Part shown: positions 1 through 64,000 of the stretch, piece after piece
How positions within the stretch are numbered: position 1 is the first letter of the stretch
Layout of the letters: every line of letters begins with the position of its first letter
Assembly (NCBI RefSeq): GCF_003334765.1
Contig: NZ_QOWT01000021.1
Direction: 5' to 3' (one strand)
DNA length: 64,000 nucleotides
From: Escherichia coli
Lineage (GTDB): Bacteria; Pseudomonadota; Gammaproteobacteria; Enterobacterales; Enterobacteriaceae
Notes under the pieces: generated by a model
Database searches by the model: none
The model's input: the letters and a program-made list of their open reading frames with translations, nothing else
What the model was told of the DNA's origin: nothing
Translations under genes and position numbers: made by a program

Positions 1-2411
<2,411 letters not shown>

Positions 2412-2452
2412 TGACCTCTGTACTTATAACAACAACGTAAGGTTATTGCGCT

Positions 2453-2851
2453 ATGCAAACACAAATCAAAGTTCGTGGATATCATCTCGACGTTTACCAG
2501 CACGTCAACAACGCCCGCTACCTTGAATTTCTCGAAGAAGCCCGCTGGGATGGGTTGGAAAATAGCGACAGTTTTCAGTGGATGACGGCCCATAACATCG
2601 CCTTCGTCGTGGTCAATATCAATATTAACTATCGTCGCCCAGCGGTATTAAGTGACCTGTTAACTATTACCAGTCAGTTGCAGCAATTAAACGGTAAAAG
2701 CGGCATCTTAAGCCAGGTCATTACACTGGAGCCGGAAGGGCAGGTGGTAGCGGATGCGCTTATTACGTTTGTTTGTATTGATCTTAAAACGCAGAAAGCA
2801 TTAGCTCTGGAAGGGGAATTGCGCGAAAAGCTGGAGCAGATGGTTAAGTAA
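2453..2851 (+). CDS. fadM: long-chain acyl-CoA thioesterase III (hotdog fold)
   Basis: 132 aa ORF MQTQIKVRGYHLDVYQHVNNARYLEF.. recognised as FadM/YbaW. Confidence 0.92.
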   Translation: MQTQIKVRGYHLDVYQHVNNARYLEFLEEARWDGLENSDSFQWMTAHNIAFVVVNININYRRPAVLSDLLTITSQLQQLNGKSGILSQVITLEPEGQVVADALITFVCIDLKTQKALALEGELREKLEQMVK

Positions 2852-2902
2852 ACGTTTTGTGGTGCCGGATGCTCAAGCCGCATCCGGCGACACCCGGAAT
2901 AA

Positions 2903-3598
2903 TTACCTCAACCCGGTTTTCTGCTTCATCGCTGCCATCACCGTCGGTTTATCGGCCAGATAATGATTCAAACCGTTGGCGCGTAAATTACATGCCGCAC
3001 AATGACCGCAACCGTCGCCTTTAAAGCCGTTATAGCAGGTCAACGTTTCGTTACGGACTAAATCCAGTTTGCCGTAATAATCTGCCAGCGCCCAGGTTTC
3101 CGCTTTATCAATCCACATCAGCGGCGTTTCAAAACGAATATCTTTCGCCATGCCCAAACTGACGGCATGGTTTAGTGCTTTCACAAACTCATCGCGGCAA
3201 TCCGGGTAGCCGGAGAAATCCGTTTCGCAGACGCCAGTAATTACGGCTTCTGCTTTTACCTGATACGCATATATTGCCGCCAGCGTCAGGAACAAAATAT
3301 TACGCCCTGGGACAAACGTATTCGGGATACCATCGGCTTCAGGTTCATAATCAGGCACCGGAATGCTGTCACGCGTCAGGCTACTGACCGCCAGCTCGTT
3401 GAGCAGGGTGACATCCAGCACCTTATGCGCGCGTGCCCCCAGTTTCAGCGCCAGTTCGCGTGCCACGTCGATTTCTGCGCGATGCCGCTGACCGTAATCG
3501 AACGTCACGCAATGGACTTCATCATATTGTTGTAATGCCTGCACCAGACAGGTGGTGGAATCCTGACCTCCACTGAACACAACGACAGCACGTTTCAT
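2903..3598 (-). CDS. queC: 7-cyano-7-deazaguanine synthase (queuosine biosynthesis)
   Basis: 231 aa [21 protein letters not shown].. with PP-loop SGGxDS motif and C-terminal Cys cluster. Confidence 0.93.
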
Positions 3599-3662
3599 AG
3601 ATAATCCTGCTTGAACAATAAAAGCGTTATGGTAACGCCTGCGATTAACCCGGACCAGCTAT

Positions 3663-5363
3663 TCATTGCGATGGCGCGGGAAGCCAGGCTTCGGTAAATT
3701 CAAACCAGCCGCGCGGTGTCAGTCGCACACCGTTCACGCCGGGAGGGGCACTAATGCGATAGTGATAGTTGAACAGCGGCGTCAGCGTCGCATCTGTCAT
3801 TAACTGGCTAAAAACCGCTTTCAGGGCATTAAATCGGTTTTCTTCATCAGGCATTATTTGCACGGCATCCAGTGTCGATTGTAGATGTGCGTATGCTGGA
3901 GCGTCGAAAACATGTGGCCACAGCGGATCGCAGCGCAGCCATTGCTCCAGAGTATATTCCGGTGCTTCGCCAATTAATCTGTCGCCCATCATGAGGTCTG
4001 CGTGTGCCTGTAGGGTCGTGTCGTCCCAGTTTTTTGCGTTATGAAAAATAATTGTGAGTTCACAGCCTTCCGCTGCCAGTGTCGCCTGTAGGCGTTCTGC
4101 CATGGTATGAAGTTCTATCGGTAGGTGATAAACCAGCGTCAAGGTTTTCGGTAGTTTGACTTCATCCGGTACCTGCCAATGCGGAATAGTCCAGCCTGGC
4201 AGTAATGCATGACTGGCGGTGATCAGGTTTTCTCCGACTTCTAACGTTTGTAATAAACCGGATTGATGAATAATGGAGATCACTTTTCGCGCCTGCCAGA
4301 GGGAGAGTCGGGGACTTTTGCGCAACGTCAAATAGCAAAAACCTAAACTGATGCCGCTACTGACCTGGCTGACCCGTTGCAGCTCCTCCGGTTTGCCGAT
4401 GGTGATTTGCACGGGATGCCGACAACTGGTTCCCAAATCTTTTTCGAAAAGCGGCGGAGTTATCCAGTACTCAACCGCTTTAAGCAGCGGATGACGTAAA
4501 TGGTAATAATCATGGCTTTCCAGGCGCACCAGCTCTGCTGTGAATTGTGTTAAGCGAAAAGGACCCGTGCCGATCAGTGGGAATTGCGGATGCGCCAGAT
4601 GGCTGCAATAGCTCGCCAGCCGGTGCGCAAGCCAGTAATCAGGGCGATGTAAAAAGAAGGTCAGACACTGCGGATGGGTGACTTCAATACGCTTCACGCT
4701 AATAAATAATTGATCCAGTGCTGGCAGTTGTAACAGCATCAATAATCGCTGGTGTAAGTGTGAGGCTTTTACTGCATCGCCGTTATGCCAGTGTAGGGTT
4801 GAACGAAGATAAAAGTCCCAGCGTAACCCGTCAGTAGAGGTTTCCCAGTGATGCGCTAAATCGCCAATCGGGCGCTGAGTATTATTATCGAAGCGGGTCA
4901 GGCCGGAAAATATCTGCCCGGCGAGATGCTGCTCGGCACGGCCGGGCAAAAAGCCTGGTTGTAGCGGTTCGAGCGGGCGATAGTAGGGAATACGCAACGT
5001 GGGTGTATCGTTTTGCCATTGTCCGCCCATAAACGGCTGTAACAGAGTGCGCAGCTCACCTGGGGCCAGTTGCGCCAGCTCCAGCACATCTTGCTGCTTT
5101 CCGGTTTCCAGTGCCTGTTCCATCATCGCATTGCGTAGCGATTCCGGCGTGACCAGAAAGCGTAATTGTCCGCGCTTTCCGCGTCCTGACTGCGCCTGCC
5201 ACTCCAGCCATCCCGCCTCCTGTGCCTGACGCAACAGCGTACGAACATGGCGTTCGCTGCAAAAACAGCGTTCGGCCAGTTCGCTGACGGTGACGGTTTG
5301 CGGCTTTCCGGCGGAAGGTTGCCACAGACGTTGATACTGGTTAAGACGGTTGAGCAATCGCAT
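3663..5363 (-). CDS. ybaE: uncharacterized protein YbaE, solute-binding-protein-like
   Basis: ORF track frame 3663..5378; ATG at 5363 (MRLLNRLNQ..) gives 566 aa; the ORF-track start at 5378 is a TTG further upstream. Confidence 0.85.
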   Translation of the reverse strand: MRLLNRLNQYQRLWQPSAGKPQTVTVSELAERCFCSERHVRTLLRQAQEAGWLEWQAQSGRGKRGQLRFLVTPESLRNAMMEQALETGKQQDVLELAQLAPGELRTLLQPFMGGQWQNDTPTLRIPYYRPLEPLQPGFLPGRAEQHLAGQIFSGLTRFDNNTQRPIGDLAHHWETSTDGLRWDFYLRSTLHWHNGDAVKASHLHQRLLMLLQLPALDQLFISVKRIEVTHPQCLTFFLHRPDYWLAHRLASYCSHLAHPQFPLIGTGPFRLTQFTAELVRLESHDYYHLRHPLLKAVEYWITPPLFEKDLGTSCRHPVQITIGKPEELQRVSQVSSGISLGFCYLTLRKSPRLSLWQARKVISIIHQSGLLQTLEVGENLITASHALLPGWTIPHWQVPDEVKLPKTLTLVYHLPIELHTMAERLQATLAAEGCELTIIFHNAKNWDDTTLQAHADLMMGDRLIGEAPEYTLEQWLRCDPLWPHVFDAPAYAHLQSTLDAVQIMPDEENRFNALKAVFSQLMTDATLTPLFNYHYRISAPPGVNGVRLTPRGWFEFTEAWLPAPSQ

Positions 5364-5462
5364 ATAAACCCGGAACAATATTATTTAACTATTCACTATT
5401 ACTTCCGTATATATCAGGTGATACTCAATCACCATTAACCGTGTCACAGAGTGGAGAAAGAA

Positions 5463-6281
5463 ATGGCTCGTCTGGCAGCATTTGATATGGATGGCACTTT
5501 ATTGATGCCTGACCATCATTTAGGTGAGAAAACCCTCTCTACTTTGGCGCGACTGCGTGAACGCGACATTACCCTCACTTTTGCCACGGGGCGTCATGCG
5601 CTGGAGATGCAGCATATTCTCGGGGCGCTATCGCTGGATGCGTATTTGATTACCGGCAACGGAACGCGCGTGCATTCTCTGGAAGGTGAACTTTTACATC
5701 GTGATGATTTACCTGCGGATGTCGCGGAGCTGGTGCTGTATCAGCAATGGGATACCCGAGCCAGCATGCATATCTTCAATGACGACGGTTGGTTTACCGG
5801 GAAAGAGATCCCTGCGTTGTTGCAGGCATTTGTCTATAGCGGTTTTCGTTATCAGATAATCGATGTCAAAAAAATGCCACTCGGCAGCGTCACCAAGATC
5901 TGCTTCTGTGGCGATCACGACGATCTTACACGCTTGCAGATCCAGCTATACGAAGCATTAGGCGAGCGTGCACATTTGTGTTTTTCCGCCACGGATTGCC
6001 TCGAAGTGCTGCCGGTGGGCTGCAATAAAGGCGCTGCATTGACGGTGCTGACCCAACATTTAGGTTTATCGTTGCGCGATTGCATGGCCTTTGGTGATGC
6101 GATGAACGATCGCGAAATGTTAGTCAGCGTCGGTAGCGGATTTATTATGGGCAATGCGATGCCGCAACTGCGCGCGGAGCTCCCGCATTTACCGGTGATT
6201 GGACATTGCCGAAATCAGGCTGTCTCTCACTATTTGACGCACTGGCTGGACTATCCACATCTACCTTATTCCCCCGAATAA
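5463..6281 (+). CDS. cof: HAD-family HMP-PP phosphatase Cof
   Basis: ATG at 5463 ([14 protein letters not shown].., HAD DxDGT motif) within ORF 5451..6281; followed by strong hairpin+T8 terminator. Confidence 0.9.
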
Positions 6282-6298
6282 CGAGATCCCTTCCAGCA

Positions 6299-6322
6299 CC
6301 GGGCAATTGCCCGGTTTTTTTT
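6299..6322 (+). terminator. rho-independent terminator of cof
   Basis: Perfect palindrome CCGGGCAATTGCCCGG followed by T8, 18 nt after cof stop. Confidence 0.85.
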
Positions 6323-6433
6323 GCGTTGAATTTGTCATTTTGTGCCGTGGTGTTTAAACCGCACAGAATAAATTGTCGTGATTTCACCTTTAAAATAAAA
6401 TTAAAAGAGAAAAAAATTCTCTGTGGAAGGGCT

Positions 6434-6892
6434 ATGTTAGATAAAATTGACCGTAAGCTGCTGGCCTTACTGCAGCAGGATTGCACCCTCTCTTTGCAGG
6501 CACTGGCTGAAGCCGTTAATCTGACAACCACCCCTTGCTGGAAGCGCCTGAAACGGCTGGAGGACGACGGTATCCTTATCGGCAAAGTCGCCCTGCTGGA
6601 TCCGGAAAAAATAGGCCTCGGCCTGACCGCTTTTGTGCTGATAAAAACGCAACATCACAGCAGCGAATGGTATTGCCGCTTTGTCACGGTGGTTACCGAA
6701 ATGCCAGAAGTGCTGGGGTTCTGGCGCATGGCTGGTGAATACGATTATCTGATGCGCGTCCAGGTTGCCGACATGAAACGCTACGACGAGTTTTGTAAGC
6801 GTCTGGTAAACAGCGTGCCGGGGCTGTCGGACGTCACTTCCAGCTTCGCGATGGAACAGATTAAATACACCACTTCTTTACCCATCGAATAA
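6434..6892 (+). CDS. decR: Lrp/AsnC-family transcriptional regulator DecR (YbaO)
   Basis: ATG at 6434 inside over-extended ORF 6206..6892; 152 aa [46 protein letters not shown].. typical AsnC HTH. Confidence 0.9.
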
Positions 6893-6921
6893 ATATCCAG
6901 AATCAGGTCAGGACACAACGC

Positions 6922-10468
<3,547 letters not shown>

Positions 10469-10485
10469 ATAGCGCAATATTTCAT

Positions 10486-10528
10486 CGTTGGTGCAAAAAT
10501 GTAACGCACTGTGCACTGTCATAGTGCG
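10486..10528 (+). promoter_or_regulatory. putative NtrC enhancer-binding sites upstream of the glnK sigma-54 promoter
   Basis: Dyads resembling TGCACC-N5-GGTGCA: TTGGTGCA (10488..10495) and TGCACTGTCATAGTGCG (10512..10528), 55-95 nt upstream of the -24/-12 element. Confidence 0.5.
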
Positions 10529-10580
10529 TTTTCATTTTCAAACTTCTTAACTTCCTGCTCTCTTTCTCGTTTTTCATTTC

Positions 10581-10596
10581 TGGCACACCGCTTGCA
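10581..10596 (+). promoter_or_regulatory. sigma-54 (RpoN) promoter of glnK-amtB
   Basis: TGGCAC-ACCGC-TTGCA (-24 GG / -12 GC elements with canonical spacing) about 50 nt upstream of glnK ATG. Confidence 0.8.
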
Positions 10597-10648
10597 ATAC
10601 CTTCTTCGTGTAGCAGAACCATTACCGAATTCTGACCGGAGGGGATCT

Positions 10649-10987
10649 ATGAAGCTGGTGACCGTGATAATCAAACCATTCAAGCTGGAAGACGTTCGTG
10701 AAGCGTTATCTTCCATTGGTATTCAGGGCCTGACCGTCACCGAAGTGAAAGGTTTCGGGCGTCAGAAAGGGCATGCCGAGCTGTACCGGGGGGCGGAATA
10801 CAGCGTCAATTTCCTGCCAAAAGTAAAAATTGATGTGGCGATTGCTGATGACCAACTCGATGAAGTGATCGATATCGTCAGTAAGGCGGCTTACACCGGA
10901 AAAATTGGCGACGGCAAAATCTTCGTCGCTGAATTGCAACGCGTCATTCGTATTCGTACCGGCGAAGCCGACGAAGCGGCGCTGTAA
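10649..10987 (+). CDS. glnK: nitrogen regulatory protein PII-2 GlnK
   Basis: ATG at 10649 (MKLVTVIIKPFKLEDVREAL..) 112 aa, preceded by GGAGGGGA RBS and a sigma-54 promoter; ORF-track 10511 start is an upstream extension. Confidence 0.95.
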   Translation: MKLVTVIIKPFKLEDVREALSSIGIQGLTVTEVKGFGRQKGHAELYRGAEYSVNFLPKVKIDVAIADDQLDEVIDIVSKAAYTGKIGDGKIFVAELQRVIRIRTGEADEAAL

Positions 10988-11016
10988 TCTCTGGCACACA
11001 GCAACAGGAACGAAAA

Positions 11017-12303
11017 ATGAAGATAGCGACGATAAAAACTGGGCTTGCTTCACTGGCGATGCTTCCGGGACTGGTAATGGCTGCACCTGCGGTGGCCGAT
11101 AAAGCCGACAATGCGTTTATGATGATTTGTACTGCGCTGGTGCTGTTTATGACTATTCCGGGGATTGCCCTGTTTTACGGTGGGTTGATTCGCGGCAAAA
11201 ACGTGCTGTCGATGCTGACGCAGGTGACGGTGACATTTGCACTGGTCTGTATTCTCTGGGTGGTTTACGGTTACTCGCTGGCGTTTGGTGAGGGCAACAA
11301 CTTCTTCGGCAACATTAACTGGTTGATGCTGAAAAACATCGAACTGACGGCGGTGATGGGCAGCATTTATCAGTATATCCACGTGGCGTTTCAGGGATCG
11401 TTTGCCTGCATTACCGTCGGCTTGATAGTTGGGGCGCTGGCGGAACGAATCCGCTTCTCAGCTGTGTTGATTTTCGTGGTGGTATGGCTGACGCTCTCTT
11501 ACATTCCGATTGCGCATATGGTGTGGGGCGGTGGTTTGCTGGCTTCTCACGGTGCGCTGGATTTCGCGGGTGGCACCGTGGTGCACATTAACGCCGCAAT
11601 CGCCGGTCTGGTGGGCGCGTATCTGATAGGAAAACGCGTGGGCTTCGGTAAAGAGGCGTTTAAACCGCACAACCTGCCGATGGTCTTCACCGGGACTGCC
11701 ATTCTCTATATCGGTTGGTTTGGCTTTAACGCCGGGTCAGCGGGCACGGCGAATGAAATCGCGGCACTGGCATTTGTGAATACTGTGGTCGCAACGGCGG
11801 CGGCAATTCTTGGCTGGATCTTCGGTGAATGGGCGCTGCGTGGTAAGCCTTCACTGCTGGGGGCGTGTTCTGGCGCGATTGCCGGTCTGGTCGGCGTGAC
11901 GCCAGCCTGCGGCTACATTGGGGTTGGCGGCGCGTTGATTATCGGCGTGGTAGCTGGTCTGGCGGGCTTGTGGGGCGTTACCATGCTCAAACGCTTGCTG
12001 CGGGTGGATGATCCCTGCGATGTCTTCGGTGTGCACGGCGTTTGTGGCATTGTCGGCTGTATCATGACCGGGATTTTTGCCGCCAGCTCGCTGGGCGGCG
12101 TGGGCTTCGCTGAAGGTGTGACGATGGGCCATCAGTTGCTGGTACAGCTGGAAAGCATCGCCATTACGATCGTCTGGTCCGGTGTTGTGGCATTTATCGG
12201 CTACAAATTGGCGGATCTGACGGTTGGTCTGCGTGTACCGGAAGAGCAGGAGCGAGAAGGGCTGGATGTCAACAGCCACGGCGAGAATGCCTATAACGCG
12301 TAA
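11017..12303 (+). CDS. amtB: ammonium channel AmtB
   Basis: 428 aa multi-TM ORF 29 nt downstream of glnK, signal peptide MKIATIKTGLASLAMLPGLVMA. Confidence 0.95.
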   Translation: MKIATIKTGLASLAMLPGLVMAAPAVADKADNAFMMICTALVLFMTIPGIALFYGGLIRGKNVLSMLTQVTVTFALVCILWVVYGYSLAFGEGNNFFGNINWLMLKNIELTAVMGSIYQYIHVAFQGSFACITVGLIVGALAERIRFSAVLIFVVVWLTLSYIPIAHMVWGGGLLASHGALDFAGGTVVHINAAIAGLVGAYLIGKRVGFGKEAFKPHNLPMVFTGTAILYIGWFGFNAGSAGTANEIAALAFVNTVVATAAAILGWIFGEWALRGKPSLLGACSGAIAGLVGVTPACGYIGVGGALIIGVVAGLAGLWGVTMLKRLLRVDDPCDVFGVHGVCGIVGCIMTGIFAASSLGGVGFAEGVTMGHQLLVQLESIAITIVWSGVVAFIGYKLADLTVGLRVPEEQEREGLDVNSHGENAYNA

Positions 12304-12320
12304 CAAGCACTGCAAAAAAC

Positions 12321-12353
12321 AGCCGGACGGTTTTCACCTCCGGCTATTTTTTT
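12321..12353. terminator. bidirectional rho-independent terminator between convergent amtB and tesB
   Basis: AGCCGGA..TCCGGCT hairpin flanked by A6 upstream and T7 downstream. Confidence 0.75.
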
Positions 12354-13212
12354 AATTGTGATTACGCATCACCCCTTCCTGAACGGTCGAGGCAACCAGT
12401 ACGCCGTCTTGGGTATAAAACTCACCGCGCACAAAGCCACGTGCGCTGGACGCCGAGGTGCTCTCCACGCTATACAGCAGCCATTCATTCAAATTAAACG
12501 GGCGATGGAACCACATGGAATGGTCAATGGTGGCAATCTGAATCCCCGGTTCGAGAAAACCGATGCCGTGCGGCTGTAGAGCTACCGGCAGGAAGTTAAG
12601 ATCAGAAGCGTAACCGAGCAGATACTGATGAACGCGCAGGTCATCCGGCACGCTACCATTTGCGCGGATCCACACCTGACGATGTGGTTCTGCGACGTGA
12701 CCTTTCAGTGGGTTATGAAACTCCACCGGACGGACTTCCAGCGGACGATCGCAGATGAATTTATCTTTCAGCACTGGCGGCAGCAGGTGCGCCAGCGATT
12801 GGGCGATTTGCGTTTCCGAAGGTAGGCCATCAGGCGCTGGCGCGGACGGCATTGTTTTTTGATGTTCGAAACCCGCTTCTGGTGCCTGGAAAGAGGCAGT
12901 CATATAAAAAATCGGTTTGCCGTTTTGAATAGCAGCAACCCGGCGGGCGCTGAAGCTGTTACCGTCACGCAGCGTTTCGACATCATAAATAATCGGCTTC
13001 TTACTATCGCCAGGGCGAAGAAAGTAGCTGTGAAACGAATGTACCAGCCGCTCTTCAGGGACGGTCTCTTTTGCAGCATACAAGGCCTGACCCACGACCT
13101 GGCCGCCAAACACCTGGCGTAAACCTAAATCTTCACTCTGGCCGCGAAAGAGTCCTTCCTCAATTTTTTCCAGATTTAACAATGTCAGTAAATTTTTTAG
13201 CGCCTGACTCAT
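12352..13212 (-). CDS. tesB: acyl-CoA thioesterase II
   Basis: ATG at 13212 ([25 protein letters not shown]..) 286 aa within ORF 12352..13230. Confidence 0.93.
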
Positions 13213-13429
13213 ATAACTCTCCAGTAACAAAGCTGCCGCAGCAAGCCAAAGTGAGTTGAGTATAACGCAAATTTGCTACTGGTCCGATGGGTGCAATGGT
13301 CTGAATTACGGGCTAATTACAGGCAGAAATGCGTGATGTGTGCCACACTTGTTGACGTTACTATTTTGTTAACCACTCTTCCGGCGAGGAAAGTTAGCCC
13401 GCTGGTGCATTGATAATAAGGAGAAATGA

Positions 13430-14002
13430 ATGAAACTCGTGCACATGGCCAGTGGTTTAGCGGTTGCGATTGCGTTGGCGGCTTGCGCAGATAAAAGCGC
13501 GGATATTCAGACGCCAGCACCGGCTGCAAATACGTCTATTTCAGCAACACAACAACCAGCTATCCAGCAACCGAATGTCTCCGGTACCGTCTGGATCCGT
13601 CAGAAAGTCGCACTGCCGCCTGATGCTGTGCTGACCGTGACACTTTCTGACGCGTCGTTAGCCGATGCACCGTCAAAAGTGCTGGCGCAGAAAGCGGTGC
13701 GTACTGAAGGTAAACAGTCACCATTCAGCTTTGTTCTGCCATTTAACCCGGCAGATGTTCAGCCGAACGCGCGTATTCTGTTGAGTGCGGCGATTACCGT
13801 GAATGACAAACAGGTATTTATCACCGATACCGTTCAGCCGGTGATCAACCAGGGCGGAACTAAAGCCGACCTGACATTGGTGCCGGTACAGCAAACCGCC
13901 GTGCCGGTTCAGGCCAGCGGTGGCGCAACGACTACCGTACCTTCGACTTCACCAACTCAGGTGAATCCGTCTTCGGCAGTTCCAGCTCCTACGCAATATT
14001 AA
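13430..14002 (+). CDS. ybaY: lipoprotein YbaY
   Basis: 190 aa ORF with lipoprotein signal peptide and lipobox (..LAACADK). Confidence 0.9.
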   Translation: MKLVHMASGLAVAIALAACADKSADIQTPAPAANTSISATQQPAIQQPNVSGTVWIRQKVALPPDAVLTVTLSDASLADAPSKVLAQKAVRTEGKQSPFSFVLPFNPADVQPNARILLSAAITVNDKQVFITDTVQPVINQGGTKADLTLVPVQQTAVPVQASGGATTTVPSTSPTQVNPSSAVPAPTQY

Positions 14003-14010
14003 GCGACGTT

Positions 14011-14034
14011 AACCCTCTCCGCCCGGAGAGGGTT
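14011..14034. terminator. hairpin between convergent ybaY and atl (probable bidirectional terminator)
   Basis: AACCCTCTCC-GCCC-GGAGAGGGTT perfect inverted repeat starting 9 nt after ybaY stop. Confidence 0.6.
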
Positions 14035-14422
14035 AGTAGTTCCAGCGATAACGCTGCAAGTCGATTTGCCCGCTTCCCGATACCATCACACCTTCTGCCA
14101 GTAATGCCTGTCGCTGACGCTGTAAATCCGGTCCGGTTAGCGAAATTGTGCCGTGGCGATTAACCACCCGGTGCCAGGGTAAGGTGCTGCCTTCAGGGAG
14201 ACGCTTTAACACACCGCCCACCTGGCGCGCGGCGCGGGGCGATCCCGCCAGTTTCGCCACATCACCGTAAGTGGTGACATAGCCTTCGGGAATAGCGGCG
14301 ACGATTTGCCAGACGCGTTGGGGAAATGAATCTTCTTTTTCCATCTTTTCTTCCTGAGGTAATTTTTCAGCATAATCTGGAAAAACGCCCGAGTGAAGTC
14401 GCATTGCGCAAGAAACCAGCAT
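14033..14422 (-). CDS. atl: alkyltransferase-like DNA-binding protein Atl (YbaZ)
   Basis: ATG at 14422 gives 129 aa (MLVSCAMRLHSGVFPDYAEK.. TYGDVAKLAG.. PWHRVVN); ORF-track start 14443 is slightly upstream. Confidence 0.85.
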   Translation of the reverse strand: MLVSCAMRLHSGVFPDYAEKLPQEEKMEKEDSFPQRVWQIVAAIPEGYVTTYGDVAKLAGSPRAARQVGGVLKRLPEGSTLPWHRVVNRHGTISLTGPDLQRQRQALLAEGVMVSGSGQIDLQRYRWNY

Positions 14423-14498
14423 CTGGCACGCGATGGGTTGCAATTAGCCGGGGCAGCAGTGATAATGCGCCTGCGCGTTGGTTCTCAACGCTCTCAAT

Positions 14499-14612
14499 GG
14501 GGGCTCTGTTGGTTCTCCCGCAACGCTACTCTGTTTACCAGGTCAGGTCCGGAAGGAAGCAGCCAAGGCAGATGACGCGTGTGCCGGGATGTAGCTGGCA
14601 GGGCCCCCACCC
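14499..14612 (+). ncRNA. ffs: 4.5S RNA, signal recognition particle RNA
   Basis: 114 nt GGGGGCTCTGTTGGTTCTCCCGCAACGCTACTCTGTTTACCAGGTCAGGTCCGGAAGGAAGCAGCCAAGGCAGATGACGCGTGTGCCGGGATGTAGCTGGCAGGGCCCCCACCC read directly; matches the 4.5S RNA as I recall it, including the conserved GGAAGCAGCCAAGGCAG domain IV core. Confidence 0.95.
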
Positions 14613-14722
14613 ATTTCTGCCTCCCACCGTTTCGTCAAAAAATCCCAACATGGCTAAACTTTAACCACAACTGACGTCGCAAGAATTGTCTGGCTGCGCA
14701 GTACGCTTCGGAGGTATGTCTG

Positions 14723-15076
14723 ATGAAGTATGTTGATGGTTTTGTGGTTGCCGTTCCTGCCGATAAAAAGGATGCCTATCGGGAAATGGCCGCTAAGGCT
14801 GCGCCATTGTTTAAAGAGTTTGGCGCGCTTCGTATTGTCGAATGCTGGGCCAGCGATGTACCGGATGGCAAAGTGACCGATTTTCGTATGGCGGTGAAAG
14901 CGGAAGAGAATGAAGAGGTTGTCTTTAGCTGGATTGAATACCCTTCAAAAGAGGTCCGCGACGCTGCTAATCAAAAGATGATGTCGGACCCACGGATGAA
15001 AGAGTTCGGCGAGTCCATGCCGTTTGACGGCAAGCGAATGATCTATGGCGGATTCGAGTCAATCATCGACGAATAG
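14723..15076 (+). CDS. ybaA: DUF1428-family protein YbaA
   Basis: 117 aa ORF MKYVDGFVVAVPADKKDAYREMA.. with GGAGG RBS upstream. Confidence 0.88.
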   Translation: MKYVDGFVVAVPADKKDAYREMAAKAAPLFKEFGALRIVECWASDVPDGKVTDFRMAVKAEENEEVVFSWIEYPSKEVRDAANQKMMSDPRMKEFGESMPFDGKRMIYGGFESIIDE

Positions 15077-15117
15077 GTAGCGTGACGGGCTGTGCGGCGT
15101 GCCGTCAGCCCAAAAAT

Positions 15118-16674
15118 TCACAAATGTTGCTCGGCCCAGCGTAAGAAATCTTCTTTCGGTAATGCCTTGCTGTAGAGCCAGCCCTGACCGTAGTGCACGC
15201 CATGCTGGCGTAACCACTCTTCTTGTTTACTGGTTTCGATTCCCTCCGCTACCATTTTCAGTTTCAGTGTTTTTGCCATTTCGATGATATGCGGCGTGAC
15301 ATTTTTATATTCCAGCGCATCAACGAAAGATTTATCGATCTTCAGAATGTCGACATCCAGATCCTGTAAATAACTTAAACTTGAATACCCCGTACCAAAA
15401 TCATCAAGATAAATTTCATGGCCCGCCTCCCGGTAGCGAGAAATTATCGGGGCGCTGGTTTTCGGATCGGCAAACTCGCGTTCAGTGAGTTCAAGCGCGA
15501 TCTGTCTGGGATTAACCTGATAGTGATTGATCATGTCACGCAGCAATTGCGGGATTTTTTCCGAGGTGAGCACGGGGGATTCAAGATTGATCGAAATATG
15601 CTGCTGTGGATGCTGACGCAGCCAGTCGCCCATATCTTCAAAGACGCTTCTTATAATCAGTAGCGTCAATGGCTCAGAAAGGCCCGTTTGCTGTGCCAGC
15701 GGAATAAAACTATCTGGTGACAACCAACTACCGTCTGTCTGCGGCCAGCGCGCCAGTGCCTCAGCACCGACAATTTTGCCATTGGCTAAGGAGACAATCG
15801 GCTGATAGTGCACGCAAATATCACGATTTTCGATAGCATCCTGCAGCCGATGATGCGGTGACTGAATACGGCGCAAAATACGCAGCACAAACATCGCTGC
15901 CAGCAGGCCAATCACCAACCCGAGCGGTAACCAAATAAAGACTTGCCGATGCCAGCCTTTCTGCAACATTTTCGTTGAAGCCCATGTGATGATCGAAATA
16001 TTCATCTCCGGTAAGGGCAGGATATCGTAAATGATTCCATTATTTTCGATATGCTCACCGGGTGTTTTTTGTAGCCTGGTAATAATTCCCTGAGCAATTT
16101 CATCGCTGCTGGTTATGACAACGTTATGGGCATTGCCAATAATGGCGGCATCAATTTGCCATGAGCTATAGGGAATGACATCAATAAAGGAAGCGGGGTC
16201 GATCATGACGACATAATGTGCCGTTCCCATGGCGACCATGTAACGGATAATGCCTAAATCGTTATGCGATGTTAACCAGACACGATAACCATCTTTCGAA
16301 ATTTTACCTGGCTCGGGGAAGGTATCGGGCGGACTTTCATGCTCCAGAGACGAACACTGGGGAACGTTGTTATCGATATAAGCCACTTCCTGAATATAGC
16401 GATAACTGTAAGATACCCGACGCATTTCCATGAGATGGGCTTCGCTACAGGCAGCGCCTTGCCATCTTTCCAGCTCCTGCAGCGCATCTTTCCCTTGTGT
16501 CGCCACCTTATTGGCTCGAATAGCGACGCGGGAGGAATAGGTATCCAGCTCTTCAATAAACGATGTTTCTACCTGCTGATGGGCCAGCCAGATGCTTAAG
16601 CCGACAGGCAGCAATACTGAAAGAATCAGTACTCCCGAAATAAGGCCGACCAGATGTCGTGTTCTCACCAGCAT
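15118..16674 (-). CDS. pdeB: c-di-GMP phosphodiesterase PdeB (YlaB), CSS-EAL domain protein
   Basis: 518 aa ORF with N-terminal TM/periplasmic domain and C-terminal EAL domain (..EALARW.. DDFGTGYSSLSYL..); an alternative GTG start 6 nt downstream (16668) is possible. Confidence 0.88.
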   Translation of the reverse strand: MLVRTRHLVGLISGVLILSVLLPVGLSIWLAHQQVETSFIEELDTYSSRVAIRANKVATQGKDALQELERWQGAACSEAHLMEMRRVSYSYRYIQEVAYIDNNVPQCSSLEHESPPDTFPEPGKISKDGYRVWLTSHNDLGIIRYMVAMGTAHYVVMIDPASFIDVIPYSSWQIDAAIIGNAHNVVITSSDEIAQGIITRLQKTPGEHIENNGIIYDILPLPEMNISIITWASTKMLQKGWHRQVFIWLPLGLVIGLLAAMFVLRILRRIQSPHHRLQDAIENRDICVHYQPIVSLANGKIVGAEALARWPQTDGSWLSPDSFIPLAQQTGLSEPLTLLIIRSVFEDMGDWLRQHPQQHISINLESPVLTSEKIPQLLRDMINHYQVNPRQIALELTEREFADPKTSAPIISRYREAGHEIYLDDFGTGYSSLSYLQDLDVDILKIDKSFVDALEYKNVTPHIIEMAKTLKLKMVAEGIETSKQEEWLRQHGVHYGQGWLYSKALPKEDFLRWAEQHL

Positions 16675-16831
16675 ATCCTTATTAACACAGTGTAGGGAAA
16701 GTATATCTGATTGTGGAAAAAGGCTGGCTGGAGATAAGGAGGTAGAGCTGGTATTTCATGAAGTGATGGGTGGAAACGATCATTGTCATTTGACCAGGCG
16801 CAGAGCTTTACGCCTGGTATGTAACCCTAAC

Positions 16832-17302
16832 TTAAGATGTTGATTCGGCGCGAGCGAGGGTAAAAATATCGTAAAAAGACAGTTCACCTTTACGGACGAT
16901 CATTTTTTGCAGTTGTTCCTTATGAACATCCGCGACACGCGGAGAGTTCAAGATGGCTTCAACCAGCGCGGCAGGTACAAAGCGCGTGTTGTACCATTCG
17001 CCGTTATAGCAAACGCGGAAATCCAGCACGTCGATATCTTCATAGCGGTAGCGTGGGTAGACATCGAAAAAGAAGAAACCATTAAGCAGGATAAATAATA
17101 CAACCAGTAGCCAGACAGAGCCTGACAGCGTTTCGGACTGCAACATCACCGCCAGGGTGGCAAAAAAAGCAACGTACATACCGATAAACAGCCCCGGATG
17201 TTTACGGATAAAACTGATACTAAAGCGGGGTTTGTTGTCGCGTTTTTCGCGGGTATTCAGAGACTCAATCGTTTCGGTCAGCAGGCGTTGTATTTCGGTC
17301 AT
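16832..17302 (-). CDS. ylaC: inner membrane protein YlaC
   Basis: ATG at 17302 ([22 protein letters not shown]..) 156 aa with two hydrophobic helices; ORF-track start 17341 is upstream. Confidence 0.85.
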
Positions 17303-17417
17303 CGTTTGCCTTCGTGGTATCTGCAACTTTCCAGGGAACACCCTATTTTAACGTGGGAATAGTAGAGGGGAAGTAACAGATCTACCACAATTTTGCATAA
17401 CAGTTGCGAAAAACCGA

Positions 17418-17969
17418 TTACAATTTTTTAATTATTCTGGCTGGATTACCGCCCACGACAACGTTGTCCGGGACATCTTTTGTGACAACTGCACCTGAGG
17501 CTACCACGACGTTATCACCAATGGTCACACCAGGGTTAATGACCGCGCGTCCGCCAATCCAGACGTTATTACCGATGGTGACGGGTTTCCCCAGTTCAGC
17601 ACCGCTATTACGTGCTACAGGGTCGATGGGATGTGTTGCCGTGTAGATATGAACGCCTGGTGCCAACATACAGTTATCACCGATGCGAATAGGGCAGACA
17701 TCAAGCATCACGCAATCGAAGTTGGCGAAAAAATTATTACCGAGAAAAATGTTATAGCCATAGTCACAGCGAAACGTTGGCTCAATATAAGCCTCTGTCA
17801 CCTGACCGAATAGATCAGCGAGAATTTGCTGGCGTAATGTGTGCTCTTCCGCCAGGGAATGATTGTATCGGTGAATAAGCTGACGAGCGCGCAGGCGATC
17901 GCGAGATAACGTCTCATCTGCCGAGCGATACAACTCACCAGCAATCATCTTTTCTTTTTCTGTGCTCAT
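17418..17969 (-). CDS. maa: maltose O-acetyltransferase (hexapeptide-repeat acyltransferase)
   Basis: 183 aa [24 protein letters not shown].. with left-handed beta-helix hexapeptide repeats. Confidence 0.93.
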
Positions 17970-18140
17970 TACTGACCTCCGGTTGCTGAAAATGCGGCAA
18001 CACAGTAAGACGAAAAGTCAGTGAAGAGAACGTTCCCATTACATCTGTGTGATAAAGATCACATAGGGTATGTCTTCATGGCGAAAAAGTATAAAATTCT
18101 TAATAAACAGCCGGTTATAGCTCCGAAAGCGAATTATTTA

Positions 18141-18359
18141 TTAGCGAATAAATTTCCATACTGAGGAAGGGATCTTGTCGTACAGTTTATTCATGGTCAA
18201 TTCGGCGAGGCGGTGATCTGCGGCTGAGTAAAATACCGCCAGTTCATTATCTGATAATTCGTATTTATTTTTCTCGATAACACGCTCCAGCGTGTCAATT
18301 GTCTGGCAACGACGTAAACGCATTAAATAATCGGTTTTCGTTAAAGGTTTTTCGGACAT
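18141..18359 (-). CDS. hha: haemolysin expression-modulating protein Hha (H-NS co-regulator)
   Basis: ATG at 18359 ([72 protein letters not shown]) 72 aa; ORF-track entry is an in-frame upstream extension into tomB. Confidence 0.95.
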
Positions 18360-18384
18360 ACTTCTACCTATGGTTGTAATAATT

Positions 18385-18759
18385 CTAACAAGATAAACTC
18401 GCAGGATTCTCTTTCGTCGCATTGACAAAACAACGGAATAGTCGATTACCTGACTTCCGCCATTTCTGAAGATCCTGCATATTAATACCATAACTACTGA
18501 ACAACATAAAGGTGTCATCCAGATATTCGTCGATCTGCTCAATGAGCTTATTGTCTTCATTATACTTAATTTTGTAATTAAGTGCGAAGGTCGCAATATG
18601 CTCAATCAGTTCATTCAACTGGAGGTTGATCGCCGAGGTTGGGTCGTTTACCCAGCCATGATTGCTTTCTTCAAGGTTTGCAAGGCAGTCATGATACAGG
18701 GTTTCACAGAGAAACTTAAGCTGTGCGATATCATGTCTTTTGGGTGAGTATTCATCCAT
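18385..18759 (-). CDS. tomB: Hha toxicity modulator TomB (YbaJ)
   Basis: 124 aa [34 protein letters not shown].. 25 nt upstream of hha on the same strand. Confidence 0.93.
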
Positions 18760-19263
18760 AACGCGTCCCCTTCTTAGCGGTTGAACTAACGGACACCTTT
18801 CGGGATGGAAAAAACTTACTGACCTGGACTTGCCCTCTCGTTTGTTAGCTTAACTATAAGCCACTCTTTGCAGGTTTTCATCGCATTATTACGAAAAATT
18901 ACAATTAGGAAGGAAGCGGGACAGGACTCACTTTTTCATACTAGCACTAACCCGCAGCAGGTAAAAGCAGTTTGCTCGAACTATTCATAACATTTCAGGA
19001 TTATCGCCAGATGAAATTGGTGACACTAATACCAGGATTGCTCTGAATATGACGTAATAACCGAGGAATGAATAAAGAATTACCGCAAATAATTAAGAAT
19101 AGCCTCTAAATGATTATGGATTATTAAATCTATTAGCGCTACTTAATATAAATTAACTAACAATCAGTATTTTTTATGAATTTTATCCGTGGTTAATACT
19201 GGTTTTCGTATGAGATCCTGAGTTGGTGGTTCAATTACTCCTTAATGTTCGTAGGTTATGCAT

Positions 19264-19285
19264 AAAAAAGGCCGCTTACGCGGCC
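19264..19285 (-). terminator. rho-independent terminator of acrAB
   Basis: Minus-strand GGCCGCGTAAGCGGCC hairpin (19270..19285) followed by U6 (A-run 19264..19269 on plus strand), 20 nt after acrB stop. Confidence 0.7.
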
Positions 19286-19304
19286 TTAGTGATTACACGT
19301 TGTA

Positions 19305-22457
<3,153 letters not shown>

Positions 22458-22476
22458 TTAACGGCTCCTGTTTAAG

Positions 22477-23670
22477 TTAAGACTTGGACTGTTCAGGCTG
22501 AGCACCGCTTGCGGCTTGCTGGTTATTATCAGCGGTAACTTCTTGTGCTTTTACCTGGACACCAGGACGCACTTTCTGCAGCCCACTTATTACTACGCGA
22601 TCGCCTGCTTTCAGACCTTCTGTCACCAGCCACTTATCGCCAATAGCCTGGCTTGCAACGATCGGACGGGTTTCCACTTTGTCATCCGCGCCAACTACCA
22701 GTACGGTGGCATCGCCACGCGGCGTACGGGTTACGCCCTGTTGCGGGACTAAAATAGCGTTTGGATTAAGCCCTTCTTCCAGACGTGCGCGCACGAACAT
22801 ACCCGGCAGCAGAGTGTGATCCGGGTTCGGGAAGATAGCGCGTAGGGTGATAGACCCAGTGGTCTGATCAACGGTAACGTCAGAGAATTCCAGCGTACCG
22901 TCCTGCGGGAACTTAATGCCGTCACTGGTGATCAGTGACACTTTGGCTTTGCCGTTCTCTTGTTTCAGCGTGCCATTCGCCAGTTCCTGTTTCAGGCGCA
23001 GGAAGTCGTTGCTGGACTGGGTCACATCAACGTAGATCGGATCAAGTTGCTGCACGGTTGCCAGCGCAGTCGCCTGACCGTTCTGTACCAATGCGCCTTC
23101 CGTCACGTTCGACTTACCAATGCGACCGCTAATCGGAGAGGTGACTTTGGTGTAAGCCAGATTGATCCGCGCAGTTTCAACGGCAGCTTTCGCCGCAGTT
23201 ACCGCAGCATTCGCCTGTTGCGCATCAGCCAGAGCCTGATCGTACTCTTGCTTACTGATGTACTGAGTACCGAGCAGTTTCTGATAACGATTCACCGTCA
23301 ATTGCGCGATATTGGCTGCAGCCTGGGCTTTCGCCAGATCACCTTTCGCACTGTCGTATGTCGCCTGATAGGTCGCAGGATCAATCTGATAGAGAGAGAC
23401 ACCTGCTTCGATGTCGCTACCTTCTTTGAAATTACGCTTCAGGATAATCCCGCTAACTTGAGGACGAACTTCTGCGATCCGGTAGGCACTGGTGCGACCC
23501 GGAAGCTCGGTTGTGATCTGCAGAGGTTCAGTTTTGACTGTTACTACGCCAACGGCGGGCATCTGCTGGCCACCTTGTTGGGCCTGTTTGTCGTCACATC
23601 CTGTTAGGGCTAAGCTGCCTGAGAGCATCAGAACGACCGCCAGAGGCGTAAACCCTCTGTTTTTGTTCAT
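22477..23670 (-). CDS. acrA: RND efflux periplasmic adaptor (membrane fusion lipoprotein) AcrA
   Basis: ATG at 23670 (MNKNRGFTPLAVVLMLSGSLALTGCDDKQ..) 397 aa, lipobox LTGC; 22 nt upstream of acrB. Confidence 0.97.
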   Translation of the reverse strand: MNKNRGFTPLAVVLMLSGSLALTGCDDKQAQQGGQQMPAVGVVTVKTEPLQITTELPGRTSAYRIAEVRPQVSGIILKRNFKEGSDIEAGVSLYQIDPATYQATYDSAKGDLAKAQAAANIAQLTVNRYQKLLGTQYISKQEYDQALADAQQANAAVTAAKAAVETARINLAYTKVTSPISGRIGKSNVTEGALVQNGQATALATVQQLDPIYVDVTQSSNDFLRLKQELANGTLKQENGKAKVSLITSDGIKFPQDGTLEFSDVTVDQTTGSITLRAIFPNPDHTLLPGMFVRARLEEGLNPNAILVPQQGVTRTPRGDATVLVVGADDKVETRPIVASQAIGDKWLVTEGLKAGDRVVISGLQKVRPGVQVKAQEVTADNNQQAASGAQPEQSKS

Positions 23671-23759
23671 ATGTAAACCTCGAGTGTCCGATTTCAAATT
23701 GGTCAATGGTCAAAAGTTAATAAACCCATTGCTGCGTTTATATTATCGTCGTGCTATGG

Positions 23760-23783
23760 TACATACATTCACAAATGTATGTA
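23760..23783. promoter_or_regulatory. AcrR operator, 24-bp inverted repeat in the divergent acrR/acrAB promoter region
   Basis: TACATACATTCACAAATGTATGTA read directly; near-perfect palindrome (TACATACATT / AATGTATGTA arms) 28 nt upstream of acrR ATG. Confidence 0.85.
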
Positions 23784-23811
23784 AATCTAACGCCTGTAAA
23801 TTCACGAACAT

Positions 23812-24459
23812 ATGGCACGAAAAACCAAACAAGAAGCGCAAGAAACGCGCCAACACATCCTCGATGTGGCTCTACGTCTTTTCTCACAGCAGGGGGTATC
23901 ATCCACCTCGCTGGGCGAGATTGCAAAAGCAGCTGGCGTTACGCGCGGTGCAATCTACTGGCATTTTAAAGACAAGTCGGATTTGTTCAGTGAGATCTGG
24001 GAACTGTCAGAATCCAATATTGGTGAACTAGAGCTTGAGTATCAGGCAAAATTCCCTGGCGATCCACTCTCAGTATTAAGAGAGATATTAATTCATGTTC
24101 TTGAATCCACGGTGACAGAAGAACGGCGTCGATTATTGATGGAGATTATATTCCACAAATGCGAATTTGTCGGAGAAATGGCTGTTGTGCAACAGGCACA
24201 ACGTAATCTCTGTCTGGAAAGTTATGACCGTATAGAACAAACGTTAAAACATTGTATTGAAGCGAAAATGTTGCCTGCGGATTTAATGACGCGTCGCGCA
24301 GCAATTATTATGCGCGGCTATATTTCCGGCCTGATGGAAAACTGGCTCTTTGCCCCGCAATCTTTTGATCTTAAAAAAGAAGCCCGCGATTACGTTGCCA
24401 TCTTACTGGAGATGTATCTCCTGTGCCCCACGCTTCGTAATCCTGCCACTAACGAATAA
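23812..24459 (+). CDS. acrR: TetR-family repressor of acrAB
   Basis: 215 aa [55 protein letters not shown].. TetR HTH. Confidence 0.97.
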
Positions 24460-24586
24460 CCCTGAATCTGACTCCAGGATTTTTCCTGGACATTTTCGTC
24501 GTTGCTATTCTGGTTCACTGCGTCGTGATATTCTTGCGGTTTGACTTTTTCAGGTCGTTCTTCAGGTTCAGAAACCTTCATTCATC

Positions 24587-27500
24587 ATGACTATGTTCCA
24601 GTATTACAAACGATCACGGCATTTTGTTTTTTCAGCATTTATTGCTTTTGTTTTTGTCTTGTTATGCCAGAACACGGCGTTTGCGCGGGCGTCATCGAAT
24701 GGTGATCTGCCGACAAAAGCGGACCTGCAGGCGCAACTTGACTCACTAAATAAACAAAAAGATCTTTCTGCTCAGGACAAACTGGTGCAGCAGGATCTGA
24801 CAGATACATTAGCCACCCTCGATAAAATCGATCGCATAAAAGAAGAGACAGTTCAGCTACGGCAAAAAGTCGCTGAAGCGCCGGAAAAAATGCGCCAGGC
24901 GACCGCGGCGTTAACAGCACTTAGCGATGTCGATAACGACGAAGAAACGCGCAAAATTCTGAGCACGCTGTCGTTGCGCCAGCTGGAAACTCGCGTTGCC
25001 CAGGCGCTGGACGATTTGCAAAACGCACAAAACGATCTGGCGTCTTATAACAGCCAGCTGGTTTCGTTACAGACGCAGCCCGAACGCGTGCAAAATGCGA
25101 TGTATAACGCTTCGCAGCAGCTGCAACAAATTCGCAGTCGTCTGGATGGGACTGATGTCGGCGAGACAGCCTTACGTCCCAGCCAGAAAGTGTTAATGCA
25201 GGCCCAGCAGGCGTTGCTGAATGCGGAGATTGACCAGCAGCGTAAAAGCCTGGAAGGGAACACCGTCTTGCAGGATACCTTGCAAAAGCAACGTGATTAC
25301 GTGACGGCGAACAGCGCTCGTCTGGAGCACCAGTTACAACTGTTGCAAGAAGCGGTAAACAGCAAGCGCCTGACTTTAACCGAAAAAACGGCGCAGGAAG
25401 CCGTCTCCCCGGATGAAGCCGCGCGTATTCAGGCTAATCCGCTGGTGAAGCAGGAACTGGAAATTAACCAGCAGTTAAGTCAGCGTCTGATTACCGCGAC
25501 TGAAAACGGTAATCAGTTGATGCAGCAAAACATTAAAGTCAAAAACTGGCTGGAGCGGGCGCTGCAATCGGAACGCAATATTAAAGAGCAGATTGCCGTC
25601 CTGAAGGGCAGCCTGCTGTTGTCTCGTATCCTTTACCAGCAACAACAAACGCTGCCCTCGGCGGATGAACTGGAAAACATGACCAACCGCATCGCGGATT
25701 TGCGTCTCGAACAGTTTGAAGTTAACCAGCAGCGTGATGCACTCTTCCAGAGCGATGCGTTCGTCAACAAACTGGAAGAAGGTCACACCAACGAAGTCAA
25801 CAGCGAAGTTCACGATGCGTTATTGCAAGTGGTTGATATGCGTCGCGAATTGCTGGATCAACTCAACAAACAGTTGGGTAACCAGCTGATGATGGCCATT
25901 AACCTGCAAATCAACCAGCAGCAGTTAATGAGTGTGTCGAAAAACCTGAAATCCATCCTGACTCAGCAAATCTTTTGGGTGAACAGTAACCGTCCAATGG
26001 ACTGGGACTGGATCAAAGCGTTCCCGCAAAGCCTGAAAGATGAATTTAAGTCGATGAAAATCACGGTGAACTGGCAAAAAGCCTGGCCCGCCGTTTTTAT
26101 CGCTTTCCTCGCTGGTTTGCCGCTGCTGTTGATTGCCGGGCTGATCCACTGGCGTCTGGGCTGGCTGAAAGCGTATCAACAAAAACTGGCTTCCGCTGTG
26201 GGTTCCCTGCGTAACGACAGCCAGCTCAACACACCAAAAGCGATCCTTATCGACCTGATCCGTGCGCTGCCGGTGTGCCTGATTATTCTCGCGGTTGGCC
26301 TGATTCTGTTGACCATGCAGCTCAACATCAGCGAACTGCTATGGTCGTTCAGCAAAAAACTGGCGATATTCTGGCTGGTGTTTGGCCTGTGCTGGAAGGT
26401 ACTGGAGAAAAACGGCGTTGCCGTACGTCACTTCGGCATGCCGGAACAGCAGACCAGCCACTGGCGTCGGCAAATTGTCCGCATCAGTCTCGCATTGCTG
26501 CCTATCCATTTCTGGTCTGTGGTGGCAGAACTTTCCCCGCTGCATCTGATGGATGATGTGCTGGGGCAAGCGATGATTTTCTTCAACCTGCTGCTGATTG
26601 CCTTCCTGGTATGGCCGATGTGCCGCGAAAGCTGGCGTGATAAAGAGTCGCACACCATGCGACTGGTCACCATTACCGTGCTGTCGATAATCCCGATTGC
26701 GCTGATGGTGCTGACTGCTACAGGCTACTTCTACACTACGCTGCGTCTGGCAGGACGCTGGATTGAAACCGTTTATCTGGTGATCATCTGGAACCTGCTG
26801 TACCAGACGGTACTGCGTGGCTTAAGCGTAGCGGCGCGGCGTATCGCCTGGCGTCGTGCGCTGGCGCGTCGGCAGAATCTGGTGAAAGAGGGCGCAGAAG
26901 GTGCTGAACCGCCGGAAGAACCCACCATTGCACTGGAGCAAGTTAACCAGCAGACGCTGCGTATTACCATGTTGCTGATGTTTGCGCTGTTCGGTGTCAT
27001 GTTCTGGGCAATTTGGTCCGATTTGATCACCGTGTTCAGCTATCTCGACAGCATCACGCTCTGGCATTACAACGGCACTGAAGCTGGCGCTGCGGTGGTG
27101 AAAAACGTCACCATGGGCAGTCTGTTGTTTGCGATTATCGCCTCAATGGTGGCCTGGGCGTTGATTCGCAACCTGCCTGGTTTACTGGAAGTGCTGGTGC
27201 TCTCGCGACTGAATATGCGCCAGGGCGCGTCGTATGCCATTACTACCATCCTTAACTACATCATTATTGCTGTTGGTGCGATGACGGTGTTCGGATCGCT
27301 GGGCGTCTCTTGGGATAAACTCCAGTGGCTGGCCGCAGCATTATCCGTAGGTCTTGGTTTTGGTTTACAAGAAATTTTCGGTAACTTCGTCTCCGGTTTG
27401 ATCATTCTATTCGAACGTCCGGTGCGTATTGGCGATACGGTAACCATTGGTAGCTTCTCGGGGACGGTAAGTAAGATCCGTATTCGTGCGACAACGATTA

Positions 27501-27949
27501 CCGATTTCGATCGCAAAGAAGTGATCATCCCGAACAAAGCGTTTGTTACCGAGCGTCTGATCAACTGGTCGTTGACTGACACTACTACGCGTCTGGTGAT
27601 CCGTCTCGGCGTGGCCTATGGCTCCGATCTGGAAAAAGTGCGTAAAGTGTTACTGAAGGCGGCGACTGAGCACCCAAGGGTGATGCACGAACCAATGCCG
27701 GAAGTCTTCTTTACGGCATTTGGTGCCAGCACGTTGGATCATGAGCTGCGTCTGTATGTGCGTGAACTGCGTGACCGTAGTCGTACTGTCGATGAGCTGA
27801 ACCGTACTATCGATCAGCTGTGCCGTGAAAACGACATCAACATTGCCTTTAACCAGCTTGAAGTGCATCTGCACAACGAGAAGGGCGATGAGGTGACGGA
27901 AGTAAAACGCGACTACAAAGGCGATGACCCGACGCCAGCGGTAGGGTAA
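24587..27949 (+). CDS. mscK: potassium-dependent mechanosensitive channel MscK (KefA)
   Basis: 1120 aa ORF: signal peptide, long coiled-coil periplasmic domain, multiple TMs and C-terminal MscS-like domain. Confidence 0.95.
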   Translation: MTMFQYYKRSRHFVFSAFIAFVFVLLCQNTAFARASSNGDLPTKADLQAQLDSLNKQKDLSAQDKLVQQDLTDTLATLDKIDRIKEETVQLRQKVAEAPEKMRQATAALTALSDVDNDEETRKILSTLSLRQLETRVAQALDDLQNAQNDLASYNSQLVSLQTQPERVQNAMYNASQQLQQIRSRLDGTDVGETALRPSQKVLMQAQQALLNAEIDQQRKSLEGNTVLQDTLQKQRDYVTANSARLEHQLQLLQEAVNSKRLTLTEKTAQEAVSPDEAARIQANPLVKQELEINQQLSQRLITATENGNQLMQQNIKVKNWLERALQSERNIKEQIAVLKGSLLLSRILYQQQQTLPSADELENMTNRIADLRLEQFEVNQQRDALFQSDAFVNKLEEGHTNEVNSEVHDALLQVVDMRRELLDQLNKQLGNQLMMAINLQINQQQLMSVSKNLKSILTQQIFWVNSNRPMDWDWIKAFPQSLKDEFKSMKITVNWQKAWPAVFIAFLAGLPLLLIAGLIHWRLGWLKAYQQKLASAVGSLRNDSQLNTPKAILIDLIRALPVCLIILAVGLILLTMQLNISELLWSFSKKLAIFWLVFGLCWKVLEKNGVAVRHFGMPEQQTSHWRRQIVRISLALLPIHFWSVVAELSPLHLMDDVLGQAMIFFNLLLIAFLVWPMCRESWRDKESHTMRLVTITVLSIIPIALMVLTATGYFYTTLRLAGRWIETVYLVIIWNLLYQTVLRGLSVAARRIAWRRALARRQNLVKEGAEGAEPPEEPTIALEQVNQQTLRITMLLMFALFGVMFWAIWSDLITVFSYLDSITLWHYNGTEAGAAVVKNVTMGSLLFAIIASMVAWALIRNLPGLLEVLVLSRLNMRQGASYAITTILNYIIIAVGAMTVFGSLGVSWDKLQWLAAALSVGLGFGLQEIFGNFVSGLIILFERPVRIGDTVTIGSFSGTVSKIRIRATTITDFDRKEVIIPNKAFVTERLINWSLTDTTTRLVIRLGVAYGSDLEKVRKVLLKAATEHPRVMHEPMPEVFFTAFGASTLDHELRLYVRELRDRSRTVDELNRTIDQLCRENDINIAFNQLEVHLHNEKGDEVTEVKRDYKGDDPTPAVG

Positions 27950-28007
27950 AAACGAAAGGGGGCAACATTTAGTTGCCCCGAGATTGCTAACAAAGTGCGC
28001 GTTGTTC

Positions 28008-28108
28008 ATGCCGGATGCGGCGTGACCGCCTTATCCGGCCTACGAAACCGCAAGAATTCAATATATTGCAGGAGCGGTGTAGGCCTGATAAGCGTAGCGC
28101 ATCAGGCA
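28008..28108. repeat. REP/BIME element (two inverted REP units) in mscK-ybaM spacer
   Basis: ATGCCGGATGCGGCGTGACCGCCTTATCCGGCCTAC and inverted GTAGGCCTGATAAGCGTAGCGCATCAGGCA copies. Confidence 0.75.
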
Positions 28109-28160
28109 GTTTTGCGTTTGCCCGCAACCTTAGGGGACATTTAGCGACCCCATTTATTTC

Positions 28161-28322
28161 TCACTTTTCCGCCTCATCATCGCGCGTTAATTTCTTTTCA
28201 TAATCACGCTTTACAATATCCAGCGCGCGCAGCACGGTACTGGCAGGGATCTGATTTTCCTCCAGCAGCACAATCAAATCGACAGCCAGTTTGACATCGT
28301 CAGGGGCATTTTCCAGTGACAT
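28161..28322 (-). CDS. ybaM: small protein YbaM (DUF2496), 53 aa
   Basis: Not in ORF track (<60 aa). Minus-strand ATG at 28322 to TGA at 28161: [53 protein letters not shown]; 13 nt upstream of priC. Confidence 0.85.
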
Positions 28323-28335
28323 ATTCTCTCCATTG

Positions 28336-28863
28336 CTAGCGGGTTAAACGCGCTAACCTGTTTTCGATTTTTTCCAGCGCATGGCGGCAGCGTGCCAGGC
28401 GCGCTTCATAGGCTTCCACTTCACGATGCAGCGTTTGCTGTTCCACGAGATCGGTCACCCGCGCCAGACGGGCTCTGCGTTCGGCAACCATCTCACGTAG
28501 CCGCCGCTCAAAATCCTGATGCTGAATACGTTTACGCTGCCAGCGGGCAATTTTCGGTGGTGCACTGTCCCACTCGCGCAATGACCAGGCGGAGGCTTCA
28601 CGCGCGATGGCTTCCAGTTGTGCCGCCAGATGTTCCGCCAGCCAGGCCACTTGCGGCAGCTGTTGCTGCTCAACTGCATGACGAAGCGCAGCCAGATTAT
28701 CGCCCGCCTCGTCGAGACAAGCCTGTAGTGTTGTCGCACGAGTCTGAAAAAGATGCCTGTCGAAACGAGCACTTAGCGTGGCGAACTGTGACACCGGGGC
28801 ACAACGCTGACGCAGCGTAGCGAGCTGTCCTTCCAGTTTTTCCAGCAGCAGGGCGGTTTTCAC
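28336..28863 (-). CDS. priC: primosomal replication protein N'' (PriC)
   Basis: 175 aa ORF (GTG start) [40 protein letters not shown].. Confidence 0.92.
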
Positions 28864-28932
28864 GATAAGACCTCAATGAAAATGATAATTGTTATGCTAA
28901 AGTAGCCACTCTGTAAGCTGACAACACTCAAT

Positions 28933-52043: not shown

Positions 52044-52451
52044 ATGAACATCAGCGATGTAGCAAAAATTACCGGCCTGACCAGCAAAGCCATTCGCTTC
52101 TATGAAGAGAAGGGGCTGGTGACGCCGCCGATGCGCAGCGAAAACGGTTATCGCACCTACACGCAGCAGCATCTCAACGAACTGACCTTACTGCGCCAGG
52201 CACGGCAGGTGGGCTTTAACCTGGAAGAGAGCGGCGAGCTGGTGAATCTGTTTAACGACCCGCAGCGGCACAGCGCCGACGTCAAACGGCGCACGCTGGA
52301 GAAGGTGGCGGAGATCGAACGACACATTGAGGAGCTGCAATCCATGCGCGACCAGCTGCTGGCACTGGCGAATGCCTGCCCTGGCGATGACAGCGCCGAC
52401 TGCCCGATTATCGAAAATCTCTCCGGCTGCTGTCATCATCGGGCAGGGTGA
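52044..52451 (+). CDS. cueR: MerR-family Cu(I)-responsive transcriptional activator CueR
   Basis: 135 aa [47 protein letters not shown].. with C-terminal metal-binding Cys pair (..[11 protein letters not shown]..). Confidence 0.96.
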
Positions 52452-52910
52452 TTAAGACGAGACGGCTCGGATATGTAGGGTTATCCCTTCTATCGCAATG
52501 ACTTCAACATGCGTACCTGCACCGAGATCCTCGCTGGCGCTGACAGGCCATGAACTGTCACCGACGCGCATATGACCGCGCCCGTTGACCAGCGGAGATT
52601 CCAGCACAAAACGTCGGCCAATCAGCTGCTGCCCGCGCTGGTTTAAATGACTATCGCTGTGCTTTTGTTCGCGCACCCGCCGCGACAACCATTTCCACCA
52701 CAGCCAGGCGGCGAGCAGCGTCAGGATGGCAAACATTACCCCTTGCCACTCCCAACCCAGCGGCACCAGCCAGACCACCAGGCCGGTAATCACCGCTGCC
52801 ACGCCGCTCCACAACAAATAACCATTTCCGCCCAGCATCTCGGCTGCCAGCAGCAAACCGCCGAGACTGAGCCAGAAAATATGTGGATGAACGACCATTA
52901 ACTCCATCAT
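52452..52910 (-). CDS. ybbJ: NfeD-like inner membrane protein YbbJ
   Basis: 152 aa [31 protein letters not shown]..; its ATG overlaps the qmcA TGA (ATGA), implying translational coupling. Confidence 0.88.
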
Positions 52911-53824
52911 GGCTGAGTCCGTTTGTTGGCGCTGTCTTTCACCAGCTCGGCAATCCCGGCAATCGACCCCATCAGGCTGCTGGCCTCTAATGGCATCATC
53001 ACTACTTTGCTGTTACTGGAGGAACCGATCTGCTGTAACGCTTCGGTGTATTTCTGCGCTACGAAGTAGTTCACCGCCTGAATATCACCGGAGGCGATAG
53101 CTTCAGACACCATTTTGGTGGCGCGGGCTTCTGCTTCGGCGGAACGTTCACGCGCTTCAGCCTGTAAAAACGCCGACTGACGTTCGCCTTCCGCTTTCAG
53201 GATTTGCGACTGTTTTTCACCTTCGGCTTTGAGGATTTCCGCCTGACGGATCCCTTCCGCTTCAAGAATGTAAGCGCGTTTGGTACGTTCCGCTTTCATC
53301 TGCGCGTTCATTGAAGAGATAAGCTCTGCCGGTGGGCGCACGTCGCGAATTTCAATACGGGTGACTTTAATCCCCCACGGGTTGGTGGCTTCATCGACAA
53401 TACGCAGCAGGCGTGAGTTGATGCTGTCGCGCTGAGAGAGCATTTCGTCAAGTTCCATTGAACCCAGCACGGTACGGATGTTAGTCATGGTCAGGTTGAT
53501 GATCGCCAGCTCCAGATTGCTGACTTCATAAGCCGCGCGCGGCGCGTCAATCACCTGAATAAAGCACACGGCGTCGATGGTAACGTTGGCGTTATCTTTC
53601 GAGATAACTTCCTGGGAAGGGATATCGAGCACTTGCTCCATCATATTGATCTTGCGACCAATGCGATCCATAAACGGCACCACCAGACTGAGCCCCGGCT
53701 GTAACGTTTTGGTATAGCGACCAAAGCGTTCTACTGTCCACTGATAGCCCTGCGGTACGATTTTGACACCCGCGCCGACAATGACCAGCGCGACAAAAAT
53801 GAGAATCGGGATAAAGATAAGCAT
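52907..53824 (-). CDS. qmcA: SPFH/stomatin-family membrane protein QmcA (YbbK)
   Basis: 305 aa [48 protein letters not shown].. (band-7 domain). Confidence 0.93.
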
Positions 53825-53969
53825 CGGAAAAACCTCCTGTTGTACCGTCCATAATCAGCAAAATTGCTGCTTGATTAAACAAATTATACCTGATTACTGA
53901 AAGAGAGTTCCCCCTTATTCCTGCGAAGGATAAACTGTTTTTAGTAAAAATCAGAAAAAGGGAACAGCG

Positions 53970-54647
53970 ATGCAGGAAAATAGTCCTTTGCTTCAGCTAC
54001 AAAACGTAGGATATCTGGCGGGTGATGCGAAGATTCTTAATAACATCAATTTTTCGCTGCGTGCTGGCGAATTTAAGTTAATTACCGGTCCTTCTGGTTG
54101 TGGCAAAAGTACGCTGCTAAAAATAGTTGCTTCATTGATCAGCCCAACCAGCGGAACGTTACTGTTTGAAGGTGAGGATGTCAGCACACTAAAGCCAGAA
54201 ATCTACCGCCAACAAGTCTCTTACTGCGCCCAGACACCGACGCTGTTTGGCGATACGGTATACGATAATCTGATCTTTCCCTGGCAGATCCGTAACCGGC
54301 AGCCTGACCCAGCCATTTTTCTCGATTTTCTCGAACGCTTCGCCTTGCCGGACAGCATTTTGACGAAGAATATCGCCGAGCTATCTGGTGGTGAAAAACA
54401 ACGCATCTCATTGATTCGTAACCTGCAATTTATGCCGAAGGTTTTATTGCTGGATGAAATAACCAGTGCGCTGGATGAAAGTAATAAACATAACGTCAAT
54501 GAGATGATCCATCGTTATGTGCGCGAGCAAAATATTGCCGTGCTGTGGGTGACACACGATAAAGACGAAATTAATCATGCGGATAAAGTGATTACACTGC
54601 AACCGCATGCCGGAGAAATGCAGGAAGCACGCTATGAACTCGCATAA
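53970..54647 (+). CDS. fetA: ABC transporter ATP-binding protein FetA (YbbL), iron export
   Basis: 225 aa ORF with Walker A GPSGCGKST and signature LSGGEKQR. Confidence 0.92.
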   Translation: MQENSPLLQLQNVGYLAGDAKILNNINFSLRAGEFKLITGPSGCGKSTLLKIVASLISPTSGTLLFEGEDVSTLKPEIYRQQVSYCAQTPTLFGDTVYDNLIFPWQIRNRQPDPAIFLDFLERFALPDSILTKNIAELSGGEKQRISLIRNLQFMPKVLLLDEITSALDESNKHNVNEMIHRYVREQNIAVLWVTHDKDEINHADKVITLQPHAGEMQEARYELA

Positions 54648-55413
54648 TATTACTAACGAATCATTAGCACTGGCATTAATGCTGGTGGTGGTGGCAATCT
54701 TAATTAGCCATAAAGAAAAACTGGCGCTGGAGAAAGATATTCTCTGGAGCGTCGGGCGAGCGATAATTCAGCTGATTATTGTCGGCTATGTGCTGAAGTA
54801 TATTTTCAGCGTGGATGATGCCAGCCTGACATTATTGATGGTGTTATTTATCTGCTTTAATGCGGCGTGGAACGCGCAAAAACGCAGTAAATATATTGCT
54901 AAAGCTTTTATCTCATCGTTTATTGCCATTACGGTCGGGGCGGGAATTACCCTGGCGGTGCTGATTCTCTCAGGGTCGATTGAATTTATCCCGATGCAGG
55001 TGATCCCTATCGCCGGGATGATTGCCGGTAACGCCATGGTAGCGGTGGGGTTGTGTTACAACAATTTAGGGCAACGGGTCATTAGCGAACAGCAACAGAT
55101 TCAGGAGAAACTGAGTCTTGGTGCGACGCCGAAGCAGGCTTCAGCGATATTGATTCGCGACAGTATTCGCGCGGCTTTAATTCCGACGGTCGATTCAGCA
55201 AAAACGGTTGGCTTAGTGAGTTTACCAGGAATGATGTCCGGGCTGATATTTGCCGGGATTGATCCGGTGAAGGCGATTAAATATCAGATTATGGTGACCT
55301 TTATGCTGCTCTCAACCGCCAGCTTGTCGACCATTATTGCCTGCTATTTAACCTATCGTAAGTTTTATAATTCGCGCCACCAGTTGGTGGTGACGCAATT
55401 GAAGAAGAAATGA
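54634..55413 (+). CDS. fetB: ABC transporter permease FetB (YbbM)
   Basis: ATG at 54634 (MNSHNITNESLALALMLVVVAILISHKEKL..) 259 aa, overlapping fetA 3' end by 14 nt. Confidence 0.9.
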   Translation: MNSHNITNESLALALMLVVVAILISHKEKLALEKDILWSVGRAIIQLIIVGYVLKYIFSVDDASLTLLMVLFICFNAAWNAQKRSKYIAKAFISSFIAITVGAGITLAVLILSGSIEFIPMQVIPIAGMIAGNAMVAVGLCYNNLGQRVISEQQQIQEKLSLGATPKQASAILIRDSIRAALIPTVDSAKTVGLVSLPGMMSGLIFAGIDPVKAIKYQIMVTFMLLSTASLSTIIACYLTYRKFYNSRHQLVVTQLKKK

Positions 55414-55475
55414 TGCGATGCCGGATGCGCAGCATCGCATCCGGCGTTGTGGTTCATGTGCCGATCAACGGAATA

Positions 55476-56372
<897 letters not shown>

Positions 56373-56390
56373 TTAAGCGCGCGCTTCAAC

Positions 56391-57200
56391 TCACCCCTGC
56401 AATATTTTGTCCATCACGCGCCCCGGCAGCAGGCGCTTAAGCACCATTACCGCCCAGGTCACCAGCGTCACCGGATAGCGCATCTTCGGCTTCTCGCTAA
56501 TAAAAGCATGGCGTACTTTGTCCACCACCGCTTCCGGTCCCAACGTAAAGCGGGCGGCGATGCCGGGATTTTCGACTGGTTTATCACTTTGCGTCTGGTT
56601 GACGTTGTCGGTGAAGCGAGTACGAATGGGACCGGGTTCGATCAGGCTGACTTTAATTCCGCTGTGGCGCAGCTCCATGCGCAGTGCGTCTGACCACGCC
56701 TCCAGCGCATATTTACTGGCCGCGTAAGCGCCACGACCCGGCGTGGAGATTAATCCCATCACCGATGATGTCATCACAATACGCCCTTCACCGTGCGGTA
56801 ACATCGCGGGTAACAGGCGCATGGTGAGCTGGTGTGCGCCGAAAAAGTTGGCGGAAAACTGCTGTTCCATCTGCGCACGGCTGATGGTGGAAAGGGGGCC
56901 ATACATGCCGAATCCGGCATTGTTAAAGATCCCATACAGACAATTATCGGTCAGGGCGATCACCTCGTCGGCTGCGCGATCAACACTTTCTGGTGAATCC
57001 AGATCGATCAACACGCCGGTAAATCCCATGCTGTTCATGCGCTCAACATCATCCGGTTTCCGGCAACCTGCCAGCACATGAAAACCCTGGCGTTTTAATT
57101 CGAGCGCGCTTTCCAGGCCAATTCCACTGGAACATCCGGTAATTAAGACCGATTTTTGCATAACTTTACCTGTCAGGATCTCCGTTGCTTTATGAGTCAT
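56391..57200 (-). CDS. ybbO: short-chain dehydrogenase/reductase YbbO
   Basis: 269 aa ORF with Rossmann TGCSSGIG motif and SDR catalytic YAASK. Confidence 0.9.
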   Translation of the reverse strand: MTHKATEILTGKVMQKSVLITGCSSGIGLESALELKRQGFHVLAGCRKPDDVERMNSMGFTGVLIDLDSPESVDRAADEVIALTDNCLYGIFNNAGFGMYGPLSTISRAQMEQQFSANFFGAHQLTMRLLPAMLPHGEGRIVMTSSVMGLISTPGRGAYAASKYALEAWSDALRMELRHSGIKVSLIEPGPIRTRFTDNVNQTQSDKPVENPGIAARFTLGPEAVVDKVRHAFISEKPKMRYPVTLVTWAVMVLKRLLPGRVMDKILQG

Positions 57201-57816
57201 GATTTACTAAAGGCTGCAACTGCTTCGCCATCCAGTCGGCAATAAACGGCTGGGCGTCGCGGTTGGGATGAATACCGTCATCCTGCATCCATTGTGGCTT
57301 GAGGTAGACCTCTTCCATAAAAAAGGGCAGCAGCGGAACATCAAACTCTTTGGCGAGTTTGGGGTAAATGGCGCTAAAGGCTTCATTATAACGGCGACCA
57401 TAGTTTGCAGGCAGACGTATTTGCATTAACAATGGTTCAGCGTTGGCGGCTTTGACATCCTGCAAAATCTGGCGCAGCGTTTGCTCGGTTTGCTGTGGCT
57501 GAAAACCACGCAAACCGTCATTGCCGCCCAGTTCAACCAGCACCCAACGCGGCTGATGCTGTTTCAGCAGAGCCGGAAGGCGCGCCAGTCCTTGTTGCGA
57601 GGTGTCGCCGCTGATGCTGGCATTAACTACCGACGTTTTACTCTGCCACTTATCATTCAACAAGGCAGGCCAGGCCGCGCTGGCAGACATTCGATACCCG
57701 GCGCTCAGGCTATCACCCAGAATCAATAACGTGTCCGCTGCGGCGGCACGGAAGGTTAACAGGACCAGGAACAGGAAGGGCAAATGCCAGCGGAAAACAT
57801 TGTTGAAGTTCATCAT
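57190..57816 (-). CDS. tesA: periplasmic acyl-CoA thioesterase I / lysophospholipase L1 (SGNH hydrolase)
   Basis: ATG at 57816 (MMNFNNVFRWHLPFLFLVLLTFRAAAADTLLILGDSLSAGY..) 208 aa with signal peptide and GDSL motif. Confidence 0.95.
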   Translation of the reverse strand: MMNFNNVFRWHLPFLFLVLLTFRAAAADTLLILGDSLSAGYRMSASAAWPALLNDKWQSKTSVVNASISGDTSQQGLARLPALLKQHQPRWVLVELGGNDGLRGFQPQQTEQTLRQILQDVKAANAEPLLMQIRLPANYGRRYNEAFSAIYPKLAKEFDVPLLPFFMEEVYLKPQWMQDDGIHPNRDAQPFIADWMAKQLQPLVNHDS

Positions 57817-58470
57817 CTTAAGAAGTCCGTCGGTCAGGGGGAGCATGAACTCTCCATCCTCACCGGAGTTGAGCTGGTTGTCAAACGTGGCGAGACCATC
57901 GCACTGGTGGGCGAGTCGGGATCGGGTAAGTCAACCTTGCTGGCGATCCTCGCCGGGCTTGATGACGGCAGCAGTGGCGAAGTGAGTCTGGTGGGACAAC
58001 CGCTACATAATATGGACGAAGAAGCGCGGGCAAAGTTGCGCGCGAAGCACGTCGGCTTTGTTTTTCAGTCATTTATGTTAATTCCTACCCTTAACGCGCT
58101 GGAAAACGTCGAGCTTCCGGCTCTGCTGCGCGGTGAGAGTAGCGCGGAAAGTCGTAACGGGGCGAAAGCGTTGCTCGAACAGTTAGGGCTGGGTAAACGT
58201 CTGGATCATCTTCCGGCACAGCTTTCCGGCGGTGAACAGCAACGAGTGGCGCTGGCACGAGCCTTTAATGGTCGACCTGATGTGCTGTTTGCCGACGAAC
58301 CCACCGGCAACCTTGACCGCCAGACGGGCGATAAAATTGCCGACCTGCTGTTTTCCCTCAACCGTGAACATGGCACCACGTTGATTATGGTGACCCACGA
58401 CCTGCAACTGGCGGCACGCTGCGACCGCTGCTTACGGCTGGTGAACGGGCAGTTGCAGGAGGAAGCATGA
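57784..58470 (+). CDS. ybbA: ABC transporter ATP-binding protein YbbA (MacB/LolD-like)
   Basis: 228 aa ORF with Walker A GESGSGKST and signature LSGGEQQR; its 5' end overlaps the divergent tesA 5' end. Confidence 0.92.
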   Translation: MPAENIVEVHHLKKSVGQGEHELSILTGVELVVKRGETIALVGESGSGKSTLLAILAGLDDGSSGEVSLVGQPLHNMDEEARAKLRAKHVGFVFQSFMLIPTLNALENVELPALLRGESSAESRNGAKALLEQLGLGKRLDHLPAQLSGGEQQRVALARAFNGRPDVLFADEPTGNLDRQTGDKIADLLFSLNREHGTTLIMVTHDLQLAARCDRCLRLVNGQLQEEA

Positions 58471-60881
58471 TTGCACGTTGGTTCTGGCGCGAATGGCGTT
58501 CGCCGTCGCTATTAATTGTCTGGCTGGCGCTAAGCCTGGCGGTGGCCTGCGTGCTGGCGCTGGGCAATATCAGCGATCGCATGGAGAAGGGCTTAAGCCA
58601 GCAAAGCCGTGAGTTTATGGCGGGCGATCGGGCGTTGCGCAGTTCACGCGAAGTGCCGCAAGCGTGGCTGGAGGAAGCGCAAAAGCGCGGCCTGAAAGTC
58701 GGCAAGCAGCTGACTTTCGCCACAATGACCTTTGCAGGCGACACACCGCAGCTGGCGAACGTCAAAGCGGTGGATGATATCTACCCGATGTATGGCGATC
58801 TGCAAACTAATCCCCCTGGCCTGAAACCGCAGGCGGGCAGCGTATTGCTGGCCCCACGCCTGATGGCACTGCTTAACCTGAAAACGGGCGACACCATTGA
58901 CGTGGGCGATGCCACCTTGCGGATTGCCGGAGAAGTGATTCAGGAACCGGATTCCGGTTTTAACCCCTTCCAGATGGCTCCGCGTCTGATGATGAATCTG
59001 GCGGATGTCGATAAAACCGGAGCCGTGCAGCCGGGGAGTCGGGTCACCTGGCGTTATAAATTCGGCGGCAACGAGAACCAGCTCGACGGCTATGAGAAAT
59101 GGTTGTTACCTCAGCTTAAACCCGAACAACGCTGGTACGGTCTGGAACAGGACGAAGGCGCGCTGGGGCGATCGATGGAACGCTCGCAACAGTTCCTGCT
59201 GCTTTCGGCGCTTCTGACCTTGCTGCTGGCAGTGGCAGCGGTGGCGGTAGCGATGAATCATTACTGTCGCAGTCGCTACGATCTGGTGGCGATCCTCAAA
59301 ACGCTGGGGGCAGGGCGAGCGCAACTGCGTAAGCTAATCGTCGGTCAGTGGTTGATGGTGCTGACGCTTTCAGCCGTTACCGGTGGGGCCATAGGCCTGT
59401 TGTTCGAAAACGTGTTGATGGTGCTGCTCAAGCCCGTTCTGCCTGCTGCACTACCGCCAGCCAGCCTCTGGCCGTGGCTGTGGGCGCTTGGCACCATGAC
59501 GGTCATCTCGCTGCTGGTGGGGCTACGACCATATCGCTTGTTGCTGGCAACGCAGCCTTTACGCGTATTACGTAATGATGTGGTAGCGAACGTCTGGCCG
59601 CTGAAGTTTTATCTGCCGATTGTCAGTGTGGTGGTTGTGCTGCTGCTCGCCGGATTAATGGGTGGCAGCATGCTGCTTTGGGCGGTGCTGGCGGGCGCGG
59701 TAGTACTGGCTTTGCTGTGCGGTGTGCTGGGCTGGATGCTGCTGAATGTACTTCGCCGCATGACGCTGAAATCGCTGCCTCTGCGCCTGGCGGTTAGCCG
59801 CCTGTTACGTCAGCCGTGGTCAACGTTAAGTCAGCTTTCGGCATTTTCGCTCTCCTTTATGCTGCTGGCACTGCTGCTGGTGTTGCGTGGCGATCTGCTC
59901 GACCGCTGGCAGCAGCAGCTACCTCCAGAAAGCCCGAACTACTTTTTAATTAACATCGCCACAGAACAGGTAGCACCGCTAAAAGCGTTCCTCGCGGAAC
60001 ATCAGATAGTCCCGGAATCGTTTTATCCGGTGGTGCGGGCGCGGCTGACGGCGATTAACGATAAGCCGACAGAAGGTAATGAAGATGAGGCGCTTAACCG
60101 CGAACTCAATCTTACCTGGCAAAATACGCGGCCCGATCATAATCCGATTGTCGCCGGTAACTGGCCGCCAAAAGCCGATGAAGTGTCGATGGAAGAGGGG
60201 CTGGCGAAACGCTTAAACGTTGCCCTCGGTGATACCGTGACTTTTATGGGCGATACCCAGGAGTTCCGCGCTAAAGTGACCAGCCTGCGCAAAGTGGACT
60301 GGGAAAGTCTGCGGCCTAATTTCTATTTTATTTTCCCTGAAGGGGCATTAGACGGGCAACCGCAGAGCTGGCTTACCAGTTTCCGCTGGGAGAATGGCAA
60401 CGGCATGTTGACACAACTCAACCGCCAGTTCCCGACCATTAGCCTGTTAGATATTGGCGCGATTTTAAAACAGGTCGGTCAGGTGCTGGAGCAGGTAAGT
60501 CGGGCGCTGGAAGTGATGGTGGTACTGGTCACCGCCTGCGGTATGTTGCTGTTGCTGGCACAGGTGCAGGTGGGAATGCGTCAGCGTCATCAGGAGCTGG
60601 TGGTGTGGCGCACACTCGGTGCGGGGAAAAAACTGCTGCGTACCACGTTGTGGTGTGAGTTCGCCATGCTTGGGTTTGTTTCCGGCCTGGTGGCCGCAAT
60701 TGGTGCGGAAACGGCGCTGGCAGTGTTGCAGGCGAAAGTGTTTGATTTTCCGTGGGAGCCAGACTGGCGATTGTGGATTGTTCTGCCGTGCAGCGGAGCG
60801 CTGCTGCTGTCGCTTTTCGGCGGCTGGCTGGGTGCGCGACTGGTTAAGGGTAAGGCGCTGTTCAGGCAGTTTGCGGGGTGA
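58467..60881 (+). CDS. ybbP: ABC transporter permease YbbP (duplicated FtsX/MacB-type domains)
   Basis: 804 aa ORF; ATG overlaps ybbA TGA (ATGA); two FtsX-like TM blocks with large periplasmic loops. Confidence 0.92.
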   Translation: MIARWFWREWRSPSLLIVWLALSLAVACVLALGNISDRMEKGLSQQSREFMAGDRALRSSREVPQAWLEEAQKRGLKVGKQLTFATMTFAGDTPQLANVKAVDDIYPMYGDLQTNPPGLKPQAGSVLLAPRLMALLNLKTGDTIDVGDATLRIAGEVIQEPDSGFNPFQMAPRLMMNLADVDKTGAVQPGSRVTWRYKFGGNENQLDGYEKWLLPQLKPEQRWYGLEQDEGALGRSMERSQQFLLLSALLTLLLAVAAVAVAMNHYCRSRYDLVAILKTLGAGRAQLRKLIVGQWLMVLTLSAVTGGAIGLLFENVLMVLLKPVLPAALPPASLWPWLWALGTMTVISLLVGLRPYRLLLATQPLRVLRNDVVANVWPLKFYLPIVSVVVVLLLAGLMGGSMLLWAVLAGAVVLALLCGVLGWMLLNVLRRMTLKSLPLRLAVSRLLRQPWSTLSQLSAFSLSFMLLALLLVLRGDLLDRWQQQLPPESPNYFLINIATEQVAPLKAFLAEHQIVPESFYPVVRARLTAINDKPTEGNEDEALNRELNLTWQNTRPDHNPIVAGNWPPKADEVSMEEGLAKRLNVALGDTVTFMGDTQEFRAKVTSLRKVDWESLRPNFYFIFPEGALDGQPQSWLTSFRWENGNGMLTQLNRQFPTISLLDIGAILKQVGQVLEQVSRALEVMVVLVTACGMLLLLAQVQVGMRQRHQELVVWRTLGAGKKLLRTTLWCEFAMLGFVSGLVAAIGAETALAVLQAKVFDFPWEPDWRLWIVLPCSGALLLSLFGGWLGARLVKGKALFRQFAG

Positions 60882-60896
60882 TGAGAGTAAATAAGG

Positions 60897-60926
60897 GGCG
60901 TTCTGGTTGAATGGAACGCCTTGTTT
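60897..60926 (+). terminator. rho-independent terminator of ybbAP
   Basis: GGCGTTC..GAACGCC hairpin followed by TTGTTT, 16 nt after the ybbP stop. Confidence 0.6.
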
Positions 60927-61311
60927 AAATTAATTCTACAATATGTTTCATTGATGATGTTATTGAATTGGTGATTTCCTATCTTTCTATTGCTGATATT
61001 AATCTGAATCGGTGGAGTTTATTGATTTTAAATATAGCCCTACAAAAATAACTCAGACTAATAAAATCATAAATCATATGCGTTGAATGGATATTATCCA
61101 TATAGTGAATTTGTTGATGATGAATTCATCTGTGCTAAAAATGTTAGTTTAATAAAATATTGAAAGTGACCTGTAATAACAGTTGTTGTTGATTGAGAAC
61201 AAATAAGTTTATGTGAAAAATATATAAATACATTAGCTGGTCTTGTGTGTCATTTTATTTTTTTTTGTTGCTAACACAGGGATATGAACAATAACTAAAA
61301 GGGCACTTTAT

Positions 61312-64000: not shown

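Follow-up and report, generated by a model that had tools for sequence, protein, structure and literature searches.

How is the glnK-amtB operon of Escherichia coli switched on from the short spacer that separates it from the gene upstream? This spacer covers 180 bp of the E. coli chromosome between mdlB and glnK, at positions 10469-10648 of the window, by which we mean the whole stretch of 64,000 nucleotides that was analysed. The original prediction read positions 10486-10596 as the control region of a downstream glnK-amtB operon, and the open reading frame (ORF) list together with RefSeq annotation indeed placed the neighbouring genes in that arrangement:

10466..10468, + strand: mdlB stop codon (ORF list and RefSeq annotation of the identical E. 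coli locus)
10649..10987, + strand: glnK, PII-family nitrogen regulator (ORF and RefSeq annotation)
11017..12303, + strand: amtB, ammonium channel, second gene of the operon (ORF and RefSeq annotation)

At the identical E. coli locus RefSeq gives the gene order decR, mdlA, mdlB, glnK, amtB, tesB (on the opposite strand) and ybaY. An in-frame GTG at 10511 was considered as an extended glnK start and rejected; it marks a mechanical ORF only, and the RefSeq start at 10649 is served by a strong Shine-Dalgarno sequence. A 501-bp query covering 10300-10800 was matched in 5424 of 5426 complete E. coli genomes, with the flanking genes annotated as mdlB then glnK, and in 5033 of the 5424 the identity to the query was at least 99%. 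With high confidence, therefore, we regard the region as the known and already well-studied glnKp, the nitrogen-regulated sigma-54 promoter of glnK-amtB. The glnKp of E. coli K-12 has the same sequence, with an identical core, distance to glnK (-68 to -51 from the ATG) and neighbours, and no promoter difference was found. The primary papers on E. coli K-12 glnKp and on the NtrC sites of glnK are reportedly those of van Heeswijk et al. (1996) and Atkinson et al. (2002). No Rfam match was found within 10469-10648. Elsewhere in the window Rfam matches corresponded to known E. coli features, namely a DnaX frameshift element, the sroB sRNA, the SRP RNA (ffs) and three copies of the naRNA4 repeat, with match coordinates of 31407-31471, 45255-45338, 14507-14603, 39498-39575 and 46636-46814.

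The promoter itself had been described as a -24/-12 element of the form TGGCAC-N5-TTGCA, and exactly such an element is present at 10581-10596 on the + strand. The features of the promoter and of the transcript leader are as follows:

10581..10596, + strand: sigma-54 core TGGCACACCGCTTGCA, with TGGCAC (-26 to -21), N5 and TTGCA (-15 to -11) (exact match)
10607..10648, + strand: predicted transcription start (10607, or 10608-10610 if the start is a purine) and 42-nt 5′ UTR (from the position of the -12 GC and the 42-nt distance of Bonocora)
10638-10644, + strand: Shine-Dalgarno sequence GGAGGGG of glnK

This was the single exact match to TGGCAC-N5-TTGCA in the 64 kb window, as compared to 0.08 expected (8 of 100 shuffles gave one), and its GG and GC doublets lie exactly 10 bp apart within TGGCAC-N5-TTGCW. 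When one mismatch was allowed the window contained 2 matches, near the 2.45 expected; it is therefore the exact match alone that is remarkable. The next-best sigma-54-like sequence of the window, TGGCACTGGTTTTGCT at 51357-51372, is the published intragenic sigma-54 site IS02 within ybaT (Bonocora 2015, PMC4591121).

Published data bear directly on this element. Zhao included tttcTGGCACACCGCTTGCAATacct, which spans -68 to -51 relative to the glnK ATG, in a list of 18 known sigma-54 promoters, and found glnK expression to be 18.8-fold lower in an rpoN deletion (Zhao 2010, PMC2831329). Similarly, a sigma-54 ChIP-seq peak, OS03, was reported at glnK with the motif CTGGCACACCGCTTGCA and a predicted start 42 nt before glnK, which corresponds to position 10607 of the window; this start is marked 'P' in the table of that study, meaning predicted in EcoCyc (Bonocora 2015, PMC4591121). 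The same motif, CTGGCACACCGCTTGCA, accompanies a gSELEX peak for the RpoN holoenzyme in the mdlB-glnK spacer (Shimada 2021, PMC8743547).

Several features of the transcript leader were also observed. The native glnK 5′ UTR folds unusually weakly (z +1.8). Five of the eight other Enterobacteriaceae spacers that were aligned share 95% identity with its last 22 nt, 10627-10648 (GAATTCTGACCGGAGGGGATCT), which is above the conservation of the promoter core, and an AATTC motif a few bases 5′ of the Shine-Dalgarno sequence recurs in Yersinia, Rahnella and Acerihabitans. This block could be a translation signal, or a target for a regulator or sRNA. In addition, GTG followed by TAG occurs at the predicted 5′ end of the transcript (10608-10613), where CGTGT is partly conserved in Enterobacteriaceae; this is probably just the initiating region.

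Upstream of the promoter, two dyads resembling NtrC sites had been proposed, and both can be placed at the level of individual bases, on DNA for which no strand is assigned:

10512..10528, no strand: proximal dyad TGCACTGTCATAGTGCG, the best conserved, with its centre at about -87 from the predicted start (best match in the window to TGCACY-N5-RGTGCA)
10492..10508, no strand: distal, weaker NtrC-like dyad TGCAAAAATGTAACGCA, with its centre at about -107 (9/14 of the consensus, 7/8 of its core)

Together with the promoter, both dyads fall inside the predicted span of 10486-10596. The proximal dyad, TGCACTGTCATAGTGCG, differs from TGCACY-N5-RGTGCA by one mismatch and is the top match in the window. 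Against the 17-bp NtrC consensus TGCACCAnnnTGGTGCA, used here as quoted by Shimada (2021, PMC8743547), the proximal dyad scored 10/14 and the distal dyad 9/14, and each agreed with the core GCAnnA/TnnTGC at 7 of 8 positions. Their positions at -87 and -107 are within the range of roughly 80-150 bp upstream that one would expect of an NtrC enhancer. A search of our paper library for the dyad sequences returned no occurrence. With up to two mismatches allowed, TGCACY-N5-RGTGCA was matched 9 times in the window as compared to 11.5 times expected from shuffles, so that the dyads alone provide no evidence beyond chance. Their weight derives instead from their position and from their conservation in other genera.

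Conservation was assessed from a GlnK protein scan with one genome per species, which yielded 79 loci. An element similar to the -24/-12 sequence was found on the glnK strand within 320 nt at 59 of the 79 glnK loci, as compared to 2.05 expected. Among Enterobacterales, the order mdlB-glnK-amtB is kept in 14 loci, and the -24/-12 element is kept in all 15 spacers, 59-104 nt before the glnK ATG, with GG and GC fixed and a variable N5. The proximal dyad is likewise retained in 15/15 spacers as [T/C/A]GCACY-N5-RGTGCG with a variable N5, including those lineages that do not have the T tail discussed below. A companion site with a score of at least 8/14 is located exactly 20 bp upstream of this main dyad in 12 of the 15 spacers; the chance of such a score at one fixed position is 0.01. 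The half-sites are thus conserved as sequence (15/15 spacers) and not merely as pairing potential, and half-site letters that are fixed around inner bases that are free are the pattern that one would expect of a protein-binding dyad. Alignment of nine Enterobacteriaceae spacers revealed conserved islands at the dyads and the promoter with an unalignable spacer between them. Relative to E. coli, the eight others were 76-94% identical in the proximal dyad, 65-100% in the distal dyad and 56-94% in the promoter core, as compared to 27-60% between genera in the middle part between enhancer and promoter (10540-10569), which is also variable in length.

These comparisons bear on the possibility that an AT-rich spacer has simply produced the motifs by chance, with no function in regulation. 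Such a reading is consistent with the number of NtrC-like matches at up to two mismatches, which is as high in shuffles as in the window. However, the exact sigma-54 match was expected 0.08 times, and the motifs are kept in 15/15 Enterobacterales spacers even where the flanks drop to 27-60% identity. Published ChIP and expression data have in fact already refuted this reading, and we assign it a vanishingly small probability.

The same published data connect the spacer to NtrC. ChIP-seq with NtrC gave a peak at glnK-amtB, numbered 1, with 39.7-fold enrichment (Brown 2014, PMC4066584). By our own reckoning the corresponding interval, 471741-471821, maps to 10568-10648 of the window, over the promoter and not over the dyads, and therefore the peak supports NtrC at the spacer but not at specific dyads. 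An NtrC gSELEX peak was also reported in the mdlB-glnK spacer, at a resolution that does not single out the dyads (Shimada 2021, PMC8743547). That the two dyads are the bases contacted by NtrC is what we infer. The requirement for NtrC in expression comes from genetics: glnK mRNA could not readily be detected once glnG was deleted, and complementation with plasmid-borne glnG restored it (Brown 2014, PMC4066584). Schumacher (2013) employed glnKp as a 'simpler' reporter of NtrC activity, and NtrC-specific activity was 400-fold higher in ammonium-starved cells. Similarly, the orthologous glnKamtB operon of Salmonella Typhimurium (STM0462) is NtrC-responsive and carries the sigma-54 core TGGCACATCCTTTGCAAT, in which the N5 differs from that of E. 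coli; its promoter gave 1.1 Miller units in nitrogen-replete cells as compared to 1778 under nitrogen limitation, an increase of ~1600-fold (PMC3844500).

It is conceivable that the promoter is real but is driven by another enhancer-binding protein, or that a sigma-70 promoter drives the operon, with the NtrC-like dyads being incidental. The imperfect consensus scores of the dyads (10/14 and 9/14) would be compatible with this idea, as would the finding that DctD250, a truncated foreign activator, fires the Salmonella glnK promoter from solution. Nevertheless, native NtrC under nitrogen limitation exceeded DctD250 by ~10-fold in that system (PMC3844500), and the loss of glnK mRNA upon glnG deletion together with its restoration by plasmid glnG (PMC4066584) points to NtrC itself. 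Moreover, a promoter scan found no sigma-70-like promoter in 10300-10800, and the dyads and their 20-bp spacing are conserved. We therefore consider this alternative extremely improbable. For activation by sigma-54 and NtrC, experiments on this same sequence have demonstrated sigma-54 binding, rpoN dependence, NtrC occupancy of the spacer and glnG dependence. Our own comparison adds that the motifs exist here and that Enterobacterales conserve their sequence, their 20-bp spacing and their helical phase. The original proposal of activation under nitrogen limitation through sigma-54 and upstream NtrC sites is thus supported by the published rpoN and glnG dependence and by the binding of both proteins, and here by conservation; it is also the accepted published description of this E. 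coli sequence.

The helical phase emerged from the distance between the main dyad and the promoter, for which the start was taken as 26 nt after the T of TGGCAC. The centre of the main dyad is at -87 in E. coli and E. albertii, at -97 in two Citrobacter, at -118 in Superficieibacter, at about -131 in one Klebsiella-labelled strain and two Photorhabdus, and at -140 to -142 in three Enterobacter-labelled strains, two Yersinia, Acerihabitans and Rahnella. These distances (87, 97, 118, ~131 and ~141) share one helical phase, with R of 0.85 at 10.5 bp, a value equalled or exceeded in 1.7% of random sets for n=5 classes. When the best period between 10.3 and 11.0 bp was used, R was 0.94, which was matched or exceeded by 0.7% of random sets, again from five spacing classes only. 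A shared phase is consistent with short-range looping in which the enhancer stays on one face of the helix, to the extent that five classes can tell. Across Enterobacterales, then, the length of the spacer changes in steps of about one helical turn, and the dyad sequence, the 20-bp spacing and the phase are kept.

The DNA that would have to be looped has the following description:

10529..10580, no strand: T-/CT-rich spacer between enhancer and promoter, with two copies of TTTTCATTT (direct repeat)

The copies of TTTTCATTT are positioned at 10529-10537, right after the enhancer, and at 10571-10579, right before the -24 element, and are thereby 42 bp, or about four turns, apart. The T run immediately 5′ of the -24 element is 45-91% identical across Enterobacteriaceae. 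The pair may reflect intrinsic curvature or bending, or may correspond to the distal CT-rich region of Levy et al. Looping assisted by IHF was considered and dropped because a search of 10529-10580 for the IHF-like site WATCAANNNNTTR with at most one mismatch found none between enhancer and promoter.

In its general layout glnKp resembles glnAp2, which also combines a sigma-54 -24/-12 core with two upstream NtrC dyads, is activated through looping by an oligomer of phosphorylated NtrC and is inactive without activator. The two promoters differ in detail, however. The sites of glnAp2 are at -108 and -140 and thus 32 bp apart, whereas those of glnKp are at about -87 and about -107, 20 bp apart, and both glnKp dyads match the consensus less well than the glnAp2 sites do. 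Furthermore, glnAp2 is overlapped by a sigma-70 promoter, glnAp1, and is accompanied by governor sites of low affinity, whereas glnKp is without a sigma-70 promoter.

A third NtrC-like site was observed in some of the longer spacers. The sequence yGCACC-N5-TCAGGCA occurs ~62 bp upstream of the main dyad in eight spacers (including our loci L003, L004, L005, L009, L010, L011 and L012), at about -203 from the start, or at -180 in L003. At ~62 bp upstream it is absent in E. coli, E. albertii, Citrobacter, Enterobacter sp. Ag1, the Klebsiella-labelled strain and Photorhabdus. The E. coli position that matches the third site falls inside mdlB, and the enhancer-promoter spacers of E. coli, E. albertii and Citrobacter are 44-54 bp shorter than those with the third site.

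The enhancer also overlaps a second element, which would be read in RNA transcribed from the upstream operon:

10503..10539, + strand: terminator-like element, with an 11-bp stem, a 6-nt loop and the T-rich tail TTTTCATTTTC (terminator scan and inverted repeat)

This element starts 35 nt past the mdlB stop codon and encloses the proximal dyad; its stem is formed by 10503-10513 paired with 10520-10530, including one G-U pair. RNA from 10469-10545 was predicted to fold at -23 kcal/mol (z -3.5), a stability that was not reached by any of 200 shuffles. All nine Enterobacteriaceae have an extended stem (-11 to -17 kcal/mol), and 7-9 of the 10 nt that follow it are T. The dyad is also present in Yersinia, Rahnella, Acerihabitans and Photorhabdus, where the 10 nt have 1-3 T and the hairpin is weak. 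By a terminator score of the d'Aubenton-Carafa type, E. coli is borderline at 0.1, seven other Enterobacteriaceae score 19-36, one Enterobacter-labelled strain scores -2.5, and Yersinia and Acerihabitans score about -75.

Might the dyads then be only the stem of an intrinsic mdlAB terminator, with a role in RNA, and NtrC act through other bases of the spacer? The architecture of the element, its distance of 35 nt from the mdlB stop, the fold of -23 kcal/mol at a z of -3.5, and the stem and T tract in 9/9 Enterobacteriaceae, seven of which score 19-36, are all as one would expect of a terminator. On the other hand, the letters GCACY and RGTGCG are fixed and the stem pairs show no covariation; indeed, in Citrobacter a C stands opposite an A at one pair. 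The four genera with a weak hairpin keep the dyad without the T tail, the dyads fit the NtrC consensus, NtrC occupies the spacer in vivo and in vitro, and the E. coli score is itself borderline. We thus judge it very unlikely that the dyads are a terminator stem and nothing more.

The question of whether the hairpin is an mdlAB terminator in addition to binding NtrC is, in our estimation, about evenly balanced. Neither mdlB nor glnK occurs in the published Term-seq supplements that were searched, which therefore hold no data on the mdlB 3′ end, and no paper linking an mdlB terminator to NtrC sites was found in the library searched. Judging from the distribution of dyad and T tail, NtrC binding is probably the older and constant function, to which Enterobacteriaceae have probably added the termination of mdlAB transcripts at the same bases. 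An origin of the hairpin by fusion of two older elements was considered and rejected as unsupported, since Yersinia, Rahnella and Acerihabitans contain no separate terminator-like site in their tail-less spacers; Photorhabdus has a hairpin after the dyad.

A further element that could act on transcripts from upstream is found next to the start:

10600..10607, + strand: CT-rich CCTTCTTC just upstream of the start (anti-Shine-Dalgarno potential in read-through RNA only)

Levy et al. (2017) found that a reporter gene transcribed from a promoter further upstream is silenced by a 50-bp glnKp fragment in front of it, in a manner that does not depend on rpoN, and attributed this to a 7-nt CT-rich region centred at -4 that works as an anti-Shine-Dalgarno sequence in reporter constructs (bioRxiv 10.1101/086108). 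That insulator was first described on the same 50-bp glnKp fragment, with the difference that their work used reporter genes and not glnK (bioRxiv 10.1101/086108). In our predicted fold of read-through RNA (10531-10690), 10601-10608 (CUUCUUCG) pairs with 10637-10644 (CGGAGGGG) and thereby covers the glnK Shine-Dalgarno sequence, whereas the sigma-54 transcript from 10607 would be without six of the eight bases of 10601-10608. The computed probability that the Shine-Dalgarno sequence is unpaired falls from 0.46 in the native transcript to 0.04 in read-through RNA for E. coli, and from 0.73 to 0.01 for E. albertii. As compared to composition-matched shuffles this sequestration was clear only in these two species, with 1 of 30 shuffles at or below the observed value; in three other species the signs were weaker (3-4 of 30). 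Across related genera the anti-Shine-Dalgarno potential was mostly no stronger than in composition-matched shuffles and thus did not prove to be conserved, and outside Escherichia the segment -11..+1 is 27-73% identical. In E. coli the folding model makes it likely that the CT-rich bases would sequester the glnK ribosome-binding site in read-through RNA, which matches the published insulator.

Taken as a mechanism, sigma-54 RNA polymerase occupies TGGCAC-N5-TTGCA at 10581-10596 and is held there as a closed complex. When nitrogen is limiting NtrB phosphorylates NtrC, and dimers of phosphorylated NtrC on the dyads at about -87 and about -107 would assemble into an oligomeric ATPase ring. This ring would contact the polymerase through looping of the short T-rich spacer and use ATP to open the promoter, such that transcription would start near 10607; for the exact start site, and for looping without IHF, this is the arrangement that we infer. 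Two secondary layers may then be added. The hairpin and T tract around the dyads would probably end mdlAB transcripts, and the CT-rich bases upstream of the start would mask the glnK ribosome-binding site in residual read-through RNA.

These layers can be combined into a broader proposal, which we offer tentatively and hold at slightly less than even. Here the conserved NtrC site would serve, in Enterobacteriaceae, as the glnKp enhancer as DNA and as the mdlAB terminator stem as RNA, the stem AACGCA/TGCGTT and 7-9 T having been added to an older dyad. Along with the anti-Shine-Dalgarno bases at -8 to -1 this would provide two layers against mdlAB transcription. The Escherichia lineage, in turn, would have lost the third NtrC-like site and about five helical turns with the same face of the helix being kept.

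With respect to the promoter itself there is nothing new. The additions made here are base-level coordinates for the dyads, evidence that they are conserved and share a helical phase, and the observation that the enhancer overlaps a terminator-like hairpin of the upstream operon. Only side observations were not found in the literature that we reached, namely the terminator-like overlay, the conserved 20-bp pair spacing and helical phase, the loss of the third site in the Escherichia lineage and the strongly conserved 5′ UTR block at 10627-10648. In E. coli, glnKp serves as a standard reporter for the activity of NtrC, and the GlnK/AmtB pair under its control gates the uptake of ammonium. If functional, the overlap of enhancer and terminator would complement the published anti-Shine-Dalgarno insulator, and would represent a compact case in which one sequence is both a protein site on DNA and a termination signal in RNA.

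Follow-up and report, generated by a model that had tools for sequence, protein, structure and literature searches.

The stretch at 18141-18759 of the window (the whole 64,000-nucleotide sequence of Escherichia coli DNA that was analysed) runs exactly from the stop codon of hha back to the start codon of tomB, two genes encoded on the minus strand (Table 1). A script comparison revealed that the region 16800-22500 of the window is base-for-base that of E. coli K-12 MG1655 (100% nucleotide identity), in which the tomB-hha stretch occupies positions 480090-480708 of NC_000913.3, also at 100% identity. The MG1655 annotation names the pair hha (b0460) and tomB (b0461, 'Hha toxicity modulator TomB') and places it between acrB and maa. 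The stop codon of tomB and the ATG of hha are separated by exactly 25 nt, with the sequence AATTATTACAACCATAGGTAGAAGT. The original prediction identified the genes as tomB and hha and described them as two small genes on one strand, 25 nt apart; the exact MG1655 match and the Pfam and NCBIfam scores reported below establish the identity, and the sequence itself gives a tomB of 124 aa, an hha of 72 aa and a gap of that length. The locus is the well-studied chromosomal tomB-hha operon of E. coli K-12, which is known in detail down to its 25-nt spacer.

Table 1. Features of the tomB-hha locus, in window coordinates.
Feature	Coordinates	Strand	Description
Conserved promoter-like block upstream of tomB	about 18850..18906	minus	From promoter scan and 25-sequence alignment
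tomB (ybaJ, b0461)	18385..18759	minus	124 aa; ATG 18759, TAG 18385-18387; first operon gene
Open in-frame stretch 5' of hha ATG	18360..18605	minus	82 codons, TTG 18605; yields 154-aa ORF
tomB-hha spacer	18360..18384	minus	25 nt; holds hha Shine-Dalgarno AGGT, ending 6 nt before ATG
hha (b0460)	18141..18359	minus	72 aa; ATG 18359, TAA 18141-18143; second operon gene

For comparative analyses, a search of genome contigs with Hha yielded 441 relatives, the best 80 of which were taken, one per species and all from Enterobacteriaceae; families beyond the Enterobacteriaceae were sampled through two Morganellaceae records. Among these best 80 of the 441 relatives, the spacer between the two genes is 23-31 nt long in 76 loci, 75 of the 80 have an RGGT Shine-Dalgarno motif 5-7 nt 5' of the hha ATG, and the tomB Shine-Dalgarno motif AAGGGG is likewise conserved. 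Hha has 72 aa and an ATG start in all 80 orthologues. Four Leclercia loci (L037, L055, L064 and L065) encode a TomB of 130 aa with a C-terminal extension, as a result of which the gap to hha has shrunk to only 7-8 nt, and the hha Shine-Dalgarno motif in these loci falls within the tomB coding sequence.

The original prediction also warned that the open reading frame track merges hha into a frame of 154 aa, and this is what the mechanical list contains: its minus-strand entries are an ORF of 124 aa (18385-18759, ATG) and one of 154 aa (18141-18605, TTG), with the hha ATG nested in frame within the latter. A rival reading takes the 154-aa frame, from TTG 18605 to TAA 18141, as what hha really encodes, or as an additional longer form of the protein; its upstream part covers the last 221 nt of tomB in a different frame. 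The 82 codons of the extension are indeed open in K-12, in one Escherichia sp. and in E. albertii, and a run of that length is uncommon by chance given the TomB protein (P about 0.013 by synonymous recoding of tomB, which gave a median of 21 codons). However, the one Escherichia sp. and E. albertii are the only 2 of the 80 orthologous loci in which the extension is open, at 82 codons each; the frame is interrupted in the other 78, including those of other Escherichia lineages, where the open stretch 5' of the hha ATG is 21 codons, and in most other genera that stretch is no longer than 14 codons. Within tomB, the extension frame carries 1-5 stop codons in 73 of the 75 ungapped loci. Over the overlap, the mean nucleotide identity to K-12 is 0.802; translation in the tomB frame gives an amino-acid identity of 0.887, versus 0.535 in the extension frame, and variable columns fall 37/32/70 on the three tomB codon positions, so that the wobble signal belongs to tomB. 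The 82-residue extension matched no NCBIfam family, none of its eight in-frame start codons in K-12, TTG 18605 included, is preceded by a Shine-Dalgarno-like motif, and 72 residues is also the length of the Hha model in NCBIfam and of the Hha chains in the PDB. The 82-codon open run is uncommon yet unremarkable, and it is specific to a lineage.

We consider it vanishingly improbable that the long frame is the true product or a second isoform of hha, and as a conserved gene it is already refuted. On the comparative evidence, the 154-aa frame is an artefact of mechanical stop-to-stop ORF calling and not a gene, and the ORF track is the one thing here that calls for correction. The original prediction had named proof of the extended frame as the one result that would overturn it, and the comparative data reject that frame. 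The practical lesson is that listing ORFs from stop to stop can conceal even a well-known pair of genes; the stop codons of orthologues, together with the frame in which wobble substitutions accumulate, resolve the matter. The same track also over-extended the N-terminus of ylaC (window 16832-17341, minus strand), for which the mechanical ORF has 169 aa with a GTG start and the MG1655 gene has 156 aa (478781-479251, corresponding to window 16832-17302).

Both proteins are full-length members of their families, with scores far beyond chance. Hha matched Pfam HHA (PF05321) at 9.5e-40 over model positions 1-57 of 57 and NCBIfam NF008191 at 169.1 bits (cutoff 90) over all 72 model positions (1-72), the full-length HHA profile match thus lying above the curated cutoff. 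TomB matched Pfam YbaJ (PF10757) at 1.1e-65 over positions 1-117 of 118 and the NCBIfam equivalog NF007948 at 234 bits against a cutoff of 108, again a full-length match above the curated threshold, and its gene directly precedes a same-strand member of the hha family, as is expected of the TomB family. PDB entries 1JW2 and 2MW2 contain chains identical to the 72-residue Hha, and the Hha chain in 4ICG differs from the protein in the window by one residue (E3D); binding of Hha to the N-terminal domain of H-NS is known from the literature and from the solved Hha/H-NS complexes (2MW2 and 4ICG). The Yersinia YmoB structure (2MN2) matched TomB at 2.3e-50.

Cys18 of Hha, the residue whose modification defines the type VII mechanism assigned to this pair, is present in the toxin encoded in the window and in 80/80 orthologues. 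The buried Cys18 of TomB is kept in all 80 orthologues as well, and the other TomB cysteines are retained in most (C25 in 75, C110 in 78 and C124 in 63 of 80). These conserved cysteines agree with the mechanistic residues of the published system. Variable columns among the 80 orthologous loci are distributed over codon positions 57/44/117 in tomB and 23/6/66 in hha, a distribution that shows both genes to be under purifying selection.

The signals upstream of tomB point to an operon separated from its neighbour. A strong intrinsic terminator of acrB at 19287-19268, conserved across genera, sets the tomB-hha operon apart from acrB. The acrB-tomB spacer is 545 nt long, has a GC content of 29-33% compared with about 50-57% in the flanking genes, and is mostly unconserved in an alignment of 25 sequences (E. 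coli and 24 other loci). The only strongly conserved part of this spacer, and its most conserved one, is the block at about 18850-18906, which in the promoter scan includes a promoter-like ATGAAA-17-TATAGT at 18881-18853 and whose minus-strand sequence contains AATTGTAATTTTTCGTAATAAT...ATGAAAACC...GTGGCTTATAGTTAAG. This block probably comprises the tomB-hha promoter together with an upstream regulator-binding or UP-like element; we infer the position of the promoter from its consensus match and its conservation.

A different site agrees best with the sigma-70 consensus in this region (10/12), namely TTCGCA-18-TATAAT at 18588-18559 on the minus strand, which sits inside tomB about 200 nt upstream of hha. 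Its hexamers are partly retained in orthologues (TTCGCA in 52/75 and TAYAAT in 39/75), and hha might on these grounds be transcribed mainly from a promoter of its own, in which case the two genes would be uncoupled and would not form a bicistronic module. However, the number of promoter-like matches equals that expected from shuffling (4 vs 3.9), retention of the hexamers is confounded by the conserved codons F-A and Y-N, and third-position conservation at the hexamers (0.71-0.72) is no higher than that at the 5' end of tomB (0.75). In addition, co-transcription of tomB and hha from a common promoter has been reported (PMC2408971), and an internal promoter would supplement the operon transcript, not replace it. 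We therefore hold uncoupling of the two genes to be distinctly improbable and retain a single operon transcript as the preferred reading. The site at 18559-18588 could be an internal hha promoter, but we did not adopt it since, good as the match is, its conservation is inseparable from codon constraints.

Scans for structured RNA gave nothing further at the locus. Rfam models, searched at E up to 1, detected no RNA family in 16500-20000, and folding z-scores for the tomB-hha junction (-0.21), the putative 5' UTR (-0.82) and the region 3' of hha (+0.47) were none of them beyond those of shuffled sequences. No intrinsic terminator was found 3' of hha on the minus strand. Further along, between the hha stop at 18141 and the maa ATG at 17969, lies a perfect CRP-type palindrome, TGTGATAAAGATCACA, at window positions 18048-18063. 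It is unique within the 64-kb window, where shuffling predicts 0.07 occurrences, and 37 of the 80 orthologous loci have an exact copy of it in the corresponding place past the end of hha. The palindrome probably acts as a CRP site in the maa promoter.

The linkage of the two genes is strict in the loci compared. Among the best 80 of the 441 Hha relatives, tomB lies directly upstream of hha and on the same strand in every one of the 80 Enterobacteriaceae loci, and the pair was also found in the Morganellaceae, in Providencia, with a gap of 72 nt, and in Proteus. The gene order acrB-tomB-hha was observed in 77 of the 80 species, the other three loci having too little upstream sequence to reach acrB. 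Within the species, 5425 of 5426 complete E. coli genomes carry the pair, 5377 of them at an identity of 99% or more.

Natural disruptions of tomB do occur in E. coli. An IS1 element lies within tomB in the natural strains Ec-RL2-1X and SY033, and IS1 truncates the 5' end of tomB in the natural isolate SC516, with hha intact in all three, although the IS1 in such loci may be polar on hha. Further insertions comprise an IS1 in hha of one isolate and an IS5 in the spacer upstream of tomB in a K-12 derivative; the genomes that carry insertion sequences at the locus are those of Ec-RL2-1X (L088), SY033 (L091), SC516 (L092), strain 19213 (L090) and CV601 (L089). The insertions are independent of one another; the AT-rich tomB-hha locus may be a hotspot for insertion, or its inactivation may be selected.

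A very different picture emerged from plasmids. At least 5000 of the 72,556 plasmid records, the majority of them conjugative, encode homologs of Hha that are 54-68% identical to it, compared with 14 of the 72,556 records for TomB, and a search with a divergent query (TomB of Providencia, E up to 0.01) returned the same 14. Several of these records are Mb-sized. The three smaller ones that were opened (NZ_CP137697.1, NZ_CP149222.1 and NZ_CP056156.1) are non-mobilizable, carry the chromosomal acrAB-tomB-hha-maa-ylaC segment and are probably mislabelled or misassembled chromosomal DNA. With 3 of the 14 matching records opened, TomB is on no genuine plasmid among the 72,556 records, and its distribution is chromosomal only.

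At four plasmid hha loci, six-frame ORFs searched against a TomB profile built from distinct orthologues gave no match (best E = 2.3), the neighbouring genes were unrelated, and the Hha proteins keep the RRC cysteine. A possible cryptic TomB-like partner, a 122-aa gene upstream of the hha of a Klebsiella IncR plasmid, was rejected on finding that it encodes a hydrophobic, membrane-type protein without a match to the TomB profile. These plasmid-borne homologs share the HHA fold and family with the chromosomal paralogue Cnu/YdgT (PDB 2JQT), and both are H-NS-binding co-regulators. The plasmid proteins retain the cysteine as in Hha and, at the four loci checked, have no TomB-family neighbour; Cnu/YdgT has Ile at the position of Hha Cys18 and has no TomB-family neighbour either.

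Nothing biologically new is claimed here for the locus, as its toxin-antitoxin reading has been in print since 2008 and a mechanism since 2016. Garcia-Contreras et al. proposed Hha and YbaJ as a toxin-antitoxin pair in 2008 on the grounds that the genes share an operon, lie 25 bp apart, encode small proteins and are autoregulated, and that overproduced Hha is toxic (PMC2408971). In that study, induction of Hha inhibited growth of E. coli and YbaJ/TomB attenuated the toxicity, which was indirect and depended on lysis genes of prophages as well as on the proteases Clp and Lon. Marimon et al. found in 2016 that TomB and YmoB touch Hha transiently and enhance oxidation of its Cys18 to -SOxH, by which Hha is destabilised, and that YmoB can stand in for TomB in E. 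coli, rescuing the growth inhibition caused by Hha (PMC5155140). Current literature lists the two genes under type VII (PMC7641770). In Salmonella, TomB was reported to be labile and Hha stable, with toxicity being conditional, and a tomB deletion mutant grew normally (PMC5133643); the TomB-Hha complex described there is stable, which conflicts with the transient interaction found in 2016 (PMC5155140). A 2025 study of Yersinia found that overexpression of YmoA was non-toxic and that YmoB had no antitoxin action (PMC11825884).

Co-transcription, toxicity, neutralisation and the oxidation chemistry are taken here from that literature and, combined with the anatomy of the locus, suggest the following course of events. 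A promoter in the AT-rich spacer past the acrB terminator, probably in the block near 18853-18906, would drive a single transcript from which TomB, a four-helix bundle of 124 aa, would be translated first. The 72-aa Hha would be translated independently, from its own Shine-Dalgarno motif and the ATG at 18359, 25 nt past the tomB stop. Hha would then bind H-NS and act as a co-silencer of AT-rich, horizontally acquired genes and, when overproduced, would inhibit growth indirectly through prophage lysis genes and proteases, with TomB promoting oxidation of Hha Cys18 as in the published type VII toxin-antitoxin mechanism. No protein would come from the 154-aa frame, whose 82 codons upstream of the hha ATG are free of stops in this lineage only and run across tomB out of frame. 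We hold with high confidence that this account as a whole, namely the chromosomal K-12 tomB-hha operon with one transcript, a 72-aa Hha made from its own ATG, the published type VII mechanism and no product from the 154-aa frame, is the best explanation of the locus.

Comparison with known systems places the pair with precision. It is the same locus as Hha/TomB of E. coli K-12, the founding type VII pair (PMC2408971), with identical gene sizes, order and 25-nt gap; nothing differs here, the 154-aa ORF being an artefact of the listing alone. The YmoB/YmoA operon of Yersinia is an orthologous two-gene operon with the same order, and YmoA (PDB 2K5S) aligns with Hha at 3.7e-34 and has retained the Cys. 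It differs, however, in that in Yersinia itself YmoA overexpression was reported to be non-toxic and deletion of ymoB to have no antitoxin-type phenotype (PMC11825884). With the classical type II systems (such as relBE, mazEF and yefM-yoeB) the pair shares two small genes on the same strand with a short spacer, the neutraliser first and the growth inhibitor second, as well as reported autoregulation (PMC2408971) and a reportedly labile first product (PMC5133643). In contrast to those systems, tomB-hha needs no stable neutralising complex but acts through transient contact and oxidation (PMC5155140), and Hha has H-NS as its partner instead of an enzymatic target. The pair is also core and syntenic rather than accessory or mobile, tomB can be lost with hha intact, and the Hha family spreads on plasmids without TomB.

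The original prediction held that the module resembles a toxin-antitoxin pair, with the modulator first and the regulator or toxin second. Gene order and literature (PMC2408971, PMC5155140, PMC7641770) support that description, as two adjacent small genes do form one operon with the neutraliser upstream, and the word 'resembles' was apt, since the pair lacks several classical toxin-antitoxin hallmarks. A toxin is expected not to persist without its antitoxin, and the two to move together, whereas Hha is on at least 5000 plasmids and TomB on 14 of 72,556. Loss of the antitoxin should not be tolerated, whereas IS1 interrupts tomB in strains with hha intact and tomB has been deleted in Salmonella (PMC5133643). 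Finally, a patchy, strain-variable distribution would be expected, and that observed is near-universal (5425/5426 E. coli genomes, with acrB synteny in 77/80). We have filed tomB-hha as the known Hha/TomB system because the architecture fits, but co-mobility, intolerance of antitoxin loss and patchiness are not seen. The pair has a toxin-antitoxin-like architecture but is no addiction module.

These observations invite a stronger statement: that tomB-hha is no functional toxin-antitoxin system at all but a vertically inherited operon in which TomB is a redox-linked tuner of the Hha level, the toxicity being a side effect of overexpression exerted via H-NS and prophages. Its core-gene behaviour and fixed synteny, the natural tomB disruptions with hha intact, and the spread of Hha homologs alone on at least 5000 plasmids with TomB never on genuine mobile elements are all as this reading would have it, and so are the need of Hha toxicity for prophage genes and proteases (PMC2408971), the lack of a growth phenotype on deletion of tomB or ymoB, and the non-toxicity of YmoA in Yersinia (PMC5133643, PMC11825884). 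Conversely, induction of Hha does inhibit growth of E. coli, with rescue by TomB or YmoB and a defined chemistry (PMC2408971, PMC5155140), and a labile TomB with a stable Hha, as reported in Salmonella, is toxin-antitoxin-like (PMC5133643). The statement departs from the published type VII account mostly by label and not by molecular mechanism. We regard it as quite possible, if somewhat short of probable, and keep the type VII operon as the preferred reading. The contrast between TomB at a fixed chromosomal site and an Hha family that spreads alone on plasmids bears on the ongoing dispute over the toxin-antitoxin label.

Potentially, chromosomal TomB acts in trans on the orphan Hha homologs of plasmids, which keep the oxidisable Cys18, although we consider such an action rather unlikely. 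If it were true, the host could shut off the H-NS co-silencers encoded by plasmids in an oxygen-dependent manner, and the pair would be better seen as a means by which the host controls Hha-family proteins through redox chemistry than as a toxin-antitoxin module complete in itself.

In phages, tomB and hha are essentially absent, a single record carrying both at 100% amino-acid identity to K-12. That record, OR845140.1 (Escherichia phage EC22.5-2, 11,193 bp), is unannotated and appears to be a piece of the host chromosome, not the genome of a phage.

Follow-up and report, generated by a model that had tools for sequence, protein, structure and literature searches.

Position, length and composition of the acrB-tomB spacer

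The analysed window is a 64,000-nucleotide stretch of Escherichia coli DNA, in which all genes of the locus are carried by the minus strand: acrB (19305-22454), tomB (18385-18759) and hha (18141-18359). K-12 MG1655 coordinates are obtained by adding 461949 to those of the window, with 8 mismatches found in 50 kb. The spacer between acrB and tomB (18760-19304) is 545 bp long. It ranked longest of the 41 gaps between genes that were counted over the first 50 kb, the median being 127 bp and the next two gaps 315 and 261 bp. Its GC content was 37.8%, against 45.4% in the remaining spacers taken together and 52.8% in the whole window, and the core of the spacer (19030-19200) had a GC content of 27.5%. 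An AT-rich stretch of at least 200 bp well under the genome GC, which is a feature of H-NS/Hha-silenced regions, was present in the spacer. These values demonstrated that the long AT-rich gap described in the initial annotation is real, and the interval singled out there, 18760-19263, was found to run exactly from the tomB ATG to the acrB terminator, the T-run of which ends near 19264. The MG1655 RefSeq annotation contains no feature inside the spacer.

Inspection of 73 Enterobacteriaceae species showed that the spacer occupies the same place throughout, with a length of 435-559 bp and a GC content of 35-40%. The long AT-rich acrB-tomB spacer is family-wide and not an oddity of E. coli. Conservation in the 73 species was concentrated in 18760-18910 and in short distal blocks, which were separated by variable, indel-rich stretches. 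This arrangement of conserved segments within changing DNA points to protein-binding sites, rather than to a coding or structured-RNA gene.

At the acrB end, an intrinsic terminator hairpin was located on the minus strand at 19268-19287 by the terminator scan and as inverted repeat I6, with the sequence AAGGCCGC-GTAA-GCGGCCTT followed by a T-run. The hairpin was conserved to more than 90% in the 73 species. The terminator-proximal 205 nt was the sole folded fragment more stable than its shuffles (z = -2.3), presumably due to this hairpin. The adjacent segment 19195-19264 was found in Escherichia only: its conservation was 0-10%, the alignment showed a gap there in Salmonella, Citrobacter, Enterobacter and Klebsiella, and the segment differed even between E. 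coli and other Escherichia lineages. An 'orphan' Rho-dependent termination region has been reported on the minus strand at 19184 (K-12 481133; Adams et al. 2021, supplementary file 2, PMC7815308). In the same study, bicyclomycin approximately doubled the reads within the 800 nt downstream of 19184, indicating that some transcription enters the spacer; this effect could as well be explained by acrAB read-through.

Promoter, start site and leader of tomB-hha

The promoter scan revealed a sole minus-strand site in the spacer, P1 (18853-18881), which consists of the -35 hexamer ATGAAA (18881-18876), a 17-bp spacing, within the 16-18 bp usual for sigma-70-type promoters, and the -10 hexamer TATAGT (18858-18853), and which has 9 of 12 matches. 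TATAGT was present at the -10 place in all 73 species. Identical hexamers, ATGAAA-17-TATAGT, have been reported for the 'constitutive promoter' of tomB-hha by gSELEX with the RpoD holoenzyme (in vitro, sigma-70), and a sigma-S ChIP-seq peak at 18747-18942 of the window overlies P1. In the supplementary TSS table of Kim et al. 2012, the tomB TSS is placed at 480019 (NC_000913.2), with a 5' UTR of 87 nt and an upstream sequence ending in TATAGTTAAGCTA. The mapped TSS corresponds to the A at 18846 on the minus strand, 7 nt past the -10 hexamer, which is within the 5-9 nt expected for a sigma-70-type promoter. The orthologous TSS of K. pneumoniae has a UTR of 97 nt. The TSS tables of E. coli and Klebsiella contain no other start in the spacer than that at 18846; the E. 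coli table is gene-assigned and may omit orphan or antisense starts. As previously reported for Salmonella, only the proximal one of the predicted promoters was active, and the two upstream promoter fragments gave no GFP. A fragment from -198 to -1 has been deemed enough for a tomB-hha promoter fusion.

It had been presumed that the spacer holds the tomB-hha promoter, and this was borne out by the scan, the TSS of Kim et al. 2012 and the RpoD gSELEX data. The long leader presumed along with it had to be abandoned: because the TSS is at 18846, the leader (18760-18846, minus strand) is 87 nt long, similar to the 97 nt of Klebsiella, and not about 500 nt. It contains the Shine-Dalgarno sequence AAGGGGA (18772-18766) and a pyrimidine motif, CCATCCC (18808-18802).

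The suggestion that the spacer may hide an independent sRNA gene, or a riboregulator acting in cis such as a riboswitch, thermometer or attenuator, draws on its unusual length and conserved blocks, and on the invariant leader motif CCAUCCC, which can pair with GGGGA(U)G of the Shine-Dalgarno region and could in principle modulate translation. Nevertheless, an Rfam search of 17900-19500 at a permissive E-value gave a best match of 19 bits, the gathering score being 51, and the weak matches all fell on the acrB terminator, being terminator look-alikes far under the gathering score. No promoter and terminator delimiting a transcript of 50-300 nt, as would suit an sRNA, were found in the spacer, whose sole promoter-like site belongs to tomB and whose sole terminator-like site belongs to acrB; neither published Term-seq 3' ends nor an extra TSS were recorded there. 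Excess RNA stability was observed neither in the leader (z = -0.12) nor in the upstream 416 nt (z = +0.09). RNAalifold of 32 diverse leaders gave no covarying leader structure (-5.4 kcal/mol, 9 pairs, covariation term -0.19), and the one pair with a compensatory change was located in the coding part. In the consensus, pairing of the leader was limited to 4 bp between UCCC of CCAUCCC and GGGG of the Shine-Dalgarno sequence. Because both sides are invariant, the alignment says nothing for or against such anti-Shine-Dalgarno pairing. The single candidate helix of the distal block, described below, barely exceeded shuffled sequences. With an ordinary leader of 87 nt, folding z-scores near zero and no Rfam match near the gathering score, the reading as an sRNA or a riboregulator is largely refuted, and we consider it highly improbable.

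It had also been stated that no ORF exceeds about 13 codons. This was correct for ATG ORFs of the sense strand that lie downstream of the TSS but not otherwise, since the ORF list included a minus-strand ATG ORF of 21 codons (18816-18881) and, on the plus strand, ORFs of 24 and 40 codons that begin with TTG. These ORFs of 21-40 codons, together with a conserved ATGAAT at 18988-18983, might suggest an unannotated small protein. However, the 21-codon ORF starts within the -35 hexamer, upstream of the TSS, and its frame comprises 6 codons in Citrobacter and Salmonella. The frame opened by ATGAAT has 13 codons in K-12, and the sequence downstream of it lacks conservation and contains indels that would shift the frame, their lengths not being multiples of three. 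The other ORFs would need TTG starts on the untranscribed strand. None of the ORFs examined was conserved in the alignment, and the MG1655 RefSeq annotation, as noted above, is empty at this place. A small protein encoded in the spacer is very unlikely.

Conserved blocks upstream of the promoter

Directly upstream of the -35 hexamer, pattern matching detected a CpxR-type direct repeat, GTAAT-TTTTC-GTAAT, at -56 to -42 (18888-18902, minus strand). The sequence GTAATTTTTCGTAAT at 18902-18888 matched 8 of the 10 specified bases of the direct repeat GTAAA-N5-GTAAA, the CpxR consensus. Because the pattern was matched 56 times in 64 kb, compared with 42 expected, which is the chance level, the consensus match by itself was rejected as uninformative evidence, and its weight comes from conservation and the Yersinia parallel only. 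The repeat sits in a near-invariant block, AATTGTAATTTTTCGTAATA (18906-18886), which is at least 90% conserved in the 73 species. In Yersinia, CpxR~P was reported to raise promoter activity and, by EMSA, to bind a motif located 56 bp ahead of TSS2 of ymoB. Both tomB and hha are included in the CpxR regulon of RegulonDB, and tomB in the CpxR iModulon. As tomB was absent from the direct targets that ChIP-exo of CpxR detected during ethanol stress, the case for direct binding in E. coli is built on the entry in RegulonDB, the EMSA from Yersinia and the sequence. Taken together, the GTAAT repeat is probably the E. coli CpxR site.

Further upstream, a match to the PdhR box, ATTGGTGACACTAAT, was observed at 19016-19030, its centre lying at about -177 from the TSS. 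It differs by one mismatch from ATTGGTNNNACCAAT, the operator palindrome tested being ATTGGTnnnACCAAT. No other match with at most one mismatch was present in the 64-kb window, for which it was calculated that about 0.14 would be expected per 64 kb. The alignment showed that the box is specific to E. coli and not conserved beyond it. tomB-hha has been reported as a PdhR target. In the 2020 PdhR gSELEX study the peak centre was inside the acrB 3' end (window ~19597), about 570 bp from the box at 19016-19030, and another, poorer box (8/14) was named. From the sequence match, the box at 19016-19030 is a candidate PdhR site.

A different palindrome was indicated at 19033-19046 (minus strand) by motif scoring across the 73 species. 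The consensus of the RcsAB box is TAAGAATATTCCTA, a 14-bp quasi-palindrome TaAGaatatTCctA. In most other genera the position is occupied by TAAGAATATTCCTG, TAGGAATATTCCTA or TAAGAATATTCTTA, at a near-fixed distance from the ATG; at least 12 of 14 bases of TAAGAATATTCCTA were matched in 49 of the 73 species and at least 11 of 14 in 63, and shuffled spacers reached 12/14 in 1.2% of trials. The K-12 sequence, TCAGAGCAATCCTG, matched 9 of 14, which is the shuffled-spacer level, so the RcsAB-like box is present in other genera and not in this window.

Several other blocks were recognised in the alignments, all on the minus strand. At 18983-18997, a conserved block detected as inverted repeat I1 reads CTAACnnnATGAAT (K-12 GAAATGTTATGAAT), and its K-12 version repeats the block at 19032-19049 imperfectly and in inverted orientation. 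On the opposite strand it gave an IHF-like impression, which was an impression only. Fur-box, PmrA-box and IHF readings of the AT-rich motifs, made by eye, were discarded, the matches being imperfect and not conserved. At 19071-19109, two direct repeats with ATTCTTA/ATTCTTT (D1), 20 bp apart, were moderately conserved. The distal block at 19112-19184 comprises AAAATCATAAAA, CTTATTGT, TTTATTT, AATAAG and TATAAT (AATAAT in K-12), in which CTTATT and AATAAG, separated by about 28 nt, are inverted copies of each other. When this helix was followed through the alignment, 68.8% of cells were paired compared with 66.2% in shuffles, with weak covariation. A 9-bp CTTATT/AATAAG helix acting as an RNA or cruciform element was rejected, as the outer three pairs were unpaired in most of 56 sequences and the score was barely above that of shuffles. 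No TSS was found within 19112-19184 in the E. coli and Klebsiella tables. A Salmonella fragment around the predicted promoter p622, which by a position estimate may correspond to this block, was reported to give no GFP.

These elements raised the question of a second promoter upstream of P1, which under unsampled conditions, e.g. when H-NS silencing is relieved, would yield a tomB-hha mRNA with a long leader, the added leader serving post-transcriptional control. In our own scan a weak candidate, P2 (TTTACC-16-TAGTAT, 8/12), was found at 18938-18965 (minus strand), with a start near 18930 and a leader of about 170 nt. The other candidate is the TATAAT-type element of the distal block, near 19117-19124, for which the leader would be about 350 nt. 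The predicted P2 start lies about 84 nt upstream of the mapped TSS of P1, reminiscent of Yersinia ymoBA, where TSS1 is 82 nt upstream of TSS2. TAAAAT or TATAAT occurs at the P2 place in Citrobacter and Klebsiella, the distal block includes a conserved TATAAT-like hexamer, and the doubling of reads past 19184 by bicyclomycin would also fit, although acrAB read-through accounts for it equally. But the TSS tables of E. coli and Klebsiella record neither of these starts, and the -35 elements are poor, with 2-4 of 6 matches. Enterobacter and other Escherichia carry neither TAAAAT nor TATAAT at the P2 place, the distal block of K-12 has AATAAT in place of TATAAT, and the Salmonella fragments with the two upstream predicted promoters gave no GFP. 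The would-be leader showed no excess structure (z = +0.09), and the sequence between the blocks was unconserved with many indels. A second promoter is therefore regarded as unlikely.

The opposite possibility is that the spacer past about -60 is mostly functionless filler, a decaying remnant of an AT-rich, probably horizontally acquired tomB-hha island that was kept as deletions are rare. Its Escherichia-specific, unconserved segment 19195-19264 agrees with this, as does the decay in E. coli of motifs found family-wide: the RcsAB-like box is reduced to 9/14, AATAAT stands in place of TATAAT, and CTGATT in place of CTTATT. A natural isolate with IS1 in place of 18817-19196 is viable, and the -198 to -1 fragment was deemed enough for the promoter fusion. 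Nevertheless, a length of 435-559 bp has been kept in 73 species though change has saturated the sequence separating the blocks; as far as 340 bp upstream, short blocks were more than 90% identical at many positions; and the spacer contains the best PdhR box of the 64 kb and is flagged as H-NS-bound. We consider it doubtful that the upstream DNA is mere filler.

A more specific but tentative proposal, to which we give roughly a one-in-several chance, is that the distal half (about -190 to -340 from the TSS) may form a conserved module that controls the Hha/TomB operon from a distance. The RcsAB-like palindrome, the phased ATTCTTA repeats, CTAACnnnATGAAT and CTTATT...AATAAG would tie the production of Hha directly to Rcs signalling (capsule, envelope), for which DNA bending or a second, silent promoter might be the means. 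In Escherichia the module would have partly decayed and the PdhR box arisen instead. If so, the inputs to Hha would have been rewired between genera. The distal conservation map, including the RcsAB-like palindrome, the CTTATT/AATAAG block and the Escherichia decay, is new but minor, being undescribed in the literature examined.

Control of tomB-hha and comparison with known systems

Hha is a partner of H-NS in the silencing of horizontally acquired and virulence genes, and the control of hha-tomB therefore matters for how enterobacteria tune silencing. Binding of nucleoid proteins to the spacer and autoregulation by Hha had been put forward as possibilities in the initial annotation, and both found support in published work: the RpoD gSELEX table flags the tomB<acrB spacer 'HNS', and Hha has been reported to repress its own operon, as inferred from microarrays. 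As for a single promoter near tomB with a silent and unconserved remainder, which the same annotation had set against a hidden function, the single promoter and, in the datasets examined, the silence of the rest were found; the rest was not unconserved, as operator-like blocks are conserved far upstream.

Considering these results, we are confident that the spacer is the conventional, already characterised control region of tomB-hha, with one near promoter, an 87-nt leader and upstream protein-binding DNA. Transcription of acrAB would end at the intrinsic terminator at 19268-19287, with the Rho zone near 19184 as a backup. The single near promoter, ATGAAA-17-TATAGT, would direct synthesis of the tomB-hha mRNA from the TSS at 18846, with an ordinary 87-nt leader and a normal Shine-Dalgarno sequence, and envelope stress probably activates P1 via the CpxR-type repeat (-56 to -42) directly upstream of the -35 hexamer. 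The remaining ~350 bp of untranscribed AT-rich DNA (27-37% GC) may act as a loading platform for H-NS and, via H-NS, for Hha, which would explain the reported Hha autorepression. The same ~350 bp would also carry operator-like sites, namely the PdhR box in E. coli and the RcsAB-like palindrome and other blocks in other genera. We infer that the length of the spacer exists to hold an H-NS filament together with distal operators.

In this scheme the TSS, the hexamers, the binding of sigma-70 and sigma-S polymerase, the H-NS flag, the Cpx and PdhR listings, the autorepression and the Rho zone come from published data, and the outlying length and composition, the pattern of conservation across the family and the lack of any RNA-gene signature from our own analysis. 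Its essentials, i.e. the promoter position, the H-NS association, the Cpx and PdhR inputs and the autorepression, were already known. The conservation map is a modest addition; it suggests that the upstream DNA has additional operators, decayed in E. coli but strong in Salmonella, Citrobacter, Klebsiella and Enterobacter.

The tomB-hha (ybaJ-hha) region of E. coli K-12 is the identical locus, with which the hexamers, the TSS, the 87-nt UTR, the H-NS flag, the CpxR and PdhR listings and the Hha autorepression agree. Compared with the orthologous operon ymoB-ymoA of Yersinia pseudotuberculosis, the -56 offset is shared, the GTAAT-N5-GTAAT box of E. coli starting at -56. In contrast, the second mapped TSS of ymoB-ymoA, 82 nt upstream, has as its E. 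coli counterpart only a weak sequence candidate with no recorded TSS.

To our knowledge, TomB lacks a recognised DNA-binding fold. At type II toxin-antitoxin operators the antitoxin binds palindromes of its own promoter, and Salmonella TomB has been reported to bind the proximal promoter fragment, with palindromes between the -10 hexamer and the start site. A repeat search of the E. coli sequence revealed no notable palindrome between the -10 hexamer and the ATG, and TomB operator palindromes of the Salmonella type were accordingly rejected here. Hha-TomB is an atypical toxin-antitoxin pair, the antitoxin having been reported to act via oxidation (PMC5155140).

A general likeness was seen to the long AT-rich regions, silenced by H-NS, that lie upstream of stress and virulence promoters in enterobacteria, such as proU, bgl, csgD and hilA. 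With these the spacer shares a low GC content, a length well above the genome median, several transcription factor sites distributed across hundreds of bp, an H-NS flag and the occurrence of IS1 in natural isolates. Unlike those regions, it controls an operon that encodes the H-NS partner Hha itself, which would create an autoregulatory loop, the association with H-NS here being indicated by the table flag.

Position and composition of the acrB–tomB spacer

The spacer was found to span 545 bp (18760-19304) between acrB (19305-22454) and tomB (18385-18759), the latter followed by hha (18141-18359), with all three genes on the minus strand. The intrinsic terminator hairpin of acrB lies at 19268-19287, and the interval 18760-19263 considered in the initial annotation corresponds exactly to the stretch from this terminator to the tomB ATG. 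Window positions are converted to K-12 MG1655 by adding 461949; with 8 mismatches in 50 kb, the window is E. coli K-12-like. The proposal of an unusually long, AT-rich spacer was confirmed: the first 50 kb of the window contain 41 intergenic gaps with a median length of 127 bp, and this one exceeds all others (runner-up 315 bp). Its GC content was 37.8%, falling to 27.5% in a core at 19030-19200; the other spacers had 45.4% and the window as a whole 52.8%. No feature is annotated within the spacer in MG1655 RefSeq. The statement that it holds no ORF over about 13 codons was slightly loose, since mechanical ORFs of 21-40 codons are present, but none of them was conserved in the species alignments or lay on the mapped mRNA.

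The AT-rich island formed by the tomB-hha genes and the spacer (18000-19300) showed GC of 0.29-0.43 in 200-bp windows, against 0.46-0.58 in its flanks, maa and acrB. Such GC values are characteristic of DNA that is bound by H-NS and possibly of horizontal origin.

Promoter and transcription start of tomB-hha

The spacer is the already documented promoter region of tomB-hha. The promoter scan gave a sole sigma-70-like site, ATGAAA-17-TATAGT (18881-18853, minus strand), and identical hexamers form the RpoD-holoenzyme "constitutive promoter" of tomB-hha in Shimada et al. 2014 (PMC3946193). In the supplementary TSS table of Kim et al. 2012 (PMC3415461), tomB has a single TSS, at 480019 in NC_000913.2 (window 18846). 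Its 5' UTR measures 87 nt, the upstream sequence ends in ...TATAGTTAAGCTA, and no further entry lies within the spacer; the orthologous promoter is in use in K. pneumoniae with a 97-nt UTR (PMC3415461). The tomB promoter is also covered by a peak in sigma-S ChIP-seq (18747-18942 after conversion to window coordinates), and in Salmonella GFP was driven by the proximal promoter only, out of three predicted. The mapped TSS and the hexamers thus bear out the expected promoter, and the published TSS and promoter data indicate that the leader is short and ordinary rather than ∼0.5 kb, contrary to the long leader first supposed.

A weak candidate promoter, P2 (TTTACC-16-TAGTAT, 18965-18938), lies ∼84 nt upstream of the mapped TSS, where a second TSS (TSS1) has been reported for ymoBA, the orthologous Yersinia operon. 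Citrobacter and Klebsiella carry TAAAAT or TATAAT at this position, and the TSS tables gave no start there in E. coli or Klebsiella.

Two hha-specific starts are located inside tomB, at ∼18375 and ∼18474 (UTRs of 16 and 115 nt, PMC3415461), and a Term-seq 3' end lies 72 nt into tomB (18687), within a Rho termination region (PMC7815308); therefore hha and tomB may be partly uncoupled. IS1 was observed in two natural isolates. In FAM21845 (locus L082) the element separates the -35 of the tomB promoter from the -10, having inserted exactly between the two hexamers and duplicated 9 bp of target (18859-18867). In TUM13773 (locus L083) it takes the place of 18817-19196, so that promoter, TSS and most of the spacer are lost. 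A full-length spacer match was missing in ∼34 of 5424 complete genomes.

RNA features and conservation of the spacer

Rfam at permissive thresholds returned nothing beyond sub-threshold matches on the acrB terminator, and a second promoter/terminator pair was not found in the spacer. Adams et al. 2021 (PMC7815308) tabulate Term-seq and bicyclomycin data; no 3' end in the spacer is among them, and the sole spacer entry is a region of Rho-dependent termination at 481133(-), window 19184. Neither the leader (18760-18846) nor the 416 nt upstream of the TSS folded better than shuffles (z = -0.12 and +0.09). Across 32 diverse leaders, RNAalifold predicted in the leader only a 4-bp UCCC:GGGG anti-SD pairing, which is uninformative because it is invariant on both sides, and placed a short helix within the coding sequence. 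These results argue against the hidden sRNA or riboregulatory structure initially suggested. Membership of the spacer in an sRNA or riboswitch family was rejected, since the defining features tested were absent.

For comparison, 80 loci were fetched via TomB alignment, one genome per species, and the spacer statistics rest on the 73 in which both the end of acrB and the start of tomB could be located. The spacer measured 435-559 bp with 35-40% GC in these loci, and conservation centred on the acrB terminator, a core at 18910-18760 and short distal blocks. The nearly invariant core comprised AATTGTAATTTTTCGTAATA and the -35 and -10 hexamers, together with parts of the leader, namely CCATCCCGAAAGGTG and the SD. 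The distal blocks, set apart by unalignable, indel-rich sequence, comprised 19184-19112 (AAAATCATAAAA, CTTATTGT, TTTATTT, AATAAG and TATAAT), ATTCTTA repeats at 19109-19071, an RcsAB-box-like palindrome at 19046-19033 and CTAACnnnATGAAT at 18997-18983. Judged from the alignment, this mosaic has the look of protein-binding sites, not of a coding or structured-RNA gene. CTTATT and AATAAG, ∼28 nt apart in 19112-19176, form an inverted repeat with weak covariation and weak overall support; it is longer (8-10 bp) in some Citrobacter and Enterobacter lineages, where the arms differ in a seemingly compensatory way (AGTCTTAT/ATAAGACT versus AGACTTAT/ATAAGTCT).

Directly after the acrB terminator comes a 70-bp segment (19264-19195) that was confined to Escherichia; even here, E. 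coli and the other Escherichia lineages (loci L002-L005) differ substantially in it. The 5424 complete E. coli genomes were at least 90% identical to the window over the spacer. Locus L003, titled "Escherichia coli strain SCPM-O-B-8794", was only ∼75% identical; it clusters with Escherichia sp. E1V33 and E. whittamii and is therefore probably a mislabelled cryptic-clade Escherichia.

Candidate operators and known parallels

The consensus of the RcsAB box is TAAGAATATTCCTA. The 14-bp palindrome aligned at 19046-19033, ∼320 nt upstream of the tomB ATG, matched it at 12 or more of 14 positions in 49 of the 73 species, versus 1.2% of shuffles. It reads TAAGAATATTCCTG, TAGGAATATTCCTA or TAAGAATATTCTTA in most Enterobacteriaceae (loci L006-L081), and in Escherichia it has decayed to TCAGAGCAATCCTG, with 9/14 only. 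No direct link between RcsB and tomB-hha was found in the literature. A LolCDE inhibitor induces tomB 5.9-fold together with Rcs genes, which is equally compatible with Cpx control.

Pattern matching showed that the conserved block at -56 to -42 from the TSS is a direct repeat of the CpxR-box type, GTAAT-N5-GTAAT (18902-18888). The RegulonDB CpxR regulon includes tomB and hha, and the CpxR iModulon includes tomB; CpxR ChIP-exo under ethanol reported no peak for tomB. The offset of the E. coli repeat is the same as in Yersinia, where a motif 56 bp upstream of ymoB TSS2 is bound by CpxR~P, which raises promoter activity. As for PdhR, ATTGGTGACACTAAT at 19016-19030 was the only match to its palindrome with at most one mismatch in the 64 kb, and this candidate box was specific to E. 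coli in the species alignments. PdhR target listings include tomB-hha, but a 2020 gSELEX peak maps inside acrB, ∼570 bp from the box.

In the proposed mechanism, the intrinsic terminator halts acrAB transcription with Rho as backup, and tomB-hha starts at 18846 from a sigma-70/sigma-S promoter, which the neighbouring CpxR box probably activates. The AT-rich 350 bp upstream are most likely where H-NS filaments nucleate, with Hha acting as co-factor, and may additionally bear further operators. Nucleoid-protein binding, as anticipated, agrees with the H-NS site flag on the tomB<acrB spacer in Shimada et al. 2014 (PMC3946193). Such filaments with Hha would account for the reported increase of the ybaJ (tomB) transcript upon hha deletion; the Hha autoregulation thought conceivable is already published, as autorepression.

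The TSS, polymerase binding, H-NS flag, regulon listings, autorepression and Rho zone are all published, and the operator site assignments and the H-NS "platform" role are what we infer here. Minor additions of the present analysis are the conservation map of the distal blocks and the finding that the RcsAB-like box has decayed in Escherichia. The tomB-hha promoter region mirrors the Yersinia ymoBA promoter, and the spacer resembles other long H-NS-silenced upstream regions.

Follow-up and report, generated by a model that had tools for sequence, protein, structure and literature searches.

The DNA analysed here, referred to as the window, is a stretch of 64,000 nucleotides of Escherichia coli, in which the divergent genes acrA and acrR are separated by a control region comprising two sets of promoter elements, a palindromic operator and the leader of acrA (Table 1). 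The first-pass annotation had delimited this control region to 23671..23811, which is exactly the 141-bp gap between the acrA ATG (23670, minus strand) and the acrR ATG (23812, plus strand). In the K-12 annotation, the locus is ordered as tomB-acrB-acrA on the one side and acrR-mscK on the other side. The identity of the two genes flanking the control region is supported at the protein level, where AcrR scored 419.3 bits against the NCBIfam equivalog NF007949 (cut-off 271) and AcrA 885 bits against its NCBIfam equivalog (cut-off 765), while the AcrR protein further aligned over its full length (residues 1-215) with the E. coli AcrR of PDB 2QOP (E 1.6e-141). The gene beside the operator thus encodes a TetR-family helix-turn-helix (HTH) repressor, specifically AcrR. 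At the DNA level, a 901-bp query over acrA'-acrR was 100% identical to K-12 MG1655 as well as to many natural isolates, with the matched features annotated as acrA and acrR.

Table 1. Features of the acrB-acrA-acrR locus in the window (position 1 is the first letter of the window).
Feature	Position	Strand	Description	Evidence
acrB	19305..22454	-	RND transporter, 1049 aa	DNA identical to K-12
acrA	22477..23670	-	Periplasmic adaptor of the AcrAB-TolC pump, 397 aa	DNA identical to K-12
acrA 5' leader	23671..23749	-	5' end inferred from the -10 position	High conservation
Shine-Dalgarno of acrA leader	23678-23681	-	GAGG (+ strand CCTC)	
Putative CsrA-site counterpart in acrA leader	23686-23691	-	TCGGAC (+ strand GTCCGA); counterpart of the Salmonella secondary CsrA site	
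Candidate acrR promoter, -35	23717-23722	+	TTAATA	Consensus scan
Candidate acrR promoter, -10	23741..23746	+	TATTAT	Consensus scan
Predicted acrAB promoter, -10	23756..23761	-	TACCAT; overlaps left operator arm by 2 nt	Consensus scan, conservation
AcrR (and EnvR/AcrS) operator	23760..23783	.	Arms TACATACATT / AATGTATGTA, spacer CACA	Inverted repeat, identity to published site, conservation
Predicted acrAB promoter, -35	23780..23785	-	TTTACA; overlaps right operator arm by 4 nt	Consensus scan, conservation
Marbox (MarA/SoxS/Rob activator site)	23812..23831	+	ATGGCACGAAAAACCAAACA; first 20 nt of acrR	Consensus match, conservation, PMC11642870
acrR	23812..24459	+	TetR-family repressor, 215 aa, intact	DNA identical to K-12

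Over a larger part of the window, namely 3600..44500 (40.9 kb), comparison with one MG1655 record revealed 8 differing positions (5510, 6795, 9284, 12823, 13739, 13812, 33596 and 36475), none of which falls within acrB-acrA-acrR and the intergenic region (19305..24459), where the two sequences are base-for-base identical. Since the segment 5000-14500 (9.5 kb), which holds six of these eight positions, has a listed identity of 100.0% to human, swine and environmental isolates, the window is not K-12 itself but a haplotype occurring in natural E. coli and closely similar to K-12. As regards base composition, the intergenic region is 64.5% A+T vs 47.2% for the window as a whole. An Rfam scan of the whole window returned the REP-derived nucleoid-associated RNA naRNA4 at 39498-39575, 46636-46713 and 46737-46814 (two of them on both strands), sroB at 45255-45338, the SRP RNA at 14507-14603 and the DnaX frameshift element at 31407-31471, and no RNA family matching the acrA-acrR control region.

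The most prominent element of the control region, as read directly in the window, is the 24-bp sequence TACATACATTCACAAATGTATGTA at 23760..23783. By inverted-repeat search, it resolves into two arms of 10 nt each (23760-23769 and 23774-23783), 100% complementary and separated by 4 nt. Because the central CACA is not self-complementary, 20 of the 24 positions are symmetric, and the earlier description of an “almost perfect” inverted repeat is a fair one, with both arms being perfect. When the window was shuffled by dinucleotides, a perfect inverted repeat of this class (arm length 10 nt or more, loop length 8 nt or less) turned up 0.63 times per 64 kb, i.e., about 0.0014 by our own scaling to 141 bp, and the palindrome is thus far beyond chance. 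Within the 64-kb window, the operator 24-mer had no second match at up to 3 mismatches, and none was found in 100 shuffles either. The other perfect repeats of the window that reach this arm length (2395-2419, 14010-14035, 33067-33090, 35051-35078, 41494-41520, 44625-44648 and 55420-55445) are mostly G+C-rich hairpins, several with GCCGGATG/CATCCGGC, and may represent terminators or REP elements. Part of the operator also recurs as a degenerate direct repeat, TAAATTCACGAACATATG, at 23797-23814 (78% to 23764-23781), i.e., 33 nt downstream and extending to the acrR ATG; considered as a second operator, it was rejected, being non-palindromic by reading and poorly conserved beyond the Enterobacteriaceae, and it is taken as a chance or vestigial resemblance.

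Considering the literature, the reverse complement of 23760..23783 is exactly TACATACATTTGTGAATGTATGTA, that is the AcrR site quoted in two publications and attributed to Su, Rutherford and Yu 2007 (PMC9769551, PMC10597343). This site is described as two 10-bp inverted repeats with a 4-bp spacer (PMC10597343), and purified AcrR shifts a 179-bp fragment in electrophoretic mobility shift assay (EMSA) (PMC9769551, PMC10597343), the primers of which map to 23664..23842 of the window. Ethidium and polyamines release AcrR from DNA (PMC9769551). In Salmonella, EnvR binds the same palindrome and this binding is abolished by mutating both arms (PMC9780535). The AcrR-binding site proposed in the first-pass annotation is therefore upheld, by identity with the published site and by an adjacent gene that is acrR according to both NCBIfam and PDB 2QOP. 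It is nearly certain that AcrR, the TetR-family repressor encoded at this locus, has its operator in this palindrome, inside the core promoter of acrAB; as such, the element is the well-characterised AcrR operator in its wild-type form, already known and ordinary.

The conservation of the operator was considered beyond E. coli by a scan with the AcrR protein, one genome per species, which provided 80 loci with AcrR 60-98% identical, 79 of them with upstream sequence, from Escherichia, Salmonella, Citrobacter, Klebsiella and Enterobacter to Serratia, Erwinia, Pantoea and Rouxiella, and corresponding to 75 distinct control-region sequences. In all 79 loci, the best operator match keeps 21 to 24 of the 24 bases and is located 27-29 nt from the acrR ATG; the same geometry is found in a Yersinia enterocolitica study, where the AcrR motif is at -52 to -29 of the acrR ATG. 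Across the 75 distinct sequences, no change occurs in eight of the ten arm pairs, and the other two vary only in the left arm (23764 T to A in 10 sequences, 23769 T to C or A in 8), whereas the spacer takes six forms, namely CACA, CATA, CGCG, CGCA, CAAA and CATG. In AcrR itself, the mean identity to the E. coli residue is 0.86 in the N-terminal DNA-binding domain vs 0.73 in the rest of the protein.

This pattern of variation bears on an alternative reading, in which the palindrome would function chiefly as a hairpin in the RNA of the acrR leader, or as a cruciform in the DNA, with an effect on the stability or translation of the acrR mRNA. The plus-strand RNA of 23750..23830 does fold with the palindrome as a 10-bp stem (minimum free energy -18.1 kcal/mol, z = -3.15 vs shuffles), and an outer stem, 23750-23758 with 23811-23819, would cover the acrR AUG. 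The arm changes, however, are all one-sided and break a pair in 18 of the 75 sequences without a single compensatory change, and such uncompensated changes together with a free spacer are indicative of a dyad protein-binding site and not of a hairpin. The outer stem is likewise broken one-sidedly, by 23751 G to A in 23/75 sequences, and its conservation is already explained, the 3' arm being formed by the start codon and the invariant marbox and the 5' arm overlapping the acrAB -10; a long-range pairing of 23749-23757 with 23812-23820 over the acrR AUG was rejected on these grounds. Moreover, direct binding of AcrR and EnvR is published (PMC9769551, PMC9780535), and any transcription of the palindrome would depend on the candidate acrR start. 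A hairpin as the main function of the palindrome is thus very improbable despite its good folding. A functionless chance repeat, for which an A+T-rich intergenic composition favouring A/T-rich self-complementarity could be invoked, has a negligible probability and is refuted by the low expectation in 64 kb, by arms nearly invariant across genera where AcrR is only 60% identical, and by identity to an experimentally defined site with published binding data.

Regarding the palindrome as the AcrR operator, its position relative to the promoters suggests how repression could be exerted, bearing in mind that the acrAB and acrR promoter positions are predicted from consensus scan and conservation. 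On the minus strand, the operator fills the 18-nt spacer of the predicted acrAB promoter (TTTACA-18-TACCAT), both hexamers of which are conserved in the Enterobacterales alignment. Because the operator spans this spacer and overlaps both hexamers, the bound repressor should exclude RNA polymerase from the acrAB promoter. On the plus strand, the -10 of the candidate acrR promoter is conserved at 80-95% and its -35 falls where conservation is lowest, which makes this assignment weaker; if this promoter is used, the acrR transcript would contain the operator at roughly +7 to +30. An alternative plus-strand -35, TTCACA at 23768-23773, was discarded upon sequence inspection, with no acceptable -10 at 16-18 nt. 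With the operator placed downstream of the candidate acrR promoter and ahead of the acrR start codon, AcrR occupying it should impede acrR transcription as well, which would be compatible with autorepression.

At the molecular level, the 10-bp arms serve as half-sites for the HTH domains of AcrR, which may bind as a pair of dimers, as suggested in the literature. According to published work, AcrR leaves the DNA when pump substrates or polyamines bind its C-terminal domain. EnvR/AcrS, a paralogous repressor for which binding to the E. coli acrAB promoter has been reported, acts through the same palindrome, as shown by mutagenesis in Salmonella. As for activation, the published data show that MarA, SoxS or Rob activate the acrAB promoter from a marbox overlapping the acrR start codon. 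In the window, every one of the operator, promoter, marbox and acrR parts has the wild-type sequence.

This marbox lies 26 nt upstream of the acrAB -35, and its consensus, a degenerate 20-bp sequence (AYnGCACnnWnnRYYAAAYn), is matched on the plus strand, opposite to that of the acrAB promoter. The sequence ATGGCACGAAAAACCAAAC at 23812..23830 has 0 mismatches to the consensus AYNGCACNNWNNRYYAAAY. Taken alone, the consensus match is weak evidence because 2 sites occur in the window at up to 1 mismatch vs 1.07 expected by chance. The first 20 nt of acrR are described as containing the marbox for MarA, SoxS and Rob, and when acrR is deleted, full acrAB-mediated resistance requires that these 20 nt be retained (PMC11642870). 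Conservation points in the same direction, as ATGGCACGAAAAACCAAA is invariant in 11 genera, including at synonymous codon positions, while the next codons vary, which argues for a constraint at the DNA level superimposed on the acrR coding sequence at the marbox.

On the other side of the operator, the highly conserved acrA leader contains, on the minus strand, a conserved, modestly supported 6-bp stem (mRNA CAAUGG/CCAUUG; plus strand CAATGG 23704-23709 and CCATTG 23726-23731), in which a two-sided A-T to G-C change keeps the pair in 5 of the 75 distinct sequences. Within the 141-bp region, poor conservation is confined to the loop of this stem. The CsrA sites of the acrA leader were defined in Salmonella, where the primary one, TAAGGAC, is situated in this loop (PMC5727465). 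This motif is absent from E. coli, the loop of which is without GGA, while GGA is present in the loop in several other aligned genera. Given this difference in the loop, E. coli and Salmonella might not share the same control of acrAB translation by CsrA, although this suggestion is tentative and somewhat doubtful.

Among the multidrug efflux pumps of E. coli, AcrAB-TolC is the main one, and the loss of AcrR repression raises resistance, so that the locus is worth screening in isolates. Among the 5424 complete E. coli genomes containing the region, the 141 bp are at least 99% identical in 5420, and the 36-nt promoter/operator core (23754..23789) is exact in 5383, with one change in the other 41; changes in the operator are therefore rare. 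In 21 of these 41 genomes, the single change is that of the spacer from CACA to CATA (23772), and a T at 23772 is commoner in other genera (Salmonella, Enterobacter, Klebsiella-related and others). In a B-strain derivative, a G-to-A change is found at 23792. Plasmid-labelled records, including NZ_CP147085.1 (a 162-kb record), also account for two or three matches to the acrA-acrR control region, one such match being a 25-nt, 96% partial one.

Besides these substitutions, the variants actually seen in complete genomes are acrR disruptions and one insertion sequence (IS) beside the operator. In NZ_CP122499.1, an IS1 is inserted in acrR after nt 392 (codon 131; about 24203 in the window), and three more listed genomes show a two-piece acrR match with an IS1 transposase; IS1 in acrR illustrates the usual route to AcrR loss. 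In NZ_CP148461.1, a chicken isolate, a 1095-bp IS481-family element at 2621-3715, with a 6-bp target duplication (ATCTAA, window 23785-23790), is located beside the acrAB -35 and operator and separates both from the marbox and acrR. The earlier view, by which resistance commonly arises through sequence changes in this region, is consequently retained for the acrR coding sequence but not for the 141-bp region, considering its near identity across complete genomes. It can be added that an IS or a deletion taking the first 20 nt of acrR would remove the marbox and thereby prevent full activation (PMC11642870).

For the window itself, the natural occurrence of such variants (IS1 in acrR in NZ_CP122499, the IS481-family element in NZ_CP148461) makes it conceivable that the locus carries a resistance-associated change, i.e., a substitution in the operator or promoter, a lesion of acrR or an inserted IS, and it is exceedingly unlikely that it does. 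The comparison of the 141-bp region and acrR with the reference, as proposed in the first-pass annotation, was run and gave identity to K-12 MG1655, with no substitution or IS; the IS1 in acrR, the IS481-family insertion and the 23792 change are all absent from the window. As none of the eight differences from the MG1655 record falls within this locus and the 901-bp query is fully identical to K-12, a resistance-associated change is refuted by the base-for-base comparison. The screen is thus negative here, with the operator, both promoters, the marbox, acrR, acrA and acrB all being wild type.

Respective to known regulatory systems, the locus resembles those of QacR (IR1), TtgR, MtrR and TetR (tetO), where a palindrome in a divergent intergenic region overlaps the pump promoter, the N-terminal HTH binds it and a ligand releases the repressor; the sequence of the half-sites, however, is unlike that of AcrR. 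In a PDB search with AcrR, TtgR (E 2e-44) and MtrR (E 2e-32) were the nearest solved relatives, and the solved structures of AcrR itself were 2QOP, 3BCG and 3LHQ only, with no AcrR-DNA complex among them. A dimer-of-dimers model for AcrR binding is quoted in the literature (PMC10597343), and, with no DNA-bound AcrR structure found, the two-dimer arrangement is drawn by analogy. Compared with the mar/sox/rob marbox at acrAB, the activator site of the window is at the same position and matches the consensus; it is asymmetric and separate from the palindrome, 28 nt from the operator. The EnvR/AcrS site corresponds to the same 24-bp palindrome and differs by its repressor, a paralogue encoded beside acrEF, outside the window. 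The closest counterpart remains the E. coli acrAB operator of AcrR (Su, Rutherford and Yu 2007, as quoted in PMC9769551 and PMC10597343), with which the palindrome shares its sequence, its position and the adjacent repressor gene, without any difference.

Follow-up and report, generated by a model that had tools for sequence, protein, structure and literature searches.

Whether a minus-strand open reading frame (ORF) of only 53 codons, at positions 28161..28322 of a 64,000-nucleotide stretch of Escherichia coli DNA (the window), is a gene, and if so which gene and with what role, is the question raised by this locus. A first-pass annotation had proposed that this frame is the small-protein gene ybaM, hidden from an ORF track by a length cut-off and situated 13 nt upstream of priC. 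The ORF listing and the sequence both confirm an ATG start and a TGA stop, and a 60-aa cut-off would indeed drop a frame of 53 aa. The reference annotation NC_000913.3 carries the ORF as ybaM/b0466 ('DUF2496 domain-containing protein YbaM', 490110..490271), and PGAP-annotated genomes name it rsmS ('pleiotropic regulatory protein RsmS'), a name that dates from Monson et al. 2019 (PMC6418279), ybaM being the older one. The NCBIfam equivalog NF008266 matches the product at 93.2 bits (cut-off 76, E = 6.1e-27), with residues 1-45 aligned to positions 1-45 of the 46 in the profile, and Pfam DUF2496 (PF10689) does so at E = 8.5e-24, with residues 2-44 aligned to the complete model (1-43 of 43). At the level of sequence, HMM cut-offs, size, motif, priC context and coding constraint all place rsmS in this family. 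Judged on these grounds the ORF is, virtually beyond doubt, the known gene rsmS (ybaM), the distal member of the priC-rsmS operon. The gene is already named and partly characterised and there is no novelty in the ORF itself, and its discovery value is small: ybaM has carried an annotation (b0466) in K-12 ever since that genome was first annotated, and it was named rsmS and studied in 2019.

The window corresponds to NC_000913.3 461950..525949 save for nine single-base differences, none of which lies at the priC-rsmS locus. The bases that differ from MG1655 are at window positions 5510, 6795, 9284, 12823, 13739, 13812, 33596, 36475 and 56688, and a 1.2-kb piece of the window containing three of these matches several isolates from humans and pigs at 100% identity. 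Given this identity and the nine differences, the source of the DNA is, as far as its sequence indicates, a close K-12 relative and not MG1655 itself.

The arrangement of the locus bears upon both the expression of rsmS and its likely partners. The coding sequence (28161..28322, minus strand) consists of 53 codons and TGA, and specifies a two-helix small protein of the DUF2496/RsmS family. The gene priC (primosomal replication protein N'', 28336..28863, minus strand) is the first of the operon, with the sole known promoter region for rsmS, and its TAG stop (28338..28336) is separated from the rsmS ATG by a 13-nt gap (28323..28335). The distance originally given is thus correct; the term 'upstream' is not, since it followed from plus-strand coordinates, and on the minus, coding strand rsmS follows priC downstream, second in the operon. 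A Shine-Dalgarno sequence, GGAGAG (28326..28331, minus strand), is contained within the spacer, with GGAG at 28331..28328, 5 nt ahead of the ATG at 28322. [quoted passage not shown] We consider transcription most likely to start at the promoter upstream of priC, with rsmS translated from its own GGAG site in the gap following the priC stop. Probably, the transcript would end at a terminator-like hairpin, GGGGCAAC-TAAAT-GTTGCCCC followed by CTTTCGTTTT (27949..27979, minus strand), which was identified in a promoter/terminator scan and abuts the stop of the convergent mscK.

This gene order, with ybaN divergent from priC-rsmS and mscK-acrR convergent with it, is common to Salmonella, Citrobacter and Klebsiella, with priC-rsmS gaps of 13-14 nt and a Shine-Dalgarno sequence (GGAG or GAGG) at the same place; the latter is also kept in the enterobacterial priC-rsmS junctions sampled among the 55 recovered. 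A scan of one genome per species identified at least 589 genomes with an rsmS relative, of which the best 80, all Enterobacterales, were examined. At 76 of these 80 loci a PriC profile placed priC upstream of rsmS in the same orientation, and three of the other four simply lack upstream sequence. The two genes are adjacent in 54 of the best 80, most commonly with a gap of 14 nt, and in 22, mostly from Pantoea and Erwinia, an 81-aa GlsB/YeaQ/YmgE-like membrane ORF intervenes between them (e.g. in Pantoea agglomerans, locus L070, 2096-3156, with 21 further loci alike), as it does in the majority of Pantoea/Erwinia-group genomes. In Vibrio the priC and rsmS frames overlap by 4 nt.

What is known of RsmS function comes largely from genetics in Pectobacterium and Serratia. 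The gene (ECA1172) came to light through suppression of an rsmB mutant of Pectobacterium atrosepticum (Monson et al. 2019, PMC6418279); rsmS single mutants produce excess exoenzymes and quorum-sensing signal and are hypervirulent, and overproduction of RsmS has the same effect as its loss, the phenotype being dose sensitive and both changes derepressing targets. The same study names E. coli ybaM as the rsmS homologue. In Serratia, cas genes under RsmA repression are expressed more strongly when rsmS is mutated; mutation of rsmA is epistatic to the remaining mutations tested in the Rsm pathway, and the action of rsmS depends on neither rsmB nor pigX (PMC8450108, NAR 2021). For E. coli, PMC6418279 cites reports that deletion of ybaM lowers fitness under envelope stress (Hobbs 2010), that the stability or abundance of ybaM mRNA is altered in csrA and csrD mutants (Esquerre 2016), and that YbaM interacted with CsrA in one genome-wide yeast two-hybrid screen (Rajagopala 2014), a result which it describes as unvalidated. 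As alternatives to binding of CsrA, its authors suggest that RsmS might alter the stability of RsmA or work through a pathway yet to be discovered.

From this published genetics we propose that RsmS may bind CsrA (RsmA) and aid its repression of target mRNAs, acting apart from the decoy RNAs CsrB/RsmB, so that loss of RsmS would partly relieve CsrA-dependent repression. That RsmS is in this way a cofactor of CsrA is a proposal we regard as evenly balanced; the explanation taken whole, i.e. the identity as rsmS together with the proposed expression and the CsrA-cofactor mechanism, is the best available and in our view a likely one. Literature searches turned up no biochemical demonstration of YbaM-CsrA binding, nor any work in E. 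coli itself on the function of the Csr link; how RsmS acts at the molecular level is a modest and already recognised gap, one that E. coli would be well suited to closing. Precedents exist for proteins, as opposed to decoy RNAs, that modulate CsrA by direct binding, namely FliW in Bacillus and Campylobacter and CesT in enteropathogenic E. coli (EPEC), and it is this kind of role that, by analogy, may apply to RsmS. However, FliW and CesT are larger, of unrelated folds, and antagonise CsrA, whereas RsmS is a putative 53-aa helical hairpin proposed to assist it, and no sequence or fold similarity between RsmS and either protein was found.

Comparison with characterised systems clarifies which properties can be carried over to the E. 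coli gene. In common with RsmS of P. atrosepticum and P. carotovorum (PMC6418279), the E. coli protein is small, matches the RsmS equivalog, contains PF10689 at approximately residues 2-44, and is encoded distal to priC in a priC-rsmS operon, behind a Shine-Dalgarno sequence of its own. The two nevertheless differ in the C-terminal tail and in the spacer to priC (13 nt here, 37 bp in Pectobacterium), and the rsmB-suppressor, virulence and antibiotic phenotypes have been demonstrated in Pectobacterium rather than in E. coli. The orthologous small protein of Serratia sp. ATCC 39006 (PMC8450108) has been placed in the Rsm/Csr pathway, independent of RsmB and PigX/CsrD, by a mutation that raises expression of RsmA-repressed cas operons; this CRISPR-Cas read-out is, however, specific to that organism. 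AcrZ, discussed in PMC6418279, offers a further parallel as a protein of about 50 aa that acts by binding a larger one (as is proposed for RsmS) and was long overlooked by virtue of annotation length thresholds. Unlike AcrZ, a membrane protein that binds AcrB, the 53-residue RsmS is soluble and charged, with no predicted transmembrane helix.

It is possible, if doubtful, that RsmS is a genuine protein whose main partner is not CsrA, for example that it serves PriC-dependent replication restart or a ComFB cyclic-dinucleotide receptor, and that its effects upon the Rsm/Csr pathway are indirect. Linkage of rsmS to priC extends from Escherichia to Vibrio and Pseudoalteromonas, which argues for such a partner, although linkage within an operon may signify co-expression only. 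Direct binding to CsrA is supported by a single two-hybrid hit, and ComFB proteins bind c-di-AMP and c-di-GMP (PMC12313861). In four independent contexts a ComFB gene is found directly upstream of a DUF2496 gene, whereas the rsmS locus of Enterobacterales is without ComFB. The genetics points the other way: in Serratia, rsmA was epistatic to the remaining mutations of the Rsm pathway, rsmS mutants of two Pectobacterium species resemble strains with lowered RsmA activity, and the polar priC insertion was complemented by rsmS where priC alone had failed. A role confined to CsrA nonetheless leaves unexplained both the deep linkage to priC and that to ComFB in some lineages.

The ComFB-domain gene (PF10719) encodes about 90 aa and directly precedes the DUF2496/rsmS homologue in Pseudoalteromonas xiamenensis and in uncultured or metagenomic relatives (L097, 2193-4168; L012, 4000-5171; L004, 220-2292; L007, 1562-2048). 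In three of these contexts (L004-6, L012/13 and L097) it overlaps the rsmS homologue by 4 or 14 nt, and in L007 it lies 28 nt upstream. All of the ComFB proteins so placed begin MKLHDD.HNYYEK, and in most cases priC is situated further upstream, sometimes with a gene of the histone-deacetylase family between. The statement by Monson et al. that rsmS is 'always immediately downstream of priC' (PMC6418279) consequently holds only loosely, since ComFB and YeaQ-like genes can be inserted between the two. A literature search found no paper that ties ComFB to DUF2496, and the best 80 loci, all being from Enterobacterales, provide no taxonomic placement of the ComFB-linked forms. We think it improbable, as a speculation upon ancestry, that DUF2496/RsmS was originally the partner of a ComFB receptor in a priC-(HDAC)-comFB-rsmS operon, from which Enterobacterales and Vibrio lost comFB and kept rsmS joined to priC; were this so, YbaM could be a relic adaptor that links CsrA to the state of second messengers or of replication restart, and not a cofactor dedicated to CsrA. 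The ComFB context is a lead on the ancestry and possible partners of the family, and is not a finding about the window.

Pairwise Nei-Gojobori comparison of Escherichia, Salmonella, Citrobacter and Klebsiella gave dN/dS of 0.07-0.32 for rsmS where dS was unsaturated, and 0.07-0.20 for the neighbouring priC across the same four genera; rsmS is under purifying selection. An exhaustive HMMER search of 1.84 billion cluster representatives returned 181 relatives at E <= 0.001, those listed being short and nearly all of fewer than 100 residues. In an alignment of 66 diverse family members Glu21 (E21) is invariant, and L3, A6, L12, A13, V14, D15, L16, I17, L20, A33, L34 and D40, all of which are present in the E. 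coli protein, are at least 90% conserved. The core of the family is a near-invariant stretch in the first helix followed by VL.AL.IV..D, within a size range of approximately 50-65 aa, and E. coli RsmS conforms to both; the charged C-terminal tail is variable among members. A structure search found no solved structure for RsmS, and an AlphaFold2 model (mean pLDDT 91.9) places helices at residues 8-22 and 27-52, from which the protein is predicted with confidence to fold as a helical hairpin.

That the ORF is instead untranslated, its conserved sequence acting as RNA in the form of a priC mRNA 3'-untranslated element or a 3'-derived small RNA, is on these data very improbable. The position of the gene lends the idea what attraction it has, being short, at the 3' end of its operon and followed by a long structured region bearing REP elements. 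However, the substitutions are mainly synonymous, the frame, start codon and Shine-Dalgarno sequence are kept across genera, and homologues in Vibrio and Alteromonadales retain 43-50% protein identity where the DNA is dissimilar. Furthermore, plasmid-borne rsmS under the arabinose-inducible promoter of pBAD30 complements in Pectobacterium (PMC6418279), and an Rfam search of 27000..30000 returned sub-threshold REP-type matches only, with no family over 28161..28322. That the ORF might be a mere chance frame without function, as frames of 50-120 codons commonly arise by chance in the GC-rich window, can be set aside as already refuted by the conservation, family and genetic evidence (PMC6418279), since the HMM matches, the presence of a 301-nt stretch containing rsmS in 5425 of 5426 complete E. 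coli genomes, the conserved Shine-Dalgarno sequence and the dN/dS of 0.07-0.32 raise rsmS well above chance.

The spacer of approximately 210 nt on the 3' side of rsmS holds palindromes of REP/BIME type (28004..28092, inverted repeats I1 and I2), to which the REP-derived Rfam family naRNA4 gives a sub-threshold match of 35.4 bits against a gathering score of 59.5. A degenerate copy of the terminator hairpin (GGGGTCGCTAAATGTCCCC, 28133..28151, minus strand; direct repeat D1, 80% identity over 15 nt) is located 10 nt past the rsmS stop, such that the REP cluster is bracketed by hairpins at 27959..27979 and 28133..28151. The mscK-rsmS spacer (27949-28160) is polymorphic, given that coverage of positions 28100-28400 falls below 80% in 1365 of 5425 E. 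coli genomes. It measures about 1 kb in Salmonella and Citrobacter, the Citrobacter copy including an Rpn/Transposase_31 gene.

The same spacer illustrates why an ORF of 53 codons is by itself no proof of a gene, as the 2.5 kb around rsmS holds several spurious ORFs that are about as long or longer. One of these, a 62-aa REP-derived frame with an ATG start (28015..28203, plus strand), runs antisense across the 3' end of rsmS. A 60-codon filter thus conceals a conserved regulator yet displays a spurious ORF of 62 codons beside it; ORF length alone is on this account a poor filter, whilst conservation, the Shine-Dalgarno sequence and family HMMs part the real from the spurious cleanly.

The suggestion that further genes of fewer than 60 codons might be hidden likewise, e.g. 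within the leader of tomB or between fsr and ushA, gained no support from annotation or from a re-scan of intergenic sequence for short ORFs with ribosome-binding sites. NC_000913.3 annotates no other CDS below 60 aa within the window, the other small annotated features being ffs, chiX and the 70-aa CopA(Z) frameshift product. The scan covered ORFs of 10-59 codons in all 48 intergenic regions (6222 nt), using a 4-nt core as the Shine-Dalgarno test, and gave 196 start/ORF combinations, only five of which have both ATG and such a core. None of these five is on the tomB strand of the tomB leader or in the fsr-ushA spacer; one, of 11 codons, is in the tomB-acrB spacer on the strand opposite tomB.

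The sole ATG ORF on the tomB strand of the leader (18816..18881, minus strand; 21 codons) has no Shine-Dalgarno sequence and was rejected as a gene, Klebsiella having GTG in place of ATG and a stop after four codons. A non-coding block, TAATTGTAATTTTTCGTAATA (18887-18907, minus strand), in the tomB-hha leader/promoter is invariant between E. coli and Klebsiella amid diverged sequence and is probably an operator or promoter element; conservation in the tomB leader is regarded as non-coding because this block neighbours an ORF that is broken in Klebsiella. Two ORFs of 61 and 29 codons in the fsr-ushA spacer were likewise rejected, having no family match, and NCBIfam returned no match for the 21-, 61- or 29-aa ORFs or for the 62-aa REP-derived ORF.

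Published ribosome-profiling data provide some minor observations. The main text of Weaver 2019 (bioRxiv 10.1101/511675) contains no mention of ybaM, tomB, ushA or fsr. Ribo-RET initiation peaks from strain BL21 (Stringer 2021, 10.1101/2021.07.02.450978, Table S1) were examined for plus-strand rows, BL21 coordinates being window positions plus 430995; the row for rsmS initiation would be a minus-strand one near BL21 459317, outside this set. Among the plus-strand rows is a weak peak (score 1.1) at window 28316-28339, assigned to a GTG that opens a seven-codon ORF (VTYSLHC) exactly antisense to the junction of the priC stop and rsmS start; it is probably noise. An initiation-enriched footprint of score 7.1 falls upon an ATG-TAA at 42774..42779 (plus strand; BL21 473769) in the fsr-ushA spacer, which is a start-stop site and not a protein gene, and which could be regulatory for expression of ushA or fsr; no other published signal was found for this spacer. 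Finally, Table S1 places a GTG initiation peak (score 2.5) inside ybaQ, at window 46560-46610 (plus strand), with a 16-aa product, VAEYLARREERAKKVA, that ends at the ybaQ stop.

Follow-up and report, generated by a model that had tools for sequence, protein, structure and literature searches.

Two divergent genes that begin inside each other raise the question of where each of them starts, where the signals for their expression can lie and what such an arrangement means for genes whose products may work together. The pair formed by tesA and ybbA of Escherichia coli was analyzed in a window of 64,000 nucleotides, the whole stretch of DNA under study (NCBI RefSeq assembly GCF_003334765.1, contig NZ_QOWT01000021.1), to which all positions refer. 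The initial annotation of this window had proposed that the two 5' coding ends overlap by 33 bp, that each promoter lies within the other gene, and that the arrangement reflects coordinated expression and possibly a shared lipid-related function.

Two head-to-head operons and their products

Many complete genomes match bases 57100-58600 with 100% identity, and the segment is present in 5419/5426. The locus consists of two head-to-head operons, tesA-ybbO on the minus strand and ybbA-ybbP on the plus strand (Table 1). Each of TesA, YbbA and YbbP matched an equivalog-level NCBIfam model above its cut-off: TesA matched NF007819 with 413 bits (cut-off 270), YbbA matched NF007879 over its full length of residues 1-228 with 478.8 bits (cut-off 336), and YbbP matched NF041854 with 1458 bits (cut-off 999). 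TesA carries the GDS motif and is an SGNH/GDSL hydrolase with a cleavable signal peptide, the end of which agrees with the PDB chains of the mature protein that begin at residue 27. YbbP is a YbbP-type permease with two periplasmic domains, identical over residues 1-804 to chain A of PDB 9GE6/7/8 (E = 0); TesA and YbbP both match entries 9GE6-9GE8 with identical or near-identical chains. The nearest relatives of YbbA are the LolD, MacB and FtsE ATPases. For ybbO, the NCBIfam model aligns from Met14 only.

The functional link that had been suggested for the two operons is established by published work on the same locus and the same proteins. YbbAP-TesA co-purifies, its cryo-EM structure is available (9GE8; McAndrew et al., PLoS Biol 2025, PMC12646458), and ester and thioester hydrolysis by YbbAP-TesA was assayed in the same study, which proposes that lysophospholipids or other hydrophobic esters are extracted from the inner membrane for hydrolysis. 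The description of the substrate as unclear, and of the locus as an open lead, is therefore out of date, since the 2025 paper already describes the complex, remarks on the overlap of the two operons and suggests that they are 'possibly co-regulated'. The lead towards a common lipid function of TesA and YbbAP has thus been followed up in print and poses no new question. Both the overlap, which is annotated and published, and the functional link, which is published, are already known; the register, start codons, promoters, start sites and phylogenetic spacing of the overlap are not analyzed at base level in PMC12646458. The additions made here are modest and descriptive. They concern the antisense register with its coupling of Met and His codons, a predicted promoter that coincides with a mapped transcription start site (TSS) and shows synonymous-site constraint, and the class-wide occurrence of spacer-less or shared-CATG starts.

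Table 1. Positions of genes, start codons and expression signals at the tesA-ybbA locus, in window coordinates.
Feature	Position	Strand	Description
ybbO CDS	56391..57200	minus	SDR aldehyde reductase, downstream of tesA; annotated 11-bp overlap with the tesA end
tesA CDS	57190..57816	minus	thioesterase I / protease I / lysophospholipase L1, 208 aa
TesA signal peptide	57739-57816	minus	residues 1-26; mature protein from ADTLL
ybbA CDS	57784..58470	plus	ABC ATPase of the YbbAP type VII transporter, 228 aa
ybbP CDS	58467..60881	plus	804-aa permease; 4-nt ATGA overlap with ybbA
Dual-coding overlap of the tesA and ybbA 5' ends	57784..57816 (30 bp: 57784-57813)	both	from ORFs and annotations
Second ATG of the tandem ATGATG	57811..57813	minus	alternative RefSeq/PGAP tesA start, 207 aa
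Upstream in-frame ATG	57844..57846	minus	start of the mechanical 218-aa ORF; probably not a start codon
ybbA Shine-Dalgarno AGGAAGGG	57773..57780	plus	read from the sequence; other strand encodes P-F-L of the TesA signal peptide
tesA promoter P1	57856..57884	minus	-35 TTGACA 57884..57879, 17-bp spacer, -10 GAGGAT 57861..57856; ybbA codons 25-34
Main tesA TSS	57848	minus	EDL933 Cappable-seq TSS 613285; ybbA codon 22, 64 nt into the ybbA CDS
Candidate tesA promoter P2	58000..58033	minus	TTGCCC 58033..58028, 15-bp spacer, TATTAT 58012..58007; inside ybbA; TSS ~58000
Candidate ybbA promoter and TSS (tentative)	57405..57442	plus	TTGCAG-17-AACAAT; TSS 57439-57442; ~344-nt leader antisense to tesA
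Second plus-strand TSS, possible distal ybbA start	57215	plus	tesA 3' end, antisense to tesA
Internal ybbO promoter	57378..57391	minus	perfect -10 TATAAT 57391..57386, inside tesA; TSS 57378

Start codons and dual coding

On the plus strand, the ybbA frame contains an in-frame TAA at 57757, and ATG 57784 is the sole ATG, GTG or TTG before the Walker A motif, which fixes the start of ybbA at the only canonical codon in its frame. On the minus strand, the tesA-frame ORF extends over 57190..57846 and offers ATG 57846, ATG 57816, ATG 57813 and TTG 57783 as candidate starts. The MG1655 annotation places tesA at 519139..519765 (-) and ybbA at 519733..520419 (+), which gives an overlap of 33 bp, and RefSeq/PGAP genomes begin tesA at the second ATG, which gives 30 bp. 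Read from the sequence, which fits either value, the overlap would be 33 or 30 bp depending on the ATG of the tandem that is used. The mapped tesA TSS leaves a 32-nt leader to ATG 57816. In six taxa (C. werkmanii, Yersinia, Rahnella, Photorhabdus, Providencia and Acerihabitans), the ATG equivalent to 57816/57813 is the sole in-frame tesA start ahead of the signal-peptide core, which leaves no alternative to an overlap of 30 nt or more. The overlap is confirmed as genuine, beyond chance and no accident of annotation. tesA and ybbA do start inside each other, the ybbA start being unique in its frame and the tesA start being forced in relatives that have no other.

A start of tesA at TTG 57783 (L12) would abut the ybbA ATG and turn the overlap into an annotation artefact. 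A TTG or GTG is present at the equivalent codon in most Enterobacteriaceae, such a start would mirror the abutting starts seen outside Enterobacterales, and the conservation of the upstream peptide might come from ybbA alone. This reading is nevertheless very improbable. The codon is TGG in C. werkmanii and is no start in the other five of the above taxa, where only the upstream ATG precedes the hydrophobic core; a signal peptide starting at TTG 57783 (MPFLFLVLLTFRAAA) would be devoid of a positively charged n-region, and the 32-nt leader suits ATG 57816. Moreover, the YbbA His codons that face the tesA start are always CAT, at least one of them is always kept, and His is absent there in other orders. 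Still harder to credit is a start at ATG 57846, which would lengthen the precursor to 218 aa and the overlap to 63 bp: no other ATG of the tesA ORF comes earlier, a good Shine-Dalgarno-like GGAGAG precedes it by 5 nt and 218-aa products are given by some gene callers, but it is the CAT of YbbA His21 read backwards, it is gone where YbbA has Q, N or G, and TSS 57848 leaves it a 2-nt leader, with its Shine-Dalgarno outside the main mRNA and only in the minor 58000 transcript. Both starts were rejected on comparative and start-site grounds.

The shared bases are read in exact antisense register. The ybbA ATG is the CAT of TesA His11, and the ATGATG of TesA Met1/Met2 is the CATCAT of YbbA His11/His10, so that the third base of each codon in one gene serves as the first base of a codon in the other. 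The TesA signal peptide takes its n-region, M-M-N-F-N-N-V-F-R-W-H, from one strand, and YbbA takes its first 11 residues, M-P-A-E-N-I-V-E-V-H-H, from the opposite strand. As a result of this dual coding, every base of the overlap is under at least one non-synonymous constraint and the segment barely varies: among 18 Enterobacterales, the mean column entropy was 0.26 in the overlap (all positions), compared with 1.27-1.30 at third positions elsewhere in both genes. At YbbA residues 10 and 11, at least one CAT, and never CAC, was present in all of the 19 aligned Enterobacterales. Relatives in which YbbA reads 'HR' at these residues keep only the second TesA ATG, and those with 'QH' keep only the first. 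Outside Enterobacterales no His is found at these positions, which suggests that the tesA initiator dictates the His codons. Within the ybbA Shine-Dalgarno, AGGAA is kept in 18 of the 19 sequences. With the caveat that the conservation of the TesA n-region and that of the YbbA N-terminus are confounded, these patterns argue that both frames are under purifying selection over the shared bases and suggest that both are translated.

Transcription starts nested in the facing genes

As there is no intergenic DNA between the two genes, all of their expression signals are nested. A strict sigma-70 consensus scan of 57100-58500 gave no promoter; the promoters described here come from a softer position weight matrix (PWM) of our own, and its TSS predictions at ~57849, 58000 and 57440 preceded sight of the mapping data. 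The TSS coordinates of EDL933 were placed in the window via identical gene coordinates, and the agreement of EDL933 and K-12 Cappable-seq to 0-3 nt validates the coordinate offsets.

P1 was the top PWM match on the minus strand. Its predicted TSS is the one at ~57849, and the promoter lies 8 nt upstream of the mapped TSS at 57848, which was detected in 8/8 EDL933 conditions at relative read scores of 12-92 (PMC10469882 Tables S5/S6). The promoter of tesA is thus placed within the ybbA coding sequence by published 5'-end maps, as the initial annotation had expected. A longer tesA leader of 184 nt in MG1655, from RegulonDB and tabulated in PMC10469882 Table S5, corresponds to a start at ~58000 in the window, and the P2 match, ranked second on the minus strand, predicts a TSS exactly 184 nt upstream of ATG 57816.

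The sequence of P1 was analyzed for constraint beyond that of the YbbA peptide. Among 18 Enterobacterales, synonymous-site entropy was lowest of all intervals of ybbA at 57864-57885, which covers the -35 and spacer of P1 (0.54 vs 1.28+-0.19). Two of the 110 four-fold sites of tesA and ybbA were invariant, namely 57882, the -35 G of TTGACA, and 57834, in the tesA leader. In the wider set of genomes described below, a TTGACA-like -35 and an xAGGAT -10 recur at the same ybbA codon position in 34/78 loci. In a codon-resampling control, however, the YbbA peptide 'IL..V.L.VK' yielded a P1-like antisense motif by default (p about 0.3 per genome, median p = 0.42, with 0 loci below 0.05), and an anciently conserved embedded promoter was rejected as the explanation of this recurrence because the peptide encodes the motif anyway. 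It is synonymous-site invariance, within Enterobacterales only, that argues for selection on P1.

For ybbA, no TSS was present within 250 nt upstream in EDL933 Cappable-seq, and no plus-strand site in K-12 Cappable-seq was closer to ybbA than 57442; the ybbA promoter must therefore lie inside tesA or beyond. The site at ~57440 is weak and corresponds to K-12 518615 (U00096.2), at 57442, and to EDL933 612876/7, at 57439/40 and seen in 4 conditions. The candidate promoter TTGCAG-17-AACAAT, one of several PWM matches on the plus strand, predicts a TSS at ~57440 and has hexamers that are poorly conserved. The site at 57215 was found at the same window base in K-12 (518388) and in EDL933 (612652, 7/8 conditions). 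The K-12 plus-strand TSSs are weak, with a relative read score of 1.6-2.5, and in the EDL933 study both 57215 and 57439/40 were classed as antisense (PMC10469882). Synonymous sites of the aligned Enterobacterales show no conserved block that would mark a ybbA promoter inside tesA, and the supplements of PMC10301672 and PMC4681348 do not mention tesA/ybbA. The proposal that each promoter lies within the other gene stands for tesA; for ybbA it is strongly implied, with ~57440 and ~57215 as candidates only. The tesA gene also contains an internal start for ybbO, which corresponds to EDL933 612815 and was detected in 8/8 conditions at relative read scores of 8-21.

The history of the arrangement was followed in 80 loci, one genome per species. 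An initial homology search returned close relatives only, and these loci were retrieved with a profile of diverse TesA homologues built from a representative-library search. The linkage is conserved: a divergent ybbA adjoins tesA in 80/80 loci, although the ybbA-ybbP copy of the symbiont Ca. Pantoea persica has decayed, and ybbP was detected too in 78/80, the exceptions being Massilia and a Methylococcaceae contig that is truncated. Spacing was gauged independently of annotation between the GDS codon of TesA and the Walker A codon of YbbA, which lie 193 nt apart in Enterobacteriaceae and 196 nt apart in Yersinia, Photorhabdus and Providencia. The tesA/ybbA overlap amounts to 30-45 nt in Enterobacterales and is conserved across the order. 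With start choices outside Enterobacterales inferred by a simple rule, an overlap or a gap of at most 30 nt was found in 67/78 loci and a gap of more than 100 nt in 3/78 only. A single CATG palindrome provides both start codons in 22 loci from many orders (Vibrio, Halomonas, Dokdonella, Cycloclasticus, Zhongshania and Thalassotalea, for example), CATATG is found at the starts in Pseudoalteromonas and Aliidiomarina, and Pseudomonas has a 10-nt spacer that holds GGAG. These spacings suggest that the spacer-less arrangement is old and spans Gammaproteobacteria. The ancestral gammaproteobacterial state would have been one of abutting starts, often with a CATG palindrome common to both genes. The tesA start of Enterobacterales would then have shifted ~10 codons upstream into ybbA, adding the n-region MNFNNVFRWH and creating the overlap, which would be mainly a historical by-product of the spacer-less layout, since locked in by dual coding.

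Regulatory readings and related systems

The explanation that we consider likely is that of a genuine, conserved head-to-head overlap of two operons whose products form one machine, the YbbAP-TesA type VII ABC transporter and lipid-hydrolase complex, with the expression signals nested and the overlap mainly a by-product. Under this explanation, ybbA-ybbP would be transcribed from weak promoters deep in tesA (~57440 and/or 57215), the tesA and ybbA mRNAs would be complementary over at least ~400 nt, and RNA polymerase transcribing ybbA would meet the strong constitutive tesA promoter head-on. Interference or antisense pairing should hold YbbAP expression below that of TesA, and no co-induction should occur. 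The coordinated expression suggested at the outset is not supported: the nested face-to-face geometry predicts interference rather than co-induction. A literature search for tesA-ybbA interference, RNase III cleavage and expression ratios found no measurement. The two genes are divergent neighbours with 5'-overlapping transcripts, as seen from the published TSS at 57848, the overlap of the CDSs and ExcludonFinder, in which tesA-ybbA is among the 16 divergent excludons of MG1655 (NAR 2025, PMC12288877).

The overlap might instead be a selected regulatory device, a true excludon in which the TesA:YbbAP ratio would be set, or mutual exclusion imposed, by convergent transcription and/or by RNase III cutting the mRNA duplex. 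Such a device would explain the persistence of the spacer-less layout across Gammaproteobacteria, and it is consistent with three observations: at least half of 58 MG1655 transcriptomes show tesA-ybbA as a divergent excludon (PMC12288877), the promoters are nested face to face with a transcript overlap of at least ~400 nt, and the zero-spacer or shared-CATG layout is conserved in most of the 78 loci, from many orders. We nevertheless regard it as unlikely. The excludon call is automatic with overlapping CDSs and uninformative on function, gene-order conservation is explicable by functional linkage alone, and the literature yielded no expression anticorrelation or RNase III data for tesA-ybbA. 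Furthermore, the two operons encode partners of one complex, whereas described excludons typically have opposing functions. We give a little less weight again to the idea that the spacer-less or shared-CATG start is itself a selected antisense coupling device, in which the tesA promoter and the antisense ybbA leader would fix the enzyme:transporter ratio via interference and/or RNA duplex degradation, the Enterobacterales overlap being a derived elaboration.

A bidirectional control region that co-induces tesA and ybbAP is the least probable of these regulatory readings, and we consider it improbable in its own right. The products of tesA and ybbAP form one complex, and it is on this locus that McAndrew et al. 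(PMC12646458) wrote of possible co-regulation. Against this, the two genes have no shared upstream DNA, with the tesA promoter located downstream of where ybbA starts and the ybbA candidates 340 nt or more into tesA; the tesA TSS is strong in 8/8 conditions, whereas no TSS was called for the ybbA gene; and no transcription-factor site or regulon assignment was found.

The head-to-head overlap can be set beside several known arrangements. As in divergent excludons, the transcripts overlap and each promoter would lie inside the other gene; unlike the excludons described, the overlap goes beyond the UTRs to the CDSs, and the two sides encode members of a single complex, not antagonists. As in short antiparallel overlaps of coding sequences, both strands code and the overlap would be the product of start-codon movement; unlike typical cases, that of tesA and ybbA is conserved order-wide and stands on an older spacer-less arrangement. 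Divergent CDS overlaps account for 2/663 overlapping adjacent pairs in E. coli (PMC4161906). The tesA-ybbA pair is a clean and conserved case of a very rare layout, one of about two in E. coli, and it couples genes whose products belong to one complex. It offers a natural test case for the mutual effects of nested face-to-face promoters, for dual-coding constraint on a signal peptide and on the N-terminus of an ABC ATPase, and for start-codon migration.

With respect to its products, the system resembles LolCDE-LolA, MacAB-TolC and FtsEX-EnvC through the kinship of YbbA with LolD, MacB and FtsE, and it resembles type VII systems in that YbbP is an FtsX/MacB-type permease working with a periplasmic partner. 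It differs in that the partner of YbbAP is an SGNH/GDSL hydrolase with a divergent gene, whereas lolCDE and macAB, for example, form co-oriented operons.

A promoter inside tesA and the start of ybbO

A perfect TATAAT hexamer is present within tesA, 8 nt upstream of the published EDL933 start site 612815, which was detected in 8/8 conditions (PMC10469882). This gives ybbO, the SDR gene downstream of tesA, its own promoter, located in tesA 178 nt upstream of where ybbO begins; tesA and ybbO thus do not form a simple operon with a single promoter, and cnoX is probably served by the ybbO promoter as well. The annotated start of ybbO, and hence its overlap with tesA, may be over-extended, judging from alignments: the match to the NCBIfam SDR model begins no earlier than Met14 (57161), and in more distant relatives the tblastn alignments open at residues 7-13.

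Feature coordinates in the window
Feature	Position	Strand	Remark
-10 TATAAT and start site	57378-57391	-	within tesA
ybbO 5' end versus tesA end	57161-57200	-	annotated start 57200, 11-bp overlap
Conserved synonymous positions, ybbA codons 24-34	57852-57888	+	Enterobacterales comparison
acrA, acrR	22477-24459	-, +	
266-aa ORF	55410-56210	+	antisense to cnoX (ybbN)
Rfam matches, ordinary	14507-14603, 31407-31471, 39498-39575, 45255-45338, 46636-46814		4.5S/SRP RNA, dnaX frameshift element, naRNA4 (REP-type) repeats (n=3), sroB

The tesA-ybbA junction across species

In 22 of the tesA loci compared (one genome per species), belonging to many gammaproteobacterial orders, a single CATG palindrome provides the best-guess start codons of both tesA and ybbA, which overlap by 2 nt (L020, L022, L024, L025, L027-L029, L033-L036, L038, L040, L046, L053, L054, L059, L067, L072-L074 and L080; junction around locus position 4000). 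A CATG in-frame for both genes is present in 40 loci, Pseudomonas among them. To our knowledge, such a shared start has no prior description. The spacer-less arrangement is broken in loci L039, L048, L050 and L056: about 442 nt separate the two starts in Salinicola tamaricis (L056), and the spacing is about 100 nt in Marinobacter and Alteromonas.

In the symbiont Candidatus Pantoea persica (L019, around locus positions 3400-4500) the system is apparently undergoing decay: ybbA is reduced to a fragment covering residues 140-190, residues 210-285 alone are left of ybbP, and a truncated tesA match adjoins these remnants.

Synonymous conservation within ybbA

Among Enterobacterales, synonymous positions are unusually well conserved across ybbA codons 24-34. 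The conserved stretch takes in the promoter spacer (ACC GGA GTT GAG CTG) and exceeds what the -35 and -10 hexamers of the tesA promoter require. An imperfect inverted repeat, ACCGG-N7-CTGGT, lies in this region, which may hold a site for a regulator or else an RNA element.

Other features of the window

No tRNA genes were found within the 64,000 nt, and the Rfam matches were ordinary. The ORF antisense to cnoX, whose translation is of low complexity and rich in arginine and glutamine, resembles a mechanical shadow ORF rather than a gene. The window also carries acrA-acrR, another of the 16 divergent excludons of MG1655 (PMC12288877).
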